A DNA stretch of 64,000 nucleotides, taken from the IMG/VR virus record IMGVR_UViG_3300028422_000701; one strand, 5' to 3'. Within the stretch, counting starts at the first letter, position 1. Each line of letters opens with the position of its first letter. The DNA is from a virus (taxonomy: Duplodnaviria; Heunggongvirae; Uroviricota; Caudoviricetes). Below the pieces are notes generated by a model that was not told where the DNA came from, searched no databases, and saw nothing but the letters and a program-made list of their open reading frames with translations. The position numbers were made by a program, and so were the translations under genes. Shown one piece after another: positions 1 to 64,000 of this stretch.

Positions 1-4
1 ACAC

Positions 5-33
5 TTGTTTTTCGTACATATTAATGGTATAAT
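5..33 (+). promoter_or_regulatory. sigma-70-like early promoter TTGTTT-N17-TATAAT with TG extension
   Basis: ttgttt at 5-10, 17-nt spacer, tggtataat at 25-33; the same architecture recurs on the + strand. Confidence 0.5.
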
Positions 34-59
34 GTATTTAATAAAGGAGGGATTTAAAC

Positions 60-350
60 ATGGGAGAAAAAAATGTATGTGATATTATACTAGAATCACA
101 AAAAGTATTTAATAGTACTATAAATGATTTAATGTCATTACCACAAAGTGTTAAACGTGACACTGTTATTGGTTACACTCATTTTGTATGTGGTGCAATA
201 TTAATGGCAAATGAACGTAACTTACTTGGTGGTAGTACACGTGTTGTTGATGAGGATGACCCATATACTAGATATAATTACAACGAAGATGAAGAACCTT
301 ATTATGACGATGATGACGACACTTGTTTTTACAGCGGAGACGAAGATTAA
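60..350 (+). CDS. hypothetical protein with strongly acidic C-terminus
   Basis: ORF with RBS aaggagg upstream; C-terminal D/E-rich tail. Confidence 0.4.
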   Translation: MGEKNVCDIILESQKVFNSTINDLMSLPQSVKRDTVIGYTHFVCGAILMANERNLLGGSTRVVDEDDPYTRYNYNEDEEPYYDDDDDTCFYSGDED

Positions 351-1174
351 TAGTTTTGGAGGGAAATAAAATGGATAACTATGAAATTACAGGCAAAGAC
401 GTGTTAAAGATTACAGGAATTATATTAGGTATTGTTATATTCTTTATATTCCTATTTGGAAGTTTTAGAAGTATTAATGCTGGTGAAGTTGGCGTTAAGA
501 CAAGATTTGGTAAAGTTATAGGAACACAGTTAAATGAAGGTTTAAACTTTAAATTACCCATTGTAGAAAAGATTACTAAGATAAATGTTAAAGTTAATAA
601 ATATGAAATTACAGGTTCAGGAGCAAGTAAAGATTTACAGGATGTATCAATTGCAGTCGCAGTAAATTATAATGTTAATGCAGATAAAGCAACTGACCTA
701 TTTAAAAATGTAGGTACTAATTATGAAGTAACTATTATTGCACCTGCAGTACAAGAAGCAATTAAATCAGTTGTGTCATCTTACACTGCCGAAGAGCTTA
801 TTACTAAAAGAGCAGAAGTATCTTTAAAAATAAGTGAAGTACTTGAAAGTAAAACAGGTGACTACGGTCTAAACATTCAAACAATAAATATAACTAACTT
901 TAATTTTAGTGCTACTTACACGGCGGCTATTGAAGCAAAACAAGTTGCTGAAATGGAAGTTGCTACTGCTAAAAATAATTTAGAAAAAGCTAAAGTAGAA
1001 GCTGAAACAAAAGTTGTTGAAGCACAAGGAACTGCTGATGCTAATAAATTACTAGAAACAAGTTTAACACAGGAAATTATACAAAAAAGTTTTATTGAAA
1101 AATGGGATGGAAAGTTACCTACTGTATATGGTAGTAGCAACAGTATTCTTGATATCTCAGGATTAATTAAATAA
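323..1174 (+). CDS. SPFH/band-7 (prohibitin/HflKC-like) membrane protein
   Basis: N-terminal TM helix followed by GEVGVKTRFGKV band-7 core and a coiled-coil C-terminus. Confidence 0.6.
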   Translation: MFLQRRRRLIVLEGNKMDNYEITGKDVLKITGIILGIVIFFIFLFGSFRSINAGEVGVKTRFGKVIGTQLNEGLNFKLPIVEKITKINVKVNKYEITGSGASKDLQDVSIAVAVNYNVNADKATDLFKNVGTNYEVTIIAPAVQEAIKSVVSSYTAEELITKRAEVSLKISEVLESKTGDYGLNIQTINITNFNFSATYTAAIEAKQVAEMEVATAKNNLEKAKVEAETKVVEAQGTADANKLLETSLTQEIIQKSFIEKWDGKLPTVYGSSNSILDISGLIK

Positions 1175-1326
1175 GGAGGACAATATGGAACAAAATGAAA
1201 ACGAAAAGATTTTAAACATTTTACATAAGGCGTATAATGAAATACAAGCTTTAGGTAAAGACTTGCTTAATGGGTCAGATGAATATAAAGTACACCACGA
1301 TATGTTAGAGACAATGCAACTATTAA

Positions 1327-1704
1327 TTGATGCAGCAACTAACAGTCTTAATAAATAAGGAGGAAATTATGACTATTGAACAAATAAAAAAACTATGTTC
1401 TTTACAACATAAAGACATTTGTTATAAGGTAGTATTAAGTAATATGCCTTTTGCTTACACTGATTTGGACATTGGTAAATTAGAAAAGGATATGAAATTA
1501 AGGGAAGCTGCATTAAGCAATGAAGCTGAATTAGAAAAAATGGTAGACGAAATTGGTTTTGACACAATTGAAAAAACATTTACAGATAAAGAACTAATGG
1601 CAAACACAAAGTTTACTTACGAAGACCAACGTCAAGCATCTAAAGAAGCAATAGGGGAAGAATTAACCCTAGAAGAAGTTTTTAAAAAATATAATTTACT
1701 ATAA
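1327..1704 (+). CDS. hypothetical protein
   Basis: ORF with RBS aaggagg. Confidence 0.35.
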   Translation: MMQQLTVLINKEEIMTIEQIKKLCSLQHKDICYKVVLSNMPFAYTDLDIGKLEKDMKLREAALSNEAELEKMVDEIGFDTIEKTFTDKELMANTKFTYEDQRQASKEAIGEELTLEEVFKKYNLL

Positions 1705-1705
1705 A

Positions 1706-1730
1706 GAAAAGGTAAAACTTTTCTTTTTTT
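1706..1730 (+). terminator. rho-independent terminator
   Basis: gaaaag-gtaaaa-cttttc hairpin followed by T7 run. Confidence 0.5.
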
Positions 1731-1734
1731 AATA

Positions 1735-1763
1735 TTGTTTTATAACCCCATTTATGGTATAAT
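1735..1763 (+). promoter_or_regulatory. early promoter TTGTTT-N17-TATAAT
   Basis: ttgttt 1735-1740, tataat 1758-1763, TGG extension. Confidence 0.5.
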
Positions 1764-1845
1764 TATATTAATAAAGGAGGTAGGTTATAGGTGGTAAAAA
1801 TAACCACAAAAGATAATTTAAAACTAATATTAAAAGGAGAGAAAG

Positions 1846-3042
1846 ATGAAAAATAAAGAATTAGAAGAATTACTTACAAAAGTTAAACAGTATGCTAAGG
1901 ACAGGGGAGACCTTGTTGCTTCAACACCTCATGTATTTGCTGTAATATTAAAAGAAAATAAAAAGTATTGTAATATGTTGGATATAGACTTTAGTGAATA
2001 TGAAACTATATTTAAGCTTGAATATCCAGTAACTGACGTTAATACTAAGAATGCAGTTGTAATTGATGATACATTACAAACTTATATAGAACTTAGTACC
2101 ACAGTAGCTGATTTACTTTATACCTTAATGACAGAACGTAATGATGGTATGGATTTACTATTATGTATAACATCTTCAAATCGTTGTATTAGGTTAACTG
2201 ACTCATTGTCAAAACAACAATCAACATTAAGAAATATGCCAAAATATTTAACTAACTTGAATACAAAAAAATATGTTACTAATCCAGCTATTGGAAGAGA
2301 AGTACTTTTGGAGGAAATTGAAAAAACATTACTTAAAATGAATAAACCAAATGTGTTATTAGTTGGTGAAGCAGGTGTAGGTAAAACTGCAGTTGTTGAA
2401 GGACTTGTGTATAGAATACAAAATGGAGAGGTTAGTAATAGGTTAAAAGATGCAATAGTGTTTGGTGTAGCAACTTCTACATTAGTAGCAGGAACTAAAT
2501 ACCGTGGTGAGTTCGAAGAAAGAGTGGATAATTTATGTAAATTCTTGTCAACAGTACCTAATTCAATTTTATTTGTAGACGAAATGCACACAACATTAAA
2601 TGCTGGTAAATCAGACGGTGCAATTGATATGGCTAATATACTTAAACCATATTTAGCTAGAGGTGAAATAAGAATGATAGGGGCTACTACTTTAACTGAA
2701 TCAGAAATAATTAAAAGTGACAGTGCTTATACTAGACGTTTTACAACTATGTTAGTAAAAGAACCACTACAACAAACAAGCTTGAAAATACTTGTACAAA
2801 GTTTACCTAAGTTTGAAAAATTCTTTGGGATTAAAATAGACGAGAACTTAATGCCTTACTTGGTAAAAGAAAGCAACAAACTTAATGGTAAGTTTCCAGA
2901 CGTATGTATAGATTTACTTGAAAACGTATGTGCTGATACTATATGGAATGAGGACAAGGACTTTAACAAAAAGGATATTGACCGTGTAGTAGAAAGACTT
3001 CTAGAAAAACAAGATATGTTAATAAAGGCAGGTGAAAAATAA
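1846..3042 (+). CDS. Clp ATPase-like protein (ClpA/B/C N-domain plus first AAA+ module only)
   Basis: LLVGEAGVGKTAVVEGLVYRIQNGEV Walker A and flanking ClpABC D1 signature; ends after D1. Confidence 0.6.
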   Translation: MKNKELEELLTKVKQYAKDRGDLVASTPHVFAVILKENKKYCNMLDIDFSEYETIFKLEYPVTDVNTKNAVVIDDTLQTYIELSTTVADLLYTLMTERNDGMDLLLCITSSNRCIRLTDSLSKQQSTLRNMPKYLTNLNTKKYVTNPAIGREVLLEEIEKTLLKMNKPNVLLVGEAGVGKTAVVEGLVYRIQNGEVSNRLKDAIVFGVATSTLVAGTKYRGEFEERVDNLCKFLSTVPNSILFVDEMHTTLNAGKSDGAIDMANILKPYLARGEIRMIGATTLTESEIIKSDSAYTRRFTTMLVKEPLQQTSLKILVQSLPKFEKFFGIKIDENLMPYLVKESNKLNGKFPDVCIDLLENVCADTIWNEDKDFNKKDIDRVVERLLEKQDMLIKAGEK

Positions 3043-3361
3043 AATGTGTAGATATTGTACTTCTAACCTTAAACGAAGAAAACCAATACAAAAAGATAAA
3101 ACTAGATATATAAGGGTTATGCCTTCTAATAATGCAATACAAACTAATATATATTGGGATAATAATGACTATGGAGCACAGTTCTATATTAAGTATTGTC
3201 CAATGTGTGGTAGACAATTAGTAGGTAAACCAAGAAGTTTTAAACTAGTAAGACCTGTTAAATACACGGACCTAGCACAAGGATTGATTATGTGTAATAT
3301 AATAGTGTATGCTATGGTAATGTATGCAATATTATTGACTATATTTTTTGGAGGTAAATAA
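3032..3361 (+). CDS. zinc-ribbon protein with C-terminal TM segment
   Basis: CRYC...CPMC pairs; hydrophobic C-terminus. Confidence 0.35.
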   Translation: MKNKMCRYCTSNLKRRKPIQKDKTRYIRVMPSNNAIQTNIYWDNNDYGAQFYIKYCPMCGRQLVGKPRSFKLVRPVKYTDLAQGLIMCNIIVYAMVMYAILLTIFFGGK

Positions 3362-4092
3362 TGGAAAATAATGAATTAGAACCAAAAGTATTTTTTGACT
3401 ATTTAAAAAGTAAAAAACAAGGTATAACTGACGAAGACTTAACTAAGTTTTATGACGGTTGTTTACAACTTGTACATAAACATGAAATAACTGGACAAAA
3501 GAAAATAATTAATAAACTTGCATTTTTAGTTAATTGTGTAGACAGGGAAAGAGAGATAGTTAAACTAGGTATTAACACATTCGTATACAAGGACGATATT
3601 GAAGAGTATATTGACAATGTATCTAAAAACACTGTTAAAATAATAGAACTAGAAAACTACCCTAGAGAAATACCTGACGAGATTGTAAGTGTTATTGAAA
3701 AAACTAAAACTATATTTGATAAAATGTATGTAGTATTTACTGACTATACGGGTAGAGTTGAAAAACAAGTAGCTAAAGAACGTAGAGATAAAGACCCTAT
3801 ACTATTTGGAACATTTCAAAAGGAACTAAAAGGTGTACAAGGTCGTAACGTACAATATATTGTTAATGATAGGTTTTACTTTTTAGGAGATTGGGAAGAC
3901 GAATATTGTGATTTAACTATGGATAAGTTTTTAAATGAAGCTGGTAAAGAAAAATTAAAAACAATAGGTACACCAACTAATCCTGATTCAATTAAAGCTG
4001 AACTTAATAGACTTGACGCTGGTTTAAATATTACTACTCCTGAACCAAAACAAACTTGGTTTAAGAACATAACAAGTGTATTTAAAAAATGA
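3361..4092 (+). CDS. hypothetical protein
   Basis: ORF, ATGA overlap with the next gene. Confidence 0.4.
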   Translation: MENNELEPKVFFDYLKSKKQGITDEDLTKFYDGCLQLVHKHEITGQKKIINKLAFLVNCVDREREIVKLGINTFVYKDDIEEYIDNVSKNTVKIIELENYPREIPDEIVSVIEKTKTIFDKMYVVFTDYTGRVEKQVAKERRDKDPILFGTFQKELKGVQGRNVQYIVNDRFYFLGDWEDEYCDLTMDKFLNEAGKEKLKTIGTPTNPDSIKAELNRLDAGLNITTPEPKQTWFKNITSVFKK

Positions 4093-4385
4093 GAACAAAT
4101 GTAGACTTAACTGAAAATAGAATGTTTACTGCCCCCTTTGGTTCAACATTTAATCTTAGGGGTGTGGTAATTCATATGGAAGAACTAAAAGATACAGGAG
4201 CTATTGCACAAGGTAGTGGGTATGAAAGACTAAGTAAAAAGTTATGTGAACAAGCTGATAGTAATGAAATATGTATTGCTTGTGGACGTCCTATACACCC
4301 TTATGAACATAATGATTTGTGTAAAAAGTGTGATGAACACATAACTGACAACTCTTTTAAAAATATAATAGGAGAAACTATATGA
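4089..4385 (+). CDS. hypothetical Cys-rich protein
   Basis: CIACGRP...CKKCDEH. Confidence 0.35.
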   Translation: MRTNVDLTENRMFTAPFGSTFNLRGVVIHMEELKDTGAIAQGSGYERLSKKLCEQADSNEICIACGRPIHPYEHNDLCKKCDEHITDNSFKNIIGETI

Positions 4386-4735
4386 TAGTAAAATTAACTG
4401 TTAATGACAACGACTTTAGCCAATTATTAGAACAATTTATTACCTACGTTTTTAAAGGAAAAATGAGATGTGGGGATATTGAGAAAGATTATAATTTTAT
4501 AACTTTAGGATTAAGATCAGATGAAAAGGAAAATAAAAAAATCATACTTAATTATTTAAAAGAAGTTTTTCCAATTTATCTAAAAAATTATCTATATGAT
4601 GATGTAGAACATACTACAGCTTACTTATTGTCAAATTTTAAAGTATCAATAGTAAATATATTTAATGATAATTTGGATGAAAATGGTGAATGTGTTTACT
4701 ATTTTGTACACCATAATATCTTTATAACTAAATAA
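4382..4735 (+). CDS. hypothetical protein
   Basis: ORF overlapping the upstream stop. Confidence 0.35.
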   Translation: MIVKLTVNDNDFSQLLEQFITYVFKGKMRCGDIEKDYNFITLGLRSDEKENKKIILNYLKEVFPIYLKNYLYDDVEHTTAYLLSNFKVSIVNIFNDNLDENGECVYYFVHHNIFITK

Positions 4736-4763
4736 AATAATCAGAAATGTTAGTTAAAATACT

Positions 4764-4791
4764 TGTATTTTTCACGTATTTGTGGTATACT
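4764..4791 (+). promoter_or_regulatory. promoter TTGTAT-N16-TATACT
   Basis: ttgtat 4764-4769, tgtggtatact extended -10. Confidence 0.4.
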
Positions 4792-4945
4792 ATAAATACG
4801 GGGGTACATAAAATATATTAGGTAGGATGGTGTTTATGGCAAGAATAAGAAGAATTAAAAAATACAAAACTAGATTAGGTTGGTTATTACCAGCTGCAAT
4901 CGTTTGGGGTTTTGGGGGTACAAAAAAGAAATCGAGGTAGGAAAA

Positions 4946-6583
4946 ATGGAATGTACTAAAAACTATATTAGGGATTATAATAAGAAAAAGGAAGAAATTA
5001 ATTTTGTTGATGTAATAAAACTAAATTCCGAGAGTATAACTAACATTGGAATTATTGAAAATAATATAAAAAATCTTCAAAAGGAAATTGTTAATCAAAA
5101 TAATTTATTAAGTGTATTTAATGAAAAAATGTATGAGAAGGATTATACTAAGTTAACTACCCCAACATATATTCATTATAATAATTCGAATTATTATAGT
5201 AACTATTATTATAATAAAGACACAGGGTTAAATGAAAATTCAGATAACATTGTACAAAATGAAGTTAATATTTATAACGTGGAAAAGAAAACTGGATTTA
5301 TAGAAATGGTTGAAGGATATTATTTTGACTTAGGTTGTGTAGTAACTAAAAAATATAAATATCAAATATCCGTAGATTGTTCAACTATTAAACTTACAAT
5401 GACCCACGGCGGTATTTATTCCATTTTTGAAAATAAATTCGCAAGAGTGGATATTAAAACTGGAGAGACTACTGGAGCAGATGAACTAAGGTACTACAAT
5501 GGGAATGCATTAAATATTAAATCAAAAGAATTTATTGACGAACTTTTTGGAGTTGATTACAAAGGTAACCTTACACTTAGTCAACATTTTGATTATTATA
5601 AAAGTAATAAAAGTTATGAAATAATTATTAAAACAGCTCCTAATGAAATAATGGATATATTAATAAAACATAAATATCAAAAAAGTGAACCTATACATAA
5701 ATTATTAGGTATTGAACCAAAAACATATAATAAACTAGTTGAAAATAATTTATTAAGTTTATTTATGGAGTGTAGTGACTTAGTTACCAACCAACAAGTT
5801 AAAGATATTTTAAGTAGACAATGTAATTTAAACATTACAGAAACTGAATGGTTAGATATATTACAAGAGTTTGACAACATGATTAAAGATTTTGAATTCT
5901 TTAATGTAGAGCCTGGATACAATACTTATTCATCTCGTGGTATTTTTGGATATAGAGATGGAATAGAAATAAATAATAAGTTTGTTGCAGAAACAATAGG
6001 TACTTACATAAATGATGACATACATAAATATTATGGTTTAAGAAAATTTATTGAATATGCTAAAAATTCGGTTATAGACCAAGGGTATACTAACCTTCAT
6101 TCATTTCTACACACATTGTCAGATTACCATAGAATGTGTAAAGAAATACAATACAAACCAATCACTTTTAGTAGTTACTTACAACAAACACATGATGTTA
6201 CTTCACGTAACTACCACATTGTAATTGAAGAAAAACAAGAAGAATGGTTTAATGAAAAATATCAAGATGTTAAACAATACAATGGTAATGACAAAGACGA
6301 ATATTTAATTACTTTCCCTAAGTGTAGTGGGGACTTAAAAGAAGAAGGAAGTAAATTAAATCACTGTGTAGCAAGTTATATTAAACGTGTTATAGACGGT
6401 CAATGTTTAATTATGTTTCTAAGGGATAAAAAGAATCCTAATGAAAGTTTAGTTACATTTGAAGTTAGGGATAACAATATTGTTCAAGTAAAAGGTATGC
6501 ATAATAGGAAGCCATTTGAAAACGAAATTAAGTTTTTAACTAAGTATGCAGAAGCAAAGGGTCTTGGGTTACAATTCAATTAA
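4946..6583 (+). CDS. large protein with PcfJ-like C-terminal domain
   Basis: ATG at 4946 preceded by ggtaggaaaa RBS; C-terminal SKLNHCVASYIKRVIDGQCLIMFLRDKKNP resembles the PcfJ-family core. Confidence 0.4.
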   Translation: MECTKNYIRDYNKKKEEINFVDVIKLNSESITNIGIIENNIKNLQKEIVNQNNLLSVFNEKMYEKDYTKLTTPTYIHYNNSNYYSNYYYNKDTGLNENSDNIVQNEVNIYNVEKKTGFIEMVEGYYFDLGCVVTKKYKYQISVDCSTIKLTMTHGGIYSIFENKFARVDIKTGETTGADELRYYNGNALNIKSKEFIDELFGVDYKGNLTLSQHFDYYKSNKSYEIIIKTAPNEIMDILIKHKYQKSEPIHKLLGIEPKTYNKLVENNLLSLFMECSDLVTNQQVKDILSRQCNLNITETEWLDILQEFDNMIKDFEFFNVEPGYNTYSSRGIFGYRDGIEINNKFVAETIGTYINDDIHKYYGLRKFIEYAKNSVIDQGYTNLHSFLHTLSDYHRMCKEIQYKPITFSSYLQQTHDVTSRNYHIVIEEKQEEWFNEKYQDVKQYNGNDKDEYLITFPKCSGDLKEEGSKLNHCVASYIKRVIDGQCLIMFLRDKKNPNESLVTFEVRDNNIVQVKGMHNRKPFENEIKFLTKYAEAKGLGLQFN

Positions 6584-6814
6584 CCCAACCTTTTCTTATA
6601 TATAGATCACATAAGAATTTTTAATTTTTGTGGTGTAAAATTAAACGAAACATACTGGGTGGTATATTTATGTACCCCCAATACAAAAGTAGTTTAAAAG
6701 CGCTTTAAATAAGGTAAAAAAGGGGGTGTTATTATTAATTTTTATAACAATATTAAGGGTAGTAAAAACTATTTCCAAACAAAACAATACTTCAATGTTT
6801 GGTATAAGTTCGAC

Positions 6815-7357
6815 GTGCCTTACAAAGATGGTAGTGGTAAAACGTTCTTACGAATATATAAAGATGGAACTATAAAAACTAAAGAAGGAAGAGTTTTAAA
6901 ACGCCGTAGACAAAAAGATGGTAATGGTAAATATTTCATTTTTGTAAAAATAAAACACAAAGGTGTTGAATATAATTTTGAATATGACAGGGTAATTTAT
7001 AAAGCTACACATCCTGAATGGGATTACAAAAGTAAGGAACGTGTACTACATAAAGACGACAATTTATTTAATTCGAGACCAAGTAACTTATATTTAGCTC
7101 CACCATATAAGAAACCTAAGAAGTATACAGTGGAAACGAAAAAACTTATGAGGTACTTATATAGGTACACTGAATTAAGTTTACGTGAGATAGGTGAAAT
7201 GCATGGGTGTACAAAACAATTAGTTTGGAAATTTGTGCATGAGGTCGAGGATGAAATTGGAAAAGATAAACTTAATCCTGAGAACTATCATGAAAAGTTT
7301 AAAACACAGCTCAAGTTTGACAAAGTAACGGGAAAATTTATTTCTAGAAATTCATAA
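6815..7357 (+). CDS. HNH (HNH_3-type) homing endonuclease with C-terminal HTH
   Basis: VLHKDDNLFNSRPSNLYLA HNH_3-like motif; sigma-70 region-4-like HTH LSLREIGEMHGCTKQLVWKFV. Confidence 0.5.
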   Translation: MPYKDGSGKTFLRIYKDGTIKTKEGRVLKRRRQKDGNGKYFIFVKIKHKGVEYNFEYDRVIYKATHPEWDYKSKERVLHKDDNLFNSRPSNLYLAPPYKKPKKYTVETKKLMRYLYRYTELSLREIGEMHGCTKQLVWKFVHEVEDEIGKDKLNPENYHEKFKTQLKFDKVTGKFISRNS

Positions 7358-7364
7358 TTTACTA

Positions 7365-7393
7365 TTTACAATCTGATATTAATATGTTATAAT
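7365..7393 (+). promoter_or_regulatory. promoter TTTACA-N17-TATAAT
   Basis: tttaca 7365-7370, tgttataat 7385-7393. Confidence 0.5.
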
Positions 7394-7621
7394 GTAAATA
7401 TCACTGAGGAATCAAACCGATTTTCTTAAGGAGGTATTTATGGAGATATTAAAAAGTCTTTATGAACTAGAACTTCTTATTGGATTAGTATCAACTATTA
7501 TTTTTATTTTGTTATTTAATAAATTATCAGAACTTAATAAAAAGTTAATAGTTAAATCAATAAGGGTATTATTAAATAAAGAATAATAATATTTAACCTA
7601 TTAATAGTGAGGAGGAATAAT

Positions 7622-8566
7622 ATGAATAAATATTTAAGTTTAGTACGTTACCCAAAAGATTTAGCAATAGATGCATTAAGTAGTTTTGACGAAATTACTG
7701 TTACTGAAAAAGTAGATGGGTCTAATGCAAGTTTTAAATTGAACAAAGATGGAGAAATTAAATGCTATAGTAGAACTATGGAATTAAAAGGTGAAAACGG
7801 ATTAAATGGTTTCAAACAGTGGGTGTTAAGTAATGTTAAAAAGGAAGATTTAATTCCTAATATTATTTATTTTGGTGAGTGGTTAACAAGACACAAGGTA
7901 GTTTATCCTGAGGAATGTTATAATAAGTTTTACTTATTTGACTTATATGATGAGGTAAGAAACATTTATATAAATCCTTTTAGCGTAACTAGTGTTATTA
8001 ACTTGGTACAACAAACAGAAGGAATGAAGTTTGCTCCTTGTTTATATGCAGGAAAGAACCAACCAATTAGTTTCCTTAAAGAGTTATTAAGTGAAAGTAA
8101 ATTAAGGGAAGGTATACCTGAAGGAATAGTTATTAAGGATTACGACTATAGAAATATTCATAAAGAACTAGTAATAGTTAAGTGGCTTAATGAAGAGTTT
8201 CAAGAGTTTACACCACAAAAACAACCAAAAGTAATAAAAGAATTAACAACTGAAGAGGATATAATGAACGTTTGGTGTTTAAGCACTGTCACACAAAATA
8301 GAGTTGATAAATCAATTTTAAAATTACAGGATGACAATATACTTGAACCAAAGTTGATTATAGACCACATGAAAGACTATATTAATTTAGTAAATAAATA
8401 TGTTTATGAAGATGTAGTTAAGGAAGAATTAGAAGGATTTTTAAGTGAAAACAAAACTATTATCACTGAAGAAGAAGTTCTAAAGTGGTTAGGTAAGTTT
8501 GTAAGTTCACACGTACCAAGAATGATTAAATATTATATTGGTACATTAAACAAAGAAGGAGAATAA
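7622..8566 (+). CDS. ATP-dependent RNA ligase, Rnl2-like
   Basis: nucleotidyltransferase motif I TEKVDGSN; motif IV EGIVIKDYD; RBS gaggagg before ATG 7622. Confidence 0.6.
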   Translation: MNKYLSLVRYPKDLAIDALSSFDEITVTEKVDGSNASFKLNKDGEIKCYSRTMELKGENGLNGFKQWVLSNVKKEDLIPNIIYFGEWLTRHKVVYPEECYNKFYLFDLYDEVRNIYINPFSVTSVINLVQQTEGMKFAPCLYAGKNQPISFLKELLSESKLREGIPEGIVIKDYDYRNIHKELVIVKWLNEEFQEFTPQKQPKVIKELTTEEDIMNVWCLSTVTQNRVDKSILKLQDDNILEPKLIIDHMKDYINLVNKYVYEDVVKEELEGFLSENKTIITEEEVLKWLGKFVSSHVPRMIKYYIGTLNKEGE

Positions 8567-8567
8567 T

Positions 8568-8996
8568 ATGAAAAAAGTTAAGTTAATTTATAATTGGAAA
8601 CATAATAATACAGTATACAAGGCATGGGATAAGATATATATTAGTTTAGAAGGTATTTTAAAGGATATGAATCTTGAAGATGAAAAAGTCGCTGACCTTT
8701 ACATAGCCTTATTAAAAGGTGAAGGTAAATGTACTTTTGAAGGAGTAAATATTGAAAAAATAATTGATACTACTAAAACAAGTACAAGTTCAGATACTAC
8801 GGTAAACCTTTTTAATAGTTTCCAAGATGCAGTTAAATTTATGACAAGTTTTAAAAAACAATATGGAGATAACTTTTTGTATACAAACTTTACTGATATT
8901 AAATATGATAAGGCATATCGTTTAGAAAATAAAAATAAGGATGCTGTTGAATCATTAGTATTACAAGATGTAACAGTTGCTTGTTTAAAAAAATAA
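8568..8996 (+). CDS. hypothetical protein
   Basis: ORF with RBS. Confidence 0.4.
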   Translation: MKKVKLIYNWKHNNTVYKAWDKIYISLEGILKDMNLEDEKVADLYIALLKGEGKCTFEGVNIEKIIDTTKTSTSSDTTVNLFNSFQDAVKFMTSFKKQYGDNFLYTNFTDIKYDKAYRLENKNKDAVESLVLQDVTVACLKK

Positions 8997-8997
8997 G

Positions 8998-10149
8998 ATG
9001 AATAAATATCGTAAACAATTTTTAAACGAAGTACATAATGATTTTAAAGGGGTTTATAAACATTTATGTGAATTAGAAAAGGATGGGTATATTAATATAA
9101 AACAACATGATACCTATCCTAATCTTAAACTTTTTAATTATACCGACCTATGTACATTTGAAAGGAAATGGGACTACTATACACTTAATTGTAGGGGTTT
9201 AGTACTTGACACAGACAAACAAGAAATTGTAGCCCTACCTTTTTTAAAATTCTTTAATTATAATGAATTTGATTCAGAACTTTGTAAACCACAAAATGAC
9301 AATTATGAAGTTTATGAAAAAGTTGATGGTAGTTTAGGTATTGGTTTTTGGTATAATGATAAGGTAATGTGGGCAACACGTGGTAGTTTCACAAGTACCC
9401 AAGCAATCAAAGCACAAGAAATGTGGGACAAAGAAGAACGTGATTACTGTGGTTACGGCTCTACTTTACTTGCAGAAATTGTATACCCTGAGAATAGAAT
9501 TATTATTGACTATGGTAAGTACGAGGGTTTAAAACTATTACAACAAATAGATAATAAAACAGGAAATGAATGCAGTTACGAAAGGTTATTAGAACTTAGA
9601 GATTATACTAACATTGACATAGCTAACAAAGAAGAAATAAACAGTATTGAACAACTTATTGAAAATATAAATAAATATAAAGGTACTGAAAGGGAAGGTT
9701 ATGTTTTAAAGTTTAAAGATTGTACTAGGTTAAAAATAAAGAACAAAGAATACTTAAATATTAATAGATTGGTATTTGGTATTAGTGATAGAAGTTTAAC
9801 CGAAAACTGGAGAGATGGTAAAGCTGAAGACTATTTAAGCTTAATACCTGAAGAGTTTACCGAGAGTATAAAAGAAAAGTTTCAGTTACTTGACAGTGCC
9901 TTATTATATTGGAAACTAGAAGTAGCAAGTGCAGTTAGGTTTATAAATCACTTTCATATTGAAAGAAAAAATGTACAAAAAGAATTAAGGACAATGTTTG
10001 ACCCAATAACTATTAATTGTGTGTTTGAACATTTTAAATGGCAAGAAACTTGTAATACAGTTTACACATATCCCTTACAAGATGCAGTTAACAAACTGTT
10101 AAGGGAACATATATATCGTAACTATAGAGAATATATTAAGGGGGAATAA
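8998..10149 (+). CDS. ATP-dependent RNA ligase, T4 Rnl1-like
   Basis: motif I EKVDGSLG (T4 RnlA has KEDGSL); motif IV EGYVLKF; motif V LKIKNKEY. Confidence 0.55.
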   Translation: MNKYRKQFLNEVHNDFKGVYKHLCELEKDGYINIKQHDTYPNLKLFNYTDLCTFERKWDYYTLNCRGLVLDTDKQEIVALPFLKFFNYNEFDSELCKPQNDNYEVYEKVDGSLGIGFWYNDKVMWATRGSFTSTQAIKAQEMWDKEERDYCGYGSTLLAEIVYPENRIIIDYGKYEGLKLLQQIDNKTGNECSYERLLELRDYTNIDIANKEEINSIEQLIENINKYKGTEREGYVLKFKDCTRLKIKNKEYLNINRLVFGISDRSLTENWRDGKAEDYLSLIPEEFTESIKEKFQLLDSALLYWKLEVASAVRFINHFHIERKNVQKELRTMFDPITINCVFEHFKWQETCNTVYTYPLQDAVNKLLREHIYRNYREYIKGE

Positions 10150-10151
10150 TT

Positions 10152-10406
10152 ATGTTTACGTTTTATTTAATTGGTTTTTATCTTTTCTTATTTGTAATGT
10201 TTATTGTAAATATTGCTTTAATAAAAGACATTAAATCATTAATTAATAACATATGTAACACAACAAGTTCACTTAATAACCAAGCTTCAAAATTAATGAT
10301 AGGGGTAATAATTTTTACAGGGTTATTATCCTTTGACATTATTTTTAGTGCTATGTGGTTCTTAGTTATAACTCTTTTGTTAATTATAACTATGAACAAT
10401 AAGTAA
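10152..10406 (+). CDS. small membrane protein
   Basis: three hydrophobic segments. Confidence 0.35.
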   Translation: MFTFYLIGFYLFLFVMFIVNIALIKDIKSLINNICNTTSSLNNQASKLMIGVIIFTGLLSFDIIFSAMWFLVITLLLIITMNNK

Positions 10407-10473
10407 TAATTGTACTACTATAAATGATTAAATACAATTATAAAATAACATACTATTTGTAGGAGGAAAGAAA

Positions 10474-12519
10474 ATGAGAAATATAGAGGAATCACAAAAG
10501 GATTTCCAAGATAGATACACCAATATTGTAAAAGATATTGAAAGTATAGCATTAAACGATGCTAAAAATGAAGACAAAAAAAGAGAAAATGGAAACATAA
10601 ATGGTGACAGTGCTATGGGTACTATGTTACAATTTGGAAGTACAGTTGGAAGGGAATTTACTAAAAGTTATTTAATGAATCCCTTGTATAGTAAACTACA
10701 TGATGAAGGTTTAATACATATTCATGATATGGATTTTTATCCTGAGGGTACAACAACTTGTATGCAAATAGATCTTGAAAAATTATTTAAGGAAGGTTTC
10801 AATACAGGGCATGGTTATTTAAGAACACCTAACGACATTATGTCTTATGGTGCTTTAACTGCTATTGCAATACAGGCTAATCAAAATGACCAACACGGAG
10901 GACAAAGTATACCATTTTTAGATTACTATTTAGCTCCTGGCGTATTGAAAACATTTAAAAAACAATATAAACAAACGTATGTTGATATGGCGGATGCTTT
11001 AGGGATTAATGAAGATGAAATTCATAGTGTTATAACATACATAAATAGTTTAAATAGTTTAAAAGAAGCTAAAGAAAATAGTGTTAAATTAACTGATAAT
11101 ATCTTAGTTATGGCTTATGATAAAGCGTTACAAAAAACGGAACGCATTACCTACCAAGCAATGGAAGCGTTAGTTCATAACTTAAATACTTTACACAGTA
11201 GAGCAGGTGCACAAGTACCGTTTAGCAGTGTTAATTTTGGTACAGACATAAGTGATGAGGGAAGAATGGTAGTAAGATCTTTCTTACTGGCAACTGATAA
11301 AGGTTTAGGTAAAGGTGAAACACCTATATTCCCAATATCAATATTTAGGGTAAAAGAAGGAGTTAACTATAATCCAACTGATCCTAATTATGATTTATTT
11401 AAACTAGCTTGTAAAGTTTCAGCTAAAAGGTTATTTCCAAACTTTGTGTTTCAAGATGCTCCATTTAATATGCAATATTATAACCCTAATGACTATAGAA
11501 CAGAAATTGCTACTATGGGATGTCGTACAAGAGTTATGGGGAATGTATGTGGTGAAAGTACAACTCCGGGACGTGGTAATTTAAGTTTTACAACAATTAA
11601 CTTAGTACGTCTAGGAATAGAACACGGTCTAGTTTCAGGTACTGTACAGAAACCTGATTTAGAAGGATTTTATAAAGACTTATTTACTTTAATGGATATA
11701 GTTAAAGAACAACTACTTGAACGTTATAGATGGCAATGTCAAAAACATAAATACAATTTTCCATTTTTAATTAATGAAGGTGTGTGGTATGGTGGGGAAA
11801 GATTAAATAACGATGACCAACTTGATAATGTATTAAAAACAGGAACATTAAGTATTGGATTTATTGGACTTGCTGAATGTTTAGTAGCATTAACTGGTTA
11901 CCACCACGGAGAAAATAATGAAAGTTATAAACTAGGTTATGACATAGTTAAAGAAATGCGTGTTAGATGTGACTATTATTGTAAACAATATGGTCTTAAT
12001 TTTAGTTTACTTGCAACACCAGCAGAAGGTTTAAGTGGTAGATTTACACGTATTGATGCTAAAAAGTATGGTAAAATCATAGGTGTAACTGATAGGGATT
12101 ATTACACAAATAGTTTCCACATTCCAGTTTACTATAATATTTCAGTAACTGACAAAATTCAGTTAGAGGCTCCATTTCATGAACTAACAAATGCTGGTCA
12201 TATTACTTATATAGAACTTGATGGGGATACTTGTAAAAATGTGGATGCATTTGAGAGTGTTATACGTACTATGAAGGAAGCAGGTATTGGTTATGGTGCC
12301 ATAAACCATCCAGTTGATAGAGATCCAGTTTGTGGGTTTAACGGTATTATAGATGATGTTTGTCCACAATGTGGTAGGTCAGAAGGTTCACATAAATTTG
12401 AGCGTATAAGACGTATTACTGGATATTTAGTTGGGACACTTGATCGTTTTAACGATGGTAAACGTGCTGAAGAACACGATAGAGTTAAACATAATTTAAA
12501 AGATAAAGAGGAGAATTAA
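10474..12519 (+). CDS. nrdD: anaerobic ribonucleoside-triphosphate reductase (class III)
   Basis: 681 aa; C-terminal glycyl-radical motif RIRRITGYL and CPQCG zinc ribbon. Confidence 0.85.
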   Translation: MRNIEESQKDFQDRYTNIVKDIESIALNDAKNEDKKRENGNINGDSAMGTMLQFGSTVGREFTKSYLMNPLYSKLHDEGLIHIHDMDFYPEGTTTCMQIDLEKLFKEGFNTGHGYLRTPNDIMSYGALTAIAIQANQNDQHGGQSIPFLDYYLAPGVLKTFKKQYKQTYVDMADALGINEDEIHSVITYINSLNSLKEAKENSVKLTDNILVMAYDKALQKTERITYQAMEALVHNLNTLHSRAGAQVPFSSVNFGTDISDEGRMVVRSFLLATDKGLGKGETPIFPISIFRVKEGVNYNPTDPNYDLFKLACKVSAKRLFPNFVFQDAPFNMQYYNPNDYRTEIATMGCRTRVMGNVCGESTTPGRGNLSFTTINLVRLGIEHGLVSGTVQKPDLEGFYKDLFTLMDIVKEQLLERYRWQCQKHKYNFPFLINEGVWYGGERLNNDDQLDNVLKTGTLSIGFIGLAECLVALTGYHHGENNESYKLGYDIVKEMRVRCDYYCKQYGLNFSLLATPAEGLSGRFTRIDAKKYGKIIGVTDRDYYTNSFHIPVYYNISVTDKIQLEAPFHELTNAGHITYIELDGDTCKNVDAFESVIRTMKEAGIGYGAINHPVDRDPVCGFNGIIDDVCPQCGRSEGSHKFERIRRITGYLVGTLDRFNDGKRAEEHDRVKHNLKDKEEN

Positions 12520-12520
12520 T

Positions 12521-12931
12521 ATGAATAAAAATACACAAATGCACGAAGATATAACTACTAATTTACATAAAATATATGTAGCTAAGAATCATGATTATGG
12601 TAATAGTGTACATGATACATATGAAAAATACGGTTTAGTTTCATTTTTAGTAAGAATGGAAGATAAAATAAGTAGAGCAAGAACTTTAGACCAAAAGAAG
12701 GAACAATATGTTTCAGACGAAAAGTTGGAGGATACTTTACTTGACTTAGCTAATTATGCTATAATGGCAGTAATGGAATTAAGATTGGCTAAAGAACAAC
12801 TAACACAAGAGGATTGTGTTGAAGAAAATACCAGTTATTTTGTAGAAGGTTACACTGTTAAGGATAATCAAATTGTAAGTGTAAAAGATAATAAGGTTGT
12901 GGAAATAGATGAAACTAAAATTAGCTGGTAA
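12521..12931 (+). CDS. hypothetical protein, possibly MazG-like all-alpha NTP pyrophosphohydrolase
   Basis: E/D-rich helical pattern RMEDKISRAR...LEDTLLDLANYA; position between nrdD and nrdG. Confidence 0.3.
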   Translation: MNKNTQMHEDITTNLHKIYVAKNHDYGNSVHDTYEKYGLVSFLVRMEDKISRARTLDQKKEQYVSDEKLEDTLLDLANYAIMAVMELRLAKEQLTQEDCVEENTSYFVEGYTVKDNQIVSVKDNKVVEIDETKISW

Positions 12932-13442
12932 TATAGTTTATGATAGTATAGTTGATGGTCCCGGACTACGTGCTACAATTTTTGTACAGGGTTGTACACA
13001 TAATTGTCCGGGTTGTCATAACCCTAGTACACACGACTTAAATGGTGGTACTGAGGTAGACATTAACGATATTATTAATGACTTAGAAAAGCATAAAAAA
13101 CAATTTAGTGGTGTTACTTTAAGTGGTGGGGAACCACTATTACAACAAGATAAATTAATACCTATTTGCTTGTGGTGTATAAATAATCATAAAGATATTT
13201 GGTTATACACAGGCTTTACATACGAAAAAGTAAATACATTAGAAATAATGGATTATATAGATATTGTAGTAGATGGACAGTTTATAGAAAAATACAAGTC
13301 ATATAATTGTTTATTTAAAGGAAGTACTAACCAACGTATAATAGACGTTAAACAAAGTAAAAAATTAAATGAAACATTTTTAAGTATTTACAATGATCAA
13401 CCTACAACTAGTGTAAAGAATAAAAACAATATTTTCATATAA
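12909..13442 (+). CDS. nrdG: anaerobic RNR activating protein (radical SAM)
   Basis: CTHNCPGCHN CxxxCxxC cluster. Confidence 0.8.
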   Translation: MKLKLAGNIVYDSIVDGPGLRATIFVQGCTHNCPGCHNPSTHDLNGGTEVDINDIINDLEKHKKQFSGVTLSGGEPLLQQDKLIPICLWCINNHKDIWLYTGFTYEKVNTLEIMDYIDIVVDGQFIEKYKSYNCLFKGSTNQRIIDVKQSKKLNETFLSIYNDQPTTSVKNKNNIFI

Positions 13443-13447
13443 TAATA

Positions 13448-13476
13448 TTGTTTTTCTCTTACCCTTATGTTATAAT
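13448..13476 (+). promoter_or_regulatory. promoter TTGTTT-N17-TATAAT
   Basis: ttgttt 13448-13453, tgttataat 13468-13476. Confidence 0.5.
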
Positions 13477-13499
13477 GGTATTGTAAAGGAGGGAAGGTC

Positions 13500-13919
13500 A
13501 TGAGTAGTAAACAAAAAACCCCTAAGCAAATAATGAAAACATTATGTAGTGAATTACATAAAAGAGGTTTTATAGTACAATACTATGAAGCTTATAGTAC
13601 GTGTAGTTGTTATATTAAATTAGATTACGGTGCCTGTTATAGTATAAGGGTAAGTGATCACGATGGTTTTAGCCATTTAAAATACCGTTATAATGTTATG
13701 AATGATATAGTAAATAATTACACCGTTTTAGACGAAGGTAAAGAAAGAAAATATTATGGATTTACAGAATTAAATGAATTAGTTAATGATATAGTAAACT
13801 GTAGAGAAAATTTAAAAATTATGATGGGTGAGACGGGGTATAAAGACTATATTAAATCTTATAAATTAAGTGCACAATGTAGTACTGGATTTTGGTCTCA
13901 GTGTCATTTATATAAGTAA
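13500..13919 (+). CDS. hypothetical protein
   Basis: ORF with RBS aaggaggg. Confidence 0.4.
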   Translation: MSSKQKTPKQIMKTLCSELHKRGFIVQYYEAYSTCSCYIKLDYGACYSIRVSDHDGFSHLKYRYNVMNDIVNNYTVLDEGKERKYYGFTELNELVNDIVNCRENLKIMMGETGYKDYIKSYKLSAQCSTGFWSQCHLYK

Positions 13920-13931
13920 AAGGAGAATAAA

Positions 13932-14882
13932 ATGAGTAAAGTAATAATGATGGTAGGGTTGCCTGGAAGTGGCAAAACAACATTTGCAAAAAATGTTTTA
14001 ATGAAAAAAGATAATTATATATATTTAAGTAGTGATGATTTACGTGTAGAATTATTTGGGTTTGAATACCAAACACGTAATGATGAATTATTTAAGGAAT
14101 TAGGTAGAAGATTAAAAGCTGCTATCGTTAATAAGCAAAATGTAATATATGATGCCACTAATATAAATAGAAAAAGAAGAATGGGGTTAATAAGAAATAT
14201 AAAACAATTAGATCCTAATGGTGAAGTTGAAGCATATTGTTTATGTATACCTTATGAATTTATACTTAATAGAAATTTAGTTAGAGAAGAACGTCATATA
14301 CCTGAAGATAAATTAGAACAAATGTATAGAGGTTTTAATGTACCTATAATGTCAGAGGGATTTAGTGATATTACGTTGTTAACTGTTACTGATACAATAA
14401 CTGCAAATGTGTTTAAAGGTTTTGTAGCGGAAACACAAGAAGGACGTTTACATTTAGACTTATTACCTTATTACAATGAATTAAAGGATTATGATCAAAA
14501 GAGTATTTATCATGATTTTACACTAGACAAACATATTGAAAATGTGTTTAATAGAACGTGTGAAATTAAAAATGTAAACGGTGCTTTATGTTTAGCAGCT
14601 GCTTTACATGATATTGGTAAACCTGACTGTTGCACTGTAAAGGAAGATGGTATACACCACGGTTTTGCAGGACATGAAAATGTAAGTGGGTATAAAGCAG
14701 CTATGTTATTAGGTAGATGCGATATATTAAGTAAAGAAACTAAAGATTTAGTTTTAACTATAATTAATTTACATATGATGATTAAAAATAGTGAAATTTC
14801 AGATGACACATTACTTGAATATTGTGGTAGTGAGGAATACCTAAACTATTTAAAAATGTTTAATAATTGTGACCAAAATTAA
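13932..14882 (+). CDS. P-loop polynucleotide kinase-like N-domain fused to HD phosphohydrolase domain (RNA-repair Pnkp-like)
   Basis: Walker A MVGLPGSGKTTFAKN; HD motif AALHDIGKP...HHGFAGHE. Confidence 0.55.
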   Translation: MSKVIMMVGLPGSGKTTFAKNVLMKKDNYIYLSSDDLRVELFGFEYQTRNDELFKELGRRLKAAIVNKQNVIYDATNINRKRRMGLIRNIKQLDPNGEVEAYCLCIPYEFILNRNLVREERHIPEDKLEQMYRGFNVPIMSEGFSDITLLTVTDTITANVFKGFVAETQEGRLHLDLLPYYNELKDYDQKSIYHDFTLDKHIENVFNRTCEIKNVNGALCLAAALHDIGKPDCCTVKEDGIHHGFAGHENVSGYKAAMLLGRCDILSKETKDLVLTIINLHMMIKNSEISDDTLLEYCGSEEYLNYLKMFNNCDQN

Positions 14883-14909
14883 AAAAGTTTAAAAATTTCA
14901 CAAAAAAGT

Positions 14910-14938
14910 ATTTACAAATCAGATCTTATATGTTATAA
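14910..14938 (+). promoter_or_regulatory. strong promoter TTTACA-N17-TATAAT (TG-extended) at the head of the 1-kb ORF-free region
   Basis: tttaca 14910-14915; tgttataat 14930-14938. Confidence 0.55.
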
Positions 14939-14944
14939 TATATA

Positions 14945-15855
14945 CATAAAGTTAATTAAGAGGAAAAAATGTATAAGCAAGCATTTATTAACTTTATACT
15001 GTATAAGCGCAAAAAGACCCCTGTTTTATAAACGTTACCTTTACAGGTAGCGCAAGAAATATAATTATTTTGATAATAATCGTATTTCTTGCAGTACTTG
15101 TAAAAGTACTATTTAGGTACAACCAGCAACAACATAGTAATTAACGATGGTTAATATTTGTCTTTATATCTTTACGATATCAGGACATATCGACACTGTG
15201 TAAAAGTAATTTTACACTTGTCAAAAGCATAAAGAGACTACGGTTTCTTTGTACATTTAAAACGTACCTAGCTATACATATACAAAACTTTAGATACATA
15301 CAGCAATTAAAAATAAAAAAAGAAAATGCCGAAATTTTTCAAAAATGTATCTAGTTAAGTTTAGTTTACTCAAATGTTGATTAGGGTCGATATGGGATTA
15401 AATGCTAGACTTAAAGACAACACTACCTTCGAATGAACTTAATACAAAGGCAAAGTTAATTCTTTGCTTCATGGGCATAATGTCTACTTAACTTGTAAAA
15501 ATGTACCCCAGCACCAGAGCCAAGTAATTGCGGTACATAGGTAGATTAACGAAGTATACATTAGTTAATGATAACAATAGTAATTTGAATTTTCCGGGAA
15601 TTCGAAAGTTTGGGAAACGGTTATTGTTTAAAGTTATACCCATGAAGGAAAGAATTAATTTCCAAAATTAGATACTTACAGCAACTTAAAAATTAGGTCG
15701 CCAAAACACGTATTTGACTAAATACACGTATCTAGATAGTTAAAAAGTATATAATTAGATTCTCACAGCAAACCAAAATAAAGGAAGAATTTGTAAATCT
15801 TAACCAAAAGAATCTAGCATTATATAAATAACTACCTACGGGTAGTTTTCTTTTC
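14945..15855 (+). ncRNA. candidate structured non-coding RNA locus (possible Y-RNA-like partner of the downstream Ro60-like gene)
   Basis: no ORF of 60 aa or more in about 1 kb; promoter at 5' end, hairpin plus T-run at 15831-15855; two perfect 7-bp hairpins with GTAA loops at 15093-15110 and 15199-15216. Confidence 0.3.
15831..15855 (+). terminator. rho-independent terminator
   Basis: aactacc-tacg-ggtagtt hairpin followed by ttcttttc. Confidence 0.5.
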
Positions 15856-15876
15856 AAATAAAAGGAGGAATAAATT

Positions 15877-17412
15877 ATGAATTTTGACAAAGCATTACAA
15901 GAAGAAACAAACGTAGCATTCACTGAAAATGGTGGAGCTAGTAACCTAAGTACGCTTGACAAATGTTTAGACCTGTTTGCACGTTGTGGTAGTATGAGAT
16001 CTGCAAAAGAACAAGATATTATTGAACTTGTAGATAGAGCATATGGTCAAAACAAACAACTTACTTTACTAATTTTATTTTACAACTGTGATATTAAAGA
16101 AGGTTTAGGTGAAAGACGTTTTACACAGATAGCACTTAAATACCTTGCAAACAAAGACCCTAATACGCTTACAAAAGTAGCTAGTTTACTACCTACATAT
16201 AACCGTTGGGACTTAATGTATTGTTTCGTTGGTACACAATTACAAAAAACAGTATTTGGTATAATGAAAGAACAATATGTTTCAGATTTGGACGCTTTAC
16301 AAAAAGATTCTGAAGCCAACATAAGTTTGATTGGTAAGTGGTTAAAAAGTGAAAATACTGAAAGTAAAATATCTCGTAAACTTGCACGTTTAACTATAGA
16401 AGAATTTGGGGTAACTGAAAGACAATATAGAAAAGCATTAGTAACTTTACGTAAAAGAATTAAGATTGTAGAACACAACTTAGTTAATAAAGAATACGCA
16501 AGTATTGATTATGATAAAATACCAGCCAAGGCTCTTATGAAGTATATTAAGGCATTTTATCGTAACGACGAAGCTAAGATAAAGGCTTACTTTGATAGTA
16601 TTGAACGTGGAGAAAAAGAAATTAAAGTTACAGGTATTTACCCACATGATATTTTATATCAAGCAACAGGTGGTGTAACTTGTGGAAATAGTTATTTAAA
16701 ACCTAGAAAAAGTGTTCCAAACCAAAACTACTATAATGAATTATGGAAAAACCAAAAAGATTATATGAAAGAAGATGATCTTACTATGGTTGTAGCTGAC
16801 ACTAGTGCCAGCATGACATCTCCAATTAGTATTAATTCGAATGTTTCAGCATTAGATGTTGCTATGGCATTGGGTATTTATTGTAGTGAAAGATTAAAAG
16901 GACAATACACTAACAAAATGATTACGTTTAGTTCAAGACCTAGTTATGTAACACTAACAGGTGAAGATTTACTAAGTAAACTTAGATGTGTTCCTAGTAT
17001 TGTAGATAACACTAATCTTGTAGCTGTATTTAAACTTTTACTTGACACTGCTAAAAGTTATAACATAGACGAAAAGGAATTTCCTAAAAAGTTACTTATT
17101 ATAAGTGACATGGAATTTGATGCGTCTACCGAAACACGTTATGGTAATAAAAGAACTACTGTGTTTAGAGACATAAAAAATATGTTTGATGGTACAGGGT
17201 ACAAAATGCCACAAATAGTGTTCTGGAATGTTAATAGTAGAAATACACAATTTCCTATAACTGTAAATGACGAAGGGGCAGTACTTATAAGTGGGTATAG
17301 TCCAGTAGCATTAAAGGCAGTATATGAAAGTGAAATATTTACTCCTGTTGATGTTATGATAAAAGCAGTTACAGCACCACGTTACTACCAAGTAATAGAA
17401 AAGTTAAAGTAA
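15877..17412 (+). CDS. Ro60-like protein (TROVE-like N-region plus C-terminal vWA domain with MIDAS)
   Basis: 511 aa; C-terminal vWA with DTSASM (DxSxS) MIDAS motif; N-terminal helical repeat region. Confidence 0.5.
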   Translation: MNFDKALQEETNVAFTENGGASNLSTLDKCLDLFARCGSMRSAKEQDIIELVDRAYGQNKQLTLLILFYNCDIKEGLGERRFTQIALKYLANKDPNTLTKVASLLPTYNRWDLMYCFVGTQLQKTVFGIMKEQYVSDLDALQKDSEANISLIGKWLKSENTESKISRKLARLTIEEFGVTERQYRKALVTLRKRIKIVEHNLVNKEYASIDYDKIPAKALMKYIKAFYRNDEAKIKAYFDSIERGEKEIKVTGIYPHDILYQATGGVTCGNSYLKPRKSVPNQNYYNELWKNQKDYMKEDDLTMVVADTSASMTSPISINSNVSALDVAMALGIYCSERLKGQYTNKMITFSSRPSYVTLTGEDLLSKLRCVPSIVDNTNLVAVFKLLLDTAKSYNIDEKEFPKKLLIISDMEFDASTETRYGNKRTTVFRDIKNMFDGTGYKMPQIVFWNVNSRNTQFPITVNDEGAVLISGYSPVALKAVYESEIFTPVDVMIKAVTAPRYYQVIEKLK

Positions 17413-17417
17413 ATAAA

Positions 17418-17441
17418 ACTCACATAATGTGAGTTTTTTTG
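17418..17441 (+). terminator. rho-independent terminator
   Basis: actcacat/atgtgagt hairpin followed by T7. Confidence 0.6.
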
Positions 17442-17491
17442 TTTACTTTTAAGTAAAAATATGGTATAATATATACATAAGGAGAGTTAAT

Positions 17492-17917
17492 ATGGAAAAT
17501 AATGTAATAGACTCATTTAGTGGTGAGTATGAATTTTTAAGTAATTTTTATGTTAGAGAAATGACCTTTAGAGGTTTAAAATGTACAAGTTCAGAATCGG
17601 CATTTCAGGCTATGAAAACAACCAACTTAGAACAAAGGAAAGAAATTGCTGCTGCTTTACCTTCAAGATCTAAAAGACTTGGTAGAAAAGTACAACTAAG
17701 AAATGATTGGGATTATATAAAAACAAATGTTATGTATGAAATAGTTTTGGCTAAGTTTACACAACATCCTGATTTAAAACAAAAGTTATTAGACACAGGT
17801 GATGCTAAGTTAGTTGAAGGTAATACTTGGGGAGACCAATTTTGGGGTGTTTGCGACGGTGTAGGACAAAATGAACTCGGTAAAATATTAATGTGGGTGA
17901 GGTTTGAATTATCATGA
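17492..17917 (+). CDS. NADAR (YbiA/DUF1768) domain protein
   Basis: FLSNFY...SSESAFQAMK signature of the NADAR fold. Confidence 0.6.
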   Translation: MENNVIDSFSGEYEFLSNFYVREMTFRGLKCTSSESAFQAMKTTNLEQRKEIAAALPSRSKRLGRKVQLRNDWDYIKTNVMYEIVLAKFTQHPDLKQKLLDTGDAKLVEGNTWGDQFWGVCDGVGQNELGKILMWVRFELS

Positions 17918-18714
17918 TAGGACAAAAATCATTAATTAATTATATAGATAATATGAAAGAACTGCCTAAGTGTATTTTATTACAAGGTATTAGGGGTTCT
18001 GACACACATAGTGTGGCTAATTATATTAAAGATAAATACCCTAACCATCAACTTGGTATTATAGACACGTTAGATGTTGAAACATTTAAGTTAATAAATA
18101 TCGAAGCAGAACAAACAATAACACCATTAATAATTTATATTGATAACTTAGATTTAAGTAGTGTACAATGTCAAAATATTGTTTTAAAAGAACTTGAAAC
18201 AGAAAACAATTTAGTTCATTTTATACTTGGTTGTTCAAATAAGGAAAACATAATTAGCACAATAGTTACTAGAAGTGTTACTTTAAAAATGTTACCTTAT
18301 ACTAAACAAGATATGGAACTATACAAAATTAAATACCATATTAAAAATAATATTGATTTAAGTATTATTGAGACACCAAAAGAATTACAGTATTGTGATA
18401 CTATTTACGATAAAATGGAAACAGTTATAAATACAGCTAATGCTTTAGTTTCAAAGTTACCAATAGTAAATACAAGTAACGCTTTAAAAGTTACTAAAAT
18501 TATACTTGACTTAGACACTAACCCAATGTTAATTACTATCTTTACTCACATATTACAAAAAGAAATTATGGGTAGTGATTACTTTTCAACAGGTCAAAAA
18601 ATAAAAATGGAATATATGTTGGAACGTACATTACAGGAGTTAAATAATAATATAATAACACCTAGTAGTGCTTTAGACACCCTTATAATTAATTTAACAT
18701 ATACCATTATGTAA
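17914..18714 (+). CDS. hypothetical protein, possibly degenerate clamp-loader (delta-prime-like) subunit
   Basis: weak AAA-like pattern LLQGIRG and NIVLKELE sensor-like segment. Confidence 0.3.
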   Translation: MIGQKSLINYIDNMKELPKCILLQGIRGSDTHSVANYIKDKYPNHQLGIIDTLDVETFKLINIEAEQTITPLIIYIDNLDLSSVQCQNIVLKELETENNLVHFILGCSNKENIISTIVTRSVTLKMLPYTKQDMELYKIKYHIKNNIDLSIIETPKELQYCDTIYDKMETVINTANALVSKLPIVNTSNALKVTKIILDLDTNPMLITIFTHILQKEIMGSDYFSTGQKIKMEYMLERTLQELNNNIITPSSALDTLIINLTYTIM

Positions 18715-18726
18715 AGGAGGATATTT

Positions 18727-19521
18727 ATGTTATATATAGGAGACAAATCATATTTTAAAAGTAAATATCCTAATTTACAGGAAGTAACTAGTTGTATACA
18801 AATAACAACTAATCAATTAAACTTGTTTAGTACTAACAATAATGAACTTTTATATTGTGGTGATGACATACTTAATGTTGAACCACAAGAAATAAAAGGT
18901 AGTATATGTTTGTTAACAATTGATAAAAGAAGTAAACTATATAAATATTTTAGTAAATTAAATAAAGTAGAATGCGAACCTGAAGTAACTGACCAATTAG
19001 TTAACAACATCTTTCCGGGGGCTAATACTAATTTATTTAAAGGTATTTCATATAGTAGTTTATTAAAAATTAAAACACAATACGATTTAATAAATAACCC
19101 AACAGTAAATGATTTAAAATGGTTAGTAAGTAACACAAACACTGACTGTATATTTGAATGTATTGAACAATTGCTTAATAAGAATGTAGGATTTTTTACA
19201 TTATACAATTATTTAATTGGTTGTGGTGAAAGTAAGTTTAAAATACTTGTAATGGTTAAAAAACGTGTACAACAATTAATACAGGTTTATAACTACAAAA
19301 ATGCGGATATAAACGAGATTGTTAGTAAAACAGGTATAAACTACTATGGGGTTAAGAACTCCCTTGTATTGGTGTTTAAATACAATTTAGTAGAGCTTAT
19401 TACTATATATAATAAGTGTAACAATGTAGAAGTTGGAATTAAGGAAGGTTTATATAGTGAACTAATAGATATAGACAACTTATTTATTAGTATCTTCCAT
19501 AAGGAAAATATATATGAATAG
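18727..19521 (+). CDS. hypothetical protein
   Basis: ORF with RBS aaggagg. Confidence 0.35.
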   Translation: MLYIGDKSYFKSKYPNLQEVTSCIQITTNQLNLFSTNNNELLYCGDDILNVEPQEIKGSICLLTIDKRSKLYKYFSKLNKVECEPEVTDQLVNNIFPGANTNLFKGISYSSLLKIKTQYDLINNPTVNDLKWLVSNTNTDCIFECIEQLLNKNVGFFTLYNYLIGCGESKFKILVMVKKRVQQLIQVYNYKNADINEIVSKTGINYYGVKNSLVLVFKYNLVELITIYNKCNNVEVGIKEGLYSELIDIDNLFISIFHKENIYE

Positions 19522-19541
19522 AAAGAATAAAGGTGGTAAAA

Positions 19542-20711
19542 ATGAATGATGCAATAAGTGTAATTACCAAATTAAAAGAAAAAGGTTTTGAAGCCTATTT
19601 AGTAGGTGGGTGTGTAAGAGATTACATACTTGATAAAGTCCCAAATGATTATGATATTTGTACTAATGCTTCACCTAGTGACATGATGCGAATATTTAAT
19701 TATGAACTTACAAATGGAATTGAATATGGTTGTGTAACAATACTTGAAGGTAGTTCTAAAATACAGGTTACTACATACAGAACTGAACAATACAATGGTG
19801 TTAATAGGTCACCTAGTGTTAGGTATAGTAGAGATGTTAAAGAAGATGTAATTCGTCGTGACTTTACAATTAATGGTTTGTTACAAGATGAAAACTTAAA
19901 TATTATAGACTATGTAGGTGGTGTACACGATTTAGTGTATGAAACAATTAAGTTTGTAGGTGACCCAAGAGAAAGAATTATGGAAGATCCTTTAAGAATA
20001 CTACGAGCAATAAGATTTAGTTGTACCCTTAATTTCACTATCGATCCAGACCATTTTATCATAATGAAAGAATTAAGAAATGAATTAAGTAGAGTAAGTG
20101 CTGAAAGGATACAATATGAATTAAATAAGATGTTTAGTTGTAACAATGTTAAACGTGCTATTTATTTATTAAAGGTACTTGGTTATGATTTTTATGGTTT
20201 ACCTATAAAGGACTGTTTTAACTATGTTACTAATGGAGATTACTTAATGCAACTTGCACATATAAATCATAGTTATTTATATAAAGTAAGTGACGTACTA
20301 AATAGTTTGAAATATACAAAAAGTGAAATTGCTATTGTAATTATGTACATTATGTGTTATAATAATATTGTTAATTCCAGTAACTTGGATGTAACCATAA
20401 AGGAAATAATTAATGAATATGGGGAAACTAATTTTTTAAAGGTTTGCGAATATATACGTAATTGTAATCAACCATTATATATAAATGTTTACTTTAGATA
20501 CAAAAATATTTTAAACAGAAAAGAAGCTTGTACTATTAAGGATTTAAAAATAAATGGGGAAGATTTAATTAAGCTTGATGTACCTGAACACAAACGTGCT
20601 AGGGTATTAAATTATTGTTTAGAAACAATACACGAGTTTCCAGTATTAAATACAAAACCAATGTTAAAAAGTATTATAAAAGACTTTTTACAAGAAGATT
20701 ATTTTGAATAA
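19542..20711 (+). CDS. cca: tRNA nucleotidyltransferase (CCA-adding enzyme)
   Basis: LVGGCVRDYIL and DYDICT head-domain motifs; ATG 19542 after aaggtgg RBS. Confidence 0.7.
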   Translation: MNDAISVITKLKEKGFEAYLVGGCVRDYILDKVPNDYDICTNASPSDMMRIFNYELTNGIEYGCVTILEGSSKIQVTTYRTEQYNGVNRSPSVRYSRDVKEDVIRRDFTINGLLQDENLNIIDYVGGVHDLVYETIKFVGDPRERIMEDPLRILRAIRFSCTLNFTIDPDHFIIMKELRNELSRVSAERIQYELNKMFSCNNVKRAIYLLKVLGYDFYGLPIKDCFNYVTNGDYLMQLAHINHSYLYKVSDVLNSLKYTKSEIAIVIMYIMCYNNIVNSSNLDVTIKEIINEYGETNFLKVCEYIRNCNQPLYINVYFRYKNILNRKEACTIKDLKINGEDLIKLDVPEHKRARVLNYCLETIHEFPVLNTKPMLKSIIKDFLQEDYFE

Positions 20712-20727
20712 TAAAGGTGGAGATTAA

Positions 20728-21528
20728 ATGAAATACTTTGTAGTAAGTGACATACACGGACATTTTAAGGAATTAAAGTATTACTTATACAAGGCAGGGT
20801 ATAGATACAAAAACCCTAAACATAAGATTATTGTATGTGGTGATATATTTGATAGGGGTAATGAGTCTTTAGAAGTACTTACCTATGTTAGAAGGTTACA
20901 ACGTAAAGATAAACTTATACTTGTAAGAGGTAACCACGAAAATTATTTTCAAATGTTCTTAGAAGGTGCAAGCATTGCATGGCATTGGTTTAATAATGGT
21001 TTTTACAAAACAGTTAATAGTTTAACAGGTTATGCAGACCATTTTAAGAGTACTATGGAATTATGGGAAAATAACCAAAGTGTTGAAGCTAATAATGTAA
21101 CTTACGATACTTACTTGAAGTATGAAAATTGGGTACGCGGTGATTTAACATCATACTACCATTGGTTATTACCTTGGTTACAACAATTACCTGATTATTA
21201 CGAAACAGAACACTATATATTTACCCACGCAGGTATTGACACAAATACTTATGATTATAGAACTCCAACTAGTAAAAGTTGGTTTGAATTACAACAAGAT
21301 GATGGAAGTTTCTTTAATAAAAGTATTTGTAATACTGAAAAAACTGTTGTTATTGGACATTTTGCAACAGACAGGTTACGTGATATGTATAATATACCTT
21401 TAACTAACACCACTAATGACATATTAGTTAGGGAAGATAAAAAGGTAATTGCTATTGATACCTGTACAATATTAACAAAAAGAATAAATGTTTTAATTAT
21501 AGAAGAAGAAGGAGAAGACAAACAATGA
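20728..21528 (+). CDS. Ser/Thr protein phosphatase-family metallophosphoesterase
   Basis: SDIHGH, GDIFDRG, GNHE motifs. Confidence 0.65.
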   Translation: MKYFVVSDIHGHFKELKYYLYKAGYRYKNPKHKIIVCGDIFDRGNESLEVLTYVRRLQRKDKLILVRGNHENYFQMFLEGASIAWHWFNNGFYKTVNSLTGYADHFKSTMELWENNQSVEANNVTYDTYLKYENWVRGDLTSYYHWLLPWLQQLPDYYETEHYIFTHAGIDTNTYDYRTPTSKSWFELQQDDGSFFNKSICNTEKTVVIGHFATDRLRDMYNIPLTNTTNDILVREDKKVIAIDTCTILTKRINVLIIEEEGEDKQ

Positions 21529-22046
21529 AACAATTATGGAACGAAAATTTAATACCCTACATAACTGACAAACAGTTAAATTATTTATGGGGATATGTAA
21601 ACAGTTTATTACAAAAAATAAGTGATGGCGAAACAGTTGACACTTATGCTTGTACTAGCAAGGAAAGGTTATGGGCATACACTTTACTAGTTGAATACGA
21701 ACTTATTAGACGTGGATTAGATGTAGACTTTGGTTTACTAGAAGGTGAGGTTCACTTTTACAACCTACATAGTTTACACTATAATATGATTATTAACTAT
21801 AATAATGTAGTAGGTTATATTAAACAAGGTAGATGTTATGTCGACCACCATGATGCACAACTATGCGAACAAATAGTTAAGTTAAATGCTAAAAATGTAA
21901 CACCAAGAAACTTTGAAGGTACTTGGGATAATTGGTACACTAGTTATGAAGAAGGAACATTACCTGTACGTAATATACATAAAACATTAGCAAAATTTAT
22001 TATAGACGATATTGAATATAGAATTAAAAAAACTGAAGAGGAGTGA
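21525..22046 (+). CDS. hypothetical protein
   Basis: ORF overlapping the upstream stop. Confidence 0.4.
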   Translation: MKQLWNENLIPYITDKQLNYLWGYVNSLLQKISDGETVDTYACTSKERLWAYTLLVEYELIRRGLDVDFGLLEGEVHFYNLHSLHYNMIINYNNVVGYIKQGRCYVDHHDAQLCEQIVKLNAKNVTPRNFEGTWDNWYTSYEEGTLPVRNIHKTLAKFIIDDIEYRIKKTEEE

Positions 22047-22050
22047 TAAT

Positions 22051-23088
22051 ATGTTAGCTGTAAAATATAGACCAAGGTTATTTACAGAAGTGATAGGACA
22101 GAGTGTTATAATTCAAATATTACAAAACCAAATTGAACAAGGTAAAGTAGTAAGCAGTTATTTATTCAACGGGGGTAGTGGTACTGGAAAGACCACTATT
22201 GCCCGTATTTTTGCTAATACACTAGATAGTGAAGTAGTAGAAATAGATGCTGCAAGTAATAATGGTGTGGATAGTATTAGACAAATAAATGACAATGTTA
22301 AATACCAACCACTTAATCATAAGTATAAAATATTTATAATAGATGAGTGTCATATGTTAAGTACAGGCGCTTGGAACGCTTTACTAAAAACACTTGAAGA
22401 GCCACCATCATATGTAATATTTATTTTATGTACAACTGACCCACAAAAAATACCTGAAACTATTATTAGTAGGGTACAAAGGTACAACTTCCAACAACCA
22501 TCACAAGAAGAAATAAAAAATAATTTAGTAGACATTTATACAAAAGAAGGTTATGAACTTGAAGAATATAGTATGGAAGCACTTAATTATATAAGCAAAC
22601 TATGTAATGGTGGGGTTAGATTAAGTATTAGTATGTTAGAAACTTGTTTACATAGTGGGCAATTACTTAGTGTAGACGTGGTTAATAGTGTACTAGGTAG
22701 GGTTGACACACTTAATTACATTACAATGTTACAACGTATTGTAGATAAGGATTATAGTAACCTTATAGACGAACTTGAAATTACAAAAGAACAAGGTATG
22801 AATTTTAAACAATATATACAAGAATACTTAGTATTTATAGTTGACCTAAAAAGATATATAATTACACGTGATTTAAGTACCTGTTTAGTTAGTGAAACAT
22901 ACTTAGAGGATATTAAAGGATTGTTAAATAACATAGTGGATATGTATGGTGGGGATATTAATAAATTAAACACCTTATTAAACACCATTTACAGCTCTTT
23001 ACAACAACTTTTAAGGGACTCCCAATACCTAAACAACCCTTACTATATTTTACTTGGTAATATGTTAAAAATAGGGGAGGAATTGTAA
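22051..23088 (+). CDS. dnaX: clamp-loader AAA+ ATPase (DNA polymerase III gamma/tau-like)
   Basis: NGGSGTGKTT Walker A; IIDECHML Walker B; SRVQRY sensor; ATG 22051 after gaggag RBS. Confidence 0.7.
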   Translation: MLAVKYRPRLFTEVIGQSVIIQILQNQIEQGKVVSSYLFNGGSGTGKTTIARIFANTLDSEVVEIDAASNNGVDSIRQINDNVKYQPLNHKYKIFIIDECHMLSTGAWNALLKTLEEPPSYVIFILCTTDPQKIPETIISRVQRYNFQQPSQEEIKNNLVDIYTKEGYELEEYSMEALNYISKLCNGGVRLSISMLETCLHSGQLLSVDVVNSVLGRVDTLNYITMLQRIVDKDYSNLIDELEITKEQGMNFKQYIQEYLVFIVDLKRYIITRDLSTCLVSETYLEDIKGLLNNIVDMYGGDINKLNTLLNTIYSSLQQLLRDSQYLNNPYYILLGNMLKIGEEL

Positions 23089-23324
23089 TGAGACTATATG
23101 CAATTAAAGATATTAAAAATGGGGGATTAATAAAAGTTAGTTGTGAACAAAATTCCCCTTTTTACCTTTCATATGATGGGTGTAATAAAGCTTTGAATTA
23201 TTATTGTAGACCTTATGAAAGATATAGTAGAACTAAAGAAGAAAATGAAAAAATATTTAATGAAAAGTTAGCTAATTATAAAGTAGTTAAATTTGAGGTA
23301 ACCGAAATAAATGAAAACATATAG
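23088..23324 (+). CDS. hypothetical protein
   Basis: ORF. Confidence 0.35.
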   Translation: MRLYAIKDIKNGGLIKVSCEQNSPFYLSYDGCNKALNYYCRPYERYSRTKEENEKIFNEKLANYKVVKFEVTEINENI

Positions 23325-23503
23325 AATAAATGTATGGGTTAGTGACGGTATATACCCACAACACGAAAAAGAAATATTAATTAATTTAAACCAAGATGAA
23401 CTTAATTGTGTTGAAAAAATAATAAGTGCTTTGTTTAATAATACTAACTTTTATAGGTACAGTATTACCGAGGTAACTATATTATAAAAAAGGAGGAAAT
23501 AGA

Positions 23504-23803
23504 ATGGAAATAAACGAAGAATTATTAAAAACATATGATGTGTATTTATACACTAGTATGAATCCTATTACTAAAACAGCACAGGGTGTATACTATAGAC
23601 GTTTAAACGAATTTCAATTTAGTAAAATACTAATGAGGGTTAAATGGTACAAAGAATTAAGAGGTACACCTACATATAGTAATGCTAAACAGTTGATGAC
23701 TGTACACGAAGTAATAAGAGAAATTAATGAAACTAAGTATTTAGAAATAGGTACTAGAGTACAGTATTGTGATTTATCCCAAGACATAATAAAAAAGGCT
23801 TAA
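23504..23803 (+). CDS. hypothetical protein
   Basis: ORF with RBS aaggagg. Confidence 0.4.
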   Translation: MEINEELLKTYDVYLYTSMNPITKTAQGVYYRRLNEFQFSKILMRVKWYKELRGTPTYSNAKQLMTVHEVIREINETKYLEIGTRVQYCDLSQDIIKKA

Positions 23804-23818
23804 CGCCTTTTTTTTTGT
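23791..23818. terminator. bidirectional rho-independent terminator between convergent gene blocks
   Basis: aaaaaa-aggc-ttaac-gcct-ttttttttt. Confidence 0.6.
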
Positions 23819-25062
23819 TATAGTGTTATTTGGTAAGTAGTAATAGGACCTTTTAATTCTTTGTTATATAGGAATGCTTGCATTGTTTTATAACTAGTTG
23901 TGTAACCTTTTTTATAGTGCCAGTTATCATCACCTGCAAGTGTACCAACAGTACGTTTAACAACACCACTTTTTTCCTTAACTTCCATATGATGTGTATG
24001 TCCTACAAACCATTCACTATACTCTGTAACACCCCATAGTGTTCTTTGTTCACTTTGCATAAGTTCAAATAGTCTATCTCCTTCATCGTCACCGTGGGTA
24101 AACCCAAGTAAGTTAATTCCAATTTGTCTGTATTGTCTACTCTTTGCACTACTGTCTACTGTAACTCTTCCATTATTACTGTACTGAGCTCTAAGTACTT
24201 CTAATGCAAAAAATGACATTTTAGTATCGTGATTGCCGGGTACATAAAATACATCAATATTACAATGGTTACTAAGTTCATCAATAATACTTTCTAACCA
24301 TTCTACCCCTTCCCTAAATACTTGTCTAAGTGTAGTTTGGGTGTCTTGTCTAGTACCATTAGTAGTAGTAACTTCTATATTATCGTAATGAAAAAAATCA
24401 CTACCTATTGGAAATAATATATTGTCAATAGTGTCTAAGTTTACACGATTTAATAATTCATACAAAGCATATTCATATCGACATTTTGTACTAAATATAT
24501 CTACATTATCGTCTACTTCTCCCTCCCAACTATACTTTCCAAAGTGTACGTCGTATAGTGGTAAAACAAGTGTATTATTATTAACCTCTTTAAACCTTAT
24601 TTTAGGCTCTTTTAACGGTGAGTCTGTTAACCTAGTAACAATATACTGTAACTCCTCTTTCCCGTTAAATACCCAGTTATTTATAGGCTTAAACGTAGCC
24701 TTAACATTATAGTTTGTTATAACCATTGGCTCCATTTGTTTGTTCTTCATTGTAACGTTGTGTGCACCACATTTGTACCCTGTACACTCCCATTTATCCC
24801 CGTCAATATCAAACAATGATCTAAGTTGATCTAATGTTAAATTGGCAGGGTTAGTATTTAATATTTTAGTGGCACTTAGCGTACCATTGTTGTAAATAAC
24901 TTCCCCATCCTGTAAATTAGGTTCAACTCCAGTTTGATCATTATTTTTTAATAAATCATTTATCTTTTGGTAAGTGGTTGGGTACTTATTAGGGTTCTTT
25001 TTGGCTCTACATATTGTACTTACACTTACTTTAAGTGTCTTTGCCAGTTGTTTGTTTGTCAT
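23818..25062 (-). CDS. HTH domain fused to calcineurin-like metallophosphoesterase
   Basis: N-terminal HTH LAKTLKVSVSTICRAKK; YVPGNHD and GHTHH motifs. Confidence 0.55.
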   Translation of the reverse strand: MTNKQLAKTLKVSVSTICRAKKNPNKYPTTYQKINDLLKNNDQTGVEPNLQDGEVIYNNGTLSATKILNTNPANLTLDQLRSLFDIDGDKWECTGYKCGAHNVTMKNKQMEPMVITNYNVKATFKPINNWVFNGKEELQYIVTRLTDSPLKEPKIRFKEVNNNTLVLPLYDVHFGKYSWEGEVDDNVDIFSTKCRYEYALYELLNRVNLDTIDNILFPIGSDFFHYDNIEVTTTNGTRQDTQTTLRQVFREGVEWLESIIDELSNHCNIDVFYVPGNHDTKMSFFALEVLRAQYSNNGRVTVDSSAKSRQYRQIGINLLGFTHGDDEGDRLFELMQSEQRTLWGVTEYSEWFVGHTHHMEVKEKSGVVKRTVGTLAGDDNWHYKKGYTTSYKTMQAFLYNKELKGPITTYQITL

Positions 25063-25417
25063 TTAGTTCCTCCTTCATTTGTAATAGTTCTAGTTTATCT
25101 TTGTATTGTAAATAACCTTTACGTAGCATATATTGATATATTTGTTTTCTAAGACTAGTTTCTTTTTCATGACAGTACTTACATAGTGTAATTAAGTTTT
25201 CGGGCAACCCTTTACCGCCGTGGCTACGACGCTCTATATGGTGAGTTTCTAAACAAACTATACCACCACATAGGGCGCATTTATTATGGTCACGGTGTCT
25301 AACAAACTCGAAAACTTCGTTACTTATCTGTAGACTTTGTTTTCTTTCCTGTTTGTTTTTTTGTCGTTGTCTTTTTTGTTTTAGTTGTTGTTCTTTTTGG
25401 TACATTAACTTCCTCAT
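25031..25417 (-). CDS. HNH endonuclease
   Basis: CALCGG...HHIERRSHGG...CKYCHE; start codon uncertain (overlaps neighbour). Confidence 0.55.
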   Translation of the reverse strand: MRKLMYQKEQQLKQKRQRQKNKQERKQSLQISNEVFEFVRHRDHNKCALCGGIVCLETHHIERRSHGGKGLPENLITLCKYCHEKETSLRKQIYQYMLRKGYLQYKDKLELLQMKEELNDKQTTGKDT

Positions 25418-26003
25418 AAGAACTAAGCACTGTTGTTTGGGAAGGCATTGTTATTTTTTGTTCCACCATTTCGTGTGTAACTATTCCTAACTGTTTAGCT
25501 TCTTCGTAATTTAAAAACCACTCACGTTTACCTTTGTCTATTACCTCTAATTGTTTATCCGTAATACGTGTATACTTAGTAATAAGTTTATGCATACAGT
25601 TGGTTAAATCCTGTTTAAATTCCACTTCATTTTCGTGGTCAACACGTTTACCATACATACCATAACTTAAATCATGGTACATTAAATGGGCATTATTACT
25701 CATTGTTCTAACTCTTGCTGAACACAAAATTAAAAACCCAGCACTGTAAGCATAGCCGTCTACGTGTACATTAACATTGTACTCTTGTATAATGTCTATT
25801 AAGGCAAAAGTATCATGTAGTGAACCACCACACGTTTTAACACGTAAGGTTTTGTTTTTATTTACGTTATCAAATATCTCTTTTATACATTTATTAACAC
25901 TAAATTCGTTAACCTCATCGTATAAAAATATAATAGCATCGGTCTCGGTTACGTGAGGCATTGGGCTCTTACATAACACTTTCATCATTTCTTTTTCATC
26001 CAT
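25320..26003 (-). CDS. ClpP-like serine protease
   Basis: GYAYSAGFLI resembles the ClpP GxAASMG active-site segment; K/T-rich C-terminal tail. Confidence 0.55.
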   Translation of the reverse strand: MDEKEMMKVLCKSPMPHVTETDAIIFLYDEVNEFSVNKCIKEIFDNVNKNKTLRVKTCGGSLHDTFALIDIIQEYNVNVHVDGYAYSAGFLILCSARVRTMSNNAHLMYHDLSYGMYGKRVDHENEVEFKQDLTNCMHKLITKYTRITDKQLEVIDKGKREWFLNYEEAKQLGIVTHEMVEQKITMPSQTTVLSSYEEVNVPKRTTTKTKKTTTKKQTGKKTKSTDK

Positions 26004-26119
26004 AGTTGGACCTCCCTTTTTCTACTACCTACAAAATATAACAACGCGTTATTTTAGTAGTAATTAAATTATAACATACTTTTATTTAAAAATAAACATT
26101 TAATTACTACTTTTTATAA

Positions 26120-27103
26120 CTAATCGGTATTTCTTATAGCTTCAATAGTTAGTTGTTTTATTTCGTTGTATAAGTCTTCATTATCATGTAAAAATTCTAC
26201 AACTTTTGGTTTGCCCTGTCCTATTTTTGTTTCATTATAAGAGAACCATGAACCACCTTTGGTAATAACACCCAAGTCACTTGCTACATCGGCAAGTTCA
26301 CTATAAGGGTCTAATCCTTTACCAAATTCAATGGTAACATCTGTTTTCTTAAATGGTGCTGCTACTTTATTTTTAACTACCTTTACAGTTGCAGTTGTAC
26401 TTTCTTCAGTGTTGTTGGCAGTTGCACCTTTTCTTATTTCAATACGTTGTGATGCAGCAAACTTTAATGCTTGACCACCTGGAGTAGTTTCAGGATTTCC
26501 ATACATAACACCAATTTTCATACGTATTTGATTAATAAATACTATTGTAGTGTTTGTCTTTTGGGCAACGGCTACAAGTTTACGCATTGCTTGTGACATT
26601 AACCTTGCAAGTAAGCCAATATGTGTGTCTCCCATTTCTCCTTCAATTTCTGCTTGTGGTGTAAGTGCGGCAACACTGTCAATTACTATTAAACTTATTT
26701 GCCCAGTACGTGCAAGGGCTTCACAAACTTCAAGTGCTTGCTCACCATTGTCAGGCTGGTTAAAAATCAACTTATTAAAATCTACCCCTAAGTTACCTGC
26801 ATAATAAGTATCTACTGCGTGTTCAGCATCTATATAGGCACATACTTTATCAGGAAACTTTTTTTGTGCTTCTGCTACTGCGTGTAAAGCAAGTGTAGTT
26901 TTACCACTACTCTCAGGTCCATATATTTCTATAATTCTACCCTGTGGATAACCACCACCTAAAATGTGGTCTATTTTTAAACTACCACTACTTATAGTAG
27001 GTACTTTTTTAATAGTTTCCTCAGTTAAAATCATAACACTTTCATCACCAAATTGTTTTCTTAATACTTTAAGTGTGTCTACTATGTCTTGATTTAATTC
27101 CAT
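26120..27103 (-). CDS. recA: RecA-family recombinase
   Basis: GPESSGKTTLALH Walker A, 327 aa, RecA core order. Confidence 0.85.
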   Translation of the reverse strand: MELNQDIVDTLKVLRKQFGDESVMILTEETIKKVPTISSGSLKIDHILGGGYPQGRIIEIYGPESSGKTTLALHAVAEAQKKFPDKVCAYIDAEHAVDTYYAGNLGVDFNKLIFNQPDNGEQALEVCEALARTGQISLIVIDSVAALTPQAEIEGEMGDTHIGLLARLMSQAMRKLVAVAQKTNTTIVFINQIRMKIGVMYGNPETTPGGQALKFAASQRIEIRKGATANNTEESTTATVKVVKNKVAAPFKKTDVTIEFGKGLDPYSELADVASDLGVITKGGSWFSYNETKIGQGKPKVVEFLHDNEDLYNEIKQLTIEAIRNTD

Positions 27104-27290
27104 ATTGTTCTTCCTTCCTTATGTTATTGTATAATTAGTTACACTAACTATACTATATTCTATTAGTATTACAGGTACAACTATGCCTTCATCATTACAA
27201 GAAGGAAAATTCCATACATTTGTTATATGGTAGTTTCCTTTAATAAAATCTTGTAGTTCTTTTACGTTATATACTATTTTATAAAACATA

Positions 27291-27758
27291 TTACCACTTA
27301 AAATTATTTAATTGTTCTTGTAATTTCTTTAAAGCATTTATTTTAGTTTCGTAGTTGTTATAAAATTTCTTAAACCTTGTTAGGTTAAGTTTAATTTCAT
27401 TTAAACTAGTCCATTCTTCAATAGTGTCCTGTAATGCTAATGTGTCAAAATATTCATTGGCTGGAAACTTATTACTATTATGTTCTGTTTCCCATTGATC
27501 TCTATGTTTCTTAACCGCTAAAGCGTGGTCTTTATCACATAGTAATTTTTTGTTTTCGTATTCTTTTTCATACCTAGCAAGTATCTCTCCAGCTACCATT
27601 TGTAAGTCACTTAATATAACTGTTTTTTCTGCTATACTACTTGCGTCAGTGTTAGGTAGTACCTCTACCTTTTTACTTAAATCATTAATAATATATACAA
27701 GTTGGTCTTGTGTATATGTTATTAAACTAAAAGGGTCTAAGTTATAATTGTTTTCCAT
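27291..27758 (-). CDS. hypothetical protein
   Basis: ORF. Confidence 0.35.
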   Translation of the reverse strand: MENNYNLDPFSLITYTQDQLVYIINDLSKKVEVLPNTDASSIAEKTVILSDLQMVAGEILARYEKEYENKKLLCDKDHALAVKKHRDQWETEHNSNKFPANEYFDTLALQDTIEEWTSLNEIKLNLTRFKKFYNNYETKINALKKLQEQLNNFKW

Positions 27759-28239
27759 ATTTTATAATTAACCTCCTTAATAAGTCTTCAACATCGTATA
27801 CGTAGGTTACAATTTTCTTAGTTCCATACATCGGTGTCGCTTCAATGTCTCCATTTTTTATATGGTTACGACTTATACTTTTAGCTCCAGTTTTTGCTAA
27901 CCTATTTAATTCATTTATGTGAACAAAATAATGTTCATCAAACTTACTGTATTTAATTAGTACACCCGGAATAACACCATCATATTTAGTTTTATTAGTT
28001 AACCCATCTTTTTGGTTTTTACTAATATGATTTAACGGTAATGTGCCCGTAGCCGTACTTTTTAACTCCATATAAAAGATGTTTGGGTATAGGTAGTTAA
28101 TATAGTCGCAAATGTTAGAAACGGCTGTAAAACCACCCATAGTATCGTATAAGCGTGTGATACATAAATTTTGTACCTCACAACTTATGTTAAAGTCTTC
28201 TTCAAAACGTTTACCACTATTCTTCGCCATCTTCATCAT
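27742..28239 (-). CDS. RecU-like Holliday junction resolvase
   Basis: SGKRFEEDF...FYMELKSTATGTLPL...HYFVHINEL parallels RecU catalytic segments. Confidence 0.45.
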   Translation of the reverse strand: MMKMAKNSGKRFEEDFNISCEVQNLCITRLYDTMGGFTAVSNICDYINYLYPNIFYMELKSTATGTLPLNHISKNQKDGLTNKTKYDGVIPGVLIKYSKFDEHYFVHINELNRLAKTGAKSISRNHIKNGDIEATPMYGTKKIVTYVYDVEDLLRRLIIKYGKQL

Positions 28240-29086
28240 CTCCTGCTACTGTAAAATCTACTTTAGTAAGGTCTGGTGTAAAACCATCATTACCACAACG
28301 ATTTTTATAATGACAGTATTTACATTTTGATATTTTAATAGTACGTGGTGGTAGTTGTTCTAATTTTTGGTAAGTTTTAACATTTTCTATTTCTCCTATT
28401 ACATCTTGTTTAACTTGTCCGTCAACAAAAAATTCAATAGGTAGTAACTTTAAGTTGTCCCTGTTTTCGTACACATAAAGTATATTATCAATACCTAAGG
28501 CAATACTATATGCCCCACCCTGTCTTTGGTGTTCTTCATAAGGTACACGTTCAACTTCTTTGTACTTAACTGTCCATTTATAGTTACCCATAGTTTTAAT
28601 TTCTATAATATAATAAACACCTTTTATTTTTACAATACCATCACATAAAAATCTAGCACTTATTATATCATTATAAAGTTTAACTTCATTACCTTGTCTT
28701 TCAATTACTTGGGTTTGTAGTTCAGGGTGTTCCTCTAAGTATTGAATAGGGTCTACCCATTCTATGTCAAACCCATTTTCTTTCATTTTCATAACAATTT
28801 GTTGTATACGTTCATGTCGGTCTGTACCAGTTTGTAACATACTTAGGTTAGGTCCAGCCTCACTTGGAGGTCTGTTATCGGGTTCTTCTTCTATACCTTG
28901 TACCTTGTAATATAACTGTCTAGCACAACCACCAAGACTACTTGGACTAAACATATCTTTTTTTGGCATTCTTGGTGGGTTCATTTTTTGTTGTGTACAG
29001 TAAAAAGCATATTCAAATTGTTCAGCAATAGACTTAGGTTTAGTTGCTTCACGTATTAATTTAGCAAGTATATTACCACTACTCAT
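28217..29086 (-). CDS. Cas4/RecB-like PD-(D/E)xK exonuclease with Cys cluster
   Basis: N-terminal GGCARQ Cys plus C-terminal CKYCHYKNRC; central D/E/K nuclease core. Confidence 0.55.
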   Translation of the reverse strand: MSSGNILAKLIREATKPKSIAEQFEYAFYCTQQKMNPPRMPKKDMFSPSSLGGCARQLYYKVQGIEEEPDNRPPSEAGPNLSMLQTGTDRHERIQQIVMKMKENGFDIEWVDPIQYLEEHPELQTQVIERQGNEVKLYNDIISARFLCDGIVKIKGVYYIIEIKTMGNYKWTVKYKEVERVPYEEHQRQGGAYSIALGIDNILYVYENRDNLKLLPIEFFVDGQVKQDVIGEIENVKTYQKLEQLPPRTIKISKCKYCHYKNRCGNDGFTPDLTKVDFTVAGDDEDGEE

Positions 29087-30161
29087 TAGTATTACCTTCT
29101 GTTAATGGGGCAAGTATTTGTACTAAATTAGGGGTTTTAATAAATATAGGGCTATAACCTTCACAGTAACCAATAGTTATATTAGTTTTTTGTTTATTTA
29201 TTAAATCGCTTAGTGCTTGTACGTCAAGTAACACATTTAAACTTATAGGTATTTCAGCAACGTCAGTTGTTAAAACTTCTTGTGTACCTTTAGTGTCTTG
29301 TAAACAAAGTTTATCATCAACTGTTTTTAAATAAATAGTATTGTTTGAAAGTATTTTAACTCTGTCAATAATATTTTGTATGTTACTTAATGTGTCAGTT
29401 AATAATAATGTTTGTGTAAGTTCAAATTCTTTAAAATTTAGGTAGTTAGGGTAATCTCCCTTACCTGGCTGTTCACCACCATATATAGTGTAGTTATCAC
29501 TAACTATCATTACTACACCATCTTGTTGGTATAAATTAATATCTACTGTACCATCTATTGTAAGTAATAATTCTACCATTCTTTGTGTTAAGTAAAATGG
29601 TGTTGTGAAACTGTTGGCTAACCCTGTTGCAATACTTAATTTAATACCGTCTGTTGTAACAATATCTTTATCATTCAAGTAATAACCCATTAACATAGGG
29701 TTAACAATTAATTTACCCAAAGCGGCACTTGCAGTATCAAAAAGTAATAAATCTTTTATATTAAGTTTACCACTTACTACTTCTTCACTTGTAACATCAA
29801 GTAACGCAGGTTCAGGTACTATGTCAGTTAATATATCCATCTTATAAACACCATTACCTATTATTTCAAGTAATGTATTATTGTGTTTAAGTGTTATTGT
29901 TTCCGTTGTAATTTTTTGTACTAATTTAATAAACTGCTCCCCCATAATACTATAAGTATCTTCTTGTTCACAATCTACATTTAAACTAATTAAATACGTG
30001 TTGTTACCATCACTTGTATAAAATGTAAGTTGTTTGTCTTTTAGTTTAATAGTAATATAGTTAGTATATGGTACTATTTTATTACTGCCAAGACCTTTTA
30101 ACAATTTACGGGTTACATTTTGTAGTAATATCGTATTTAATGTTATCTTTTCATATTCCAT
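29079..30161 (-). CDS. dnaN: bacterial-type DNA polymerase III beta sliding clamp-like protein
   Basis: about 360 aa, three-repeat architecture, N-terminus MEYEKITLNTILLQNV; ATG 30161 after aggagg RBS. Confidence 0.5.
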   Translation of the reverse strand: MEYEKITLNTILLQNVTRKLLKGLGSNKIVPYTNYITIKLKDKQLTFYTSDGNNTYLISLNVDCEQEDTYSIMGEQFIKLVQKITTETITLKHNNTLLEIIGNGVYKMDILTDIVPEPALLDVTSEEVVSGKLNIKDLLLFDTASAALGKLIVNPMLMGYYLNDKDIVTTDGIKLSIATGLANSFTTPFYLTQRMVELLLTIDGTVDINLYQQDGVVMIVSDNYTIYGGEQPGKGDYPNYLNFKEFELTQTLLLTDTLSNIQNIIDRVKILSNNTIYLKTVDDKLCLQDTKGTQEVLTTDVAEIPISLNVLLDVQALSDLINKQKTNITIGYCEGYSPIFIKTPNLVQILAPLTEGNTNE

Positions 30162-30171
30162 TTTGTTCCTC

Positions 30172-31103
30172 CTAAAATAATGTATTTTGTTTTGGTTTTG
30201 TACCATAAGTACAAACGTTATCTTTTGCTTTTTGTTCTAAGTACTTTATGTTAAATAAAGTTCTCTTCTTGTAGTCTTCACTAAGTTCCTCAATGGTATA
30301 ACCAAACTTATTTACATAACTAGTTATTGCCTTTTGTACTGGTAATGATTGGTTAACAAAGTGTTGTTTTTTGTTGGTACTTTTGTCACTTAATAGTATG
30401 GCACCAAAGTCTGACATTACACCACCATTAGCACTTTGCATAATCCAACTACTTGCGTCTGCACTGTATAATGGAAATTGTGCTATTAAATCAAAGTCTT
30501 GTACCCCTAAGGCATGAACCTTAATATCAGGATTTTTGCTATGTTTAATAATTTCAAATATCTTATGCAACTTAGCAACCTTTTCTGCCTTTGTTTTACC
30601 TACTATATTTCCAATAGCAACTAAATCTACTTTAGGTTCAAAGTTAAGTATATTCTCTAAATACATAGTATTACTACCAGCATGAAATACAGGAACAAGT
30701 TTTTGTGGACTTTTTACTTTACCATACATATATAAAAAGTTTTCCCACGTTTTCTTATTAGCTTCTAAACGTTCCTGACTTGTAGCATTTTTACCCAATC
30801 TGCCTGGTATTGAATCTACTTCCATAAAGTAACGTAAACCATCGTCCCATTTATTAACGTAAGCAATGTATTCATCTATGTCTACACTAACACCACGTGT
30901 CCAAGCAGTGAATGCACCACTATCTAAAAAAGTTAATTTACCTGCTGCACAACGTTTCTCAAATGGTCTTTTATCGTTCCAGTAACTTAATAACCTGTGT
31001 AGGTCTTGTTGGTCTATATACTCGTCAGCTTCAGGACACTGAACCGGACGCCAGCAAAATAAATATTAAAAGGTTTTTTATCTTTTAAATTGTTGCTGTT
31101 CAT
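30172..31103 (-). CDS. dpdA: DpdA-like (TGT-family) 7-deazaguanine DNA transglycosylase, 5' end disrupted by a +1/-1 frameshift
   Basis: ATG 31103 opens a 29-codon frame ending at 31014; the overlapping frame 31065 to 30172 contains FLDSGAF (TGT DSG motif) and VHALGV. Confidence 0.55.
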
Positions 31104-31108
31104 AATCA

Positions 31109-31819
31109 TCACTCTCCTTTATATTTCCAAATATAACCCAAACCTGTCTTGTTTACACCTTGTAAACACTTACCAATAGTATCAACACAACAATTATTAT
31201 CTTTTGCCGCTTGTACTATACTTGGATAACTATTTAAAAATTTTCCTTCTTTACTATATTGTTCTATTTCTTTACCCATAATTAATTTACAGTTTTTATG
31301 TGCTAGTATTTCTGGTAACAAATAAACCTCGTGTTCATATAACCATACATACCCCTTACATAATATTTTATTACGACAAGCATAATTAATACTATTATAA
31401 TGAACCTTCATTTGTTTGGCAGCTATACCACTACTTTCAAAAATGTTTATTTGGTTACCATTTAAATCGTATTGTAAAACTGTTTTACTTCTTTTGTTGT
31501 CCTTACCACTATTAACAGGACAAGCATCCCCACCTATTGTTGAATTAAAACCTTTATTATAACTATTATATAAATCAACATAGTAAATTTCTTTTTGTTT
31601 TAACTCTTTCATTGTGTTTGCATTATCTATAACTTCCCACGTAAAGTAATCTTTTGGATATTTACTTAGAGCCTTTTGGAATTTGTGGTTCTTTTTAAGG
31701 TCGTAATAATGTTTTTTAATACGTTCTTTTAAGGTATGGGTAGTTATTCCAATATAAACTCTTCCATCTTTATGTGTGCATTTGTAAACAATGCCTTCCA
31801 TATTATTCTCCTTTCTCAT
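31109..31819 (-). CDS. GIY-YIG homing endonuclease
   Basis: GIVYKCTHKDGRVYIGITT GIY-YIG motif. Confidence 0.65.
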   Translation of the reverse strand: MRKENNMEGIVYKCTHKDGRVYIGITTHTLKERIKKHYYDLKKNHKFQKALSKYPKDYFTWEVIDNANTMKELKQKEIYYVDLYNSYNKGFNSTIGGDACPVNSGKDNKRSKTVLQYDLNGNQINIFESSGIAAKQMKVHYNSINYACRNKILCKGYVWLYEHEVYLLPEILAHKNCKLIMGKEIEQYSKEGKFLNSYPSIVQAAKDNNCCVDTIGKCLQGVNKTGLGYIWKYKGE

Positions 31820-31889
31820 TACTTAAATTATACCATATCTGTGGTGAAATGTCAAGTAATATAAATAAAAAAAGTTGGTTGTTCACCAA

Positions 31890-32174
31890 CTATTTTTTAA
31901 GTAGTTTTACATTTACTCTGTCACGGTAACTACCATTATTTATCCATAATCTATATTCTTGATGTATTTCAAAACAGTGTGGATAGTTAATGTCTTCGTT
32001 GTAACATATAGACATCTCTTCATCAATTATGGGTATAGTAACATATTTGTGGTCTTTACTTAAAACTACACCACATTTGTATTCTCCATTAAAGTATTCG
32101 TTTTCTATAAGTATGTAATAATCTTCATAGGGTATATTTTCCTGTTTAAGGACCTTTATAACCTCGTTTAACAT
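31890..32174 (-). CDS. hypothetical protein
   Basis: ORF. Confidence 0.35.
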   Translation of the reverse strand: MLNEVIKVLKQENIPYEDYYILIENEYFNGEYKCGVVLSKDHKYVTIPIIDEEMSICYNEDINYPHCFEIHQEYRLWINNGSYRDRVNVKLLKK

Positions 32175-32395
32175 TACTTAATAAATAGGTAACCAAACAC
32201 TTTTAAAGCCGTGTACATACCCATTATACCCATAATACCACTAAAACTAATAGGGTGGGTAGCAAACCTGTATAACCCACTTGTTTCACTTGGTACACCA
32301 AATATGCGTGTACAAATAAATAGTACCATAAAACTAACTACAAATCCTATTATAAATAATATAGGGGTATCCCAACTAAATATTTCTTTTAGCAT
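32174..32395 (-). CDS. small membrane protein
   Basis: two TM segments. Confidence 0.35.
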   Translation of the reverse strand: MLKEIFSWDTPILFIIGFVVSFMVLFICTRIFGVPSETSGLYRFATHPISFSGIMGIMGMYTALKVFGYLFIK

Positions 32396-32868
32396 TTAGC
32401 ACCTCCAAAGTAAATTAAAAATCTCCAATTACTATTATCAATACGTTTCATTTTTAAGTCTTTAACCTGTTGTTTGTTATCATAATACATTGTTAACTGT
32501 TTGTTAACTAAGTCACTTGCCTTTAAGTCAGGGTATAAAGCAACTAATGTAGCAAGATCAACATTGTTAAGGTTGGTATAAGTTTGTTGTTCATAATTCA
32601 TATAATTACCAACTATTTTAGTGATACCAACTTCTATATCAGCATTTTCTACTTCTAGCATTTCTATTTTTTGGTTTATTGTAGTATTGTCAAGTAGTTT
32701 AAAACTAACGGAGAATAATAAACCTACCATTACAAAAAATGCTACCACAAACAGTGTGCCACCAATACCCAAAAATGTTTCTTGGGTATTATTATCATAC
32801 TTAGCATTGTCCCCCTTTGCTACAATAAACACACCACAAATCATTATTAGTAAACATATAATTACCAT
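32389..32868 (-). CDS. membrane protein
   Basis: two TM segments. Confidence 0.35.
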   Translation of the reverse strand: MVIICLLIMICGVFIVAKGDNAKYDNNTQETFLGIGGTLFVVAFFVMVGLLFSVSFKLLDNTTINQKIEMLEVENADIEVGITKIVGNYMNYEQQTYTNLNNVDLATLVALYPDLKASDLVNKQLTMYYDNKQQVKDLKMKRIDNSNWRFLIYFGGAKC

Positions 32869-32880
32869 ATTATTTCCTCC

Positions 32881-33648
32881 TTATAATATTATATTACCTT
32901 CACTTGGTTTAATGTCTCTTTGTAATAAGTAAAGGTATGCATCTTTAATATCATTTTCTTCTTTAGCACCACGACCATATGTACCGTTGTCAATTTGTGT
33001 CATAACAAGTTTTAAGTAAGCCATAACGTCACTTAATACATCGTCACTAAATTTCATACCATTTAGCATAAATGCAATAACTTTTCTAACACATGGTTTA
33101 CATTTAAAACAAGGTTTTCCATCGTGTGGGAAGTAACAACTAAAACTGCCGTTCCATGCTTCTTCTAGTGTACCACCTTTGTCTAAATACATTTTAAGTA
33201 ATTCACGTTTAGTGTATTCTTTAAAGTCTACATTAATACGTATATTACGTTCTTCAGTCCAGTGTTGTTTTTGGTACAAGAAACTAAATAGTTCTCCTGC
33301 CTTTTGTGCGAACTCAGGACTCTTATCTAAAACTCTGTCCCCGTAAGTTGCACCCAAACATATTTCATCGCCATAGTTAGTTGCTATAGCAGTAAAATAT
33401 AAGTTACGTAAAGGAATTATTTTATCTTCCCTTTCAATACTATGTAGGTTAAGTACATCTTTTAGTACAATAACATCACTATCTAGTTTACTTATTTCTT
33501 CTTTACTATAGCTACTATTAATATCTATGTATAGTTTTACATCAGGTTCCCATATTTTACTTATTAACCAACTATCCATACCACCACTATAAAGTAGTAC
33601 TTTTTTACTTTTTGGGTTAAAGTCTGTCATAACCATTACCCCTTTCAT
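32881..33648 (-). CDS. queC: 7-cyano-7-deazaguanine (preQ0) synthase
   Basis: PP-loop LLYSGGMDS; C-terminal zinc cluster CYFPHDGKPCFKCKPC. Confidence 0.65.
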   Translation of the reverse strand: MKGVMVMTDFNPKSKKVLLYSGGMDSWLISKIWEPDVKLYIDINSSYSKEEISKLDSDVIVLKDVLNLHSIEREDKIIPLRNLYFTAIATNYGDEICLGATYGDRVLDKSPEFAQKAGELFSFLYQKQHWTEERNIRINVDFKEYTKRELLKMYLDKGGTLEEAWNGSFSCYFPHDGKPCFKCKPCVRKVIAFMLNGMKFSDDVLSDVMAYLKLVMTQIDNGTYGRGAKEENDIKDAYLYLLQRDIKPSEGNIIL

Positions 33649-33904
33649 TATCGGCTTTTATTTTACCTTTAATATTTTTTAATCTTTGTTCAATACGTTT
33701 TATAATAACATTTTGTGCTTCCTCCATTGTGGCATACATAAAGTTTTCGTTAGTGTGTGTTGTACCGTTAGACACAATTTCATAACAAAGATTATTGTCT
33801 CTATCAATAGCCATACCCGTAACAGTATATTTATAAATGTTATCTTTATACCATAATTCATCGATTACGTATACATCTTGTCCTAGTTTAAATTTTGGTT
33901 CCAT
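33617..33904 (-). CDS. hypothetical protein
   Basis: ORF. Confidence 0.35.
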   Translation of the reverse strand: MEPKFKLGQDVYVIDELWYKDNIYKYTVTGMAIDRDNNLCYEIVSNGTTHTNENFMYATMEEAQNVIIKRIEQRLKNIKGKIKADNERGNGYDRL

Positions 33905-33905
33905 A

Positions 33906-34136
33906 TTATCTTTCTCCTTTTAAAATTAAATATTCATCTACAGCTCTAATAGATTCTACTACTTTATCAAGTAGTTCTATTAGTTTCTTTTCTTGGTTAA
34001 TATCTAAGTTGTTGTGTTGTATACCCATAACATTAACTTCATTATCAACCATATAATCTACTTTTTTATGGTCAGTAATAAATGTTGTATTACCCCACAA
34101 TCTAATATCGTAATCAGTTACACTTCTTTTTTCCAT
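33906..34136 (-). CDS. hypothetical protein
   Basis: ORF. Confidence 0.35.
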   Translation of the reverse strand: MEKRSVTDYDIRLWGNTTFITDHKKVDYMVDNEVNVMGIQHNNLDINQEKKLIELLDKVVESIRAVDEYLILKGER

Positions 34137-34147
34137 ATTAATCCTCC

Positions 34148-34567
34148 TTATTTAAAGTATGCTTTATTATGGTAGTCAACTAATTCATACTGTGTTAAAT
34201 CAGTACCAATTAATTCTTCAGGTGTTTTAGTAGGGTTACTTACAATACATTTAACAACGGCGTGTAAACCGTAATGTAATTGTAAACCTATTGTTTTACT
34301 TGTAATGCCTGTAATGTCACGTATGTCTTCCCATACTTCTTCATTACCGTAAGGTCTTTTACCGTCCATTTCCATAGCACCAAACTCACACCCATTATTA
34401 CTTATAAAGTATGCACGTCTTAAAAGTAATAAATGATAGTTAGTTAATACGTGTGTATTTATTTTTTCTTCATTTTTGTTAATAAGGTTAAGTTCTTTTA
34501 AAACCTCATCTCCATATTCATCTTGTATTAAAGCAATTGCCCTTTTGGCTTCTTTACTTAATTCCAT
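34148..34567 (-). CDS. hypothetical protein
   Basis: ORF. Confidence 0.4.
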   Translation of the reverse strand: MELSKEAKRAIALIQDEYGDEVLKELNLINKNEEKINTHVLTNYHLLLLRRAYFISNNGCEFGAMEMDGKRPYGNEEVWEDIRDITGITSKTIGLQLHYGLHAVVKCIVSNPTKTPEELIGTDLTQYELVDYHNKAYFK

Positions 34568-34624
34568 ATTACCCTCCTTTATATTACTATTATACCATAT
34601 TAATTATAGAAAGTAAAGGACTTA

Positions 34625-35071
34625 TTAAATAAGCCCTTGTTTTTCAAGTTTTTCTAGTACTTCGTTACGTTTATTGGTATTCCATACCATATTCATATGT
34701 CTATTACCAACTTCATTACGTACTTGATTTCTTGCAATTTTTCTATTATAAACAGTAAATTGTTTATTTTTACCACTACCAACAACTTCAACACCTAGTT
34801 TTGTTTTAAGTTGTTTACCATTTTTATCCCTGTTAAAAGGGTATATAAGTGTGTTCTTACCTAGTGTTTTACAAACATTTAAAGCATGGTTTAACTTTAG
34901 TTGTCTAATGGTATATTTAACTAGTTCCTTAAGGTTGTTAACTACTGTGTCTTCATTAGTAGTTGCATCTTTAATACTAACTGGTTCAATACCTTCCTTC
35001 GTTAGTTGTTCTTTAATTTCGTCAAGATCTGCATAAACATATCCAGCTGTTCTTAATTTTTTGTCGTCCAT
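34625..35071 (-). CDS. hypothetical protein
   Basis: ORF. Confidence 0.4.
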   Translation of the reverse strand: MDDKKLRTAGYVYADLDEIKEQLTKEGIEPVSIKDATTNEDTVVNNLKELVKYTIRQLKLNHALNVCKTLGKNTLIYPFNRDKNGKQLKTKLGVEVVGSGKNKQFTVYNRKIARNQVRNEVGNRHMNMVWNTNKRNEVLEKLEKQGLI

Positions 35072-35072
35072 A

Positions 35073-35615
35073 TTAATTCTCCTCTTTTATCATAATGTGA
35101 TTTAAGTTACGTTTTAAACCATTATCATCTAAACCATAACCATATACAAATAAGTCATCTATTACATATAACTTCCAATCAGGTATATATACTTTTTTAC
35201 TAGGGTCTATTGCTTTATCTAAAAGTACACACGTATTAATACTTACAGGATTCATTTTCATAAGTTCTTCAGTAACTGCTTTTAACGTAACCCCAGTATC
35301 ACAAATGTCGTCCATTATAATAACATGACAACCACCCACATCAGGTAATTTAGTTTCTATCTTTAATTTACCTTGTTTGTTGTCAGTGTAGCTTTTTACC
35401 TTTATAAATTCAAGTGTATGATCAGTAGTTAACTTACGTGTTAAGTCACTTACAAAGTGCACACTACCGTTTAAAATACCAATAATAACAACTTTATTTT
35501 CTTCGCTTGCTTGTATTTTTAATTTTAAATACTCGTCAATATCTATAGCTAAATATTTTAAATCGTATTGTAGTTCCTTACTATTTATTAAAACATTTTT
35601 ATTCTTTTTAAACAT
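35073..35615 (-). CDS. hpt: hypoxanthine-guanine-type phosphoribosyltransferase
   Basis: PRPP-binding motif VIIMDDICDTGVTL; ATG 35615 after aggagg RBS. Confidence 0.65.
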   Translation of the reverse strand: MFKKNKNVLINSKELQYDLKYLAIDIDEYLKLKIQASEENKVVIIGILNGSVHFVSDLTRKLTTDHTLEFIKVKSYTDNKQGKLKIETKLPDVGGCHVIIMDDICDTGVTLKAVTEELMKMNPVSINTCVLLDKAIDPSKKVYIPDWKLYVIDDLFVYGYGLDDNGLKRNLNHIMIKEEN

Positions 35616-35625
35616 TTTGTTCCTC

Positions 35626-35910
35626 CTAGTACCTACGTACATCTTTTATTCTTATATAGTCTCCACTACATTTTTGTAGTGTAATAATTTCACGTAAAAT
35701 AAGTTCTCCAAATGTAATTATAAGATACCAACTTGTTTCGTTTATTGGCAAGTTGGTAACCTTATACCCTACATTTTTGGTGTTAAGTATTAAACTATTA
35801 TATTCGTCTACTGTTAATATTTTATTTACTTTTGGATACCATAAATCTTTAGCTTTATAACTCATCTTGTATGTCTTCTCCATACCAACGTTCGTTAATT
35901 TCACCATCAC
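35626..35910 (-). CDS. hypothetical protein
   Basis: ORF overlapping the polymerase start. Confidence 0.3.
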   Translation of the reverse strand: MMVKLTNVGMEKTYKMSYKAKDLWYPKVNKILTVDEYNSLILNTKNVGYKVTNLPINETSWYLIITFGELILREIITLQKCSGDYIRIKDVRRY

Positions 35911-38125
35911 ATTTAATAGGCATCTTTAGTTTAATATTAGCAGCGTCTTTCATTATTTGTACCATTATACTTAACGCCTCCTTAGCATTTTCTTTTGGTA
36001 CTTCCCCAATTACTTCATCATGTATTGTAAGTAATGTCTTGTACCCAAGTTCACGTAATCTTTCATTTCTGTATAACATAAGTATTGCTACTTTAGTTAT
36101 ATCAGCACTACTACCTTGTATTGCACTATTTAGTATTTGTCTTTGTGCCTGTGCTATAGCTGTACCATTATCAATAATTTTAACTCTAAAATGTTGGGCT
36201 ATTTCAGGCATTCTTTTTCTAGCCTCCCATTTGTTAAATTGGTTTAACATATTACGGGCACTTTCACATAATGTAGGATCTTGTCCAGTAATACTAAATT
36301 GTGGTAAGTTATAATCAGGTAGTCTTCTTTTTCTTCCCCATATAGTTTTAACAAAACCTTTTTGTCTAACTAATTCTTGAAGTTGTTGTTCAAAAACTTT
36401 AATTGAAGGATAAGTTTCGTAGAAACGGTTAATAATATCCTTAGCTTCATCAACAGACGTTTTTATTTGTTCTGCAATACTTGCAGCCCCACGCCCATAT
36501 AAAATACCAAGTAAAACACTTTTAACATAACCTCTACGTTGTTTAGCTTCAGGACTAAATTTTTCTAAACATTCTTCATAAGGTAGGTTGTATATTTTAC
36601 TAGCCATGTCACTATATAAATCTTTACCTGTTGTATAGGCTTCAATCATATGTGGGTCTTGGGCTAGAAATGCAGTAAGTCTTGGTTCAATTTGGCTATA
36701 GTCAGCTCCTATAAAATAATAACCTTCTTTTGGTATAAACATTTTACGTATGTCTGTATTATGGGAAGGTATATTTTGTAAGTTAGGGTCACTACTACTA
36801 AATCTACCTGTATCAGCTCCATATTGGTTAAACTTACCGTGTACACGTCCAGTATTAGGACTAATACTTTTATTAGGTAGTTTATCAATATAAGTTCCAA
36901 GTAATTTTTTTAATCCTCTATATTCAAGTAACTTAGTTATCATTTGGTTAAGTTCAGGGTATGCCTTACCAACTTTTGCCAATTCTTTTTTACCAACACT
37001 TTCCTTTTTAAGTCCTACTTTTAAATAATCTACTTTTAATATTTTAAATAATAAAATATTAAATTGTGTAGGACTATCTAGGTTAACAGGGTCATTAAGT
37101 TTACTATATAACTCAGGTTGTTCCTGTTTAAATTGTGGTAAATAAGGGTTTATTAAGTTACTAACAAGTTCATTTAATTCTATAAAACAAGCATCTATTT
37201 GTTCAGTATACTTAACACTTAACTCATGTGCATATTCTATATCAATACTAACACCAGTATCCTCCATACTTGCTACTGCCTCAGTAAGTGGGGCTTCTAT
37301 TTGGGTAAATAAATAACCAGTATCTACTAAATCTTGTTCTATACAAGGCTCACTAACACCATCTAAAAATGGTAATTGGAATTTGTATAGTTCGTATGTA
37401 GCCCACGCATCAAATGCTGCATAGTAATACACACGGTTAGGGTCTAGTATGTCAAAGGTTAAATGTCCAAATAGTTTTTTATAATTATCAGGGTCTATTG
37501 TTTTCTCAGGTGTACCTAAACAATATTTTTCCCATAACCATTTTAAGGCATGAGAACTGTCGTTTTCGTTTAAAAACTTACCTGCAATAAGACAGTCCCA
37601 ATAAGGTCTTATGTATTCATTTCCTTTGTAGGCATTGTTTATGTATCTAAGGTCAAAGGTAGCATTGGCAAATAATACTTTTAATTTACCATTTCTACTT
37701 AAATCTATAATACTTTTTATAAAGTTAGTTGCGTCTATATTAGGGTAGTTTAAATGTCCAACAGGTACATACAAACTTGTCTCCCCCTCAGTGTATAAAC
37801 ACAAACCAACTAGTTTGTCGTCAATTGGGTTTAAGCCAGTTCCTTCTGTATCTAAAGATAAAACGCCTGTTTGAATTATCTTTTGTAAGTAATCATTCAG
37901 GCGTTGTTCATCTTTACATAATTCCAATACCACGTCAGGTCTTTTATGTTGTAGCCTTGTTACGTACTCGTCCATACGTTTATAACATTCTTCAACATCT
38001 TGTACCCTTGTTCTAACTACACGTACTTGTTTAGGCTTTTTAGCTTTATCAATTACTTCTTTAGCAGTTAGTTTTGGTGTTGGTTGTTTAACGGCAATGC
38101 CAGCAAATAAACTATTTTGGTTCAC
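35855..38125 (-). CDS. family A DNA polymerase (Pol I-like) with 3'-5' exonuclease domain
   Basis: Exo I LSLDTEGTGL; motif A DYSQIEPR; motif B RRGYVKSVLLGILYG; motif C TIHDEV. Confidence 0.85.
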   Translation of the reverse strand: MNQNSLFAGIAVKQPTPKLTAKEVIDKAKKPKQVRVVRTRVQDVEECYKRMDEYVTRLQHKRPDVVLELCKDEQRLNDYLQKIIQTGVLSLDTEGTGLNPIDDKLVGLCLYTEGETSLYVPVGHLNYPNIDATNFIKSIIDLSRNGKLKVLFANATFDLRYINNAYKGNEYIRPYWDCLIAGKFLNENDSSHALKWLWEKYCLGTPEKTIDPDNYKKLFGHLTFDILDPNRVYYYAAFDAWATYELYKFQLPFLDGVSEPCIEQDLVDTGYLFTQIEAPLTEAVASMEDTGVSIDIEYAHELSVKYTEQIDACFIELNELVSNLINPYLPQFKQEQPELYSKLNDPVNLDSPTQFNILLFKILKVDYLKVGLKKESVGKKELAKVGKAYPELNQMITKLLEYRGLKKLLGTYIDKLPNKSISPNTGRVHGKFNQYGADTGRFSSSDPNLQNIPSHNTDIRKMFIPKEGYYFIGADYSQIEPRLTAFLAQDPHMIEAYTTGKDLYSDMASKIYNLPYEECLEKFSPEAKQRRGYVKSVLLGILYGRGAASIAEQIKTSVDEAKDIINRFYETYPSIKVFEQQLQELVRQKGFVKTIWGRKRRLPDYNLPQFSITGQDPTLCESARNMLNQFNKWEARKRMPEIAQHFRVKIIDNGTAIAQAQRQILNSAIQGSSADITKVAILMLYRNERLRELGYKTLLTIHDEVIGEVPKENAKEALSIMVQIMKDAANIKLKMPIKCDGEINERWYGEDIQDEL

Positions 38126-38835
38126 TAGAACATTTTAGCTGGTGAATTTGTATTGTTTGTTTGTGTAGGTGTTGTAGGCATAACAATATTAGGGTTAACA
38201 TTAAATTGTGTTGTTTGTGGTTGAACATGTTGTGAATATGCATTCATTATATTAGTACTTGTTTGGTTGGTGTTTAGGTTTAATGTACCTTGTGCTGCTT
38301 GAATCATTTCTTCTTCAGTTAACTCAAGTACAAAACCTTTGTGTCCATCAACTATTTTTTTACGTTCAGGTAAGTTAGGTACTGCACTATTAATAGCTGA
38401 TACCACAGGTGATATAAAGTATTTAGTGTCCTTACTACCTCTATTACCTTGTCTTGTAATGCTATATGGAATCTTATTTAAAGCTCCATTTTGGTTCATA
38501 AATACTATTAATTGTTCAATATGGTTTTTACCTCTATCCCAAATTAATACTTCTTCTGTACCTTCTTTTACAAGTTGAATCATAGCTCTTAACATTGGTT
38601 TATAACCAGAACGTGCTAATGCGTCGTTGTCACTGTTTTGTTTTACATATCTTTCCTTGTCTCCAATTTTAATTTTGTAAACAATAAACCAGTCCAATTC
38701 GTTAGGGTTATCCCCATATAAGAATCTAACCACGGCACTGTCACCGTTGTTTTGTAGGTTAAAGAAACTTGTACCTCCATTGTTACCATATTTTTTTAAT
38801 GCATCTTCAAGTGATAAGTTTGTGTTGTTGTTCAT
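38125..38835 (-). CDS. hypothetical protein with Q/N/T-rich C-terminal tail (possible ssDNA-binding protein)
   Basis: position beside the polymerase; low-complexity tail ending in F. Confidence 0.3.
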   Translation of the reverse strand: MNNNTNLSLEDALKKYGNNGGTSFFNLQNNGDSAVVRFLYGDNPNELDWFIVYKIKIGDKERYVKQNSDNDALARSGYKPMLRAMIQLVKEGTEEVLIWDRGKNHIEQLIVFMNQNGALNKIPYSITRQGNRGSKDTKYFISPVVSAINSAVPNLPERKKIVDGHKGFVLELTEEEMIQAAQGTLNLNTNQTSTNIMNAYSQHVQPQTTQFNVNPNIVMPTTPTQTNNTNSPAKMF

Positions 38836-38840
38836 ATTTT

Positions 38841-39275
38841 CTAATCCTCCTCTGTGTAAGTTGCGAAACTTGTTGGTGTTTCGTATAATTTAATTTCTGT
38901 TACCTTCATACCTACTGGCAATGCCTCATTTATATCTTTAAACATAATACGACTCATGTTTTCACAAGTAGTTCTACAACCTATTACTTTATTTTTGTAA
39001 CCAAGTTCTTGGATATATTTTAAAATAGGTTCGTCACCACAAGCAATAAATGCGTGGTCATATTTTGATAAGATAGCTTCTTCTACGATAGATTTTAAGT
39101 TTTTAAAATCTATTATCATACCCTCTTTAGGGTGGGCTGTAATACTTTCAACTACTGGACCTGTTAAGGTTACAAATAGTTTATAAGTATGTCCATGAAT
39201 ATTTTTACATAAACCATCATGATTTAGTAATTGGTGAGAACAGTCAAAACTGTACTCTTTTGTTACGGTTAACAT
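38841..39275 (-). CDS. queD: 6-carboxy-5,6,7,8-tetrahydropterin synthase
   Basis: CSHQLLNHDGLCKNIHGHTYKL (Cx..HGH zinc motif). Confidence 0.7.
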   Translation of the reverse strand: MLTVTKEYSFDCSHQLLNHDGLCKNIHGHTYKLFVTLTGPVVESITAHPKEGMIIDFKNLKSIVEEAILSKYDHAFIACGDEPILKYIQELGYKNKVIGCRTTCENMSRIMFKDINEALPVGMKVTEIKLYETPTSFATYTEED

Positions 39276-39557
39276 ATTATTCCTCCCTTTAATAAGTTGT
39301 AGCCCCCCACCAAACTACATAATACTGTACCCATTATTAATGGTTAACTAACCACCATGTCAACAGTATCCCAATAAATTAATTATACCACAATCTTGTT
39401 AGAATGTAAATACTTTTTAACAACTTATGAGTTGTTTATATAAATCATAAGCCACACTCCAACCAAGAAATGCAGCAAGTGTTGTAATAAGGGCTATGAC
39501 AATAGCAGCTACCATTACGGCAAACATTTTTTCATCTTCGCTCATATGTAATCCTCC

Positions 39558-40244
39558 TTATTTAATTGCTTGTAAAAATCTTTCTTCTAAGTGTTTATCA
39601 GTTCTAAATACACCTCTTGTACTTATAGTAACTGTACTACTATCAAATGGTGCTTCAACTCCTCTGGCTGTCATACAAGTATGTGTTTCTTCTAAACAAA
39701 CAATTACACCTTGTGCGTCCATTTCTTCCATTAAAGCATTTGCTATTTGATCACTTAGTCTTTCTTGTAGTTGGAAACGTTTAGCGTAACCTTCTACCAT
39801 TCTAGGTATTTTACTTAAACCAACTACTTTTTTATTAGGTAAATAACCAATACTTACATAACCATAAACAGGTAATACGTGATGTTCACAAACACTACGG
39901 CATTCAATACGTTTAACAATTACAATATCGTCATTACCACTATCTTTAAAGTTATAATCTAGGTCATCGTCATCTAAGTTAAATTGTACTTCTAAGTAGT
40001 CTTTAGGATTTTCACAATAACCTCTTGTCATTTCAAGCCAAGCTTTAACTACTCTAAAAGGTGTGTTTTTCATACCATTACTTTCACTATCACCACCACA
40101 AATGTCAATAAGTTTAGCAATACTAGGCATGATTTCGTTTTCTATACTTTCCATTATATCGTTATGGTCACCACTGCCTTTAATAATAACTCTATTTATG
40201 AGTAGTTTATTTATTTTTTCACGTTGTTTTTCATTTAATTCCAT
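39558..40244 (-). CDS. folE: GTP cyclohydrolase I
   Basis: CEHHVLP zinc-binding motif plus a D/N-rich insertion. Confidence 0.75.
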   Translation of the reverse strand: MELNEKQREKINKLLINRVIIKGSGDHNDIMESIENEIMPSIAKLIDICGGDSESNGMKNTPFRVVKAWLEMTRGYCENPKDYLEVQFNLDDDDLDYNFKDSGNDDIVIVKRIECRSVCEHHVLPVYGYVSIGYLPNKKVVGLSKIPRMVEGYAKRFQLQERLSDQIANALMEEMDAQGVIVCLEETHTCMTARGVEAPFDSSTVTISTRGVFRTDKHLEERFLQAIK

Positions 40245-40253
40245 ATTTCCTCC

Positions 40254-41021
40254 TTACACGCCCTGCCTATTACCCCATACCAAAGTATGAAGTTGTAACA
40301 TAACATAAACGTCTTCCATATCACTTTCTAAAACCTTGGTAACAAGTTTTTCATAATCTTGTATTACCCTGTTTCGTACATTTAATATATCTTGTTCCCC
40401 AACGTCAGTGTTACCAACATTTAAGTACAATTTTATACCAGTTCTATTTGTACGTAGTTTAATATCTTGTATTAAGTTATAGTATCTACGAGCAAATTCA
40501 AAATCCTCGTCGTTAAATACTGGTATTTTAATTGTAACAGGTAAATTAAAACGTACTTTAGGATTATACATTAACCAATTACCTACGTTATCAATTACAT
40601 CAGGTTGTCCACTAGATGGTGCTTTTGGGCTAATAACCACATTGTCTACCTTGTCTAGCCAATCAGGTAATTTACTACCTTGTGTTTCAACATCCACTTT
40701 AATGTCAGCTTCATGTAATGCATTAATAACTTTACTAAAGTCATATAAACAAGGGTTACCACCTGTTAGTACAACATTTTTTGTATTTGTGTCTTGACAT
40801 TTAATTATTAATTCAAATAGTAGTTCATCTTCAGTATACACTTTTGTGTCATTATTTCTCTTCCAAGCAAACTTACTATCACACCAACTACAATTAAAAT
40901 CACACCCTACAACTCTAACAAATAAAGTTTTTTTACCTGTGTTAGGACCTTCTCCTTGTATTGTAGGACCTCAACCGAACACTTCGGCAACAGGTATTCT
41001 TACTGTTCTTTCGGTATTCAT
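40254..41021 (-). CDS. queE: 7-carboxy-7-deazaguanine synthase (radical SAM) interrupted by an in-frame TGA
   Basis: ATG 41021 gives MNTERTVRIPVAEVFG, then TGA (plus-strand tca 40971-40973), then GPTIQGEGPNTGKKTLFVRVVGCDFNCSWCDS continuing into the annotated ORF. Confidence 0.7.
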
Positions 41022-41587
41022 ATGTTATCACTCTCCTTTATATGTTTCCACGAACGGTTGTTATAAATATCCCATATAGTAGCATATTTTATATTAGGAT
41101 ACTTTTTACAAACGTCTTTTAAACATATCTTTTTATATTTCATATTTTTAATGTCTTGTACTATATTAACATTAAGTAAACAGGCTGGGTTGTCTACCCC
41201 TAACCGATTACGTAAATGAGTTCGTATAGCGTGTTGTGTATTTTCTTTAGCGGTTACCCATTCTAAGTTGTTAACAAAACAATTATTTTTGTTGCCATCA
41301 ATATGGTTAACCTGTGGTAAATTATCAGGATTTGGTATAAAAGTTTGGGCTACCAATATGTGAACTAAATGTTGTTGTTCCTTACCATCTTTACATAAGG
41401 AAACAACGGGGTATCCGTTAGGTTTAAATGTATTTTTCTTTATAACACCTTTAAACGTACGAAGTCTACCCATACTATCTGTGTAAGTTCTATCAAGACT
41501 TCTTACTGTTCCATAATTAGATATCTCATACCAACCTTCATAGTTAGGAATCGGTTTAAATATTTCTGCTACTGGTATTTTAACCAT
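41018..41587 (-). CDS. HNH homing endonuclease with AP2-like DNA-binding domain
   Basis: GWYEISNYGTVRS AP2-like; NHIDGNKNNCFVNNLEWVTAKEN HNH_3. Confidence 0.6.
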   Translation of the reverse strand: MVKIPVAEIFKPIPNYEGWYEISNYGTVRSLDRTYTDSMGRLRTFKGVIKKNTFKPNGYPVVSLCKDGKEQQHLVHILVAQTFIPNPDNLPQVNHIDGNKNNCFVNNLEWVTAKENTQHAIRTHLRNRLGVDNPACLLNVNIVQDIKNMKYKKICLKDVCKKYPNIKYATIWDIYNNRSWKHIKESDNI

Positions 41588-41647
41588 TTTTACTCCTCCT
41601 TAACTATAAATAAATTATACCATATTAACTTCTGAAAGTAAATATCT

Positions 41648-42631
41648 TTAATTAAATAACATACTATTTTCACAAGTTAATAATTGTGCAGGTGTTAAAT
41701 CATTAATATCCTTACACCCTTTTGGAAATATAAATCTTGTTACAAGTTTATATTTTATTTTTTGGTTTAACATATTGGCTCCAATTTTACCTGCCTTATC
41801 ATTATCAGTTGCCACTATTATGTGGTTAACAGGTAAATTTTTTATTAAGTCTAATTGTTGTGGTGTAGGAACAGCTTGCATCATTGCTACAGCAAGTTTA
41901 CCATAACTCCATAAATATAAAGCATCAATTATACTTTCAACTACATACACACATGATGTGTCCATAAGACTTAATTGTGGATTGTTTAAATGTTCATTTA
42001 CTTTATCAATAGCATATAAGGTAGTTCCTTTACGTCCATCGTTATCATTTATAAACATTTTAATTTTGGTACATCTTTTTTGTACCATAATACATTTAGA
42101 ATCTATATTATAAACTGGAAAACATACAACCTCGTTAATGTGGTCATAACTAATTTTAAAATATTCTAGTATAGCCGCATTTAACCCCCTATTAAGTAAA
42201 TACCAGTTATTATTAACATTATAATCAGTGTCCGTAGGTAAGTCACAATAAGTTATAGGTAAGTCCGGTTTATTTTCTTTAAGTATATTTATAACTGGGC
42301 GTTCCTCTTGGGTAAACATAAAATGTTTACTTAACCATATCATGCCATAATGACCTTTATCGTCGTAACCAAACACATAGCTAATTAATTCAGTTAAATC
42401 AACTGTTTTGTTACAAGTAAAACAGTGACACACACCTGCATCTTGTTTACCTTTACTATCTAGTAATATACCCATACTTGGATGTTGTTCCATACCATTA
42501 CCATGATAAGGACAACTAAACATAATGTTATCCCCTGTTTTTTTAATCTTTGTTAAAAAGGTAGATTTATAAAAGTGTAATTCTTGTAATAAAGTGTCAA
42601 ACACTTCTTCTATATTTAAGTACTCTAACAT
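41648..42631 (-). CDS. DnaG-like DNA primase
   Basis: zinc ribbon CPYHGNGMEQHPS...CHCFTC; TOPRIM-like IVATDNDKAG. Confidence 0.6.
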   Translation of the reverse strand: MLEYLNIEEVFDTLLQELHFYKSTFLTKIKKTGDNIMFSCPYHGNGMEQHPSMGILLDSKGKQDAGVCHCFTCNKTVDLTELISYVFGYDDKGHYGMIWLSKHFMFTQEERPVINILKENKPDLPITYCDLPTDTDYNVNNNWYLLNRGLNAAILEYFKISYDHINEVVCFPVYNIDSKCIMVQKRCTKIKMFINDNDGRKGTTLYAIDKVNEHLNNPQLSLMDTSCVYVVESIIDALYLWSYGKLAVAMMQAVPTPQQLDLIKNLPVNHIIVATDNDKAGKIGANMLNQKIKYKLVTRFIFPKGCKDINDLTPAQLLTCENSMLFN

Positions 42632-43945
42632 TTAAAACACCTCACTACTACTAATATGTGTAGCCACTACTGGTGTATCCTCAACACTTGGGTCTACAAA
42701 ATCTTGAAATATACCATAGTTAATATTCCACAACATTTTAAACCCAACTTCCTTGTCCCCATTAGTGTTCTTACGTACTATTACATTAAGTACATCCTTG
42801 TTAACGGCAAATGTAATTACCTTAGTACTGTTATGAGCCACACCGTCGCTCTCGCTAAGGTCTTCTAACTTAGGGGGATCCAATATACCCGACTCGGTTA
42901 ATCCCGCGCTATTCCTGTTAGTTTGGCTATTTACAAGTATAGGTATATTAATTGTTTCTACAAGTAAACGTAAGTCTTCCATTATGTGGCTATATTTAAG
43001 TCTTTCACTATCGTTACGCTTACCTCTATAGTCCTCCATTAAACTTAATTGGTCAAGTACTACAACGTCAGGCTTATATTTTTCAATTAACATTTTTAAC
43101 CTATTTACGTCAAGTCTATTACCACCTAAGTGTTTTGGTGTTACAACAATAAAAGGTATATCATTAGTACTTAGGTCAGCTACATATTTAAAATAAGTTT
43201 CTTTATTAACGTCTGTGTTGTCTCCAAGTTGTTCTTCACCATATAGTAAACCCTTATTACTAAAATTCTTATTTAAGGTGTCAAATCTAAAACCCATAAT
43301 AGTTTCATTCATTTCTCCACTATAATACAAAATACTTTTACCACTTTTCCACATATTGTTTGCTATTTTTAAACTTAAGAAACTTTTACCTTGATTAGTT
43401 CTTGCTGCAAGTACAACTAAGTCGTTCTGTAAAAAACCACATATAATGTTGTCTAATTGTATAATGCCAGTTGGAACTCCAAGTGCTCCTTTGTTATTAA
43501 TAGCTTGTTGATATGCATTAGCACGGCTAACATCTTTTATAATATTAACCCCTAAAGGTTGTTTACTTTGTATATTACGTATTTGTTCTACGTGTGAAGC
43601 AAGCACGTTAAATGCTTTTATACTGTCCTTACCACTTAGTTCGGTTCCCCATATTTTTGCAGTGTCAAGTTGTAACCTATAAATTAAATCTTCGGCAAAC
43701 TTACTAACTAAGTAACTATCCGTTTCATCTACTTGTATAATGTCAAAGTCATTAAACTCATTTAAAAATGTAAGGGTATCAGGAACCTTACCATAAGTTT
43801 GGTAGTGGTTTAATATAAATTGTAGTTCCTGTTTATACGTGTCACTAAAATCATTAATATTTATATTATTGTTATATAGTATTGACACATCTTTAGTACT
43901 TAATATTTTATTTATTATTTGTACTTCTATCATTAGTTCCACCAC
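42632..43945 (-). CDS. DnaB-like replicative helicase
   Basis: Walker A AARTNQGKSFLSL; RecA-fold C-domain; 437 aa. Confidence 0.7.
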   Translation of the reverse strand: MVELMIEVQIINKILSTKDVSILYNNNININDFSDTYKQELQFILNHYQTYGKVPDTLTFLNEFNDFDIIQVDETDSYLVSKFAEDLIYRLQLDTAKIWGTELSGKDSIKAFNVLASHVEQIRNIQSKQPLGVNIIKDVSRANAYQQAINNKGALGVPTGIIQLDNIICGFLQNDLVVLAARTNQGKSFLSLKIANNMWKSGKSILYYSGEMNETIMGFRFDTLNKNFSNKGLLYGEEQLGDNTDVNKETYFKYVADLSTNDIPFIVVTPKHLGGNRLDVNRLKMLIEKYKPDVVVLDQLSLMEDYRGKRNDSERLKYSHIMEDLRLLVETINIPILVNSQTNRNSAGLTESGILDPPKLEDLSESDGVAHNSTKVITFAVNKDVLNVIVRKNTNGDKEVGFKMLWNINYGIFQDFVDPSVEDTPVVATHISSSEVF

Positions 43946-44640
43946 CTTTTTTCGTTACGTCTACCTACACCCACAAATTGTATAGGTCTACATTTTTCAC
44001 TTATTCTGTCTGCTATTCTATCGTCAAGTCTAGCGGCTAATTGTTGTATATTATAATTACTAGTAAATATCATACTTTTATTTAACATATATCTTTCATT
44101 AATATACATATAAAGTTTGTTCTTTACCCAAGTTGTAGGTGCTTCTACACCAATATCATCAAATATTACAAGCGATGCTCCAAGTATATTCTTTTCTATG
44201 TTACTTATATAATCCTTATTATCCATATTAGATCTAAGTTCTTCAAATAAAGTAACAACATTTACATAATATACAGGTAGTTCATCCTTTGTAACATACT
44301 TCCAACCATTATTTATAATTTGTTCAAAAGATATTTTTAATGCCCAACTTGTTTTCCCTGTACCACTTTTTTCACTATATATGTACAACCCGTGTCCATT
44401 TTGTATATGGTTAACAAGGTTAGTTTTATATTCGTTACATATAGTAAATGATTCGAGGTCACACGTTTCAGGTATTAAAGTAATATCTTGTAAACTAAGT
44501 TTAGGAAGATTACTATCTAAAATAGAATTAACCATTCCCGTATAATGTATACACCCAAGTTTACAGTTATTTTTAAACTTACAGTTTTTTACATTAGGAC
44601 AAGGGTTAATATTGTAATCTTCCCACCAAAATTTTTCCAC
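43933..44640 (-). CDS. DnaC/DnaI-like helicase loader ATPase
   Basis: Walker A SGTGKTS; Walker B FDDIGVE; N-terminal Cys cluster. Confidence 0.55.
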   Translation of the reverse strand: MEKFWWEDYNINPCPNVKNCKFKNNCKLGCIHYTGMVNSILDSNLPKLSLQDITLIPETCDLESFTICNEYKTNLVNHIQNGHGLYIYSEKSGTGKTSWALKISFEQIINNGWKYVTKDELPVYYVNVVTLFEELRSNMDNKDYISNIEKNILGASLVIFDDIGVEAPTTWVKNKLYMYINERYMLNKSMIFTSNYNIQQLAARLDDRIADRISEKCRPIQFVGVGRRNEKRWWN

Positions 44641-45290
44641 TAAAATATATTATTACTTAATTGAATATTGCCTATTGAAGGAGTATTAATACTAATTTCA
44701 GTAAACATTTGTTCGTTAAGATATTTTTCAAAGTTTCCGGGTCTAAATAAAGTTGTTGGACATAAATATTTAGGGTTGTTAATAAAAAATATGTCTTTAC
44801 ATTTATTATCAATTACCCTCTTAAAGTCACTTACCTTATACCCCTCTTTTAACCTTGATGAAATAAACTTAACTGTGTCACTTCCTGATGCAGTAAAACG
44901 TTTACCAGTTTTAGTATTTAAGTATTCAATTATTTCCTTTATTTCTTTAGTGTAGGTTGGAACTTGTTCAAAAGCAGCTATTGGTTGTTTAGGTGGGTTA
45001 TTATTTTCATTACCACCTTTTTCTAATAATGTAATAAATAAATCGTTCTCCTTAACAACATAAATATATTCTAATTCTGCTAAGTGCTGTAACCATAACA
45101 TAAGTGTTTTTTCATTTGGTTGTTCGTCATTACGTACAAAATATTTACCCAAATTACTACACTTTATTTTTAACTTACCATCCTTATCTATTAAAGAAGT
45201 TATTATGGCATACAATAACTTCTCATTAGATGTAAGTTTTCCGTTTAAAATAATATGTGATGGCACTACACAATAATAGGACATATTCAT
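44640..45290 (-). CDS. replisome organizer-like protein (DnaD-like N-region plus conserved phage C-domain)
   Basis: C-terminal TKTGKRF...RLKEGY...FRPGNFEKY resembles the conserved phage replisome-organizer C-domain. Confidence 0.4.
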   Translation of the reverse strand: MNMSYYCVVPSHIILNGKLTSNEKLLYAIITSLIDKDGKLKIKCSNLGKYFVRNDEQPNEKTLMLWLQHLAELEYIYVVKENDLFITLLEKGGNENNNPPKQPIAAFEQVPTYTKEIKEIIEYLNTKTGKRFTASGSDTVKFISSRLKEGYKVSDFKRVIDNKCKDIFFINNPKYLCPTTLFRPGNFEKYLNEQMFTEISINTPSIGNIQLSNNIF

Positions 45291-45291
45291 A

Positions 45292-45495
45292 TTATATCTC
45301 GTCGAATGTTTTAATTGTTTCGGCTACACGTTTATCTAATTCTGTATTAACTGTTGCCCAACCCATTTCTTTAACTTCTTCAGTTACGTCATTTTCGTCA
45401 AGTTCTACAGTTATACCATAACTAACACTAATACTATTATAATTATGTGATATTTTAACTTCTTTTTTAAACTCCATTTGTTTTACTTTTGCCAT
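45292..45495 (-). CDS. hypothetical protein
   Basis: ORF with RBS aggagg. Confidence 0.35.
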   Translation of the reverse strand: MAKVKQMEFKKEVKISHNYNSISVSYGITVELDENDVTEEVKEMGWATVNTELDKRVAETIKTFDEI

Positions 45496-45496
45496 A

Positions 45497-45715
45497 TTAT
45501 TTTTCCTCCTTTATTTCCATATCATTTAAGTCTGCGTCACCATAGTCATCAATTTCGTAATCATCTACTACTAAATCTAAATAATCTCTTATTTCATCAT
45601 AATCCATATTTTTAATGTCTTCTACAGAATCTGCTTCAATAACACCCTCTAAGTGTCCATAGCGTAAATGTCCCATTACATAATCAACTGGGATTGTAAC
45701 TTTATATCTTGCCAT
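45497..45715 (-). CDS. hypothetical highly acidic protein
   Basis: 72 aa, D/E/Y-rich. Confidence 0.4.
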   Translation of the reverse strand: MARYKVTIPVDYVMGHLRYGHLEGVIEADSVEDIKNMDYDEIRDYLDLVVDDYEIDDYGDADLNDMEIKEEK

Positions 45716-46137
45716 TATTTCTTGGCTCCTTTCTTTTTGTCTGTTATTTTAGTAACATATAAACTACCTGTAACAGATGTTTCAATACAATCTTGTAGTA
45801 ATACAGGGTCTAATTCCCCAAATGCTACGGCATTGTCTAATGCCATTTCATCAACGTATTCAACTACTTTTGTTTTAACCAATGAATCTTGTCCAATAAG
45901 TTTTAAAGTACTAATAAGTTTTTCTTGGTTCATAACATTTGTTTCTTTTTTACGATAATCTACTTTTATTTTTAAATCCTCGTAAGTAAGAGTATCCCCA
46001 ATTTGTAAATCTGATAAAATAATTTCCTTAGGGGATTTTAATTTCTTTTCAGCATCCTTTTTAATTTCGTTATAAGTATAGTAATCCAATACTGCCTGTT
46101 TATAACTTTTATCCTTGACTTCCTTTTGTGATAACAT
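45715..46137 (-). CDS. hypothetical protein
   Basis: ORF. Confidence 0.35.
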   Translation of the reverse strand: MLSQKEVKDKSYKQAVLDYYTYNEIKKDAEKKLKSPKEIILSDLQIGDTLTYEDLKIKVDYRKKETNVMNQEKLISTLKLIGQDSLVKTKVVEYVDEMALDNAVAFGELDPVLLQDCIETSVTGSLYVTKITDKKKGAKK

Positions 46138-46283
46138 ACGTAAACACTCCTTTCACTATTATTCGTACACTCATATATATTACAATCAGCCACGAAATAA
46201 TGTCTAAATTAAGTACACCACATAAATACAAAATTGTACATATTAAAATTAAAATTTCATGAATGTTTTCATTAATTATTAAT

Positions 46284-48017
46284 TTAATCATTATAATCCT
46301 CCTGTAAACTTAAAATACCAAGTAATTGTAAAACATCTTTCTTTTGTGTTTTTAATTGTCCATCAACAATATAATCACTTAGGTCACGTTTACCTTCTAT
46401 CATTTTTTCTATTTCTTCATCTATAGTATCCTTTGCTACTAAGGTAACAACATTTACAGTTCCAGCTGTACCTATTCTATGTGCTCTATCCTCGGCTTGA
46501 GCTTTATTTGCATCATTCCAAGGACTGTCCATAAATATAACATAACTAGCCTTATTTAAAGTATAACCAGTACCCATAGCTCCAATAGTACCAACAATAA
46601 CGTTATTATCTTTTGTTTCCTGGAATAATCGTATGTTATACATACGTTGTTCATCCTTAACATCACCTGTAATAGTAAGTGGGTTATATTGGTTTAAACG
46701 GTTTGTTATAGCCGCAACCATTTGTTCCCAATTACTAAAAATTATAACTTTGTTACCCCTACTAACGATCTCGTCTACTAGTTCTTCTAACCTGTCCATT
46801 TTTGGGTCATCCTTAATATCAGGGGCTAGTAATTGTGGGTGTCCAGTAATCTGTCTTAATCTAATTAATTTAGCAAGTGGATTTGGGCTTATCATAATTT
46901 CATCTATTTGGGTAATTAATTCATCCCTTATATCATTATATAAGTTTTGTTGTTCTTTACCCAATTCAATATAGTCTATTGATCTTATTTTAGGTGGTAA
47001 ATCTAAAACATCCTCTTTTTTACGTCTTAATTGGGCTGTACTAAGTAACTCTTGTAATTTATCTAGGTTTTTATACCCTAGTATTTCTCTACCCCCAAAA
47101 CCACCCATAATACAATATTTTAACTTAAACCTAGTTAAACTATCTCTATCGTAACCTAACCAATATAAAACATTGTATAAGTCAATAGCATTATTCATTA
47201 ATGGTGTACCAGTTAGTGCAATTTTATAATAACTCTGTAGTTTATGTATTGCCTTACCTGCCTGACTTTGGGAATTTTTTAATTTATGAAATTCGTCAAT
47301 AATTATCATTCCTATCTCTCCGCAATTAACTAACATTTGTAGTTTAAGTACGATATCTTTATTACGTAAACTTTCTTGGTTGGTTATTATAAAAAAGTCA
47401 TTTGGTAAGTTATCTAAATCTTCTAGTTTTCGTTTAGTATCCCCTTGTACAAGTTTATTCTTCTTGTTGGTATAAGTACCAATTATATGGGCTGTTTCAT
47501 AAGTATGTTGGTTTATTTCACTTAACCAATTCCATTTTAAACCATTAACCCCACAAATGATTAAACAATGTTTAAAACTATTTTTTCTACTTGCAGCAAT
47601 AACACTACTACTTAGTGTCTTACCTAAACCTTGGTCATCCGCAAGTAGAAAACAGTTATGTGTTTTTGCAAATTCAATTGCCTCTACTTGGTGTTTAAAT
47701 AATTTAGTTTTACATTCTATTTCTTCATTAACTGATTTATTTTTACCTTTTGTTTCCCTGTACTGTGATACCTTAGAAATTATTTCCGTACAATCGTTAT
47801 AAGAACCAATACCGTAGTCTTCAAATTTTTGCATTAATAAATCAAAGTCTTCTATAGGTACTTCCCATTCCTTACTGGTGGATAAAAAATAAGCCCTTGG
47901 TAATTCATGTAACCTTCTAACAGTTTCCATATTATAGGGAAACCATATGAAGATGGCTTTCTTTCTTTTATCCGTAAGTATTGCATGACGTACATCTAAG
48001 TATATAACATTAACCAT
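46284..48017 (-). CDS. SNF2-family helicase
   Basis: LLADDQGLGKT, DEFHKLKN, QAEDRAHRIGT motifs. Confidence 0.75.
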   Translation of the reverse strand: MVNVIYLDVRHAILTDKRKKAIFIWFPYNMETVRRLHELPRAYFLSTSKEWEVPIEDFDLLMQKFEDYGIGSYNDCTEIISKVSQYRETKGKNKSVNEEIECKTKLFKHQVEAIEFAKTHNCFLLADDQGLGKTLSSSVIAASRKNSFKHCLIICGVNGLKWNWLSEINQHTYETAHIIGTYTNKKNKLVQGDTKRKLEDLDNLPNDFFIITNQESLRNKDIVLKLQMLVNCGEIGMIIIDEFHKLKNSQSQAGKAIHKLQSYYKIALTGTPLMNNAIDLYNVLYWLGYDRDSLTRFKLKYCIMGGFGGREILGYKNLDKLQELLSTAQLRRKKEDVLDLPPKIRSIDYIELGKEQQNLYNDIRDELITQIDEIMISPNPLAKLIRLRQITGHPQLLAPDIKDDPKMDRLEELVDEIVSRGNKVIIFSNWEQMVAAITNRLNQYNPLTITGDVKDEQRMYNIRLFQETKDNNVIVGTIGAMGTGYTLNKASYVIFMDSPWNDANKAQAEDRAHRIGTAGTVNVVTLVAKDTIDEEIEKMIEGKRDLSDYIVDGQLKTQKKDVLQLLGILSLQEDYND

Positions 48018-48040
48018 ACCTCATCTCCTTCATATATTAA

Positions 48041-48069
48041 ATTATACTACATCTTACGTGAAATGTCAA
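48041..48069 (-). promoter_or_regulatory. promoter TTGACA-N17-TATAAT (minus strand) for the SNF2 block
   Basis: minus-strand TTGACA (plus 48064-48069) and TATAAT (plus 48041-48046), 17-nt spacer; aaagtgtgaaaa motif upstream. Confidence 0.55.
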
Positions 48070-48114
48070 TAGAAAATAAAAACAAAGTGTGAAAACTTTG
48101 TTTATTTTATTTTA

Positions 48115-48191
48115 TGGTGCTCCCGATAGGACTCGAACCTACAAGACCTTGTTTCTAAGACAAGGATGTTTACCAGTTTCATCACAGGAGC
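48115..48191 (-). tRNA. tRNA with anticodon UAG (Leu anticodon) but class-I (short variable arm) shape
   Basis: acceptor GCTCCTG/CGGGAGC plus A plus CCA; anticodon arm CCTTGT-CTTAGAA-ACAAGG; T-arm GTAGG-TTCGAGT-CCTAT. Confidence 0.55.
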
Positions 48192-48196
48192 ATATT

Positions 48197-48276
48197 TGGA
48201 GACCTAAGTAGGATTCGAACCTACGACATATACCAGATTTGCAGTCTGGCGCCTTAAACCACTTGGCTATTAAGTC
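48197..48276 (-). tRNA. tRNA-Cys(GCA)
   Basis: acceptor GACTTAA/TTAGGTC; anticodon loop CTGCAAA; CCA encoded. Confidence 0.7.
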
Positions 48277-48281
48277 ATATA

Positions 48282-48373
48282 TGGCGTCGAGTACTAGATT
48301 CGAACTAGTGGATCCCCTAAAGGATCGACGGTTTAGCAAACCGTTGGTTTAAGCCATGCTCACCCAACTCGAC
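48282..48373 (-). tRNA. tRNA-Ser(GCU)
   Basis: acceptor GTCGAGT/ACTCGAC; loop TTGCTAA; long variable arm. Confidence 0.7.
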
Positions 48374-48474
48374 ATGAAGTGTAAGGTACGTACTTTTGAA
48401 AGGTTGTTTCCCTATGTCTTAGGTAGAGCCTTACGTACACTAAGACGTATATGTAGATAATAAGTATACAATTT

Positions 48475-48550
48475 TGGTTGTCCCTGAAGGATTCGAACCT
48501 CCACATTACGGGTTCAAGGCCCGCTATCTTACCAATTTGATCAAGGGACA
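48475..48550 (-). tRNA. tRNA-Gln(UUG)
   Basis: acceptor TGTCCCT/AGGGACA; loop CCTTGAA. Confidence 0.7.
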
Positions 48551-48556
48551 ATACTA

Positions 48557-48631
48557 TGGTGTTCCCGATAGGATTCGGACCTATGTAATACGCTTTAGAA
48601 GAGCGTTGCCTATCCACTAGACTACGAGAAC
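48557..48631 (-). tRNA. tRNA-Arg(UCU)
   Basis: acceptor GTTCTCG/CGGGAAC; loop CTTCTAA. Confidence 0.7.
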
Positions 48632-48869
48632 ATAATGGCGCACGATTTCTACACTGGAATACGTGCCTAAGTGTTCGTATCAACTGCTTACCTATAAAAC
48701 TTCGAATTAATACAGGTGCCTTCAACGTAGTATAACTGGTACTAACCCTTGAGGCTTATACAACCCAATCTATATTTGCGTAGTATAGAAACGACTTCCT
48801 ATGGTTCACCGGAAGTTAGGTTACTCTATTTCATACTAAATATACCACTATTTAGTAAAATATTTTTAA

Positions 48870-48946
48870 TGGCGGTTCGTACGGGAGTCGAACCCGTTTG
48901 CTAACTCGCTGACAACGAGGTGTCCTAACCATTAGACCTACGAACC
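48870..48946 (-). tRNA. tRNA-Asp(GUC)
   Basis: acceptor GGTTCGT/ACGAACC; loop TTGTCAG. Confidence 0.7.
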
Positions 48947-49343
48947 ATTAAAGGGCTGGAAGATGAGGAATCGAACCCCAAGCAAATCTTTATTATACTA
49001 TATATTTACTGCAGTACTATATAGTTTTTATTATATTCAAACACTTTCTAAAGCTGACGCTATCCATTTGTCTTATCTTCCAATATAAAAATGGTGAGGG
49101 GTATAAAGGAGTCGAACCTTTATTTACACCGTACATAGCCAACCCGTCAGTTGGAATTGTTACCACAAGGCAACAACCTTCCCCGTCAACCCCATATAAG
49201 TGGCACACAGTGTAAGAATCGAACTTACCCAGTCGGTTTTGGAGACCAACTCGCCATCCTTGGAACATTCCCATGCATATAAATATATCGTAACCCCGTG
49301 TTTTAATTGCTTTCTGCACACGATACTGACCAGCAATAATAAA

Positions 49344-49431
49344 TGGTGCTCCCCGCGAGACTCGAACTCGCACGCCCACAACGGGCATAGGATTTTAAGT
49401 CCTACGTGTCTACCAATTCCACCAGGAGAGC
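49344..49431 (-). tRNA. tRNA-Leu(UAA)
   Basis: acceptor GCTCTCC/GGGGAGC; loop CTTAAAA; long variable arm. Confidence 0.7.
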
Positions 49432-49604
49432 ATGAAGACTTTTTTACACTACTAGGTAAAGTCAAACCCCGTATGTTTTGGATCCACGACCTGCTTATGT
49501 AAACATACAAACAATATTAACTTGCTGGCGAACTTTTACTAGTTAACAAATAAAAGCTGGTTCAGAACTTTTAGTACGGTATTTTCTCACCGTTAATTTT
49601 TATA

Positions 49605-49680
<76 letters not shown>

Positions 49681-49691
49681 AAGTTAGGTAA

Positions 49692-49982
49692 TTACTTACC
49701 TAAGTGTTGATCAAGTTTGTTTGCTATTTCTTGTAATTTTGGCATTATTTTTAAATATTTACGTGCATTAAATGTTGCAAATACATAAATACCTTTATCT
49801 ATTAAATTACAATAATATACGTTACCCATATTTACCATATCAGACATACTTGAAGTGTCATATAAATCATATCTGTCTATAACTCCACGTTCAACTTTCG
49901 ATATTAGGAACATTGCATCCATATATTGTTTAGCATCGGGCATATTATCAAACCTTTTAATTAAGGTTAACCATTTTGCCAT
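49692..49982 (-). CDS. hypothetical protein embedded in the tRNA array
   Basis: 96-aa ORF with RBS aggagg. Confidence 0.4.
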   Translation of the reverse strand: MAKWLTLIKRFDNMPDAKQYMDAMFLISKVERGVIDRYDLYDTSSMSDMVNMGNVYYCNLIDKGIYVFATFNARKYLKIMPKLQEIANKLDQHLGK

Positions 49983-50055
49983 AAATACCTCCTTATTACC
50001 CCTATTAAGAAACTACGGTAGGTTAGTTTCTTAATACGAGTAACAAAATAATAAA

Positions 50056-50131
50056 TGGTGGACAGACTTGGTATCGAACCAAGATCCGAGGATTTTCAGT
50101 CCCCTGCATAGACCATCTTTGCTATCTGTCC
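50056..50131 (-). tRNA. tRNA-Phe(GAA)
   Basis: acceptor GGACAGA/TCTGTCC; loop CTGAAAA. Confidence 0.7.
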
Positions 50132-50205
50132 AAATATAAGTTGTTTAATTAACTTATACATATATTATAACATACAACGTACTAAAAGTAAATATTAAAG
50201 TATGA

Positions 50206-50742
50206 TTATTTATGTTTATTCTTTATATAACATTTACCACAAGCTGGAACATATTCATTATTACCAACTAATACCTTACCTTTTATATCATTACCTCTGT
50301 AAAGGGTAAATTTGGCAGGTTTATTACAGTAATAACAAGTTGCGTCATAAAACGTTATCTCGTCGGCTACTGCCATAATATTAGGCATTATACCAAATGG
50401 TTCTAATTCACTTGTCATTGCTAAACCTGAAATATAAAAGTCTTTGTCTTCATATAAAGACATATCAGTAATACTTTTTACATCCCCAGTTAAAAATTGA
50501 AACTCATCAATAAATATAGTTGTAACATTAGGTTTAAGTGTTTCTTTTAATTCTTTTAAATCCTCTATTAAAGTAGCTCTTAGTTCAGTAGTATTATTTC
50601 TACTTTTAATAATACCATAATCCCTATTGTCAACTTTTGGTTTATAACATTGTATAATATCTTTATTCCACATATTGTTATATACGTTAAGTAAACCGTT
50701 AGTTTTACCACTAAACATAGGTCCTGTGTAAACTCGTATCAT
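50206..50742 (-). CDS. tdk: thymidine kinase
   Basis: GPMFSGKT Walker A, C-terminal zinc ribbon CYYC...CGKC. Confidence 0.8.
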   Translation of the reverse strand: MIRVYTGPMFSGKTNGLLNVYNNMWNKDIIQCYKPKVDNRDYGIIKSRNNTTELRATLIEDLKELKETLKPNVTTIFIDEFQFLTGDVKSITDMSLYEDKDFYISGLAMTSELEPFGIMPNIMAVADEITFYDATCYYCNKPAKFTLYRGNDIKGKVLVGNNEYVPACGKCYIKNKHK

Positions 50743-50764
50743 GTATTTCCTCCTAATATATAAA

Positions 50765-50850
50765 TGGTGCCGCCTCTAGGTAACGATCCTAGCGAGCCTC
50801 ACGACAACTGCTTTACAGGCAGCCCCCTCTCCTTATGGGAATACGACGGC
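50765..50850 (-). tRNA. tRNA-Tyr(GUA)
   Basis: loop CTGTAAA, long variable arm, non-canonical T-loop ATCGTTA. Confidence 0.55.
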
Positions 50851-50858
50851 AAATATAA

Positions 50859-50934
50859 TGGCGCCTGATACAGGACTCGAACCTGTGACAATCCGGTTAA
50901 CAGCCGGGCGCTCTACCAACTGAGCTAATCAGGC
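50859..50934 (-). tRNA. tRNA-Asn(GUU)
   Basis: acceptor GCCTGAT/ATCAGGC; loop CTGTTAA. Confidence 0.7.
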
Positions 50935-50936
50935 AT

Positions 50937-51012
50937 TGGTACTCCGTGCGGGATTTGAACCCGCAATTACCACCTTGAAAGGGTGGTGGCTTAACCGTTC
51001 GCCTAACGGAGC
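50937..51012 (-). tRNA. tRNA-Glu(UUC)
   Basis: acceptor GCTCCGT/ACGGAGT; loop CTTTCAA. Confidence 0.7.
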
Positions 51013-51017
51013 AATTA

Positions 51018-51094
51018 TGGTACACCCTGTAAGACTCGAACTTACGACCTTCTGCTTGTAGAACAGATGCGCTAACCAACTGTGCTAAGGGTGC
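51018..51094 (-). tRNA. tRNA-Val(UAC) with unusual C33
   Basis: acceptor GCACCCT/AGGGTGT; loop TCTACAA. Confidence 0.5.
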
Positions 51095-51205
51095 ATGACG
51101 TGGCTTCTTTATTTGTGTACCTTTATTACAGGGTATTCGATGTACCCACCTGAAGCCGATCCCCACTTCATCTAGTTTATGTACGGGGGATTTATTTTTA
51201 ATTTA

Positions 51206-51282
51206 TGGTGTATCTGAAGGGACTCGAACCCATAATCTTTTGGTTCGTAGCCAAGTGCTTTATCCAGTTAAGCTACAGATAC
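51206..51282 (-). tRNA. tRNA-Arg(ACG)
   Basis: acceptor GTATCTG/CAGATAC; loop CTACGAA. Confidence 0.6.
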
Positions 51283-51285
51283 ATA

Positions 51286-51399
51286 TTAACCACGTTTTTT
51301 CTTTTTATTAGTTTTACCTTTACTAGTAGTAGTTGCTATTTTAGCAAAGTGTGCACTAAACTTTTCTTGTTTGTGTTTACTACCTTTTCCTTTTGCCAT
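51286..51399 (-). CDS. 37-aa lysine-rich small protein
   Basis: MAKGKGSKHKQEKFSAHFAKIATTTSKGKTNKKKKRG; RBS aaggagtga 9 nt upstream. Confidence 0.3.
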   Translation of the reverse strand: MAKGKGSKHKQEKFSAHFAKIATTTSKGKTNKKKKRG

Positions 51400-51423
51400 A
51401 TTAATCACTCCTTAATTATATAA

Positions 51424-51500
51424 TGGTGCGCCACCGAAGACTCGAACTTCGGACCTCTCACGTATCAGGCGAGTACTCTAACCAACTGAGTTAATGGCGC
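51424..51500 (-). tRNA. tRNA-Ile(GAU)
   Basis: acceptor GCGCCAT/GTGGCGC; loop CTGATAC. Confidence 0.7.
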
Positions 51501-51503
51501 AAG

Positions 51504-51578
51504 TGGTGCATCCAGAAAGATTCGAACTTTCAACCTCTACATTAAAAGTGTATTATTCTACCATTGAATTATGGATGC
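51504..51578 (-). tRNA. tRNA-Lys(UUU)
   Basis: acceptor GCATCCA/TGGATGC; loop CTTTTAA. Confidence 0.6.
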
Positions 51579-51579
51579 G

Positions 51580-51747
51580 TTATGTATCTTGTGCACCCTT
51601 ATACTTTCGTTTTCTAGGTATTAGATACTTTAATGACTTATGTACTTTACCACCCTTCATGACTTGTTCTTGATGCCATAAATTGGGTAACTTAGCATAA
51701 TCTATTTTGTTTGTAGGTAATTTTATAACTTGTTTTTTCTTACTCAT
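51580..51747 (-). CDS. 55-aa basic small protein
   Basis: MSKKKQVIKLPTNKIDYAKLPNLWHQEQVMKGGKVHKSLKYLIPRKRKYKGAQDT; RBS agaggtga; ends 2 nt before tRNA-Lys. Confidence 0.3.
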   Translation of the reverse strand: MSKKKQVIKLPTNKIDYAKLPNLWHQEQVMKGGKVHKSLKYLIPRKRKYKGAQDT

Positions 51748-51770
51748 TTTAATCACCTCTTATATATTTA

Positions 51771-51846
51771 TGGTGGAGAATAAGGGACTCGAACCCTTGA
51801 CCTACTGCGTGCAAGGCAGTTGTTCTACCAGCTGAACTAATTCCCC
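51771..51846 (-). tRNA. tRNA-Ala(UGC)
   Basis: acceptor GGGGAAT/ATTCTCC; loop CTTGCAC. Confidence 0.7.
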
Positions 51847-51850
51847 ATAA

Positions 51851-51928
51851 TGGTCGGGATAGAGGGATTCGAACCCCCAACGCCTCCGCTCCAAACGGAG
51901 AGTTCTACCAAATTGAATCTACATCCCG
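51851..51928 (-). tRNA. tRNA-Pro(UGG)
   Basis: acceptor CGGGATG/TATCCCG; loop TTTGGAG. Confidence 0.7.
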
Positions 51929-51952
51929 ATATAGTTAGTTAAATAAAATATG

Positions 51953-52234
51953 CTATCTTATTCTTTCTATTGTTTGACCTTGGTTGTTTAATAAAAATAC
52001 TCCTGCATACAAACTTGGTCTACTTTCTTTGTCTAATATTTTAAGTTCTACTTCTTCATCAGTTGGTATTCTATTTAATGGTAATGTATATAATAATTCC
52101 TTACTTCTATACATATTTATAAAATCCCTATTTGACGCATCTGTAAATGTGTTTACATTATCTATATCGGCATATATGTGCTTATGTCCATCTATAGACA
52201 ATCCTTTACTATATTCAACTAATTCTACTATCAT
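51953..52234 (-). CDS. hypothetical protein embedded in the tRNA array
   Basis: 93-aa ORF. Confidence 0.35.
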   Translation of the reverse strand: MIVELVEYSKGLSIDGHKHIYADIDNVNTFTDASNRDFINMYRSKELLYTLPLNRIPTDEEVELKILDKESRPSLYAGVFLLNNQGQTIERIR

Positions 52235-52280
52235 TCTATCTTATCTCTTTTCTATCTAACTATCTATCTAACTAACTATT

Positions 52281-52357
52281 TGGTGCCAGTAACAGGACTT
52301 GAACCTATAATCCCACGGGTATGAACCGTGTGCATTAACCATTTGTGCTATACTGGC
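52281..52357 (-). tRNA. tRNA-Met(CAU) elongator-type (or Ile2 if lysidinylated)
   Basis: acceptor GCCAGTA/TACTGGC; arm CACGG-TTCATAC-CCGTG. Confidence 0.65.
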
Positions 52358-52360
52358 ATT

Positions 52361-52434
52361 TGGTTGCAGTTGCTAGGATTCCAACCTAGTATCTTCCTAT
52401 AACGAGGCGTGCGTGCATCACACTCTCAACTACA
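52361..52434 (-). tRNA. tRNA-like gene, anticodon unresolved
   Basis: T-arm CTAGG-TTGGAAT-CCTAG and acceptor TGTAGTT/AACTGCA plus CCA; anticodon arm pairs poorly. Confidence 0.35.
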
Positions 52435-52438
52435 TATA

Positions 52439-52514
<76 letters not shown>

Positions 52515-52521
52515 ATATAAT

Positions 52522-52598
52522 TGGTACTCGTTGATGGACTTGAACCACCGACCGCTCGCGTATAAGGCGTTTACTCTAACCAACTGAGCTAAACGAGC
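52522..52598 (-). tRNA. tRNA with anticodon UAU (Ile-AUA reader?), weak anticodon stem
   Basis: acceptor GCTCGTT/AACGAGT plus CCA; loop CTTATAC. Confidence 0.4.
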
Positions 52599-52671
52599 AA
52601 TTAGCGTACCACTTTGATATAAGGTCCAAAATGTTTCCAACTGTAAACTCCCTATGGGTTACCATAATTTT

Positions 52672-52752
52672 TGAACTGGGGAGGACTCGAACCTCCATAC
52701 CCAAACTTGTTGTGTTGTACGTACAACGCTTTTCCAATTAAGCTACCTGTTC
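52672..52752 (-). tRNA. degenerate tRNA-like element (no encoded CCA)
   Basis: T-arm GGAGG-TTCGAGT-CCTCC, acceptor GAACAGG/CCAGTTC with one mismatch; 12-nt palindrome TTGTACGTACAA replaces a normal anticodon arm. Confidence 0.3.
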
Positions 52753-52759
52753 ATATAAT

Positions 52760-52832
52760 TGGTGGAGTCATTAGGATTCTAACCTAAATTGAAGGCAACG
52801 CGTGACTTACTTCTAGTAACATACTTTTCCCC
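52760..52832 (-). tRNA. degenerate tRNA-like element
   Basis: T-arm TTAGG-TTAGAAT-CCTAA and TGACTCC-A-CCA 3' end, but the 5' acceptor matches 5 of 7. Confidence 0.3.
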
Positions 52833-52840
52833 ATATAAAT

Positions 52841-52941
52841 TGGTGCGGACGGGAGGGATCGAACCTCCAAACTTGTGTACTTAAAGCCTGCCTTAAAAGT
52901 CATGAACAATTAAGGGTGTATACCCATTTCACCACGACCGC
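52841..52941 (-). tRNA. long (about 100 nt) tRNA-like element
   Basis: T-arm GGAGG-TTCGATC-CCTCC, acceptor GCGGTCG/CGTCCGC (1 mismatch), CCA encoded; anticodon region does not resolve. Confidence 0.3.
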
Positions 52942-53394
52942 ATTTTGTGTTACCTCACTTGTTTTTTAAAAGGTTATAGAGTAACTATTTACTGTTATTT
53001 CCCTTTAGTACCTTATAGGCACTGTACTAAATAATACATTAAAGTTTTAAATTAATCATTACGCTTAGATTAATTCTTTGCGTTATGGCAGGTATCTCCA
53101 TTTGTATTTATCAGCTTAACAAATAAAATAAAAATAACTTTTACCCGCTGTATTTTTATATTTTATTTAGTACACTAACTACAAGAGTTAATGTGTATAG
53201 TAATGCCTCGGACTCATTACTAAATTTCCTACACTAAGGTATTACCTTAGACCGAGTAGCATATTGTAGAGTTATTAACTCCTTTGTAAGATGTAAACAT
53301 ATTGCAATGTTTTATGTTTTTAGTCAGCTGTTTTACAAATATTAAACATAAACTCATACATCTTACAAAGCAAAGAACAATTTTATTTGCTCTT

Positions 53395-53454
53395 GGCGGG
53401 GCAGTAGGATTTTACCTACCGTTAGTATTACTACTAACACCTTTGTCCCCCGCC
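53395..53454. ncRNA. 60-nt three-helix tRNA-like structured element
   Basis: GGCGGGG ... CCCCGCC outer helix enclosing GTAGG-ATTTTA-CCTAC and GTTAGTA-TTAC-TACTAAC hairpins. Confidence 0.3.
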
Positions 53455-53587
53455 AGCAACAAACAAATGTTGCCCCTAGTTTACAGGTTATACGCTTCCT
53501 CTGTTGTAGCTCATTCTGCGTTAACCATAATTTCGGTCGATACTTTGCTACAAGGGTTTACCAGCATCTTTCCCTTAATTTTTAATA

Positions 53588-53677
53588 TGGCGCCAGGAGA
53601 GGGATTCGAACCCGCAGTACGCTTTCACGTACACTGGTTTTCAAGACCAGCTCTTTCACCAATTCAGACATCCTGGC
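53588..53677 (-). tRNA. tRNA-Ser(UGA)
   Basis: acceptor GCCAGGA/TCCTGGC; loop CTTGAAA; long variable arm. Confidence 0.7.
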
Positions 53678-53841
53678 ATCTCTTCGCCAAGGAACCTTTG
53701 TAAGTCACGTTTTTGTCTTGTTCTTACATAGCCACTTCCCATATTACGCTCACGTTTTCTATTTTTTGTATTTCTTCCGTGACCAAAGGCTGAGTAACAA
53801 CCAAGTACTTTTTTAACGTAACTATTTTTTGTTTTCATGTA
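53656..53841 (-). CDS. 61-aa basic small protein
   Basis: MKTKNSYVKKVLGCYSAFGHGRNTKNRKRERNMGSGYVRTRQKRD...; perfect RBS aaaggagg; 3' end overlaps tRNA-Ser by 22 nt. Confidence 0.3.
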   Translation of the reverse strand, partial: YMKTKNSYVKKVLGCYSAFGHGRNTKNRKRERNMGSGYVRTRQKRDLQRFLGEEMPGCLNW

Positions 53842-53880
53842 AATTACCTCCTTTAGAAGATAATCACACCCTTTCGTTAT

Positions 53881-53955
53881 TGGTTGGAAAGGTGGGAATC
53901 GAACCCACATGCTTAGATTCACAATCTAATACGTTAACCATTACGTCACTAACCA
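53881..53955 (-). tRNA. tRNA with GUG anticodon (His?) and imperfect acceptor stem
   Basis: arm TTAGA-TTGTGAA-TCTAA; T-arm GTGGG-TTCGATT-CCCAC; acceptor TGGTTAG/CTTTCCA has two U-U mismatches; no G-1:C73. Confidence 0.4.
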
Positions 53956-54121
53956 CATATTGGAGTCAGGTTTATTTCTGCACTTGGAAAACCCTTCACG
54001 AAAACCATCCAAAAATTTTTACATAAAGCTCAACGCCCTATATTGCGATTTAACCGAATCGACATCAGTACTTTATAATTTATTAAATCTTTGTATCTTC
54101 AATGGAATAATGAGTTCCACT

Positions 54122-54197
54122 TGTTGTTAATTGGAGAAAGTGATGGGATTCGAACCCACGTAATCTGCTTGGAAGGCAGATAGACTAGACCACTGTC
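54122..54197 (-). tRNA. tRNA-Gly(UCC)
   Basis: acceptor GAGAGTG/CACTTTC; loop CTTCCAA. Confidence 0.7.
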
Positions 54198-54289
54198 CTA
54201 CACTCTCAAGTTACCTTATACATACAGGTCGGTATATATAAGGTTGTATTCCTATGGAATTTCGTTTGTTAATTTAACTTAACAAATTA

Positions 54290-54318
54290 ATTATAACACA
54301 TTCTATTATGAATGTCAA
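54290..54318 (-). promoter_or_regulatory. promoter TTGACA-N17-TGnTATAAT (minus strand) driving the tRNA array
   Basis: minus-strand TTGACA (plus 54313-54318), TATAAT (plus 54290-54295), 17-nt spacer, TG extension; aaagtgtgaaaa motif upstream as at 48090. Confidence 0.55.
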
Positions 54319-54426
54319 TAGTAAAGTGTGAAAAAGTTTAATTTGTGGGTTTAAACTTTTTCAATGAGGGAGTAATAATATGGTGTACGACTTTTTTGGT
54401 AAGGTCATTCGTCAGGACCGTGTATA

Positions 54427-57400
54427 TTATAATAAGGATGTAACGCTAGCGTTTTTAAGTTTATACTTAATTCCGTCGTATACAGTATAATTTAATGTTC
54501 CTAAGGTTAATTGTACAGTACCACTATTACTAGGGAAATAACGTTCAGTAATTTGTATAACTCTATAATTAGCAATTACACCTATTTCTTCTAATTTAAC
54601 CGTTATAATGTCACCTAAATAAAATGTTTTGTCTACCATACTTTCTAACTTAGAAGCTGGAACTGTAACTTCAATTGAAGTAGTTTGGTTTAAACTTTCA
54701 ATTTCTGCTTCGGTTGTTGAAATAACAGAATTAAGTGAAGATTGGTTACGACAATCTTTATAACCTAATTTACTGTTTACCCCGTAAGCATTTTTATTTC
54801 CACCAAAATAAATAGTTCTAGCTGATCCTTGTCCTTGACCTGCACTTATTAATTGATTAATTGTACTTAAAGTGTCTTCTGTATTTGTAACCCCAGTAAT
54901 ATCACCTGTACTAAAATTAAGTACAACAGGGTTATTAATTTGTTGGTTTAAACTTCTATTTACCCCTTTTACAATCATACAAGTATTTGGCATAATAGTA
55001 CGTGTATTATAAATGTTAATACCTTTTTTTAAATTATAAACATCGGTGTATAATAACCAACTATAATCAGTTCCTGAACATAATTCAAATAGTGAAGTAC
55101 TTAATACTTTAAATCTAAAACTATTACTTACTAGTGGTCCTTCCCAAGATGTTGAATCAAATAAAGTACCAAAGTTTACATTACCCATACTCCAAGACAT
55201 AGGTATATTTTGTTGTGGGATAATTTGGTTGTTTGATCTAGTTTTATATATTAAATCAAATATAGCATAAGTTACTGGAACATTTGTATAAATAATTGAA
55301 GAATCACTTGTACCATCTGTGTCTCCAGTTATTGTTGTGTCTAACACATAATTGTATGCTGGAACAAAAGTACCGTTATTGGCTAAATAATTATCCATAT
55401 AAGTAATGTAACGTTGTAAATCAACACAAGCCGCATCAACTAATGTTTGGGTAGTGTCGTCTGGTGTATCTAACATTGTTGTTTGATATAATAATAATTT
55501 GGTTCTTAAAGTAGTTAAGTTAGTTGTAAAATCAGTTGTTGGTGAGTTACTTATTTTAGCATACTTTATACCATCTTTAAATTTTGTTTGTAAGTCTTCA
55601 AAATCAGTATAAGGGTAAGTTATTTGTCCTGTACTTAATAATGTTCCTCCCGGAGGCACAATAGTAGAAAAACTAAATAAACCTTTAACTTCTATACCCC
55701 TAACACACATATTGTAAACAATATTATCTTCATCTTTTTGTACCTGTAACCTCTTGTATAAGATTATATATTGACGATAATATTTACCCCATGTGTCATT
55801 AATTATAATATCATTTTCGGTATCACCATATATAAAGTTAGTTGTTTTTTGTTCTAACTCTGGTAATAGTATATAATCACCTATGTTTATATTAGATACG
55901 TCTGTTAATTTAGGGTTAAGATTTAATGTCACTGTTCCTATGTCACTCCAAGCTCTACTTAAAGTTATATCAGTGTAATTACGTATAGTTTGTTTTTGAA
56001 CAAAGTCAACTGGAACACCAAGGGAAACAAAAGTACATTTAATAGAATCTTGATTTTTAAACACCCCTCTATTTTCCATAACGAAAGAACTATCATAAGC
56101 TGATTCCCAAGTAGTAAAATGAGGTACGTGATATAAAATAGAACAATTATCTTTGTTTAAAATACTATTATCTTTAATATAAGATACAGCTTCTTGTGCA
56201 ACTTCTTTACATTCAAGTTTAGTTAAATAAGTTAGCCCTATGGCTAAAGTAAATAAAGACCAATCACATAAAGAATCAAATTCAACTGAATTGAATATAA
56301 TAACATTAGGTTTACCATTCCAAGGTGGTAAATAACTACTGTTAGAATAGGTTTCATACCCCGTATATTCTATTTCTCGTTCATTTTGGTCATAAGCAAT
56401 ATAGGTTCCAGGATTTTCAAGTAATGTTTCTTCATCTGTGTTAGGAACCCACGTAAAGGCAAGGGTGTTAACTTCACCAGTTTTAAACCTAGTTTTAAAT
56501 ATGTGAGAAAATTCATAATTTGTACTATAAGAAGAAGTGGAAATATAGTAAAACTGTAAGTCATATATAAATTCACCATCTTGTTGTTGGGTAATGTTTA
56601 TAACTTTAAGGTTATAATTTCCAAAACTACCTATTATAGCTCCTTCAGTTAATTCTTTTTTATTAACCATAAATTTTAAATACATACTATACATATAATG
56701 AGTAAATCCAGACATAGAAATTTGAACTATGTTTACAGTACTTAATTTATTATTAGAACAAGCGTCATTACTGTAAACGTAACCACTATAATCAATATAG
56801 TTTACGTTACTGTTTGTAAGTTGTGATTTACCTATATTGGAATCTAGTTCATAAAATCCTTCCTGTGGTTGTATAGTGTTGTAATAATAACCTTTTAACG
56901 TCATATCGGATAAAATTATACCATCGCTGCTATACGCCAATCTATGTACAATTAAGCTATCAGTAATGTCAGATAAATCTATATCCGTTCCTATTATTGT
57001 TTCAATACCATTTATTACAATGGATAGTTGAACATCTCCATATTTTAATAAAGTCTTTTTAAATTTTATATTATAACCACTCATATATTCTGGCGCATAT
57101 AAACTACTTGATTCTACATAATTATTAAAATATGGTAAAGGTATTAAATGTTGTGTTGTATTGTCTAAGTAGTTACTTTGGTATAATAAGTAAAACTTAT
57201 TATTTGTATATATAATATTAGCAAATTGCGTACCTTGTTGAAATAAGTTAGTATTATAACAATAGTTATGTGTACAATCATAATTTACAATGGTTGTATA
57301 GTCACTTGTATTTTCATTATAACCTAATATTTTAAATGAGCTTAGTACACCACTTAAATAGGTTTTTGTATCACTATTTAATGTACCTATATAATTATAT

Positions 57401-59673
57401 AAACGTGTAACATTATAGTTAAAAGATCCACAATCTCCCCAATCAGTACCCCCAGTATTATAGAAAGTAATTGATTTTGTTTGATTTAATGTTCCATCAA
57501 TATATAACTTAATAGTAAATATACCACCAGTATGTACACCACTAGATTGAACTAATTCTAATACGTATGTGTGTTCAGTTGTTAAGGTTAAACCAGTAAA
57601 ATCAACTGTTTTTGTGCCTAATGTACCTGTCATAGCTAATCGTAAAGTATTAGTTGAAGCAGTAGGTGTATATAATTTTATATTATCTGTATTATTTATA
57701 TTACCCAAATCAAATATATAACCATTTGTTATAATTGAGTTTAATTTTAACTTAAATTCAATTTTATTAGTAAAATGTAATGGTTTAATATACGTACCCT
57801 TGATATAAGAAGTTGTACCATTAAGTACCACAGTGTTATCACTATGAGTACAATTATATAATCTCGCAGAACCATAATTACCACTAATGTCCATTAATGT
57901 ATTATAACCAACTACTAGTCTGTCTGCACTATAAGATAATTCAGGAGTTATAAAATTAAAAGTATGTTCTGGAACCACATTTGGTGTGTAACTGTTGTAA
58001 AATCTTATACAAGCAGGTTCAGTATCAGTAGACCTAAAGAATCCTTTTTCAAATTCATGTTCTATTGATGTTCTTGTTATAGGAGAAGCAATTTTAGTAT
58101 AATAATATTGACCTGTTTCTGTATCATAGTAAGTAAATTTAACTCCAGTAGTAGCTGTTAATATATAACACATAGGAGCAGTACTATCAAGTTTTGTTTT
58201 ATTAATAAGACCTATAAATTTACTATTAGCAAGTGTTTCAAAAAAAGGGTTACCTAAAGTTGCGTGTGTTTTATCATAAGTGTAGTAATACAATTTACCG
58301 TTATCATATTTGTCATTTGTTATAATTCCATTTACAATATTTGCACCAATAAAAGAAATTGCAAGAATGTTATTTTTAATTGTTAACCCACTAGACATAT
58401 ATAAATTTCCACTGTTATTATAAGCATCATTAACTGTAAATAACCAGTGTGCATTATAAGGTGTAGGTTGTGTTGTTATTTGTCCATATTCATTCATTGT
58501 GTATTGGTAACAAACTAAATAGTATGTTATCGGTACACTTACAGTTTTACTATCATCTGTGGATAATGTGTTATGGTATAAATAAATATCGCTTACATTA
58601 GTATAATCAAAAAATGTCATATAGTATGCGGTTGCTGGTGTAGTAAGAACTTGCGATCCATTAAATGTATTAAAAACTTGACTACTGATAAATTGTTTGC
58701 TTTGGTTCATATACATTATACTTAGTTGTCTTGTTTCAGTATTGTTAGGTGTTGTATAAGTATAATGATCATTACTTGGGTTTAAATAAGGTAATGGTAT
58801 AATACCGTAAGGACTAGTAGTTGGTACTCCTTCTACAAGTTCTGTATGATAATAATCACTTGGTAGTAGGTTCCATTTAGCACCGTCATATGTTTTGCCT
58901 TCAGGAAAAGTTATAGTAAATATATCAGTATCTGTACAATAAACTCCCCTAACTAGTGTGTTGTCTACATTACCGTGCACTAATGTTGTACTACCCGTAG
59001 TTGTGTTTATTTGATAAATACAAAAAGGACTTTCAACAAAATGGTAACCATCAGTCGTACTATCTGCACTACAAAAAATGCTTATATTAACTAAATTGAT
59101 ATTTTCATTTGTTACAATATCTTTTTTTACATAAGGATATAAGTTTAAATCCCTAGTGGTAATCTCGGTATTATCATAATCTCTAACTATGTAGTTAGCC
59201 AAAGAAGTACAACTTTTTATATTAGTTGTTGTATTGTCTATTACATATAAATAAACATTAAGATTAAGTTGGTATAAGTCATAACCTTTACCTACAACGT
59301 AAGTATTATATTCATCACTAATCATTTTATAAACGTGAATATTGTATTCTTTATCATAATTAGTTTCGTTTATGTTAGTTACTGTATAACAATATAATTT
59401 ATTATCTCTACTAACAAAAAATTTTGGGGAAGTTAAAGAAATGGCTAAAAATCCTGTTGGGTTTAGAGCGGTTAGATCATAAGAGGTAACATCTCTTGAG
59501 TCATCTATTATGTTAACTGTACCATTATCTTCTATTACATTAATAAAGTCAGCAGATACGGAAGCAGAATTAAGATTATATGTGTTAAAACTAACTGCAT
59601 AATCATCATACTGTTCTATTTTTGCTATTTTAACTTCTGGTGCTTCTCTTAATGTTGGTGATATATTAGCCAT
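54427..59673 (-). CDS. giant tail fibre / receptor-binding protein (1748 aa)
   Basis: N/T/Y/S-rich beta-rich composition typical of phage fibres; located beside the lysin and collar-fibre genes. Confidence 0.55.
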   Translation of the reverse strand: MANISPTLREAPEVKIAKIEQYDDYAVSFNTYNLNSASVSADFINVIEDNGTVNIIDDSRDVTSYDLTALNPTGFLAISLTSPKFFVSRDNKLYCYTVTNINETNYDKEYNIHVYKMISDEYNTYVVGKGYDLYQLNLNVYLYVIDNTTTNIKSCTSLANYIVRDYDNTEITTRDLNLYPYVKKDIVTNENINLVNISIFCSADSTTDGYHFVESPFCIYQINTTTGSTTLVHGNVDNTLVRGVYCTDTDIFTITFPEGKTYDGAKWNLLPSDYYHTELVEGVPTTSPYGIIPLPYLNPSNDHYTYTTPNNTETRQLSIMYMNQSKQFISSQVFNTFNGSQVLTTPATAYYMTFFDYTNVSDIYLYHNTLSTDDSKTVSVPITYYLVCYQYTMNEYGQITTQPTPYNAHWLFTVNDAYNNSGNLYMSSGLTIKNNILAISFIGANIVNGIITNDKYDNGKLYYYTYDKTHATLGNPFFETLANSKFIGLINKTKLDSTAPMCYILTATTGVKFTYYDTETGQYYYTKIASPITRTSIEHEFEKGFFRSTDTEPACIRFYNSYTPNVVPEHTFNFITPELSYSADRLVVGYNTLMDISGNYGSARLYNCTHSDNTVVLNGTTSYIKGTYIKPLHFTNKIEFKLKLNSIITNGYIFDLGNINNTDNIKLYTPTASTNTLRLAMTGTLGTKTVDFTGLTLTTEHTYVLELVQSSGVHTGGIFTIKLYIDGTLNQTKSITFYNTGGTDWGDCGSFNYNVTRLYNYIGTLNSDTKTYLSGVLSSFKILGYNENTSDYTTIVNYDCTHNYCYNTNLFQQGTQFANIIYTNNKFYLLYQSNYLDNTTQHLIPLPYFNNYVESSSLYAPEYMSGYNIKFKKTLLKYGDVQLSIVINGIETIIGTDIDLSDITDSLIVHRLAYSSDGIILSDMTLKGYYYNTIQPQEGFYELDSNIGKSQLTNSNVNYIDYSGYVYSNDACSNNKLSTVNIVQISMSGFTHYMYSMYLKFMVNKKELTEGAIIGSFGNYNLKVINITQQQDGEFIYDLQFYYISTSSYSTNYEFSHIFKTRFKTGEVNTLAFTWVPNTDEETLLENPGTYIAYDQNEREIEYTGYETYSNSSYLPPWNGKPNVIIFNSVEFDSLCDWSLFTLAIGLTYLTKLECKEVAQEAVSYIKDNSILNKDNCSILYHVPHFTTWESAYDSSFVMENRGVFKNQDSIKCTFVSLGVPVDFVQKQTIRNYTDITLSRAWSDIGTVTLNLNPKLTDVSNINIGDYILLPELEQKTTNFIYGDTENDIIINDTWGKYYRQYIILYKRLQVQKDEDNIVYNMCVRGIEVKGLFSFSTIVPPGGTLLSTGQITYPYTDFEDLQTKFKDGIKYAKISNSPTTDFTTNLTTLRTKLLLYQTTMLDTPDDTTQTLVDAACVDLQRYITYMDNYLANNGTFVPAYNYVLDTTITGDTDGTSDSSIIYTNVPVTYAIFDLIYKTRSNNQIIPQQNIPMSWSMGNVNFGTLFDSTSWEGPLVSNSFRFKVLSTSLFELCSGTDYSWLLYTDVYNLKKGINIYNTRTIMPNTCMIVKGVNRSLNQQINNPVVLNFSTGDITGVTNTEDTLSTINQLISAGQGQGSARTIYFGGNKNAYGVNSKLGYKDCRNQSSLNSVISTTEAEIESLNQTTSIEVTVPASKLESMVDKTFYLGDIITVKLEEIGVIANYRVIQITERYFPSNSGTVQLTLGTLNYTVYDGIKYKLKNASVTSLL

Positions 59674-59684
59674 TTACATCTCTC

Positions 59685-60614
59685 CTATCTTTGTTTAACT
59701 AGTTTTTTGTTTCCAAATGTTTCTAGTGTTTGTGTTGTTTGTATTGGTTCACCATTTTTGTTATAATTTATGTCAACCCACCAAGCTCCTTTTAAATTAA
59801 CCATTCCTTGTTGTCTTGCAAAAGGTGTTTGGTCTAAAATAGCTGGTACTTGAAAACAAGTAACGTCTTGGTATTTCATAAAAAATGCATCGTGGTAATG
59901 TCCCATACATACAATATGTGGTTTTTCATCTTGTGGAATTGACTCTACATATTTTTGTAGTTTATAACTTTTTGCATAAGCCCTTCCACTAGCTCCGTGA
60001 AATAAACGTATTTTTAATTTACCAATTTTTACATCAGCCACGTCACTACCTAAATAAATTAGGTCTTCACGTTGTTTACCTATTGATTTACCAATGTCAT
60101 ACCCATCGTTTCTAATATGGGTAAAATCATGGTTACCTGCAATAAATAAAGTTTTAATTCCGTCTTCATGTGGATAATTTTGTACAACATAATCTGTTTG
60201 TTGGTCAGCTCCATGAGCTTTCAATTCATATATATGATTTGCTCTATTAGGGTAATAACCATCAGTTATGTCTCCACTATGTAAAACAGTTGTTATACCT
60301 TTTTCTTTTGCTTCCTTGTATAAATATCTTAGTATATCTAACCTATCATATTTACTTGCAAGGTGTGTATCACTAATTAACAAAAGAGATTGTTGATTTA
60401 AAGAATCCAAAGTGTAAATATCATTTACGTTCTTTGGTTTCAATAACTTAACAATTTCTCCGTTAACAATATCATACATTTCTCCGTTGTTTTTTAATTC
60501 TTGTACTATACCATAAACTTCATAAGTTTCAATACCTAGGTCTTTACTTATTTCAGCTACAGTTTTTTTCTTGTTGATATAATATTTTATTTTATTTATT
60601 TGTTCTTCATTCAT
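59685..60614 (-). CDS. HTH domain fused to calcineurin-like metallophosphoesterase (paralogue of 23818-25062)
   Basis: N-terminal HTH TVAEISKDLGIETYEVYGIV; ISDTHL, SGDITDG, AGNHD, GHYHD motifs. Confidence 0.55.
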   Translation of the reverse strand: MNEEQINKIKYYINKKKTVAEISKDLGIETYEVYGIVQELKNNGEMYDIVNGEIVKLLKPKNVNDIYTLDSLNQQSLLLISDTHLASKYDRLDILRYLYKEAKEKGITTVLHSGDITDGYYPNRANHIYELKAHGADQQTDYVVQNYPHEDGIKTLFIAGNHDFTHIRNDGYDIGKSIGKQREDLIYLGSDVADVKIGKLKIRLFHGASGRAYAKSYKLQKYVESIPQDEKPHIVCMGHYHDAFFMKYQDVTCFQVPAILDQTPFARQQGMVNLKGAWWVDINYNKNGEPIQTTQTLETFGNKKLVKQR

Positions 60615-60645
60615 AGTTAACCCCCATTAACAATCAATTTATATA

Positions 60646-61536
60646 TTATATTTTTTGGATTGATGATTCGTTAAAGAACCCAGTTGTACCTTGGTCGTTT
60701 CCAACTTGGTATGGATATGGTCTTAAAGTTTTACCGTCATTTTCATACCATATATTAAGAATACGTCTTGTCCAACCTATGGCTACTGTATAACCAGCAG
60801 ATGTAGATTCTGAACTAGCTGCATAATGTCCTATTATTTTAACATTGTCCCCAATATTAAAACTTGGTTTTGTAACAACAGGTTCTACATAAGGTGTTAA
60901 TTCTCCTTCTGCAACCCAACCTAAGCCATTATCAATATTGTAAGGTTTAGTTGTTCCTGCTTTATTGTATGTTTTACTAATTGTACATACAAGGTTTTGT
61001 CTAGTTTGTCCTGCCTTTTCTCCTTTAGCATTTCCGAATAAAGTACCAGTAAATACCATTTTTTGTCCTACACTATATTTTAAAGTAATAGGGTCGTTAT
61101 TTACGGGTTGTACAGGTGTAACTACATTATAAATACTTGGTCTAAATGAACCAGCAATACCACTATAAGTAATATTTAAGTATCTTGTGGCGCCTGGATT
61201 TTGGGTTAAGAATAATCCTGTTCCATTACCATTATCTTTAACAAACATTGCAATGTGTGATAAATTAGTAACTGCACAAGGACCTATCCAAATAGCCCAG
61301 TCTCCTGGCTGCATAGCACCAGTGTTTGCTATAAAATGGTTTAATACACCATTATTAGCACGTTTTTCCCATATCGATCTTACATATCCAGTAGGAGCAC
61401 ATCCGATTGTTGGTATTCCAGTCATTTTACAAAACTTAGCAAATAAATCCCAACATTGTCCTCCATAATAACCATCAACATCAATAACTTGGTTAATAGT
61501 AGCGTTTATAAAATCTTGAATTTTAATATAATTCAT
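60646..61536 (-). CDS. CHAP-domain peptidoglycan hydrolase (endolysin or tail lysin) with C-terminal binding domain
   Basis: GGQCWDL catalytic Cys and downstream His; SH3-like C-terminal region. Confidence 0.6.
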   Translation of the reverse strand: MNYIKIQDFINATINQVIDVDGYYGGQCWDLFAKFCKMTGIPTIGCAPTGYVRSIWEKRANNGVLNHFIANTGAMQPGDWAIWIGPCAVTNLSHIAMFVKDNGNGTGLFLTQNPGATRYLNITYSGIAGSFRPSIYNVVTPVQPVNNDPITLKYSVGQKMVFTGTLFGNAKGEKAGQTRQNLVCTISKTYNKAGTTKPYNIDNGLGWVAEGELTPYVEPVVTKPSFNIGDNVKIIGHYAASSESTSAGYTVAIGWTRRILNIWYENDGKTLRPYPYQVGNDQGTTGFFNESSIQKI

Positions 61537-61706
61537 TATTATTCACCTTCTTTTGTTTCTGTAGATTTTTTAGGTACTTCAGGGTTAGCATATTCTTCAG
61601 CTGCTAAACCTTCTGTTCTTTGTACTTCGTCAGGTAATAATCCTTCTAATGTTTCAATAACAGTACCTTCTTCAATTATAATTTCTTCCATTTTTATTTT
61701 CCTCCC

Positions 61707-61994
61707 TTATTTATAGTCCAAAGCTTCTTTAACTAAGTTAAATACATTTTGAACAAAATTTGTCATAGCTTTCTTTGTAATAAATATGCGTAATGATTTT
61801 GGTAACATTTCGTATATAGTATTAACTACATAAGCTAATTTTTCTTGTCCGGCATTACTACCTAATTCTTCTTCAGCTTTTACAATTAAGCTAACAATAG
61901 TTGGGCGTAAACCTTCTTTTTTTATTTTACAAATTATTCCCACAATAAATAGTAAAACAATAAGTACGGCAAGTATAATAAATAGTGTGTTCAT
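61707..61994 (-). CDS. holin (LL-H-like: N-terminal TM plus hydrophilic C-region)
   Basis: N-terminal TM FIILAVLIVLLFIVGIICKI; adjacent to the lysin. Confidence 0.45.
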   Translation of the reverse strand: MNTLFIILAVLIVLLFIVGIICKIKKEGLRPTIVSLIVKAEEELGSNAGQEKLAYVVNTIYEMLPKSLRIFITKKAMTNFVQNVFNLVKEALDYK

Positions 61995-62073
61995 ATAGTA
62001 ACCTCCTTTTATTTATATATAATTAGTATAACACAAATTGAATAAAAAGTCAAGTGTTTTATAAGTATATTTA

Positions 62074-62745
62074 TTAATTTTCAAGATTTAGTAAGTTACT
62101 AATAATTGCTGCCTTTTCATATATTTCACTTTTAATGGTGTCATCCATTTCTTTTGGAGTATATAAGTATTCTACACATATAAACCCAATAACTGTGTCG
62201 TTTTTAGATTTTAAAGCAACACCATATTTAGATTTTACACTTCTTGATGATAAAAATTCATACATTGCAATGTCTTTATTTTTTATTAATCCAATACGAG
62301 GTAAAAAACAATAACCAGTTTCATCAAGTTGTTGACACCAATAAGACATTAAAGCTCTAAATTGATTTTGAAATTCTGTGATTAAAGGTTTAATGGATGT
62401 GTTTACAACTTCATTAGTCATACTCATTTTTAAAAATGAATTACCAGCCATATCCACCCCACCATTATGATATCTTACTACTGATACTCTTGATGCTTTA
62501 GTATTTTTTAATAACAGATTTATATTGTCCTTTATTGCAGATTCAACCTCTGTAAATTTTTTATTTTCATCACTTGATAATACGTGTGGTTTATTGATTC
62601 CATTATCAATTGTAAATTGTAATAGTTTGTCATAATTTTTTTGATTATTTTTGTTGTTCATTATATATTGTAAAATAAGTACCCCAGCACAAACTAAAGG
62701 GGTTCCTACTTCACCTATAAGTTTTAATATTTCTGTTAATGTCAT
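62074..62745 (-). CDS. hypothetical protein with N-terminal TM
   Basis: ORF in the lysis/tail region. Confidence 0.35.
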   Translation of the reverse strand: MTLTEILKLIGEVGTPLVCAGVLILQYIMNNKNNQKNYDKLLQFTIDNGINKPHVLSSDENKKFTEVESAIKDNINLLLKNTKASRVSVVRYHNGGVDMAGNSFLKMSMTNEVVNTSIKPLITEFQNQFRALMSYWCQQLDETGYCFLPRIGLIKNKDIAMYEFLSSRSVKSKYGVALKSKNDTVIGFICVEYLYTPKEMDDTIKSEIYEKAAIISNLLNLEN

Positions 62746-62769
62746 ATTTGTATCTCCTGTCTTAACCTG

Positions 62770-63900
62770 TTATGCTATTCTAAGCCATAAATATATTTCT
62801 TGTACTGGTATTGTAGCACCTGGAATACCACCACTATAGTTTACTTTTTGTCCTATACAATACCACCAACCTGCATTACTACCATCTAAAAGTGCTTCGG
62901 CACTACTACTCTTAGCAATACCACCGTACCAACCATTTGAGTTCATTTGAATTGTAATAGCACTATAACCTGTTACTGTTTCTGCTGCAGCTAATAATGG
63001 ATTTGAAGATTGTCTCCAACGATTATATTTATTACCTTCTCCTGGTATTTCCATCATAAATTCAAAACCACCAAATGAAGTATTTCTAAATTTTTCTATT
63101 AGACCTAAGATAGACCACTTGTAACTTTGAAATGATTGACCTAATTCTGCTAAATCTGTCCACAATACTGTACCATTCATACTATTAGTATAGTAAACTT
63201 TCATCCAAGTAGCACCACCAAATGTTTTTGTTTCAAAATTAAACATATTTGCCATTAAAGTGTTAATTGATAGTATTCTATTATCTAAATCGGTAGCATT
63301 AGCTGCACTACTTGCATCTACTGTGCTTGTACTACCATAACCATCAATAATTTGTCCAGTTACAGGTAAAACACCCTCTGTATTTTTTGCTTTAATAATC
63401 CAGTTATCAATTTCAGTTGGCTGAATGTTATTGTGTGCTTCATTGTTACCTATTTGATTCATTGTTAAACTGTGGGAGTGATCATATGAATAAATTGTTA
63501 CTCCGCCACCATCTGAATATCCACTACCATTATTATGAATTGAAAATCCTGATGAACCCCAAGGTGTATCGTGGTCAGTTCCTATTGGAACTCTTGAATT
63601 GTTAGCTGAACCTGATGGAGTAAATTTTGGTAGTTGACCAACAGTTAAAGCAACTGTTTCACTACCTAGTTTATTACCTAACGTACCAAAAGTGGCATCT
63701 CCTTCTTTATACCCTGCAGAAACCCTACCTCTTTTATCAGGTACATTAAATGTTGTACTACCATCACCACTACCATAGGTTGTACCAACTGCAGCAAATA
63801 AATCTGCATATATTGTTCTTGAAACAGCTTGTCCTCTGCACCATAAAAAGTTAGTAGGTAAAACTGTTCCAGCAAAAGGTATTTGACCACCTATTGGCAT
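62770..63900 (-). CDS. tail fibre protein with phage tail-collar domain
   Basis: IYADLFAAVGTTYGSGDGSTTFNVPDKRGR matches the collar-domain motif. Confidence 0.6.
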   Translation of the reverse strand: MPIGGQIPFAGTVLPTNFLWCRGQAVSRTIYADLFAAVGTTYGSGDGSTTFNVPDKRGRVSAGYKEGDATFGTLGNKLGSETVALTVGQLPKFTPSGSANNSRVPIGTDHDTPWGSSGFSIHNNGSGYSDGGGVTIYSYDHSHSLTMNQIGNNEAHNNIQPTEIDNWIIKAKNTEGVLPVTGQIIDGYGSTSTVDASSAANATDLDNRILSINTLMANMFNFETKTFGGATWMKVYYTNSMNGTVLWTDLAELGQSFQSYKWSILGLIEKFRNTSFGGFEFMMEIPGEGNKYNRWRQSSNPLLAAAETVTGYSAITIQMNSNGWYGGIAKSSSAEALLDGSNAGWWYCIGQKVNYSGGIPGATIPVQEIYLWLRIA

Positions 63901-64000
63901 ACTCTCTAATACAGTATTACTAGTAATTTCAAGATTTCCTGAACCAGTTATATCTTGTCCATTTATAGTTTTTATATTAGAACCACTAACAAGTTTATCT
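63901..64000 (-). CDS. 3' end of a further tail-related ORF that continues beyond the window
   Basis: open minus-strand frame through the window edge. Confidence 0.3.

Follow-up and report, generated by a model that had tools for sequence, protein, structure and literature searches.

An HPRT-family phosphoribosyltransferase in phage 7-deazaguanine DNA-modification clusters, with a possible role in guanine recycling

The window analysed here is a stretch of 64,000 nucleotides from a phage of the Caudoviricetes (IMG/VR record IMGVR_UViG_3300028422_000701), which is represented by a metagenomic contig only. Its minus strand encodes a 180-residue protein of the hypoxanthine-guanine phosphoribosyltransferase (HPRT) family of 6-oxopurine phosphoribosyltransferases (Table 1). 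The enclosing open reading frame runs over 35073..35642, and the ATG at 35615, which gives the 180-residue product, is also the start in a separate gene prediction for the source contig. The gene belongs to a replication and deazaguanine module in which DpdA, a QueC-like protein, HPRT, PolA, QueD, FolE and QueE are all encoded in the same minus-strand block. The initial annotation had located it between queC and the DNA polymerase, and the coordinates of the QueC-like and PolA genes confirm this.

The preQ0 genes of a phage 7-deazaguanine DNA-modification system (FolE, QueD, QueE and QueC, the last of them divergent) are present in the window, as is a DpdA-family DNA guanine transglycosylase. 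Modification of the virion DNA with a 7-deazaguanine base is predicted. In tblastn comparisons the window DpdA is 42% identical to that of Bacillus phage Flasso, 34-38% identical to those of Streptococcus phages Dp-1 and MS1, and 34% identical to that of Pseudomonas phage Iggy; the window PolA is 38% identical to Flasso PolA. The open reading frame immediately downstream of HPRT also lies beside HPRT in a related phage fragment, L090 (tblastx synteny).

Table 1. Coordinates of the HPRT gene and of the features discussed with it
Feature	Position	Strand	Basis and remarks
DpdA DNA guanine transglycosylase, Dp-1/Flasso type	30172..31103	-	tblastn; PHROG 887 E=1.6e-27; apparent start ATG 31103
GIY-YIG homing endonuclease, directly upstream of dpdA	31109..31819	-	Pfam GIY-YIG/NUMOD1
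Divergent QueC-like ATPase, PP-loop SGGMDS	32881..33648	-	Pfam QueC E=9.8e-11; PHROG 1550 'QueC-like' E=2.3e-17
148-aa ORF without assigned family, immediately downstream of HPRT	34625..35071	-	No Pfam or PHROG match
HPRT-family 6-oxopurine phosphoribosyltransferase	35073..35615	-	Pfam, NCBIfam and PDB matches; AF2 model; catalytic residues
Shine-Dalgarno AGGAGG, 6 nt upstream of HPRT ATG	35622..35627	-	Read from sequence
Family A DNA polymerase PolA, ~240 nt upstream of HPRT	35855..38125	-	Pfam DNA_pol_A_exo1 + DNA_pol_A
QueD, 6-carboxytetrahydropterin synthase	38841..39275	-	Pfam PTPS E=3.6e-32; NCBIfam QueD 83 bits
FolE, GTP cyclohydrolase I, GTP-consuming first step	39558..40244	-	Pfam E=2.3e-57; NCBIfam FolE above cutoff
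QueE, 7-carboxy-7-deazaguanine synthase	40254..41020	-	NCBIfam Bsubt_queE E=1.8e-38; start ATG 41020
HNH homing endonuclease, directly upstream of queE	41018..41587	-	PHROG 59 E=1.4e-50; NUMOD4/HNH_3
Thymidine kinase, second nucleotide-salvage gene	50206..50742	-	Pfam TK E=5.8e-29; far from cluster, inside tRNA array

The assembly holds two irregularities in this module. A TGA interrupts the queE frame at codon 17, and the dpdA gene changes frame near 31040-31050, at about codon 20, with the homology to the N-terminus of Flasso DpdA falling in the second frame. If both are real, the pathway that HPRT is proposed to serve may be impaired in this phage. An alternative genetic code was considered for the QueE codon and rejected, as TGA terminates seven ordinary genes and occurs in frame within no other real gene. 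No Rfam match to a group I intron was found around the homing endonucleases, in the region 29000-43000.

The HPRT-type assignment, first made from the PRPP signature, is upheld by the PRPP-loop motif VIIMDDICDTGVTL, by Pfam PF00156 (E=3.9e-24), by the best NCBIfam family, TIGR01203 HGPRTase (E=4.6e-36, 124.1 bits), and by matches to 60 solved HPRT/HGPRT/HGXPRT chains (best E=5.8e-19, 72 bits); chance similarity can be discounted at these values. In the PRPP-binding loop an acidic pair is followed by the xxDTGxT pattern (MDDICDTGVT). The NCBIfam scores lie under the curated equivalog cutoffs (124.1 versus 150 bits for TIGR01203, 95.5 versus 181 for NF006605), and the HPRT family outscores the next kind of phosphoribosyltransferase (PRT) by ~85 bits. 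Judged by these profile scores, the protein is best described as a divergent HPRT and not as a member of another family. The AF2 model (pLDDT 87, pTM 0.85) predicts a type I PRT fold, and the top 50 Foldseek matches to it are all HPRT or HGPRT chains (TM 0.77-0.87).

The active site is intact. In human HPRT numbering, used throughout, the alignment places S103-Y104, the Asp pair at 133-134, D137, K165, F186-V187, D193 and R199 in the window enzyme; D137 is the residue that contacts N7 of the base, and K165 the one that contacts O6. Bacterial Hpt enzymes (TIGR01203; Escherichia coli 1G9S/5KNR, Bacillus anthracis 3O7M/6D9S, Thermoanaerobacter tengcongensis 1R3U) have in common with it the type I PRT fold, the PRPP loop, the Ser-Tyr of the flexible loop, the catalytic Asp, the O6-binding Lys, the stacking Phe, Asp193 and Arg199. 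They differ in context, which is cellular (e.g. tilS-hpt-ftsH), whereas the window HPRT is phage encoded and sits in a DNA-modification and replication operon. The residues that follow Asp193 are DNGLK in the window enzyme and Y(N/D)(E/D)YK in its bacterial relatives.

The nearest relatives of the window HPRT are housekeeping hpt products of bacteria with 24-28% GC, at 47-51% identity, and a related phage fragment carries a 50%-identical copy at the same locus. Identity to a large clade of marine phage HPRTs is 28-38% in the alignment, and the window HPRT is not supported as a member of that clade, whose HMM gives it 131 bits where a generic HPRT HMM gives 148. In a neighbor-joining tree with bootstrap, whose deep branching is without resolution, the sister of the window HPRT is sequence P0002 or the bacterial sequence P0076 in essentially every replicate. 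Because the closest relatives are bacterial hpt genes, these comparisons suggest that the window HPRT was captured independently of the marine phage clade.

The arrangement is not confined to the window. Dozens of contigs from uncultured phages have an HPRT homolog within a FolE/QueD/QueE(/QueC) operon, and this recurrence in many phage lineages supports the early suggestion that the position of the gene in a deazaguanine cluster is meaningful. Among 80 HPRT loci from IMG/VR, 41 have deazaguanine synthesis genes and a transglycosylase, 17 have synthesis genes only (every one of these ends on the transglycosylase side), five have a transglycosylase only and four show PolB synteny only. The figure of 63/80 overstates the linked share of all viral HPRTs because the motif used in the IMG/VR scan was derived from the clade; in a metagenome scan with less motif bias, 15/80 loci are linked. 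Further linked cases are L004/L005, L091, L093, L095, L099 and L101. HPRT adjoins or overlaps FolE in L007, L008, L053, L068, L083, L084 and L093, adjoins or overlaps QueE in L045, L075 and L091, and lies 0-4 nt from the start of PolB in the largest clade.

Replication modules with PolA, with PolB and of the DnaE type are all represented among the linked contigs, which include both QueC-bearing and QueC-free clusters and carry three types of transglycosylase: a Dp-1/Flasso-like DpdA, a 417-residue TGT-like protein and DpdA3. Some HPRT lineages had at first seemed free of a transglycosylase, but clustering and tblastn revealed in them QueC and DpdA3 too divergent for the window queries; the QueC of such lineages is 64% identical to that of phage immuto. 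Wherever a linked locus has enough flank, a DNA transglycosylase is present; the exception is L095, where clustering and tblastn detected none. HPRTs on viral contigs that lack deazaguanine neighbors are of the canonical, cellular-looking type.

No bona fide cultured phage with such an HPRT was found among 50,697 deposited phage records (INPHARED). Four different linked HPRTs served as tblastn queries against these records, and each time the matches were one set of 18 doubtful entries, among them a 289-kb Salmonella record and faecal contigs that carry no annotation; megablast of the 11-kb cluster against the deposited phages gave no match. Our literature search found no paper connecting HPRT with phage deazaguanine clusters, and a phosphoribosyltransferase is never mentioned in two key papers on phage deazaguanine modification (Cui et al., 2023; Hutinet et al., 2019). 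HPRT is an extra, previously unlisted component of phage deazaguanine clusters.

Among known systems, the DpdA clusters of Flasso, Dp-1 and Iggy combine biosynthetic genes with a transglycosylase as the window does, and in Flasso the module order (DnaB, primase, PolA, preQ0 genes, DpdA, clamp, exonuclease) is that of the window. DpdA3 systems are known from Cellulophaga phiST, Campylobacter CP220 and Flavobacterium immuto_2-6A, and DpdA3 also occurs in the uncultured HPRT-bearing lineages. These characterized deazaguanine phages differ from the window in having no HPRT. Since cultured phages that possess these pathways (Flasso, Dp-1, Cellulophaga phiST, Campylobacter CP220 and Flavobacterium immuto) do without the enzyme, it is dispensable, and host Hpt or Gpt could substitute for it.

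The chemistry of FolE, QueD, QueE, QueC and DpdA is already established, and it suggests where an HPRT could act. One GTP would be turned into one preQ0 by FolE, QueD, QueE and QueC, and DpdA would exchange preQ0 for guanine in phage DNA, releasing free guanine. From guanine and PRPP the phage HPRT would make GMP, and it would also use hypoxanthine and guanine from the breakdown of host nucleic acids. Host Gmk and Ndk would convert GMP to GTP, which would re-enter FolE, so that HPRT would close the guanine loop. It would also hold free guanine low; guanine is a substrate of DpdA and would compete with preQ0.

DpdA catalyses [14C]guanine exchange (PMC10164549): it sets guanine free and can also use free guanine as a substrate, so guanine is leaving group and competitor alike. 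The only small molecules common to all linked clusters are GTP, as input, and guanine, as by-product. Since many unrelated uncultured phages combine HPRT with a deazaguanine cluster, we believe that HPRT probably recycles guanine ejected from DNA by the modification reaction, acting as a sink and refilling GTP, and we give this reading a probability of about 0.5. The relevant substrate would be the guanine released by DpdA, and recycling or sink action would be the selected benefit. On this reading, the window enzyme would be an active HPRT-type 6-oxopurine phosphoribosyltransferase that serves as an accessory to the 7-deazaguanine DNA-modification pathway.

The explanation that comes closest to guanine recycling is a generic purine salvage, in which the phage would boost GMP and IMP from host breakdown products and the position of the gene would reflect the clustering of nucleotide metabolism in replication modules. 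RNR, ThyA, dUTPase and similar genes commonly gather there, the window phage also carries a thymidine kinase, and its enzyme has the look of an ordinary HPRT acquired from a bacterium of low GC. Generic salvage, however, predicts HPRT in phages without deazaguanine genes. The 50,697 deposited records hold no convincing case, and the viral-contig HPRTs outside deazaguanine clusters look canonical and cellular. Module clustering alone would also hardly explain why HPRT repeatedly abuts or overlaps FolE or QueE in several unrelated lineages. We regard this explanation as unlikely, though as the most probable of the alternatives. As its fallback, the initial annotation had offered ordinary guanine salvage boosting the supply of dGTP. 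Guanine salvage does come closer to our reading, but the proposal was not specific enough: HPRT is linked to FolE and QueE at the level of operons, and this, combined with the release and uptake of guanine by DpdA, speaks for a salvage tied specifically to DNA modification.

A quite different proposal is that the enzyme is a deazapurine phosphoribosyltransferase, a functional counterpart of TubE and ToyH, which would join preQ0, or CDG where QueC is missing, to PRPP. Reduction and phosphorylation would then turn this 7-deazaguanine ribonucleotide into a dNTP for the adjacent phage polymerase to incorporate, unless the nucleotide has another role. TubE, the only proven deazapurine PRT, joins CDG to PRPP in tubercidin synthesis from a cluster with FolE, QueD and QueE (PMC6112128). 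Together with ToyH, the proposed preQ0 PRT of toyocamycin synthesis, it is the only precedent for the first idea in the initial annotation, that a 7-deazaguanine base is salvaged to nucleotides. In both antibiotic clusters a PRPP-dependent transferase stands beside FolE, QueD and QueE homologs, as in the window, and the phage operon QueD-QueE-FolE-HPRT of L093 formally resembles that of TubE. In the window, as in the largest clade, HPRT has a DNA polymerase gene as its neighbor, genes resembling those for dCTP deaminase/dUTPase, MazG and dGTP diphosphohydrolase lie near HPRT in some lineages, and a modified-dGTP route was left open by Hutinet et al. (2019). Near the purine pocket the linked HPRTs depart from canonical ones: Y194 is replaced by Asp or Asn, position 194 is polar in nearly all, and in the marine clade K165 becomes Arg and F186 often Trp. 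Judging from the alignment, these changes could mean an altered base specificity rather than plain use of guanine.

Several observations weigh against a deazapurine substrate. All 53 linked HPRT sequences keep the N7-contacting Asp, and the window enzyme itself retains K165 and F186. N7 has been described as critical for recognition by HPRT, and 7-deazaguanines as non-substrates (PMC8136771). The authors of the TubE study aligned that enzyme with the archaeal GpT-2 of Sulfolobus solfataricus, PDB 4Z1O (PMC6112128 supplement); judged through this comparator, the window protein falls outside the TubE lineage, matching 4Z1O at E=3.2e-6 and 30 bits versus 5.8e-19 and 72 bits for HPRTs. The tubercidin and toyocamycin clusters produce free nucleoside antibiotics and encode no enzyme for insertion into nucleic acids, in contrast to the window, which also encodes a DpdA-family transglycosylase, as do all linked loci with enough flank apart from L095. 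A single enzyme type accompanies clusters that would yield different bases (CDG, preQ0 and probably preQ1 derivatives), profile searches found neither RNR nor an NMP kinase in the window phage, and Cui et al. (2023) make the case that the insertion of deazaguanines into phage DNA is always post-replicative. Salvage of the deazaguanine base has gained no positive support, and the N7-contacting Asp, the weak 4Z1O match and the transglycosylases disfavor it; we consider the proposal improbable. No better are the chances of its broader form, in which linked HPRTs have been retuned to turn 7-substituted 7-deazaguanines (preQ0 or CDG) into ribonucleotides and some phages load at least part of the deazaguanine into DNA before or during replication via the adjacent polymerase. 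The polar residue 194, the marine K165R and F186W changes and the nearby dNTP-hydrolase-like genes would then belong to a deazaguanine-nucleotide route which, if true, would run counter to the present understanding of every such modification as a post-replicative base exchange.

Least probable of all, in our view a long shot, is a regulatory or counter-defence function, whereby the phage HPRT would evade host (p)ppGpp or GMP feedback or restore purine nucleotides after a depletion defence by the host. Basal (p)ppGpp inhibits host HPRT in Firmicutes (PMC6783271), and the stretch that follows Asp193 differs from that of the closest bacterial relatives. Yet the window Lys in 'KLKIE' seems to align with B. 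anthracis Lys81, a tetramer-interface residue tied to (p)ppGpp sensitivity, the gene shows no connection with any known defence or anti-defence locus, and such a function would not account for its specific association with FolE and QueE.

To our knowledge, phage 7-deazaguanine modification has been described as base synthesis plus DpdA, and neither the fate of the expelled guanine nor the resupply of GTP has been considered. The two questions weigh heaviest in DpdA3 phages, where every G is replaced. The repeated recruitment of HPRT by apparently independent captures suggests a third functional module, for precursor recycling and product removal, which could set the level of modification that can be achieved. 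HPRT also provides a concrete gene for asking whether deazaguanine enters DNA through the nucleotide pool, and its addition might improve the heterologous production of deazaguanine-modified DNA.

Two sequence features were considered as distinguishing traits and set aside. The 'LNG' that stands in place of the classic 'LKG' (human K68) is no special trait, since Asn outnumbers Lys by 53 to 39 among 104 canonical-type representatives. The motif GYGLDDNGLKRNL does not serve as a strict marker of deazaguanine linkage: the bacterial gene in the tilS-hpt-ftsH context has LDD..LKRN, and some linked HPRTs have Leu or Arg at position 194.

The initial annotation described an HPRT-like ORF with a PRPP motif lying between queC and the DNA polymerase gene, and both the enzyme family and the placement are confirmed. 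The minus-strand frame spans 35073..35642. Its ATG at 35615, with an AGGAGG 6 nt upstream (35622-35627), opens a 180-aa protein containing VIIMDDICDTGVTL, and an independent gene prediction for the source contig (Logan SRR7216773_5709457, 65,196 bp) chose the same start. The protein matches Pfam PF00156 (E=3.9e-24), and its best NCBIfam model is TIGR01203 HGPRTase (E=4.6e-36), where 124 bits falls below the 150-bit equivalog cutoff yet exceeds other kinds of PRT by ~85 bits. A phmmer search of PDB sequences returned 60 chains, nearly all HPRT, HGPRT or HGXPRT (best E=5.8e-19). With an AlphaFold2 model built from a 22-sequence alignment (pLDDT 87, pTM 0.85), the top 50 Foldseek matches in the PDB were all HPRTs (TM 0.77-0.87).

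The enzyme family itself is ordinary. In an alignment to solved HPRTs and ~240 homologues, every residue named by established HPRT work is present (human numbering): the flexible-loop Ser103-Tyr104, the acidic pair as Asp-Asp, Asp137 and Lys165, which contact purine N7 and O6 respectively, and Phe186-Val187, Asp193 and Arg199. Equivalents with the same roles in Bacillus anthracis HPRT include loop III EDIIDSGLT and Lys131, which contacts O6; its cleft is formed by Phe152 and Leu158, and Arg165 is also cited (PMC6783271). The replacement of the classic 'LKG' by 'LNG' was considered as a special trait and rejected, being common among bacterial homologues.

The window covers most of a phage genome of ~65 kb and ~30% GC, with structural genes on the plus strand (1-23 kb) followed by a minus-strand replication block. 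This block runs DnaB, primase, HNH endonuclease, QueE, FolE, QueD, SSB, PolA, a small ORF, HPRT, four small ORFs, a QueC-like gene, three small ORFs, GIY-YIG endonuclease, DpdA, clamp-like protein, exonuclease, RecU and RecA. DpdA shares 42% identity with its counterpart in Bacillus phage Flasso and 34-38% with those in Streptococcus phages Dp-1 and MS1, while PolA is closest to Flasso and Clostridium phages (36-39%). Because of these affinities, we take this to be a novel phage of a low-GC Gram-positive host. In Flasso the modules follow in the same order, with QueC-QueD-QueE-FolE-QueF and DpdA but, unlike in the window phage, without an HPRT.

HPRT genes recur beside deazaguanine genes in uncultured phages. 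P0006, a remote homologue with 36% identity across the full alignment (43% across the 78% aligned by BLAST), is encoded on a 74-kb contig in a module of gp32, RecA, DnaB, RNR, FolE, QueD, QueE, HPRT, PolB and a 417-aa TGT-like protein. Scanning IMG/VR with a clade alignment gave 80 HPRT loci, whose neighbours within ±10 kb were searched with phmmer and jackhmmer on six-frame ORFs. Deazaguanine synthesis genes and a transglycosylase were found at 41 loci, synthesis genes only at 17 (each with <5.8 kb of downstream flank), a transglycosylase only at five (truncated upstream) and conserved HPRT-PolB synteny only at four; the 13 loci with none of these carry canonical, cellular-type HPRTs. In JGI metagenomes, scanned with less motif bias, 15 of 80 loci were linked to deazaguanine genes, the rest being cellular. 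Further representatives were drawn from a 1.84-billion-protein library and their contigs looked up, adding a TARA contig (QueC-QueE-HPRT-FolE) and loci L093, L095, L099 and L101; another representative, P0056, was rejected as an ordinary bacterial tilS-hpt-ftsH gene, and one very short contig was set aside.

The proximity is at the operon level. In the largest clade, HPRT follows QueE by 0.5-1.3 kb and PolB starts 0-4 nt from the HPRT stop. HPRT abuts or overlaps FolE in L007, L008, L053, L068, L083, L084 and L093, and QueE in L045, L075 and L091. L093 has overlapping QueD-QueE-FolE-HPRT-DCD genes and a DnaE-type polymerase, which shares the contig with this operon and DpdA3. The features discussed here are listed in the table.

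Coordinates of features in the window and in comparison loci
Feature	Contig	Position	Strand	Remark
DpdA	window	30172-31103	minus	apparent ATG 31103; frame change ~31040-31050
GIY-YIG homing endonuclease	window	31109-31819	minus	immediately upstream of dpdA
QueE	window	40254-41020	minus	ATG 41020 with good RBS
HNH homing endonuclease	window	41018-41587	minus	immediately upstream of queE
tRNA array	window	48115-54207	minus	25 tRNA genes
Thymidine kinase	window	50206-50742	minus	embedded in tRNA array, far from HPRT
417-aa TGT-like protein	L004	16095-17348		equivalents in ~43 loci (e.g. L013-L086, L101)
dCTP-deaminase/dUTPase-superfamily, MazG-like (PRA-PH), 'dGTP_diPhyd_N' genes	L093; L053; L007	4919-5389; 11219-11722; 11176-11787
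Further genes of these kinds	L099	773-1252, 2824-3261, 3725-4051
~115-aa protein, PHROG 17812	L004; L093; L099	14531-14881; 6206-6553; 1313-1660		~45 other loci
DnaE-type (PHP/Pol III alpha) polymerase	L093	9814-13986		intein and HNH domain

Neighbours of the linked loci were clustered and searched against deposited phages. A ~260-aa family in L007, L008, L045, L053, L075, L093 and L099 is DpdA3, matching Cellulophaga phiST, Campylobacter CP220/CP21 and the Flavobacterium immuto 'DNA guanine transglycosylase'; a second family, of ~300 aa, is QueC and shares 64% identity with the immuto protein. Counting the Dp-1/Flasso-like DpdA, the TGT-like protein and DpdA3, three transglycosylase types accompany HPRT. 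The 417-aa TGT-like protein is conserved ~5 kb downstream of HPRT, with a GT1/GT4-like glycosyltransferase and a cytidylyltransferase-like protein as flanking neighbours. Its Pfam TGT match is marginal (27.5 bits), hypothetical proteins of jumbo phages match it weakly, and it matched no PHROG and no annotated DpdA among deposited phages; it may represent a subfamily of DNA transglycosylases not described before. Within 10 kb, these loci showed no QueC. HPRT accompanies clusters both with and without QueC. L095 (JGI 3300055294 Ga0554530_0006983, 17.6 kb), with HPRT, QueD, QueE and FolE within 6 kb, is the only long-flank locus in which no transglycosylase homologue was detected in the 7-10 kb flanks; it may encode a transglycosylase of an unrecognised kind or use a route without one. 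It also encodes a 702-aa protein without a family match. The PHROG 17812 protein co-occurs with HPRT and deazaguanine genes in TGT-like and DpdA3 lineages.

What these clusters share suggests a role for HPRT. FolE uses up GTP, and QueD, QueE and QueC then give preQ0 (PMC6112128; Cui et al. 2023). DpdA swaps DNA guanine for deazaguanine via a covalent intermediate and also catalyses [14C]guanine exchange (PMC10164549), so free guanine is both its product and a competing substrate. GTP as input and guanine as by-product are the only small molecules common to all linked clusters and, because HPRT connects the two, we propose that it recycles one into the other: it would join guanine to PRPP, and the resulting GMP would pass to GTP and back into FolE, HPRT serving also as a sink for guanine. 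We infer this role, as we do every substrate and function of linked HPRTs. It fits the intact N7-contacting Asp, the abutment of HPRT and FolE in several lineages and, L095 aside, the finding of a transglycosylase at all loci with sufficiently long flanks.

The initial annotation raised the hypothesis that HPRT may salvage a 7-deazaguanine base to a nucleotide. There is precedent in TubE of the tubercidin pathway, which joins CDG to PRPP, but in its authors' alignment it is paired with the GpT-2 type (PMC6112128), whereas the window protein is of the HPRT type and matches GpT-2 only weakly. In 51 of the 53 linked sequences the O6-binding Lys165 is Arg (only the window HPRT and L045 keep Lys), in 33 the stacking Phe186 is Trp, and residue 194 in marine linked HPRTs is Asp, Asn, Glu or Ser rather than Tyr, Leu or Phe. 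These substitutions may reflect a changed base preference and, like the dCTP-deaminase/dUTPase-like, MazG-like and dGTP-diphosphohydrolase-like neighbours, which directly adjoin HPRT or FolE in DpdA3-type lineages, leave some room for deazapurine salvage, mainly in the marine and DpdA3 lineages; if any such neighbour hydrolyses dGTP, this would bear on how complete replacement of G is reached. The adjoining polymerase gene is another such feature. However, N7 is reported as needed by HPRTs (PMC8136771), its contacting Asp is invariant in all 53 sequences, and the window phage, in which no RNR, NMP kinase or dNTP hydrolase was found, is without enzymes taking a ribonucleotide on to dNTP. We consider deazapurine salvage quite unlikely.

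The window HPRT is 50% identical to P0002, encoded on a 1.4-kb fragment whose synteny with the window extends to either side of HPRT, and 47-51% to cellular hpt genes (P0076, L102-L106) on contigs of 24-28% GC with EngA, RpiB, DHH pyrophosphatase, RsgA and CoaBC as neighbours. With the marine phage clade it shares 28-38% identity (full-length alignment), and it scores lower with a marine-clade HMM than with a generic one for HPRT (131 versus 148 bits). In neighbour-joining trees (200 bootstraps), the sister is P0002 or P0076 in essentially all replicates. The simplest reading is that the gene was captured from a low-GC host lineage, independently of the marine phage HPRTs; the deep branches leave room for common ancestry, a possible alternative. 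Independent recruitment into the same pathway would strengthen the case for a functional link. Around Asp193, the window (LDDNGLKRN) and P0002 (LDDNKLKRN) proteins resemble the marine linked clade, against LDY[N/D][E/D]YKRN in bacterial relatives; this motif is not exclusive to linked HPRTs and was rejected as a strict mark of them.

Recurrent recruitment of HPRT into phage deazaguanine operons appears undescribed so far. A full-text literature search found no paper linking the two, and the word 'phosphoribosyl' is absent from the reference papers on these systems (Cui et al. 2023; Hutinet et al. 2019). A tblastn search of INPHARED with four linked HPRTs revealed no such gene in any cultured phage. 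The only records with homologues (e.g. AFYI01000001.1, OR846589.1, MT838304.1) are one Salmonella enterica record of 289 kb, contigs named 'Listeria/Staphylococcus/Enterococcus phage' that carry no annotation, and fragments of faecal 'Bacteriophage sp.'; all of them resemble host DNA or unverified contigs.

Two deazaguanine genes of this assembly carry lesions near their 5' ends, each just downstream of a homing-endonuclease gene that ends at or overlaps its start. Codon 17 of QueE is an in-frame TGA (~40970-40972; ..VAEVFG*GPTIQGEG..CDFNCSWC), shortly before the radical-SAM cysteine motif; translation from GTG 40841, the next start in frame, would lose this motif. TGA is the ordinary stop of seven other window genes and internal to no other real gene. 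DpdA reads MNSNNLKDKKPFNIYFAG from its apparent ATG, matching Flasso FNLYFAG, then changes frame after ~20 codons to ..QCPEADEYIDQQDLHRLLSYWNDK.., also homologous to the Flasso N-terminus; gene callers give just the last 217 aa. The frame change may reflect an error of sequencing, programmed frameshifting or pseudogene formation, and for the two lesions assembly error, recoding and decay are all candidates. An Rfam search of 29000-43000 found no group I intron or other family. The window's tRNA array includes tRNA-Asp(GTC), Asn(GTT) and His(GTG), which represent three of the four anticodon families in which queuosine occurs; no tRNA-Tyr was found.

Follow-up and report, generated by a model that had tools for sequence, protein, structure and literature searches.

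The window analyzed here, that is, the whole stretch of 64,000 nt of viral DNA, belongs to a low-GC siphovirus-like phage of Bacillota and carries on its minus strand a 6-kb array of about 25 tRNA genes (48115–54207). The promoters, the encoded CCA and the replication genes indicate a bacterial host. Among the 25 tRNAs called by ARAGORN, CCA was encoded in 23, and the only amino acids left without a tRNA were Trp and Tyr. Transcription of the entire array, with the three tRNA-like elements E1, E2, and E3 (Table 1), probably starts from a single strong promoter that precedes the first tRNA. The next perfect promoter lies at 48069–48041, before a helicase gene, and E1, E2, and E3 together with their flanking tRNAs would form one transcription unit.

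Table 1. Positions of the promoter, tRNA-like elements and associated features in the window.
Feature	Position	Strand	Description
Sigma-70-type promoter, consensus	54290–54318	−	TTGACA-17-TATAAT with TG, 12/12 matches; upstream of the first tRNA
tRNA-Met(CAU)	52841–52941	−	ARAGORN call, 101 nt; scores 38 bits in the Rfam tRNA model, 21 nt being inserted in the loop
X1, tRNA-sized element	52760–52832	−	GGGGAAA.../...UGACUCC-A-CCA; G3·U70, A73; homolog in L029
Val2, called tRNA-Val(UAC)	52671–52753	−	ARAGORN call; a damaged tRNA-Arg(ACG) paralog
X2, tRNA-sized element	52361–52434	−	8-bp acceptor UGUAGUUG/CAACUGCA, A-CCA; Rfam tRNA 15.6 bits
E1, tRNA-Trp(CCA)	49201–49276	−	76 nt, encoded G-CCA; found by ARAGORN at -ps90 only
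E2, tRNA 3′ fragment	49092–49193	−	T arm 49121–49105, strand ACCCC, TC-ACCA
E3, tRNA-like gene	48953–49082	−	ARAGORN with introns, -ps90; Rfam tRNA 16.9 bits; inverted repeat I2
AT-rich block in E3	48993–49048	−	56 nt at the place of the anticodon loop; hairpin CUAUAUA...UAUAUAG, 10-nt palindrome TACTGCAGTA
Small hairpin	48636–48666	−	GCACG..CGUGC, then GCCA; 4 nt upstream of tRNA-Arg(UCU); weak fold, z −1.1

An earlier note on this DNA had described a run of degenerate elements with good T arms and 3′ ends and with non-matching 5′ halves. The three T arms were confirmed on the minus strand, at 49228–49212 (E1, GTAAG-TTCGATT-CTTAC), 49121–49105 (E2, AAAGG-TTCGACT-CCTTT), and 48980–48964 (E3, TGGGG-TTCGATT-CCTCA). 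In a strict T-arm scan of both strands of the whole window, T arms of the GTTCGA/GTTCAA type were confined to the minus strand of the array, with 20 in called tRNAs and three in E1–E3, so the T arms of these elements are not chance matches. The CCA said to follow them is encoded in E1 (G-CCA) and, loosely, in E2 (TC-ACCA), while E3 ends in G-CCC. All three remained uncalled by ARAGORN at default settings. A scan for pairing strands took in the 170 nt that lie 5′ of every T arm. It gave no evidence of a permuted or split tRNA gene but had no power for this, since 6/7 matches with G·U are expected by chance. Folding z-scores of E1–E3 and of X1 and X2 (−1.6 to +0.5) were likewise uninformative. 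As the following comparisons indicate, the elements lying between tRNA-Leu(UAA) and tRNA-Asp are of different kinds and do not form a uniform class.

E1 contains every part of a cloverleaf. A 5′ acceptor strand, previously held to be missing at the expected distance, is present at the canonical 72-nt span, GCATGGG/ACTGTGT forming six of seven pairs, three of them G·U, with a G7·A66 mismatch. The 4-bp D stem (UGUU/GGCG), accompanied by G18G19, has three G·U pairs, and the 5-bp anticodon stem carries a 7-nt loop, CUCCAAA, with U33 and a purine at position 37. The T arm fits a TTCRANY loop with G53–C61. E1 shares with canonical tRNA-Trp(CCA) (RF00005) the 7-bp acceptor, the D and anticodon stems, the loop C-U-CCA-A-A, the consensus T arm, G73, and CCA, but differs in its G·U-rich acceptor and D stems, the mismatch at 7–66 and an Rfam tRNA score below 29 bits.

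The 58-nt body of E1 also occurs in three phage or metagenome contigs (L004, L115, and L116), in which the acceptor stems differ yet covary; its identity with the L004 tRNA-Trp is 96.6%, and it was absent from the bacterial and archaeal genomes of 185,579 species. Across the four sequences 96.4% of the cloverleaf cells were paired, and four acceptor pairs had changed on both sides and were still paired, compared with 1.0 expected in shuffles, of which 1 in 500 was as high. Sliding the partner strand reduced the pairing from 96% to 37–50%, and the discriminator G73 was invariant. The best match of E1 within its Rfam clan was tRNA-Sec at 26.2 bits, with tRNA (RF00005) lower and the gathering threshold of 29 not reached. 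Identity as a tRNA-Sec was rejected, as the anticodon is CCA and not UCA, the stems are 7/5 and not 8/5, and the variable loop has 4 nt. The L004, L115, and L116 copies also scored below 29 bits in the Rfam tRNA model, though ARAGORN accepts them at default settings. Since the whole tRNA-Trp family lies below the threshold, the low score of E1 is a family trait and not a sign of decay, and the Rfam tRNA model is insensitive to this family.

Judged by its sequence, E1 is a genuine but unusual tRNA-Trp(CCA), and not the pseudogene, intron-containing or permuted tRNA, decoy or processing signal that had been proposed, the cloverleaf being complete and the acceptor covarying across four sequences. 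A complete canonical tRNA, which the earlier note had named as evidence against its own hand-folding, was thus obtained for E1 by comparative analysis, although the Rfam covariance model stays below threshold. E1 is probably a working tRNA-Trp; it belongs to a phage-borne family in which the D stem is rich in G·U and the acceptor evolves fast while always staying paired, and it would supply the Trp decoder missing from the ARAGORN list. A direct repeat around it, GGGGTTRACG, was rejected as a target-site duplication, since it was judged not to exceed chance and is missing from the repeat-finder output.

E2 is the sole element for which the claimed lack of a 5′ acceptor strand holds. Its best candidate strand, GGGGTTG, is shifted by one register and makes six of seven pairs when G·U is counted, which is at chance level (about 3 expected, an estimate over ~220 offsets). 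Neither a D arm, an anticodon arm, nor a convincing 5′ acceptor strand was found, and E2 had no Rfam match. When the 72 nt preceding the T arm were compared with about 110 canonical tRNAs, 152 of 200 shuffles scored as high, which agrees with the earlier description of E2 as degenerate and tRNA-like in its 3′ part only. This upstream part consists of two unrelated hairpins, GGTTGTTGCC-TTGT-GGTAACAATT and CCAACT-GACG-GGTTGG. An origin from tRNA-Gln was rejected, the similarity falling to chance level once the T arm was removed. E2 is probably the 3′ end of a tRNA gene fused to unrelated sequence; one way of drawing it gives a 5 + 7 bp stack. Its CCA is retained at the correct place, which counts against its being a relic. 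It also shares short blocks with uncalled tRNA-sized units, or orphans, in the arrays of L008 (CAACYGACGGGTTG) and L010 (AGGTTGTTGYCTTGTG); such blocks could point to an old, maintained family and were also counted against a relic. For CAACYGACGGGTTG, shared with the L008 orphan L8d, all 19 IMG/VR matches fall in unrelated sequence that has neither a T arm nor a tRNA-like flank, and these matches are attributed to chance.

A second origin considered for E2 is a collapsed tmRNA gene, with the ends kept and the middle deleted. The tmRNA genes in the arrays of L008 and L044 both start with GGGGTTG, exactly like E2, and the T loop TTCGACT is common to E2 and the L008 tmRNA. Neither ARAGORN nor Rfam found a tmRNA in the 64-kb window, while two related arrays have one, and a similar short element in L010 (6070–6158) shares a 16-nt block with E2 and has tmRNA-like ends with G3·U70. 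However, a common 7-mer and T loop are weak evidence, the Rfam tmRNA model gave only 6.6 bits, on the T loop, and blastn detected no similarity between E2 and tmRNA. Moreover, the 3′ strand of E2, ACCCCUC, differs from CAACUCC, its tmRNA counterpart, and provides no G3·U70. A collapsed tmRNA gene is thus very unlikely. As intact tmRNAs, which have tRNA-like ends with G3·U70, pseudoknots and a tag reading frame, E2 and X1 were rejected from the ARAGORN and Rfam results and their sizes of 102 nt and 73 nt, respectively.

For E3, too, a complementary 5′ acceptor strand had been reported missing. A perfect 7-bp stem, TGGAAGA/TCTTCCA, was found between 49082–49076 and 48963–48957, but at a span of 126 nt and not 72. 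An independent repeat search returned this stem as an 11-nt inverted repeat, and about 0.007 Watson–Crick stems of 7/7 are expected by chance over the offsets tried (an estimate). The D arm is of class II type (GAC/GUC, with GG in the loop), and a stem CUUUA/UAAAG (49053–49049 with 48992–48988) encloses 56 nt instead of a 7-nt loop. Rfam aligned the 5′ and 3′ parts and skipped the middle. The best match of the 5′ 34 nt was the tRNA-Ser(GCU) of L044, 5 of 200 shuffles scoring as high. E3 is probably a former class II-type tRNA gene with a Ser-like 5′ half, in which the anticodon and variable region were replaced or expanded by the 56-nt AT-rich sequence and the CCA was mutated. The 7 + 5 bp acceptor/T-arm stack recognized by RNase P is kept.

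Whether E3 is instead an intron-containing tRNA gene, working once the AT-rich block is removed, was weighed in view of the ARAGORN proposal, with introns allowed, of a tRNA-Tyr(AUA) with a 51-nt intron. With E1 counted, Tyr is the sole amino acid without a tRNA in the array, and tRNA-Tyr(GUA) occurs in all four related arrays (L008, L010, L029, and L044), adjoining tRNA-Trp in L010 and L044. An insertion in the anticodon loop does stand as a matter of anatomy, but no intron position restores a plausible loop: the sole placement giving U33/R37 lies between positions 32 and 33 and yields the implausible AUA, whose A34-U-A is unused for Tyr. Furthermore, the tail is GCCC, and bacterial tRNA-Tyr is of class II, yet the variable region after the stem is short in E3. 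An archaeal/eukaryal-type intron, which would sit in a bulge-helix-bulge motif, was rejected on its position, 32/33 and not after 37 (37/38), and on the bacterial indications for the host; we know of no splicing endonuclease in bacteria for such an intron. To our knowledge, the only introns in bacterial tRNA genes are group I introns of roughly 200 nt or more. The insert of 51–56 nt is too short for these, and group I intron families had no match in 47500–55000 at E values up to 10. No promoter was found inside the insert. Altogether, a spliced tRNA-Tyr at E3 is extremely unlikely.

The tRNA-like run had been extended to 52672–52941, where the Rfam tRNA model and ARAGORN call two genes, Val2 and tRNA-Met(CAU), at 44.5 and 38 bits (gathering threshold 29), both with abnormal anticodon arms. 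A palindrome in place of an anticodon arm was indeed present, in Val2 at 52714–52727, with a length of 14 nt (GTTGTACGTACAAC) and not the 12 reported. In addition, the 3′ strand ACAAC of Val2 is duplicated, position 33 is G, and the tail is AAAA without CCA. Aligned without its T arm to the tRNA-Arg(ACG) of the window, Val2 scored 43 against a shuffle maximum of 36, a comparison that identifies it as a tRNA-Arg(ACG) paralog. tRNA-Met(CAU) has sound acceptor, D, and T arms and a good A-CCA. Its anticodon arm is too long, CCUUAA/UUAAGG being extended by two U·U and a G–C that close the loop UUCAUGA, the variable region has 22 nt, and the 3′ strand of the stem is partly duplicated. Palindromes at anticodon positions were rejected as DNA-level signals, since palindromes of at least 10 nt are not enriched in the AT-rich window (90 observed vs. 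118 in shuffles).

Two further elements, X1 and X2, lie in this part of the array. The T loop of X2 is UUGGAAU, and its anticodon arm (CUCGUUA) has decayed; it was 69% identical to an initiator-like tRNA-Met of L010 over 58 nt, the similarity falling to chance level once the T arm was removed. It appears related to the initiator-like tRNA-Met family of L010 and L044, the case for descent being weaker than for Val2 and E3. None of E3, Val2, and X2 has a normal anticodon loop, and CCA is lost in E3 and Val2 while A-CCA is kept in X2. With a descent that still seems recognizable and a decoding feature lost, the three correspond to tRNA pseudogenes or paralog relics. The small hairpin at 48636–48666 may be all that is left of a further tRNA 3′ end, which is only suggestive.

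In X1 the D hairpin is a 3-bp miniature that lacks GG, the centre forms a hairpin, and the loop of the T arm, UUAGAAU, has no C56. Its homolog lies at 7236–7307 of L029 (E 7e-11), and outside the central arm 49 of 51 positions are identical (96%), compared with 62–77% for the canonical tRNAs common to both phages and 64–70% for coding DNA. An exact IMG/VR scan with the 5′ 20-mer returned only an already known contig, and the 3′ end had no match in the genome scan. With alanine minihelices, tRNA-Ala, and the tRNA-like domain of tmRNA, X1 shares G1–C72, G2–C71, G3·U70, G4–C69, and A73-CCA, and differs from them in lacking a UGC anticodon, the D-loop GG, C56, and a tmRNA body and in having A·A at 5–68 and A·G at 6–67. 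The acceptor ends of the window's tRNA-Ala and of the relatives' tmRNAs resemble that of X1, not those of E1–E3. The pair G3·U70 with A73 is enough for charging by AlaRS, even of minihelices. X1 is alanine-identity-like and better conserved than any real tRNA common to both phages.

In the four related arrays (L008, L010, L029, and L044), too, ARAGORN passes over units of tRNA size that have a T arm and ACCA, and CCA is encoded in most of these orphans. Conservation between distant relatives was seen for at least two orphan families, X1 with L029 and the orphan L10b with L044 6592–6662, so not all orphan elements are junk. The nearest helicase relative was 53% identical; three further helicase relatives and Bacillus phage Flasso have no tRNA array at the corresponding place. 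Exact look-ups returned only Logan contigs of 2–4.5 kb, identical to the window and none over E1–E3. For E2 and E3, blastn ("distant") against 50,697 phage records (INPHARED) gave no relative, only canonical tRNA parts matching, and exact IMG/VR scans with the E2 3′ 34-mer and the E3 D-arm 18-mer were without match.

Neither E2 nor E3 presents an anticodon, so both are non-decoding. Given the presumed co-transcription, the 7 + 5 bp stack of E3 and the 5 + 7 bp stack drawable for E2, their excision is likely; both are probably still excised as tRNA-sized RNAs, with RNase P cutting at least E3. In our assessment the locus probably comprises one working tRNA and non-decoding relics in a birth-and-death tRNA array. 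E2 and E3 are tRNA-derived leftovers without a readable anticodon, ordinary for phage tRNA arrays, and they seem to lack a function. They would have arisen through duplication, insertion, and illegitimate recombination, and Val2 (from tRNA-Arg(ACG)) and X2 (from an initiator-like tRNA-Met) may be products of the same kind. Against relics, the consensus-perfect T arms of E2 and E3 and the mismatch-free acceptor of E3 are more than uniform neutral decay predicts; this state fits either large damaging events of very recent date or selection for the acceptor/T-arm half.

Such selection would be expected if E2 and E3, with X1 and X2, were functional anticodon-less tRNA-like RNAs kept for the acceptor/T-arm half, and serving as punctuation for RNase P/RNase Z, as substrates for CCA addition or aminoacylation, or as sponges for host toxins acting on tRNA 3′ ends. 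Besides the intact T arms and the perfect E3 acceptor stem, the CCA encoded in E2, X1, X2, and most of the relatives' orphans argues for such RNAs, as do the conservation of X1 above tRNAs and coding DNA and its G3·U70 and A73. Phage tRNAs are, moreover, known counter-defence tools (PMC10264068, PMC11555353). On the other hand, no homolog of E2 or E3 was detected in the databases searched, E3 has lost its CCA, and E2 has no sound acceptor helix. Extra punctuation is unneeded where the flanking tRNAs have their own processing signals, and the known tRNA-targeting defences mostly cut anticodon loops, which are absent from these elements. We consider functional RNAs of this sort unlikely. A broader conjecture, which we regard as quite improbable, is that Bacillota siphoviruses with large tRNA arrays maintain anticodon-less tRNA-sized RNAs, in which only the acceptor/T-arm half and an encoded ACCA are retained, together with the alanine identity pair G3·U70 in the case of X1. 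These would be processed, perhaps charged, and used outside decoding, for example, to soak up host enzymes or toxins acting on tRNA 3′ ends, and E2 and E3 would belong to them or have done so until recently.

The T4 RNAs RNAC and RNAD are encoded in the T4 tRNA region and have tRNA-like ends. These small RNAs (species 1 and 2 RNAs) are still of unknown function (PMC9697503). Their genomic setting is that of E2, E3, and X1, and a relation by sequence is not expected. For the preferred explanation as relics, the closest parallels are the tRNA pseudogenes and fragments of prokaryotes and phages, to which E2 corresponds as a 3′ fragment, E3 as an interrupted gene and Val2 as a mutated paralog with a mislabelled isotype. 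Many phage genome papers routinely report pseudo-tRNAs in phage tRNA clusters, and wrong-isotype labelling by software is an error type described by van der Gulik et al. (2023; PMC9897764). Unlike in known cases, several such elements stand in tandem here in what would be one transcribed array, with consensus T arms kept, and there is no sign of an integrating element or CRISPR activity as cause.

At this locus, default tRNA finders miss the phage's only tRNA-Trp and mislabel a broken tRNA-Arg paralog as tRNA-Val, so amino-acid coverage counts would be wrong here. The locus also illustrates the turnover of phage tRNA arrays, in which whole units such as the Trp body are swapped between unrelated phages and acceptor stems are remodelled with compensation, while other units are broken by insertions and fusions. 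The sole piece of possible wider interest is X1, which may be a functional alanine-type tRNA mimic, conserved beyond real tRNAs.

GTTCGA/GTTCAA-type T arms (5-bp stem around a TTCRANY-type loop), scanned for over the whole window on both strands, were confined to the tRNA array and to its minus strand, with 20 inside called tRNAs and three orphans; these three were exactly the examples listed in the earlier note. Since this T-arm type is found solely in the array and on the minus strand, the orphan T arms are real and beyond chance. A looser loop definition recovered two more. The remaining description of the run, as T arms and CCA-bearing 3′ ends with no complementary 5′ acceptor strand at the expected distance, holds in part only. 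The three elements E1, E2 and E3, between tRNA-Leu(UAA) and tRNA-Asp, differ from one another.

The AT-rich window (GC ~30%) encodes a SNF2 helicase, a DnaC-like loader, a replication initiator, a thymidine kinase and a 1748-aa tail protein. By helicase comparison, the nearest isolated phages (~45% identity) infect Bacillus, Clostridium and Streptococcus; the nearest metagenomic helicases are just 52–53% identical, and the phage is therefore without a close relative in the collections searched. ARAGORN called 25 tRNA genes, every one on the minus strand (48115-54207), leaving only Trp and Tyr uncovered. With a perfect TTGACA-17-TATAAT promoter directly upstream of the array and the next perfect one preceding the helicase gene, the array looks like a single transcription unit, as judged from promoter positions. 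It contains initiator tRNA, elongator tRNA-Met(CAU) and, at 52522-52598 (minus), a tRNA-Ile with anticodon UAU, a direct reader of AUA and an uncommon solution among bacteria. A 646-nt non-coding gap in the array (52942-53587) holds a strongly structured Y-shaped RNA candidate at 53395-53454 (minus), an 8-bp GC stem around two hairpins (MFE −31 vs. −18 kcal/mol shuffled; z −4.6; 0 of 200 shuffles as good), which has no match in Rfam. Another gap (48632-48869, 238 nt) is featureless apart from a small hairpin followed by GCCA at 48636-48666 (minus), 4 nt upstream of tRNA-Arg(UCU), which may be the final remnant of one more tRNA 3′ end, its fold being weak (z −1.1).

Coordinates of tRNA-like elements, promoters and related loci (window positions unless a contig is named)
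Feature	Location	Strand	Details
E1, tRNA-Trp(CCA)	49276-49201	minus	76 nt; ARAGORN at lowered threshold
E2, tRNA 3′ fragment	49193-49092	minus	
E3, interrupted tRNA-like gene	49082-48953	minus	
Orphan T arms, strict scan	49228-49212; 49121-49105; 48980-48964	minus	
Further orphan T arms	52787-52771; 52389-52373		looser loop definition
X1, tRNA-like element	52832-52760	minus	73 nt; between Val2 and 101-nt 'tRNA-Met'
X2	52434-52361	minus	8-bp acceptor stem, A-CCA
Val2, ARAGORN 'tRNA-Val(UAC)'	52671-52753	minus	Rfam 44.5 bits
'tRNA-Met', CAU anticodon	52841-52941	minus	101 nt; Rfam 38 bits
Perfect promoter, array	54318-54290	minus	TTGACA-17-TATAAT
Perfect promoter, helicase gene	48069-48041	minus	
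tRNA-Trp body copies	L004 6047-6122; L115 1116-1189; L116 1024-1097; window 49201-49276		
tmRNA genes in relatives' tRNA arrays	L008 8180-8547; L044 7458-7851		ARAGORN, tag peptides predicted
Initiator-like tRNA-Met family	L010 5993-6070; L044 5508-5584		loop CUCAUUA; 83.5% identity
Orphan tRNA-like unit family	L010 6297-6370; L044 6592-6662		75% identity

E1 is a real tRNA-Trp. The 5′ strand held to be missing, GCATGGG, is canonically spaced from its partner ACTGTGT and forms pairs with it at 6 of 7 positions, and the three G·U pairs among them explain why the stem was missed in hand-folding. A 32-nt piece of its body matches one IMG/VR contig (L004) and a 29-nt piece two JGI contigs (L115 and L116), in all of which ARAGORN called tRNA-Trp at default settings. 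The four bodies are nearly identical (E1 vs. L004, 96.6% over 58 nt) with an unchanged discriminator G73, and the acceptor stems differ (AGGGGCG/CGCCCTT, ACGTACG/GGTGCGT, ACGTGCG/GGTGCGT and GCATGGG/ACTGTGT). Cloverleaf pairing extended to 96.4% of cells across the four sequences and fell to 37–50% when the partner strand was slid by 1–3 columns; both-sided changes occurred at four acceptor pairs, where shuffling predicts 1.0 and one shuffle in 500 reached as many. It is this comparison, and not a covariance model, that shows E1 to be complete: E1 stayed below the Rfam tRNA threshold, its top clan match being tRNA-Sec (26.2 bits). The three other copies were likewise sub-threshold and matched tRNA-Sec weakly instead (27.6–31.7 bits); this tRNA-Trp family as a whole thus scores low, owing to a D stem rich in G·U pairs, and not through decay. 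The E1 body was not found in 185,579 bacterial and archaeal species (one genome each). Otherwise unrelated phage contigs have one tRNA-Trp body in common, almost unaltered, with the acceptor stem rewritten by compensatory changes.

A complementary 5′ strand was also overlooked in E3, whose 7-bp acceptor stem TGGAAGA/TCTTCCA is perfect and was found independently by a repeat finder (11-nt inverted repeat, arms 104 nt apart). E3 further has U8, a class-II-like D arm (3-bp stem GAC/GUC, 11-nt loop with GG), a consensus T arm and a five-pair stem CUUUA/UAAAG, the two strands of which are separated by 56 AT-rich nt with a hairpin of their own. Every way of dividing a 7-nt loop around the insert was tried with both possible stems, and a single one had U33 and a purine at 37. 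It places the insert between positions 32 and 33 and yields AUA as anticodon; this is ARAGORN's 'tRNA-Tyr(AUA)' with a 51-nt intron. The intron option proposed earlier returned a fold, but an implausible one, as 32/33 is not a known intron position and AUA is not known to be used for Tyr. Group I intron families had no match anywhere in the tRNA array. The 3′ tail is G-CCC rather than the CCA ascribed to it, unlike 23 of the 25 called tRNAs, which encode CCA. The 5′ 34 nt were closest to tRNA-Ser(GCU) of a related array, L044 (24 of 29 positions; 5 of 200 shuffles reach the score). We read E3 as a putative former class-II-type tRNA gene, broken in the anticodon and variable region.

For E2, a consensus T arm followed by AUACCCCUCACCA, the absence of a 5′ partner was borne out. 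The top candidate, GGGGTTG, forms 6 of 7 pairs with G·U allowed, in a shifted register only and leaving a 5-nt tail, which is at chance level given the ~220 offsets tried. E2 can also be drawn with the usual 12-bp stack, 5 bp of GGGGU/ACCCC plus a T stem of 7 bp, although a drawing is no evidence. The 72 nt preceding the T arm fold into two good hairpins, and their similarity to canonical tRNAs was no better than that of shuffles (152 of 200 as high). E2 has blocks in common with orphans of two related arrays (14 nt with one of L008, 16 nt with one of L010), suggestive of common descent although below blastn significance.

In the second interval, the palindrome reported where an anticodon arm should be, GTTGTACGTACAAC, is present in Val2, which has G33, a duplicated ACAAC and no CCA. 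In the D arm and flanks Val2 matches tRNA-Arg(ACG) (score 43 vs. shuffle maximum 36); it is a damaged paralog of that tRNA, its anticodon arm destroyed, and the isotype mislabel would inflate tRNA counts. Palindromes of at least 10 nt were no commoner than in shuffles (90 observed vs. 118), so no meaning is attached to them. The 101-nt 'tRNA-Met' is a tRNA-like gene with an over-long anticodon stem (9 positions, two U·U), its 3′ strand partly duplicated in a way reminiscent of ACAAC in Val2, and a 22-nt variable region. X2 is, from its sequence, an apparent decayed relative of the initiator-like tRNA-Met present in L010 and L044.

The same helicase gene is preceded by a related array in L008, the L010 group, L029 and L044; these four arrays have 16–27 tRNAs each, normal Trp and Tyr included, and tmRNA in two of them. 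ARAGORN passes over further units of tRNA size in them, with ACCA, a T arm and a paired acceptor stem, indicating that such units are a regular feature of these arrays. ARAGORN defaults miss three of the four copies of the two families shared by L010 and L044 (L044 5508-5584 was called tRNA-Met). No counterparts of E2 or E3 were detected in the relatives, in 50,697 phage records by blastn or in IMG/VR by exact scans.

X1 reads GGGGAAA.../...UGACUCC-A-CCA, with G1-C72, G2-C71, G3·U70, G4-C69 and A73, which is the alanine identity set of tRNA-Ala and tmRNA. Its mini D hairpin (3 bp) has no GG and its T loop no C56, and an anticodon loop is absent. Its homolog in the distant relative L029 (7236-7307; E 7e-11) is identical at 49 of 51 positions (96%) outside the central arm, which is completely different and unalignable, yet a hairpin in both. 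X1 is more conserved than any canonical tRNA common to the two phages (merely 62–77% identity; coding DNA 64–70%), which points to selection or recent transfer. No further members were found by an exact IMG/VR scan with the 5′ 20-mer or a genome scan with the 3′ end. Among the five arrays, X1 and tmRNA have complementary distributions: X1 without tmRNA in L029 and in the window, whose phage has none, and tmRNA without X1 in L008 and L044. With low probability the tRNA-like halves may have a functional role, most plausibly in X1. Phage tRNAs are known to counter tRNA-targeting defences (PMC10264068, PMC11555353), but those defences act mostly on anticodon loops, which the present elements do not have.

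The account that we consider most likely has four parts: E1 would decode UGG; E2 and E3, likewise Val2 and X2, would be by-products of an array with fast unit turnover, left by duplication, insertion and recombination; these four would be transcribed together with their neighbours; and, as the acceptor/T-arm stack is kept, RNase P would probably free short non-decoding RNAs from E3 and, less surely, E2. T4 carries RNAC and RNAD in its tRNA region. Both are small RNAs of unknown function (PMC9697503), and pseudo-tRNAs in phage clusters and software-mislabelled tRNA fragments are well documented (PMC9897764). Overall, the run represents an ordinary feature, together with one useful correction, the missed tRNA-Trp, and one lead, X1.
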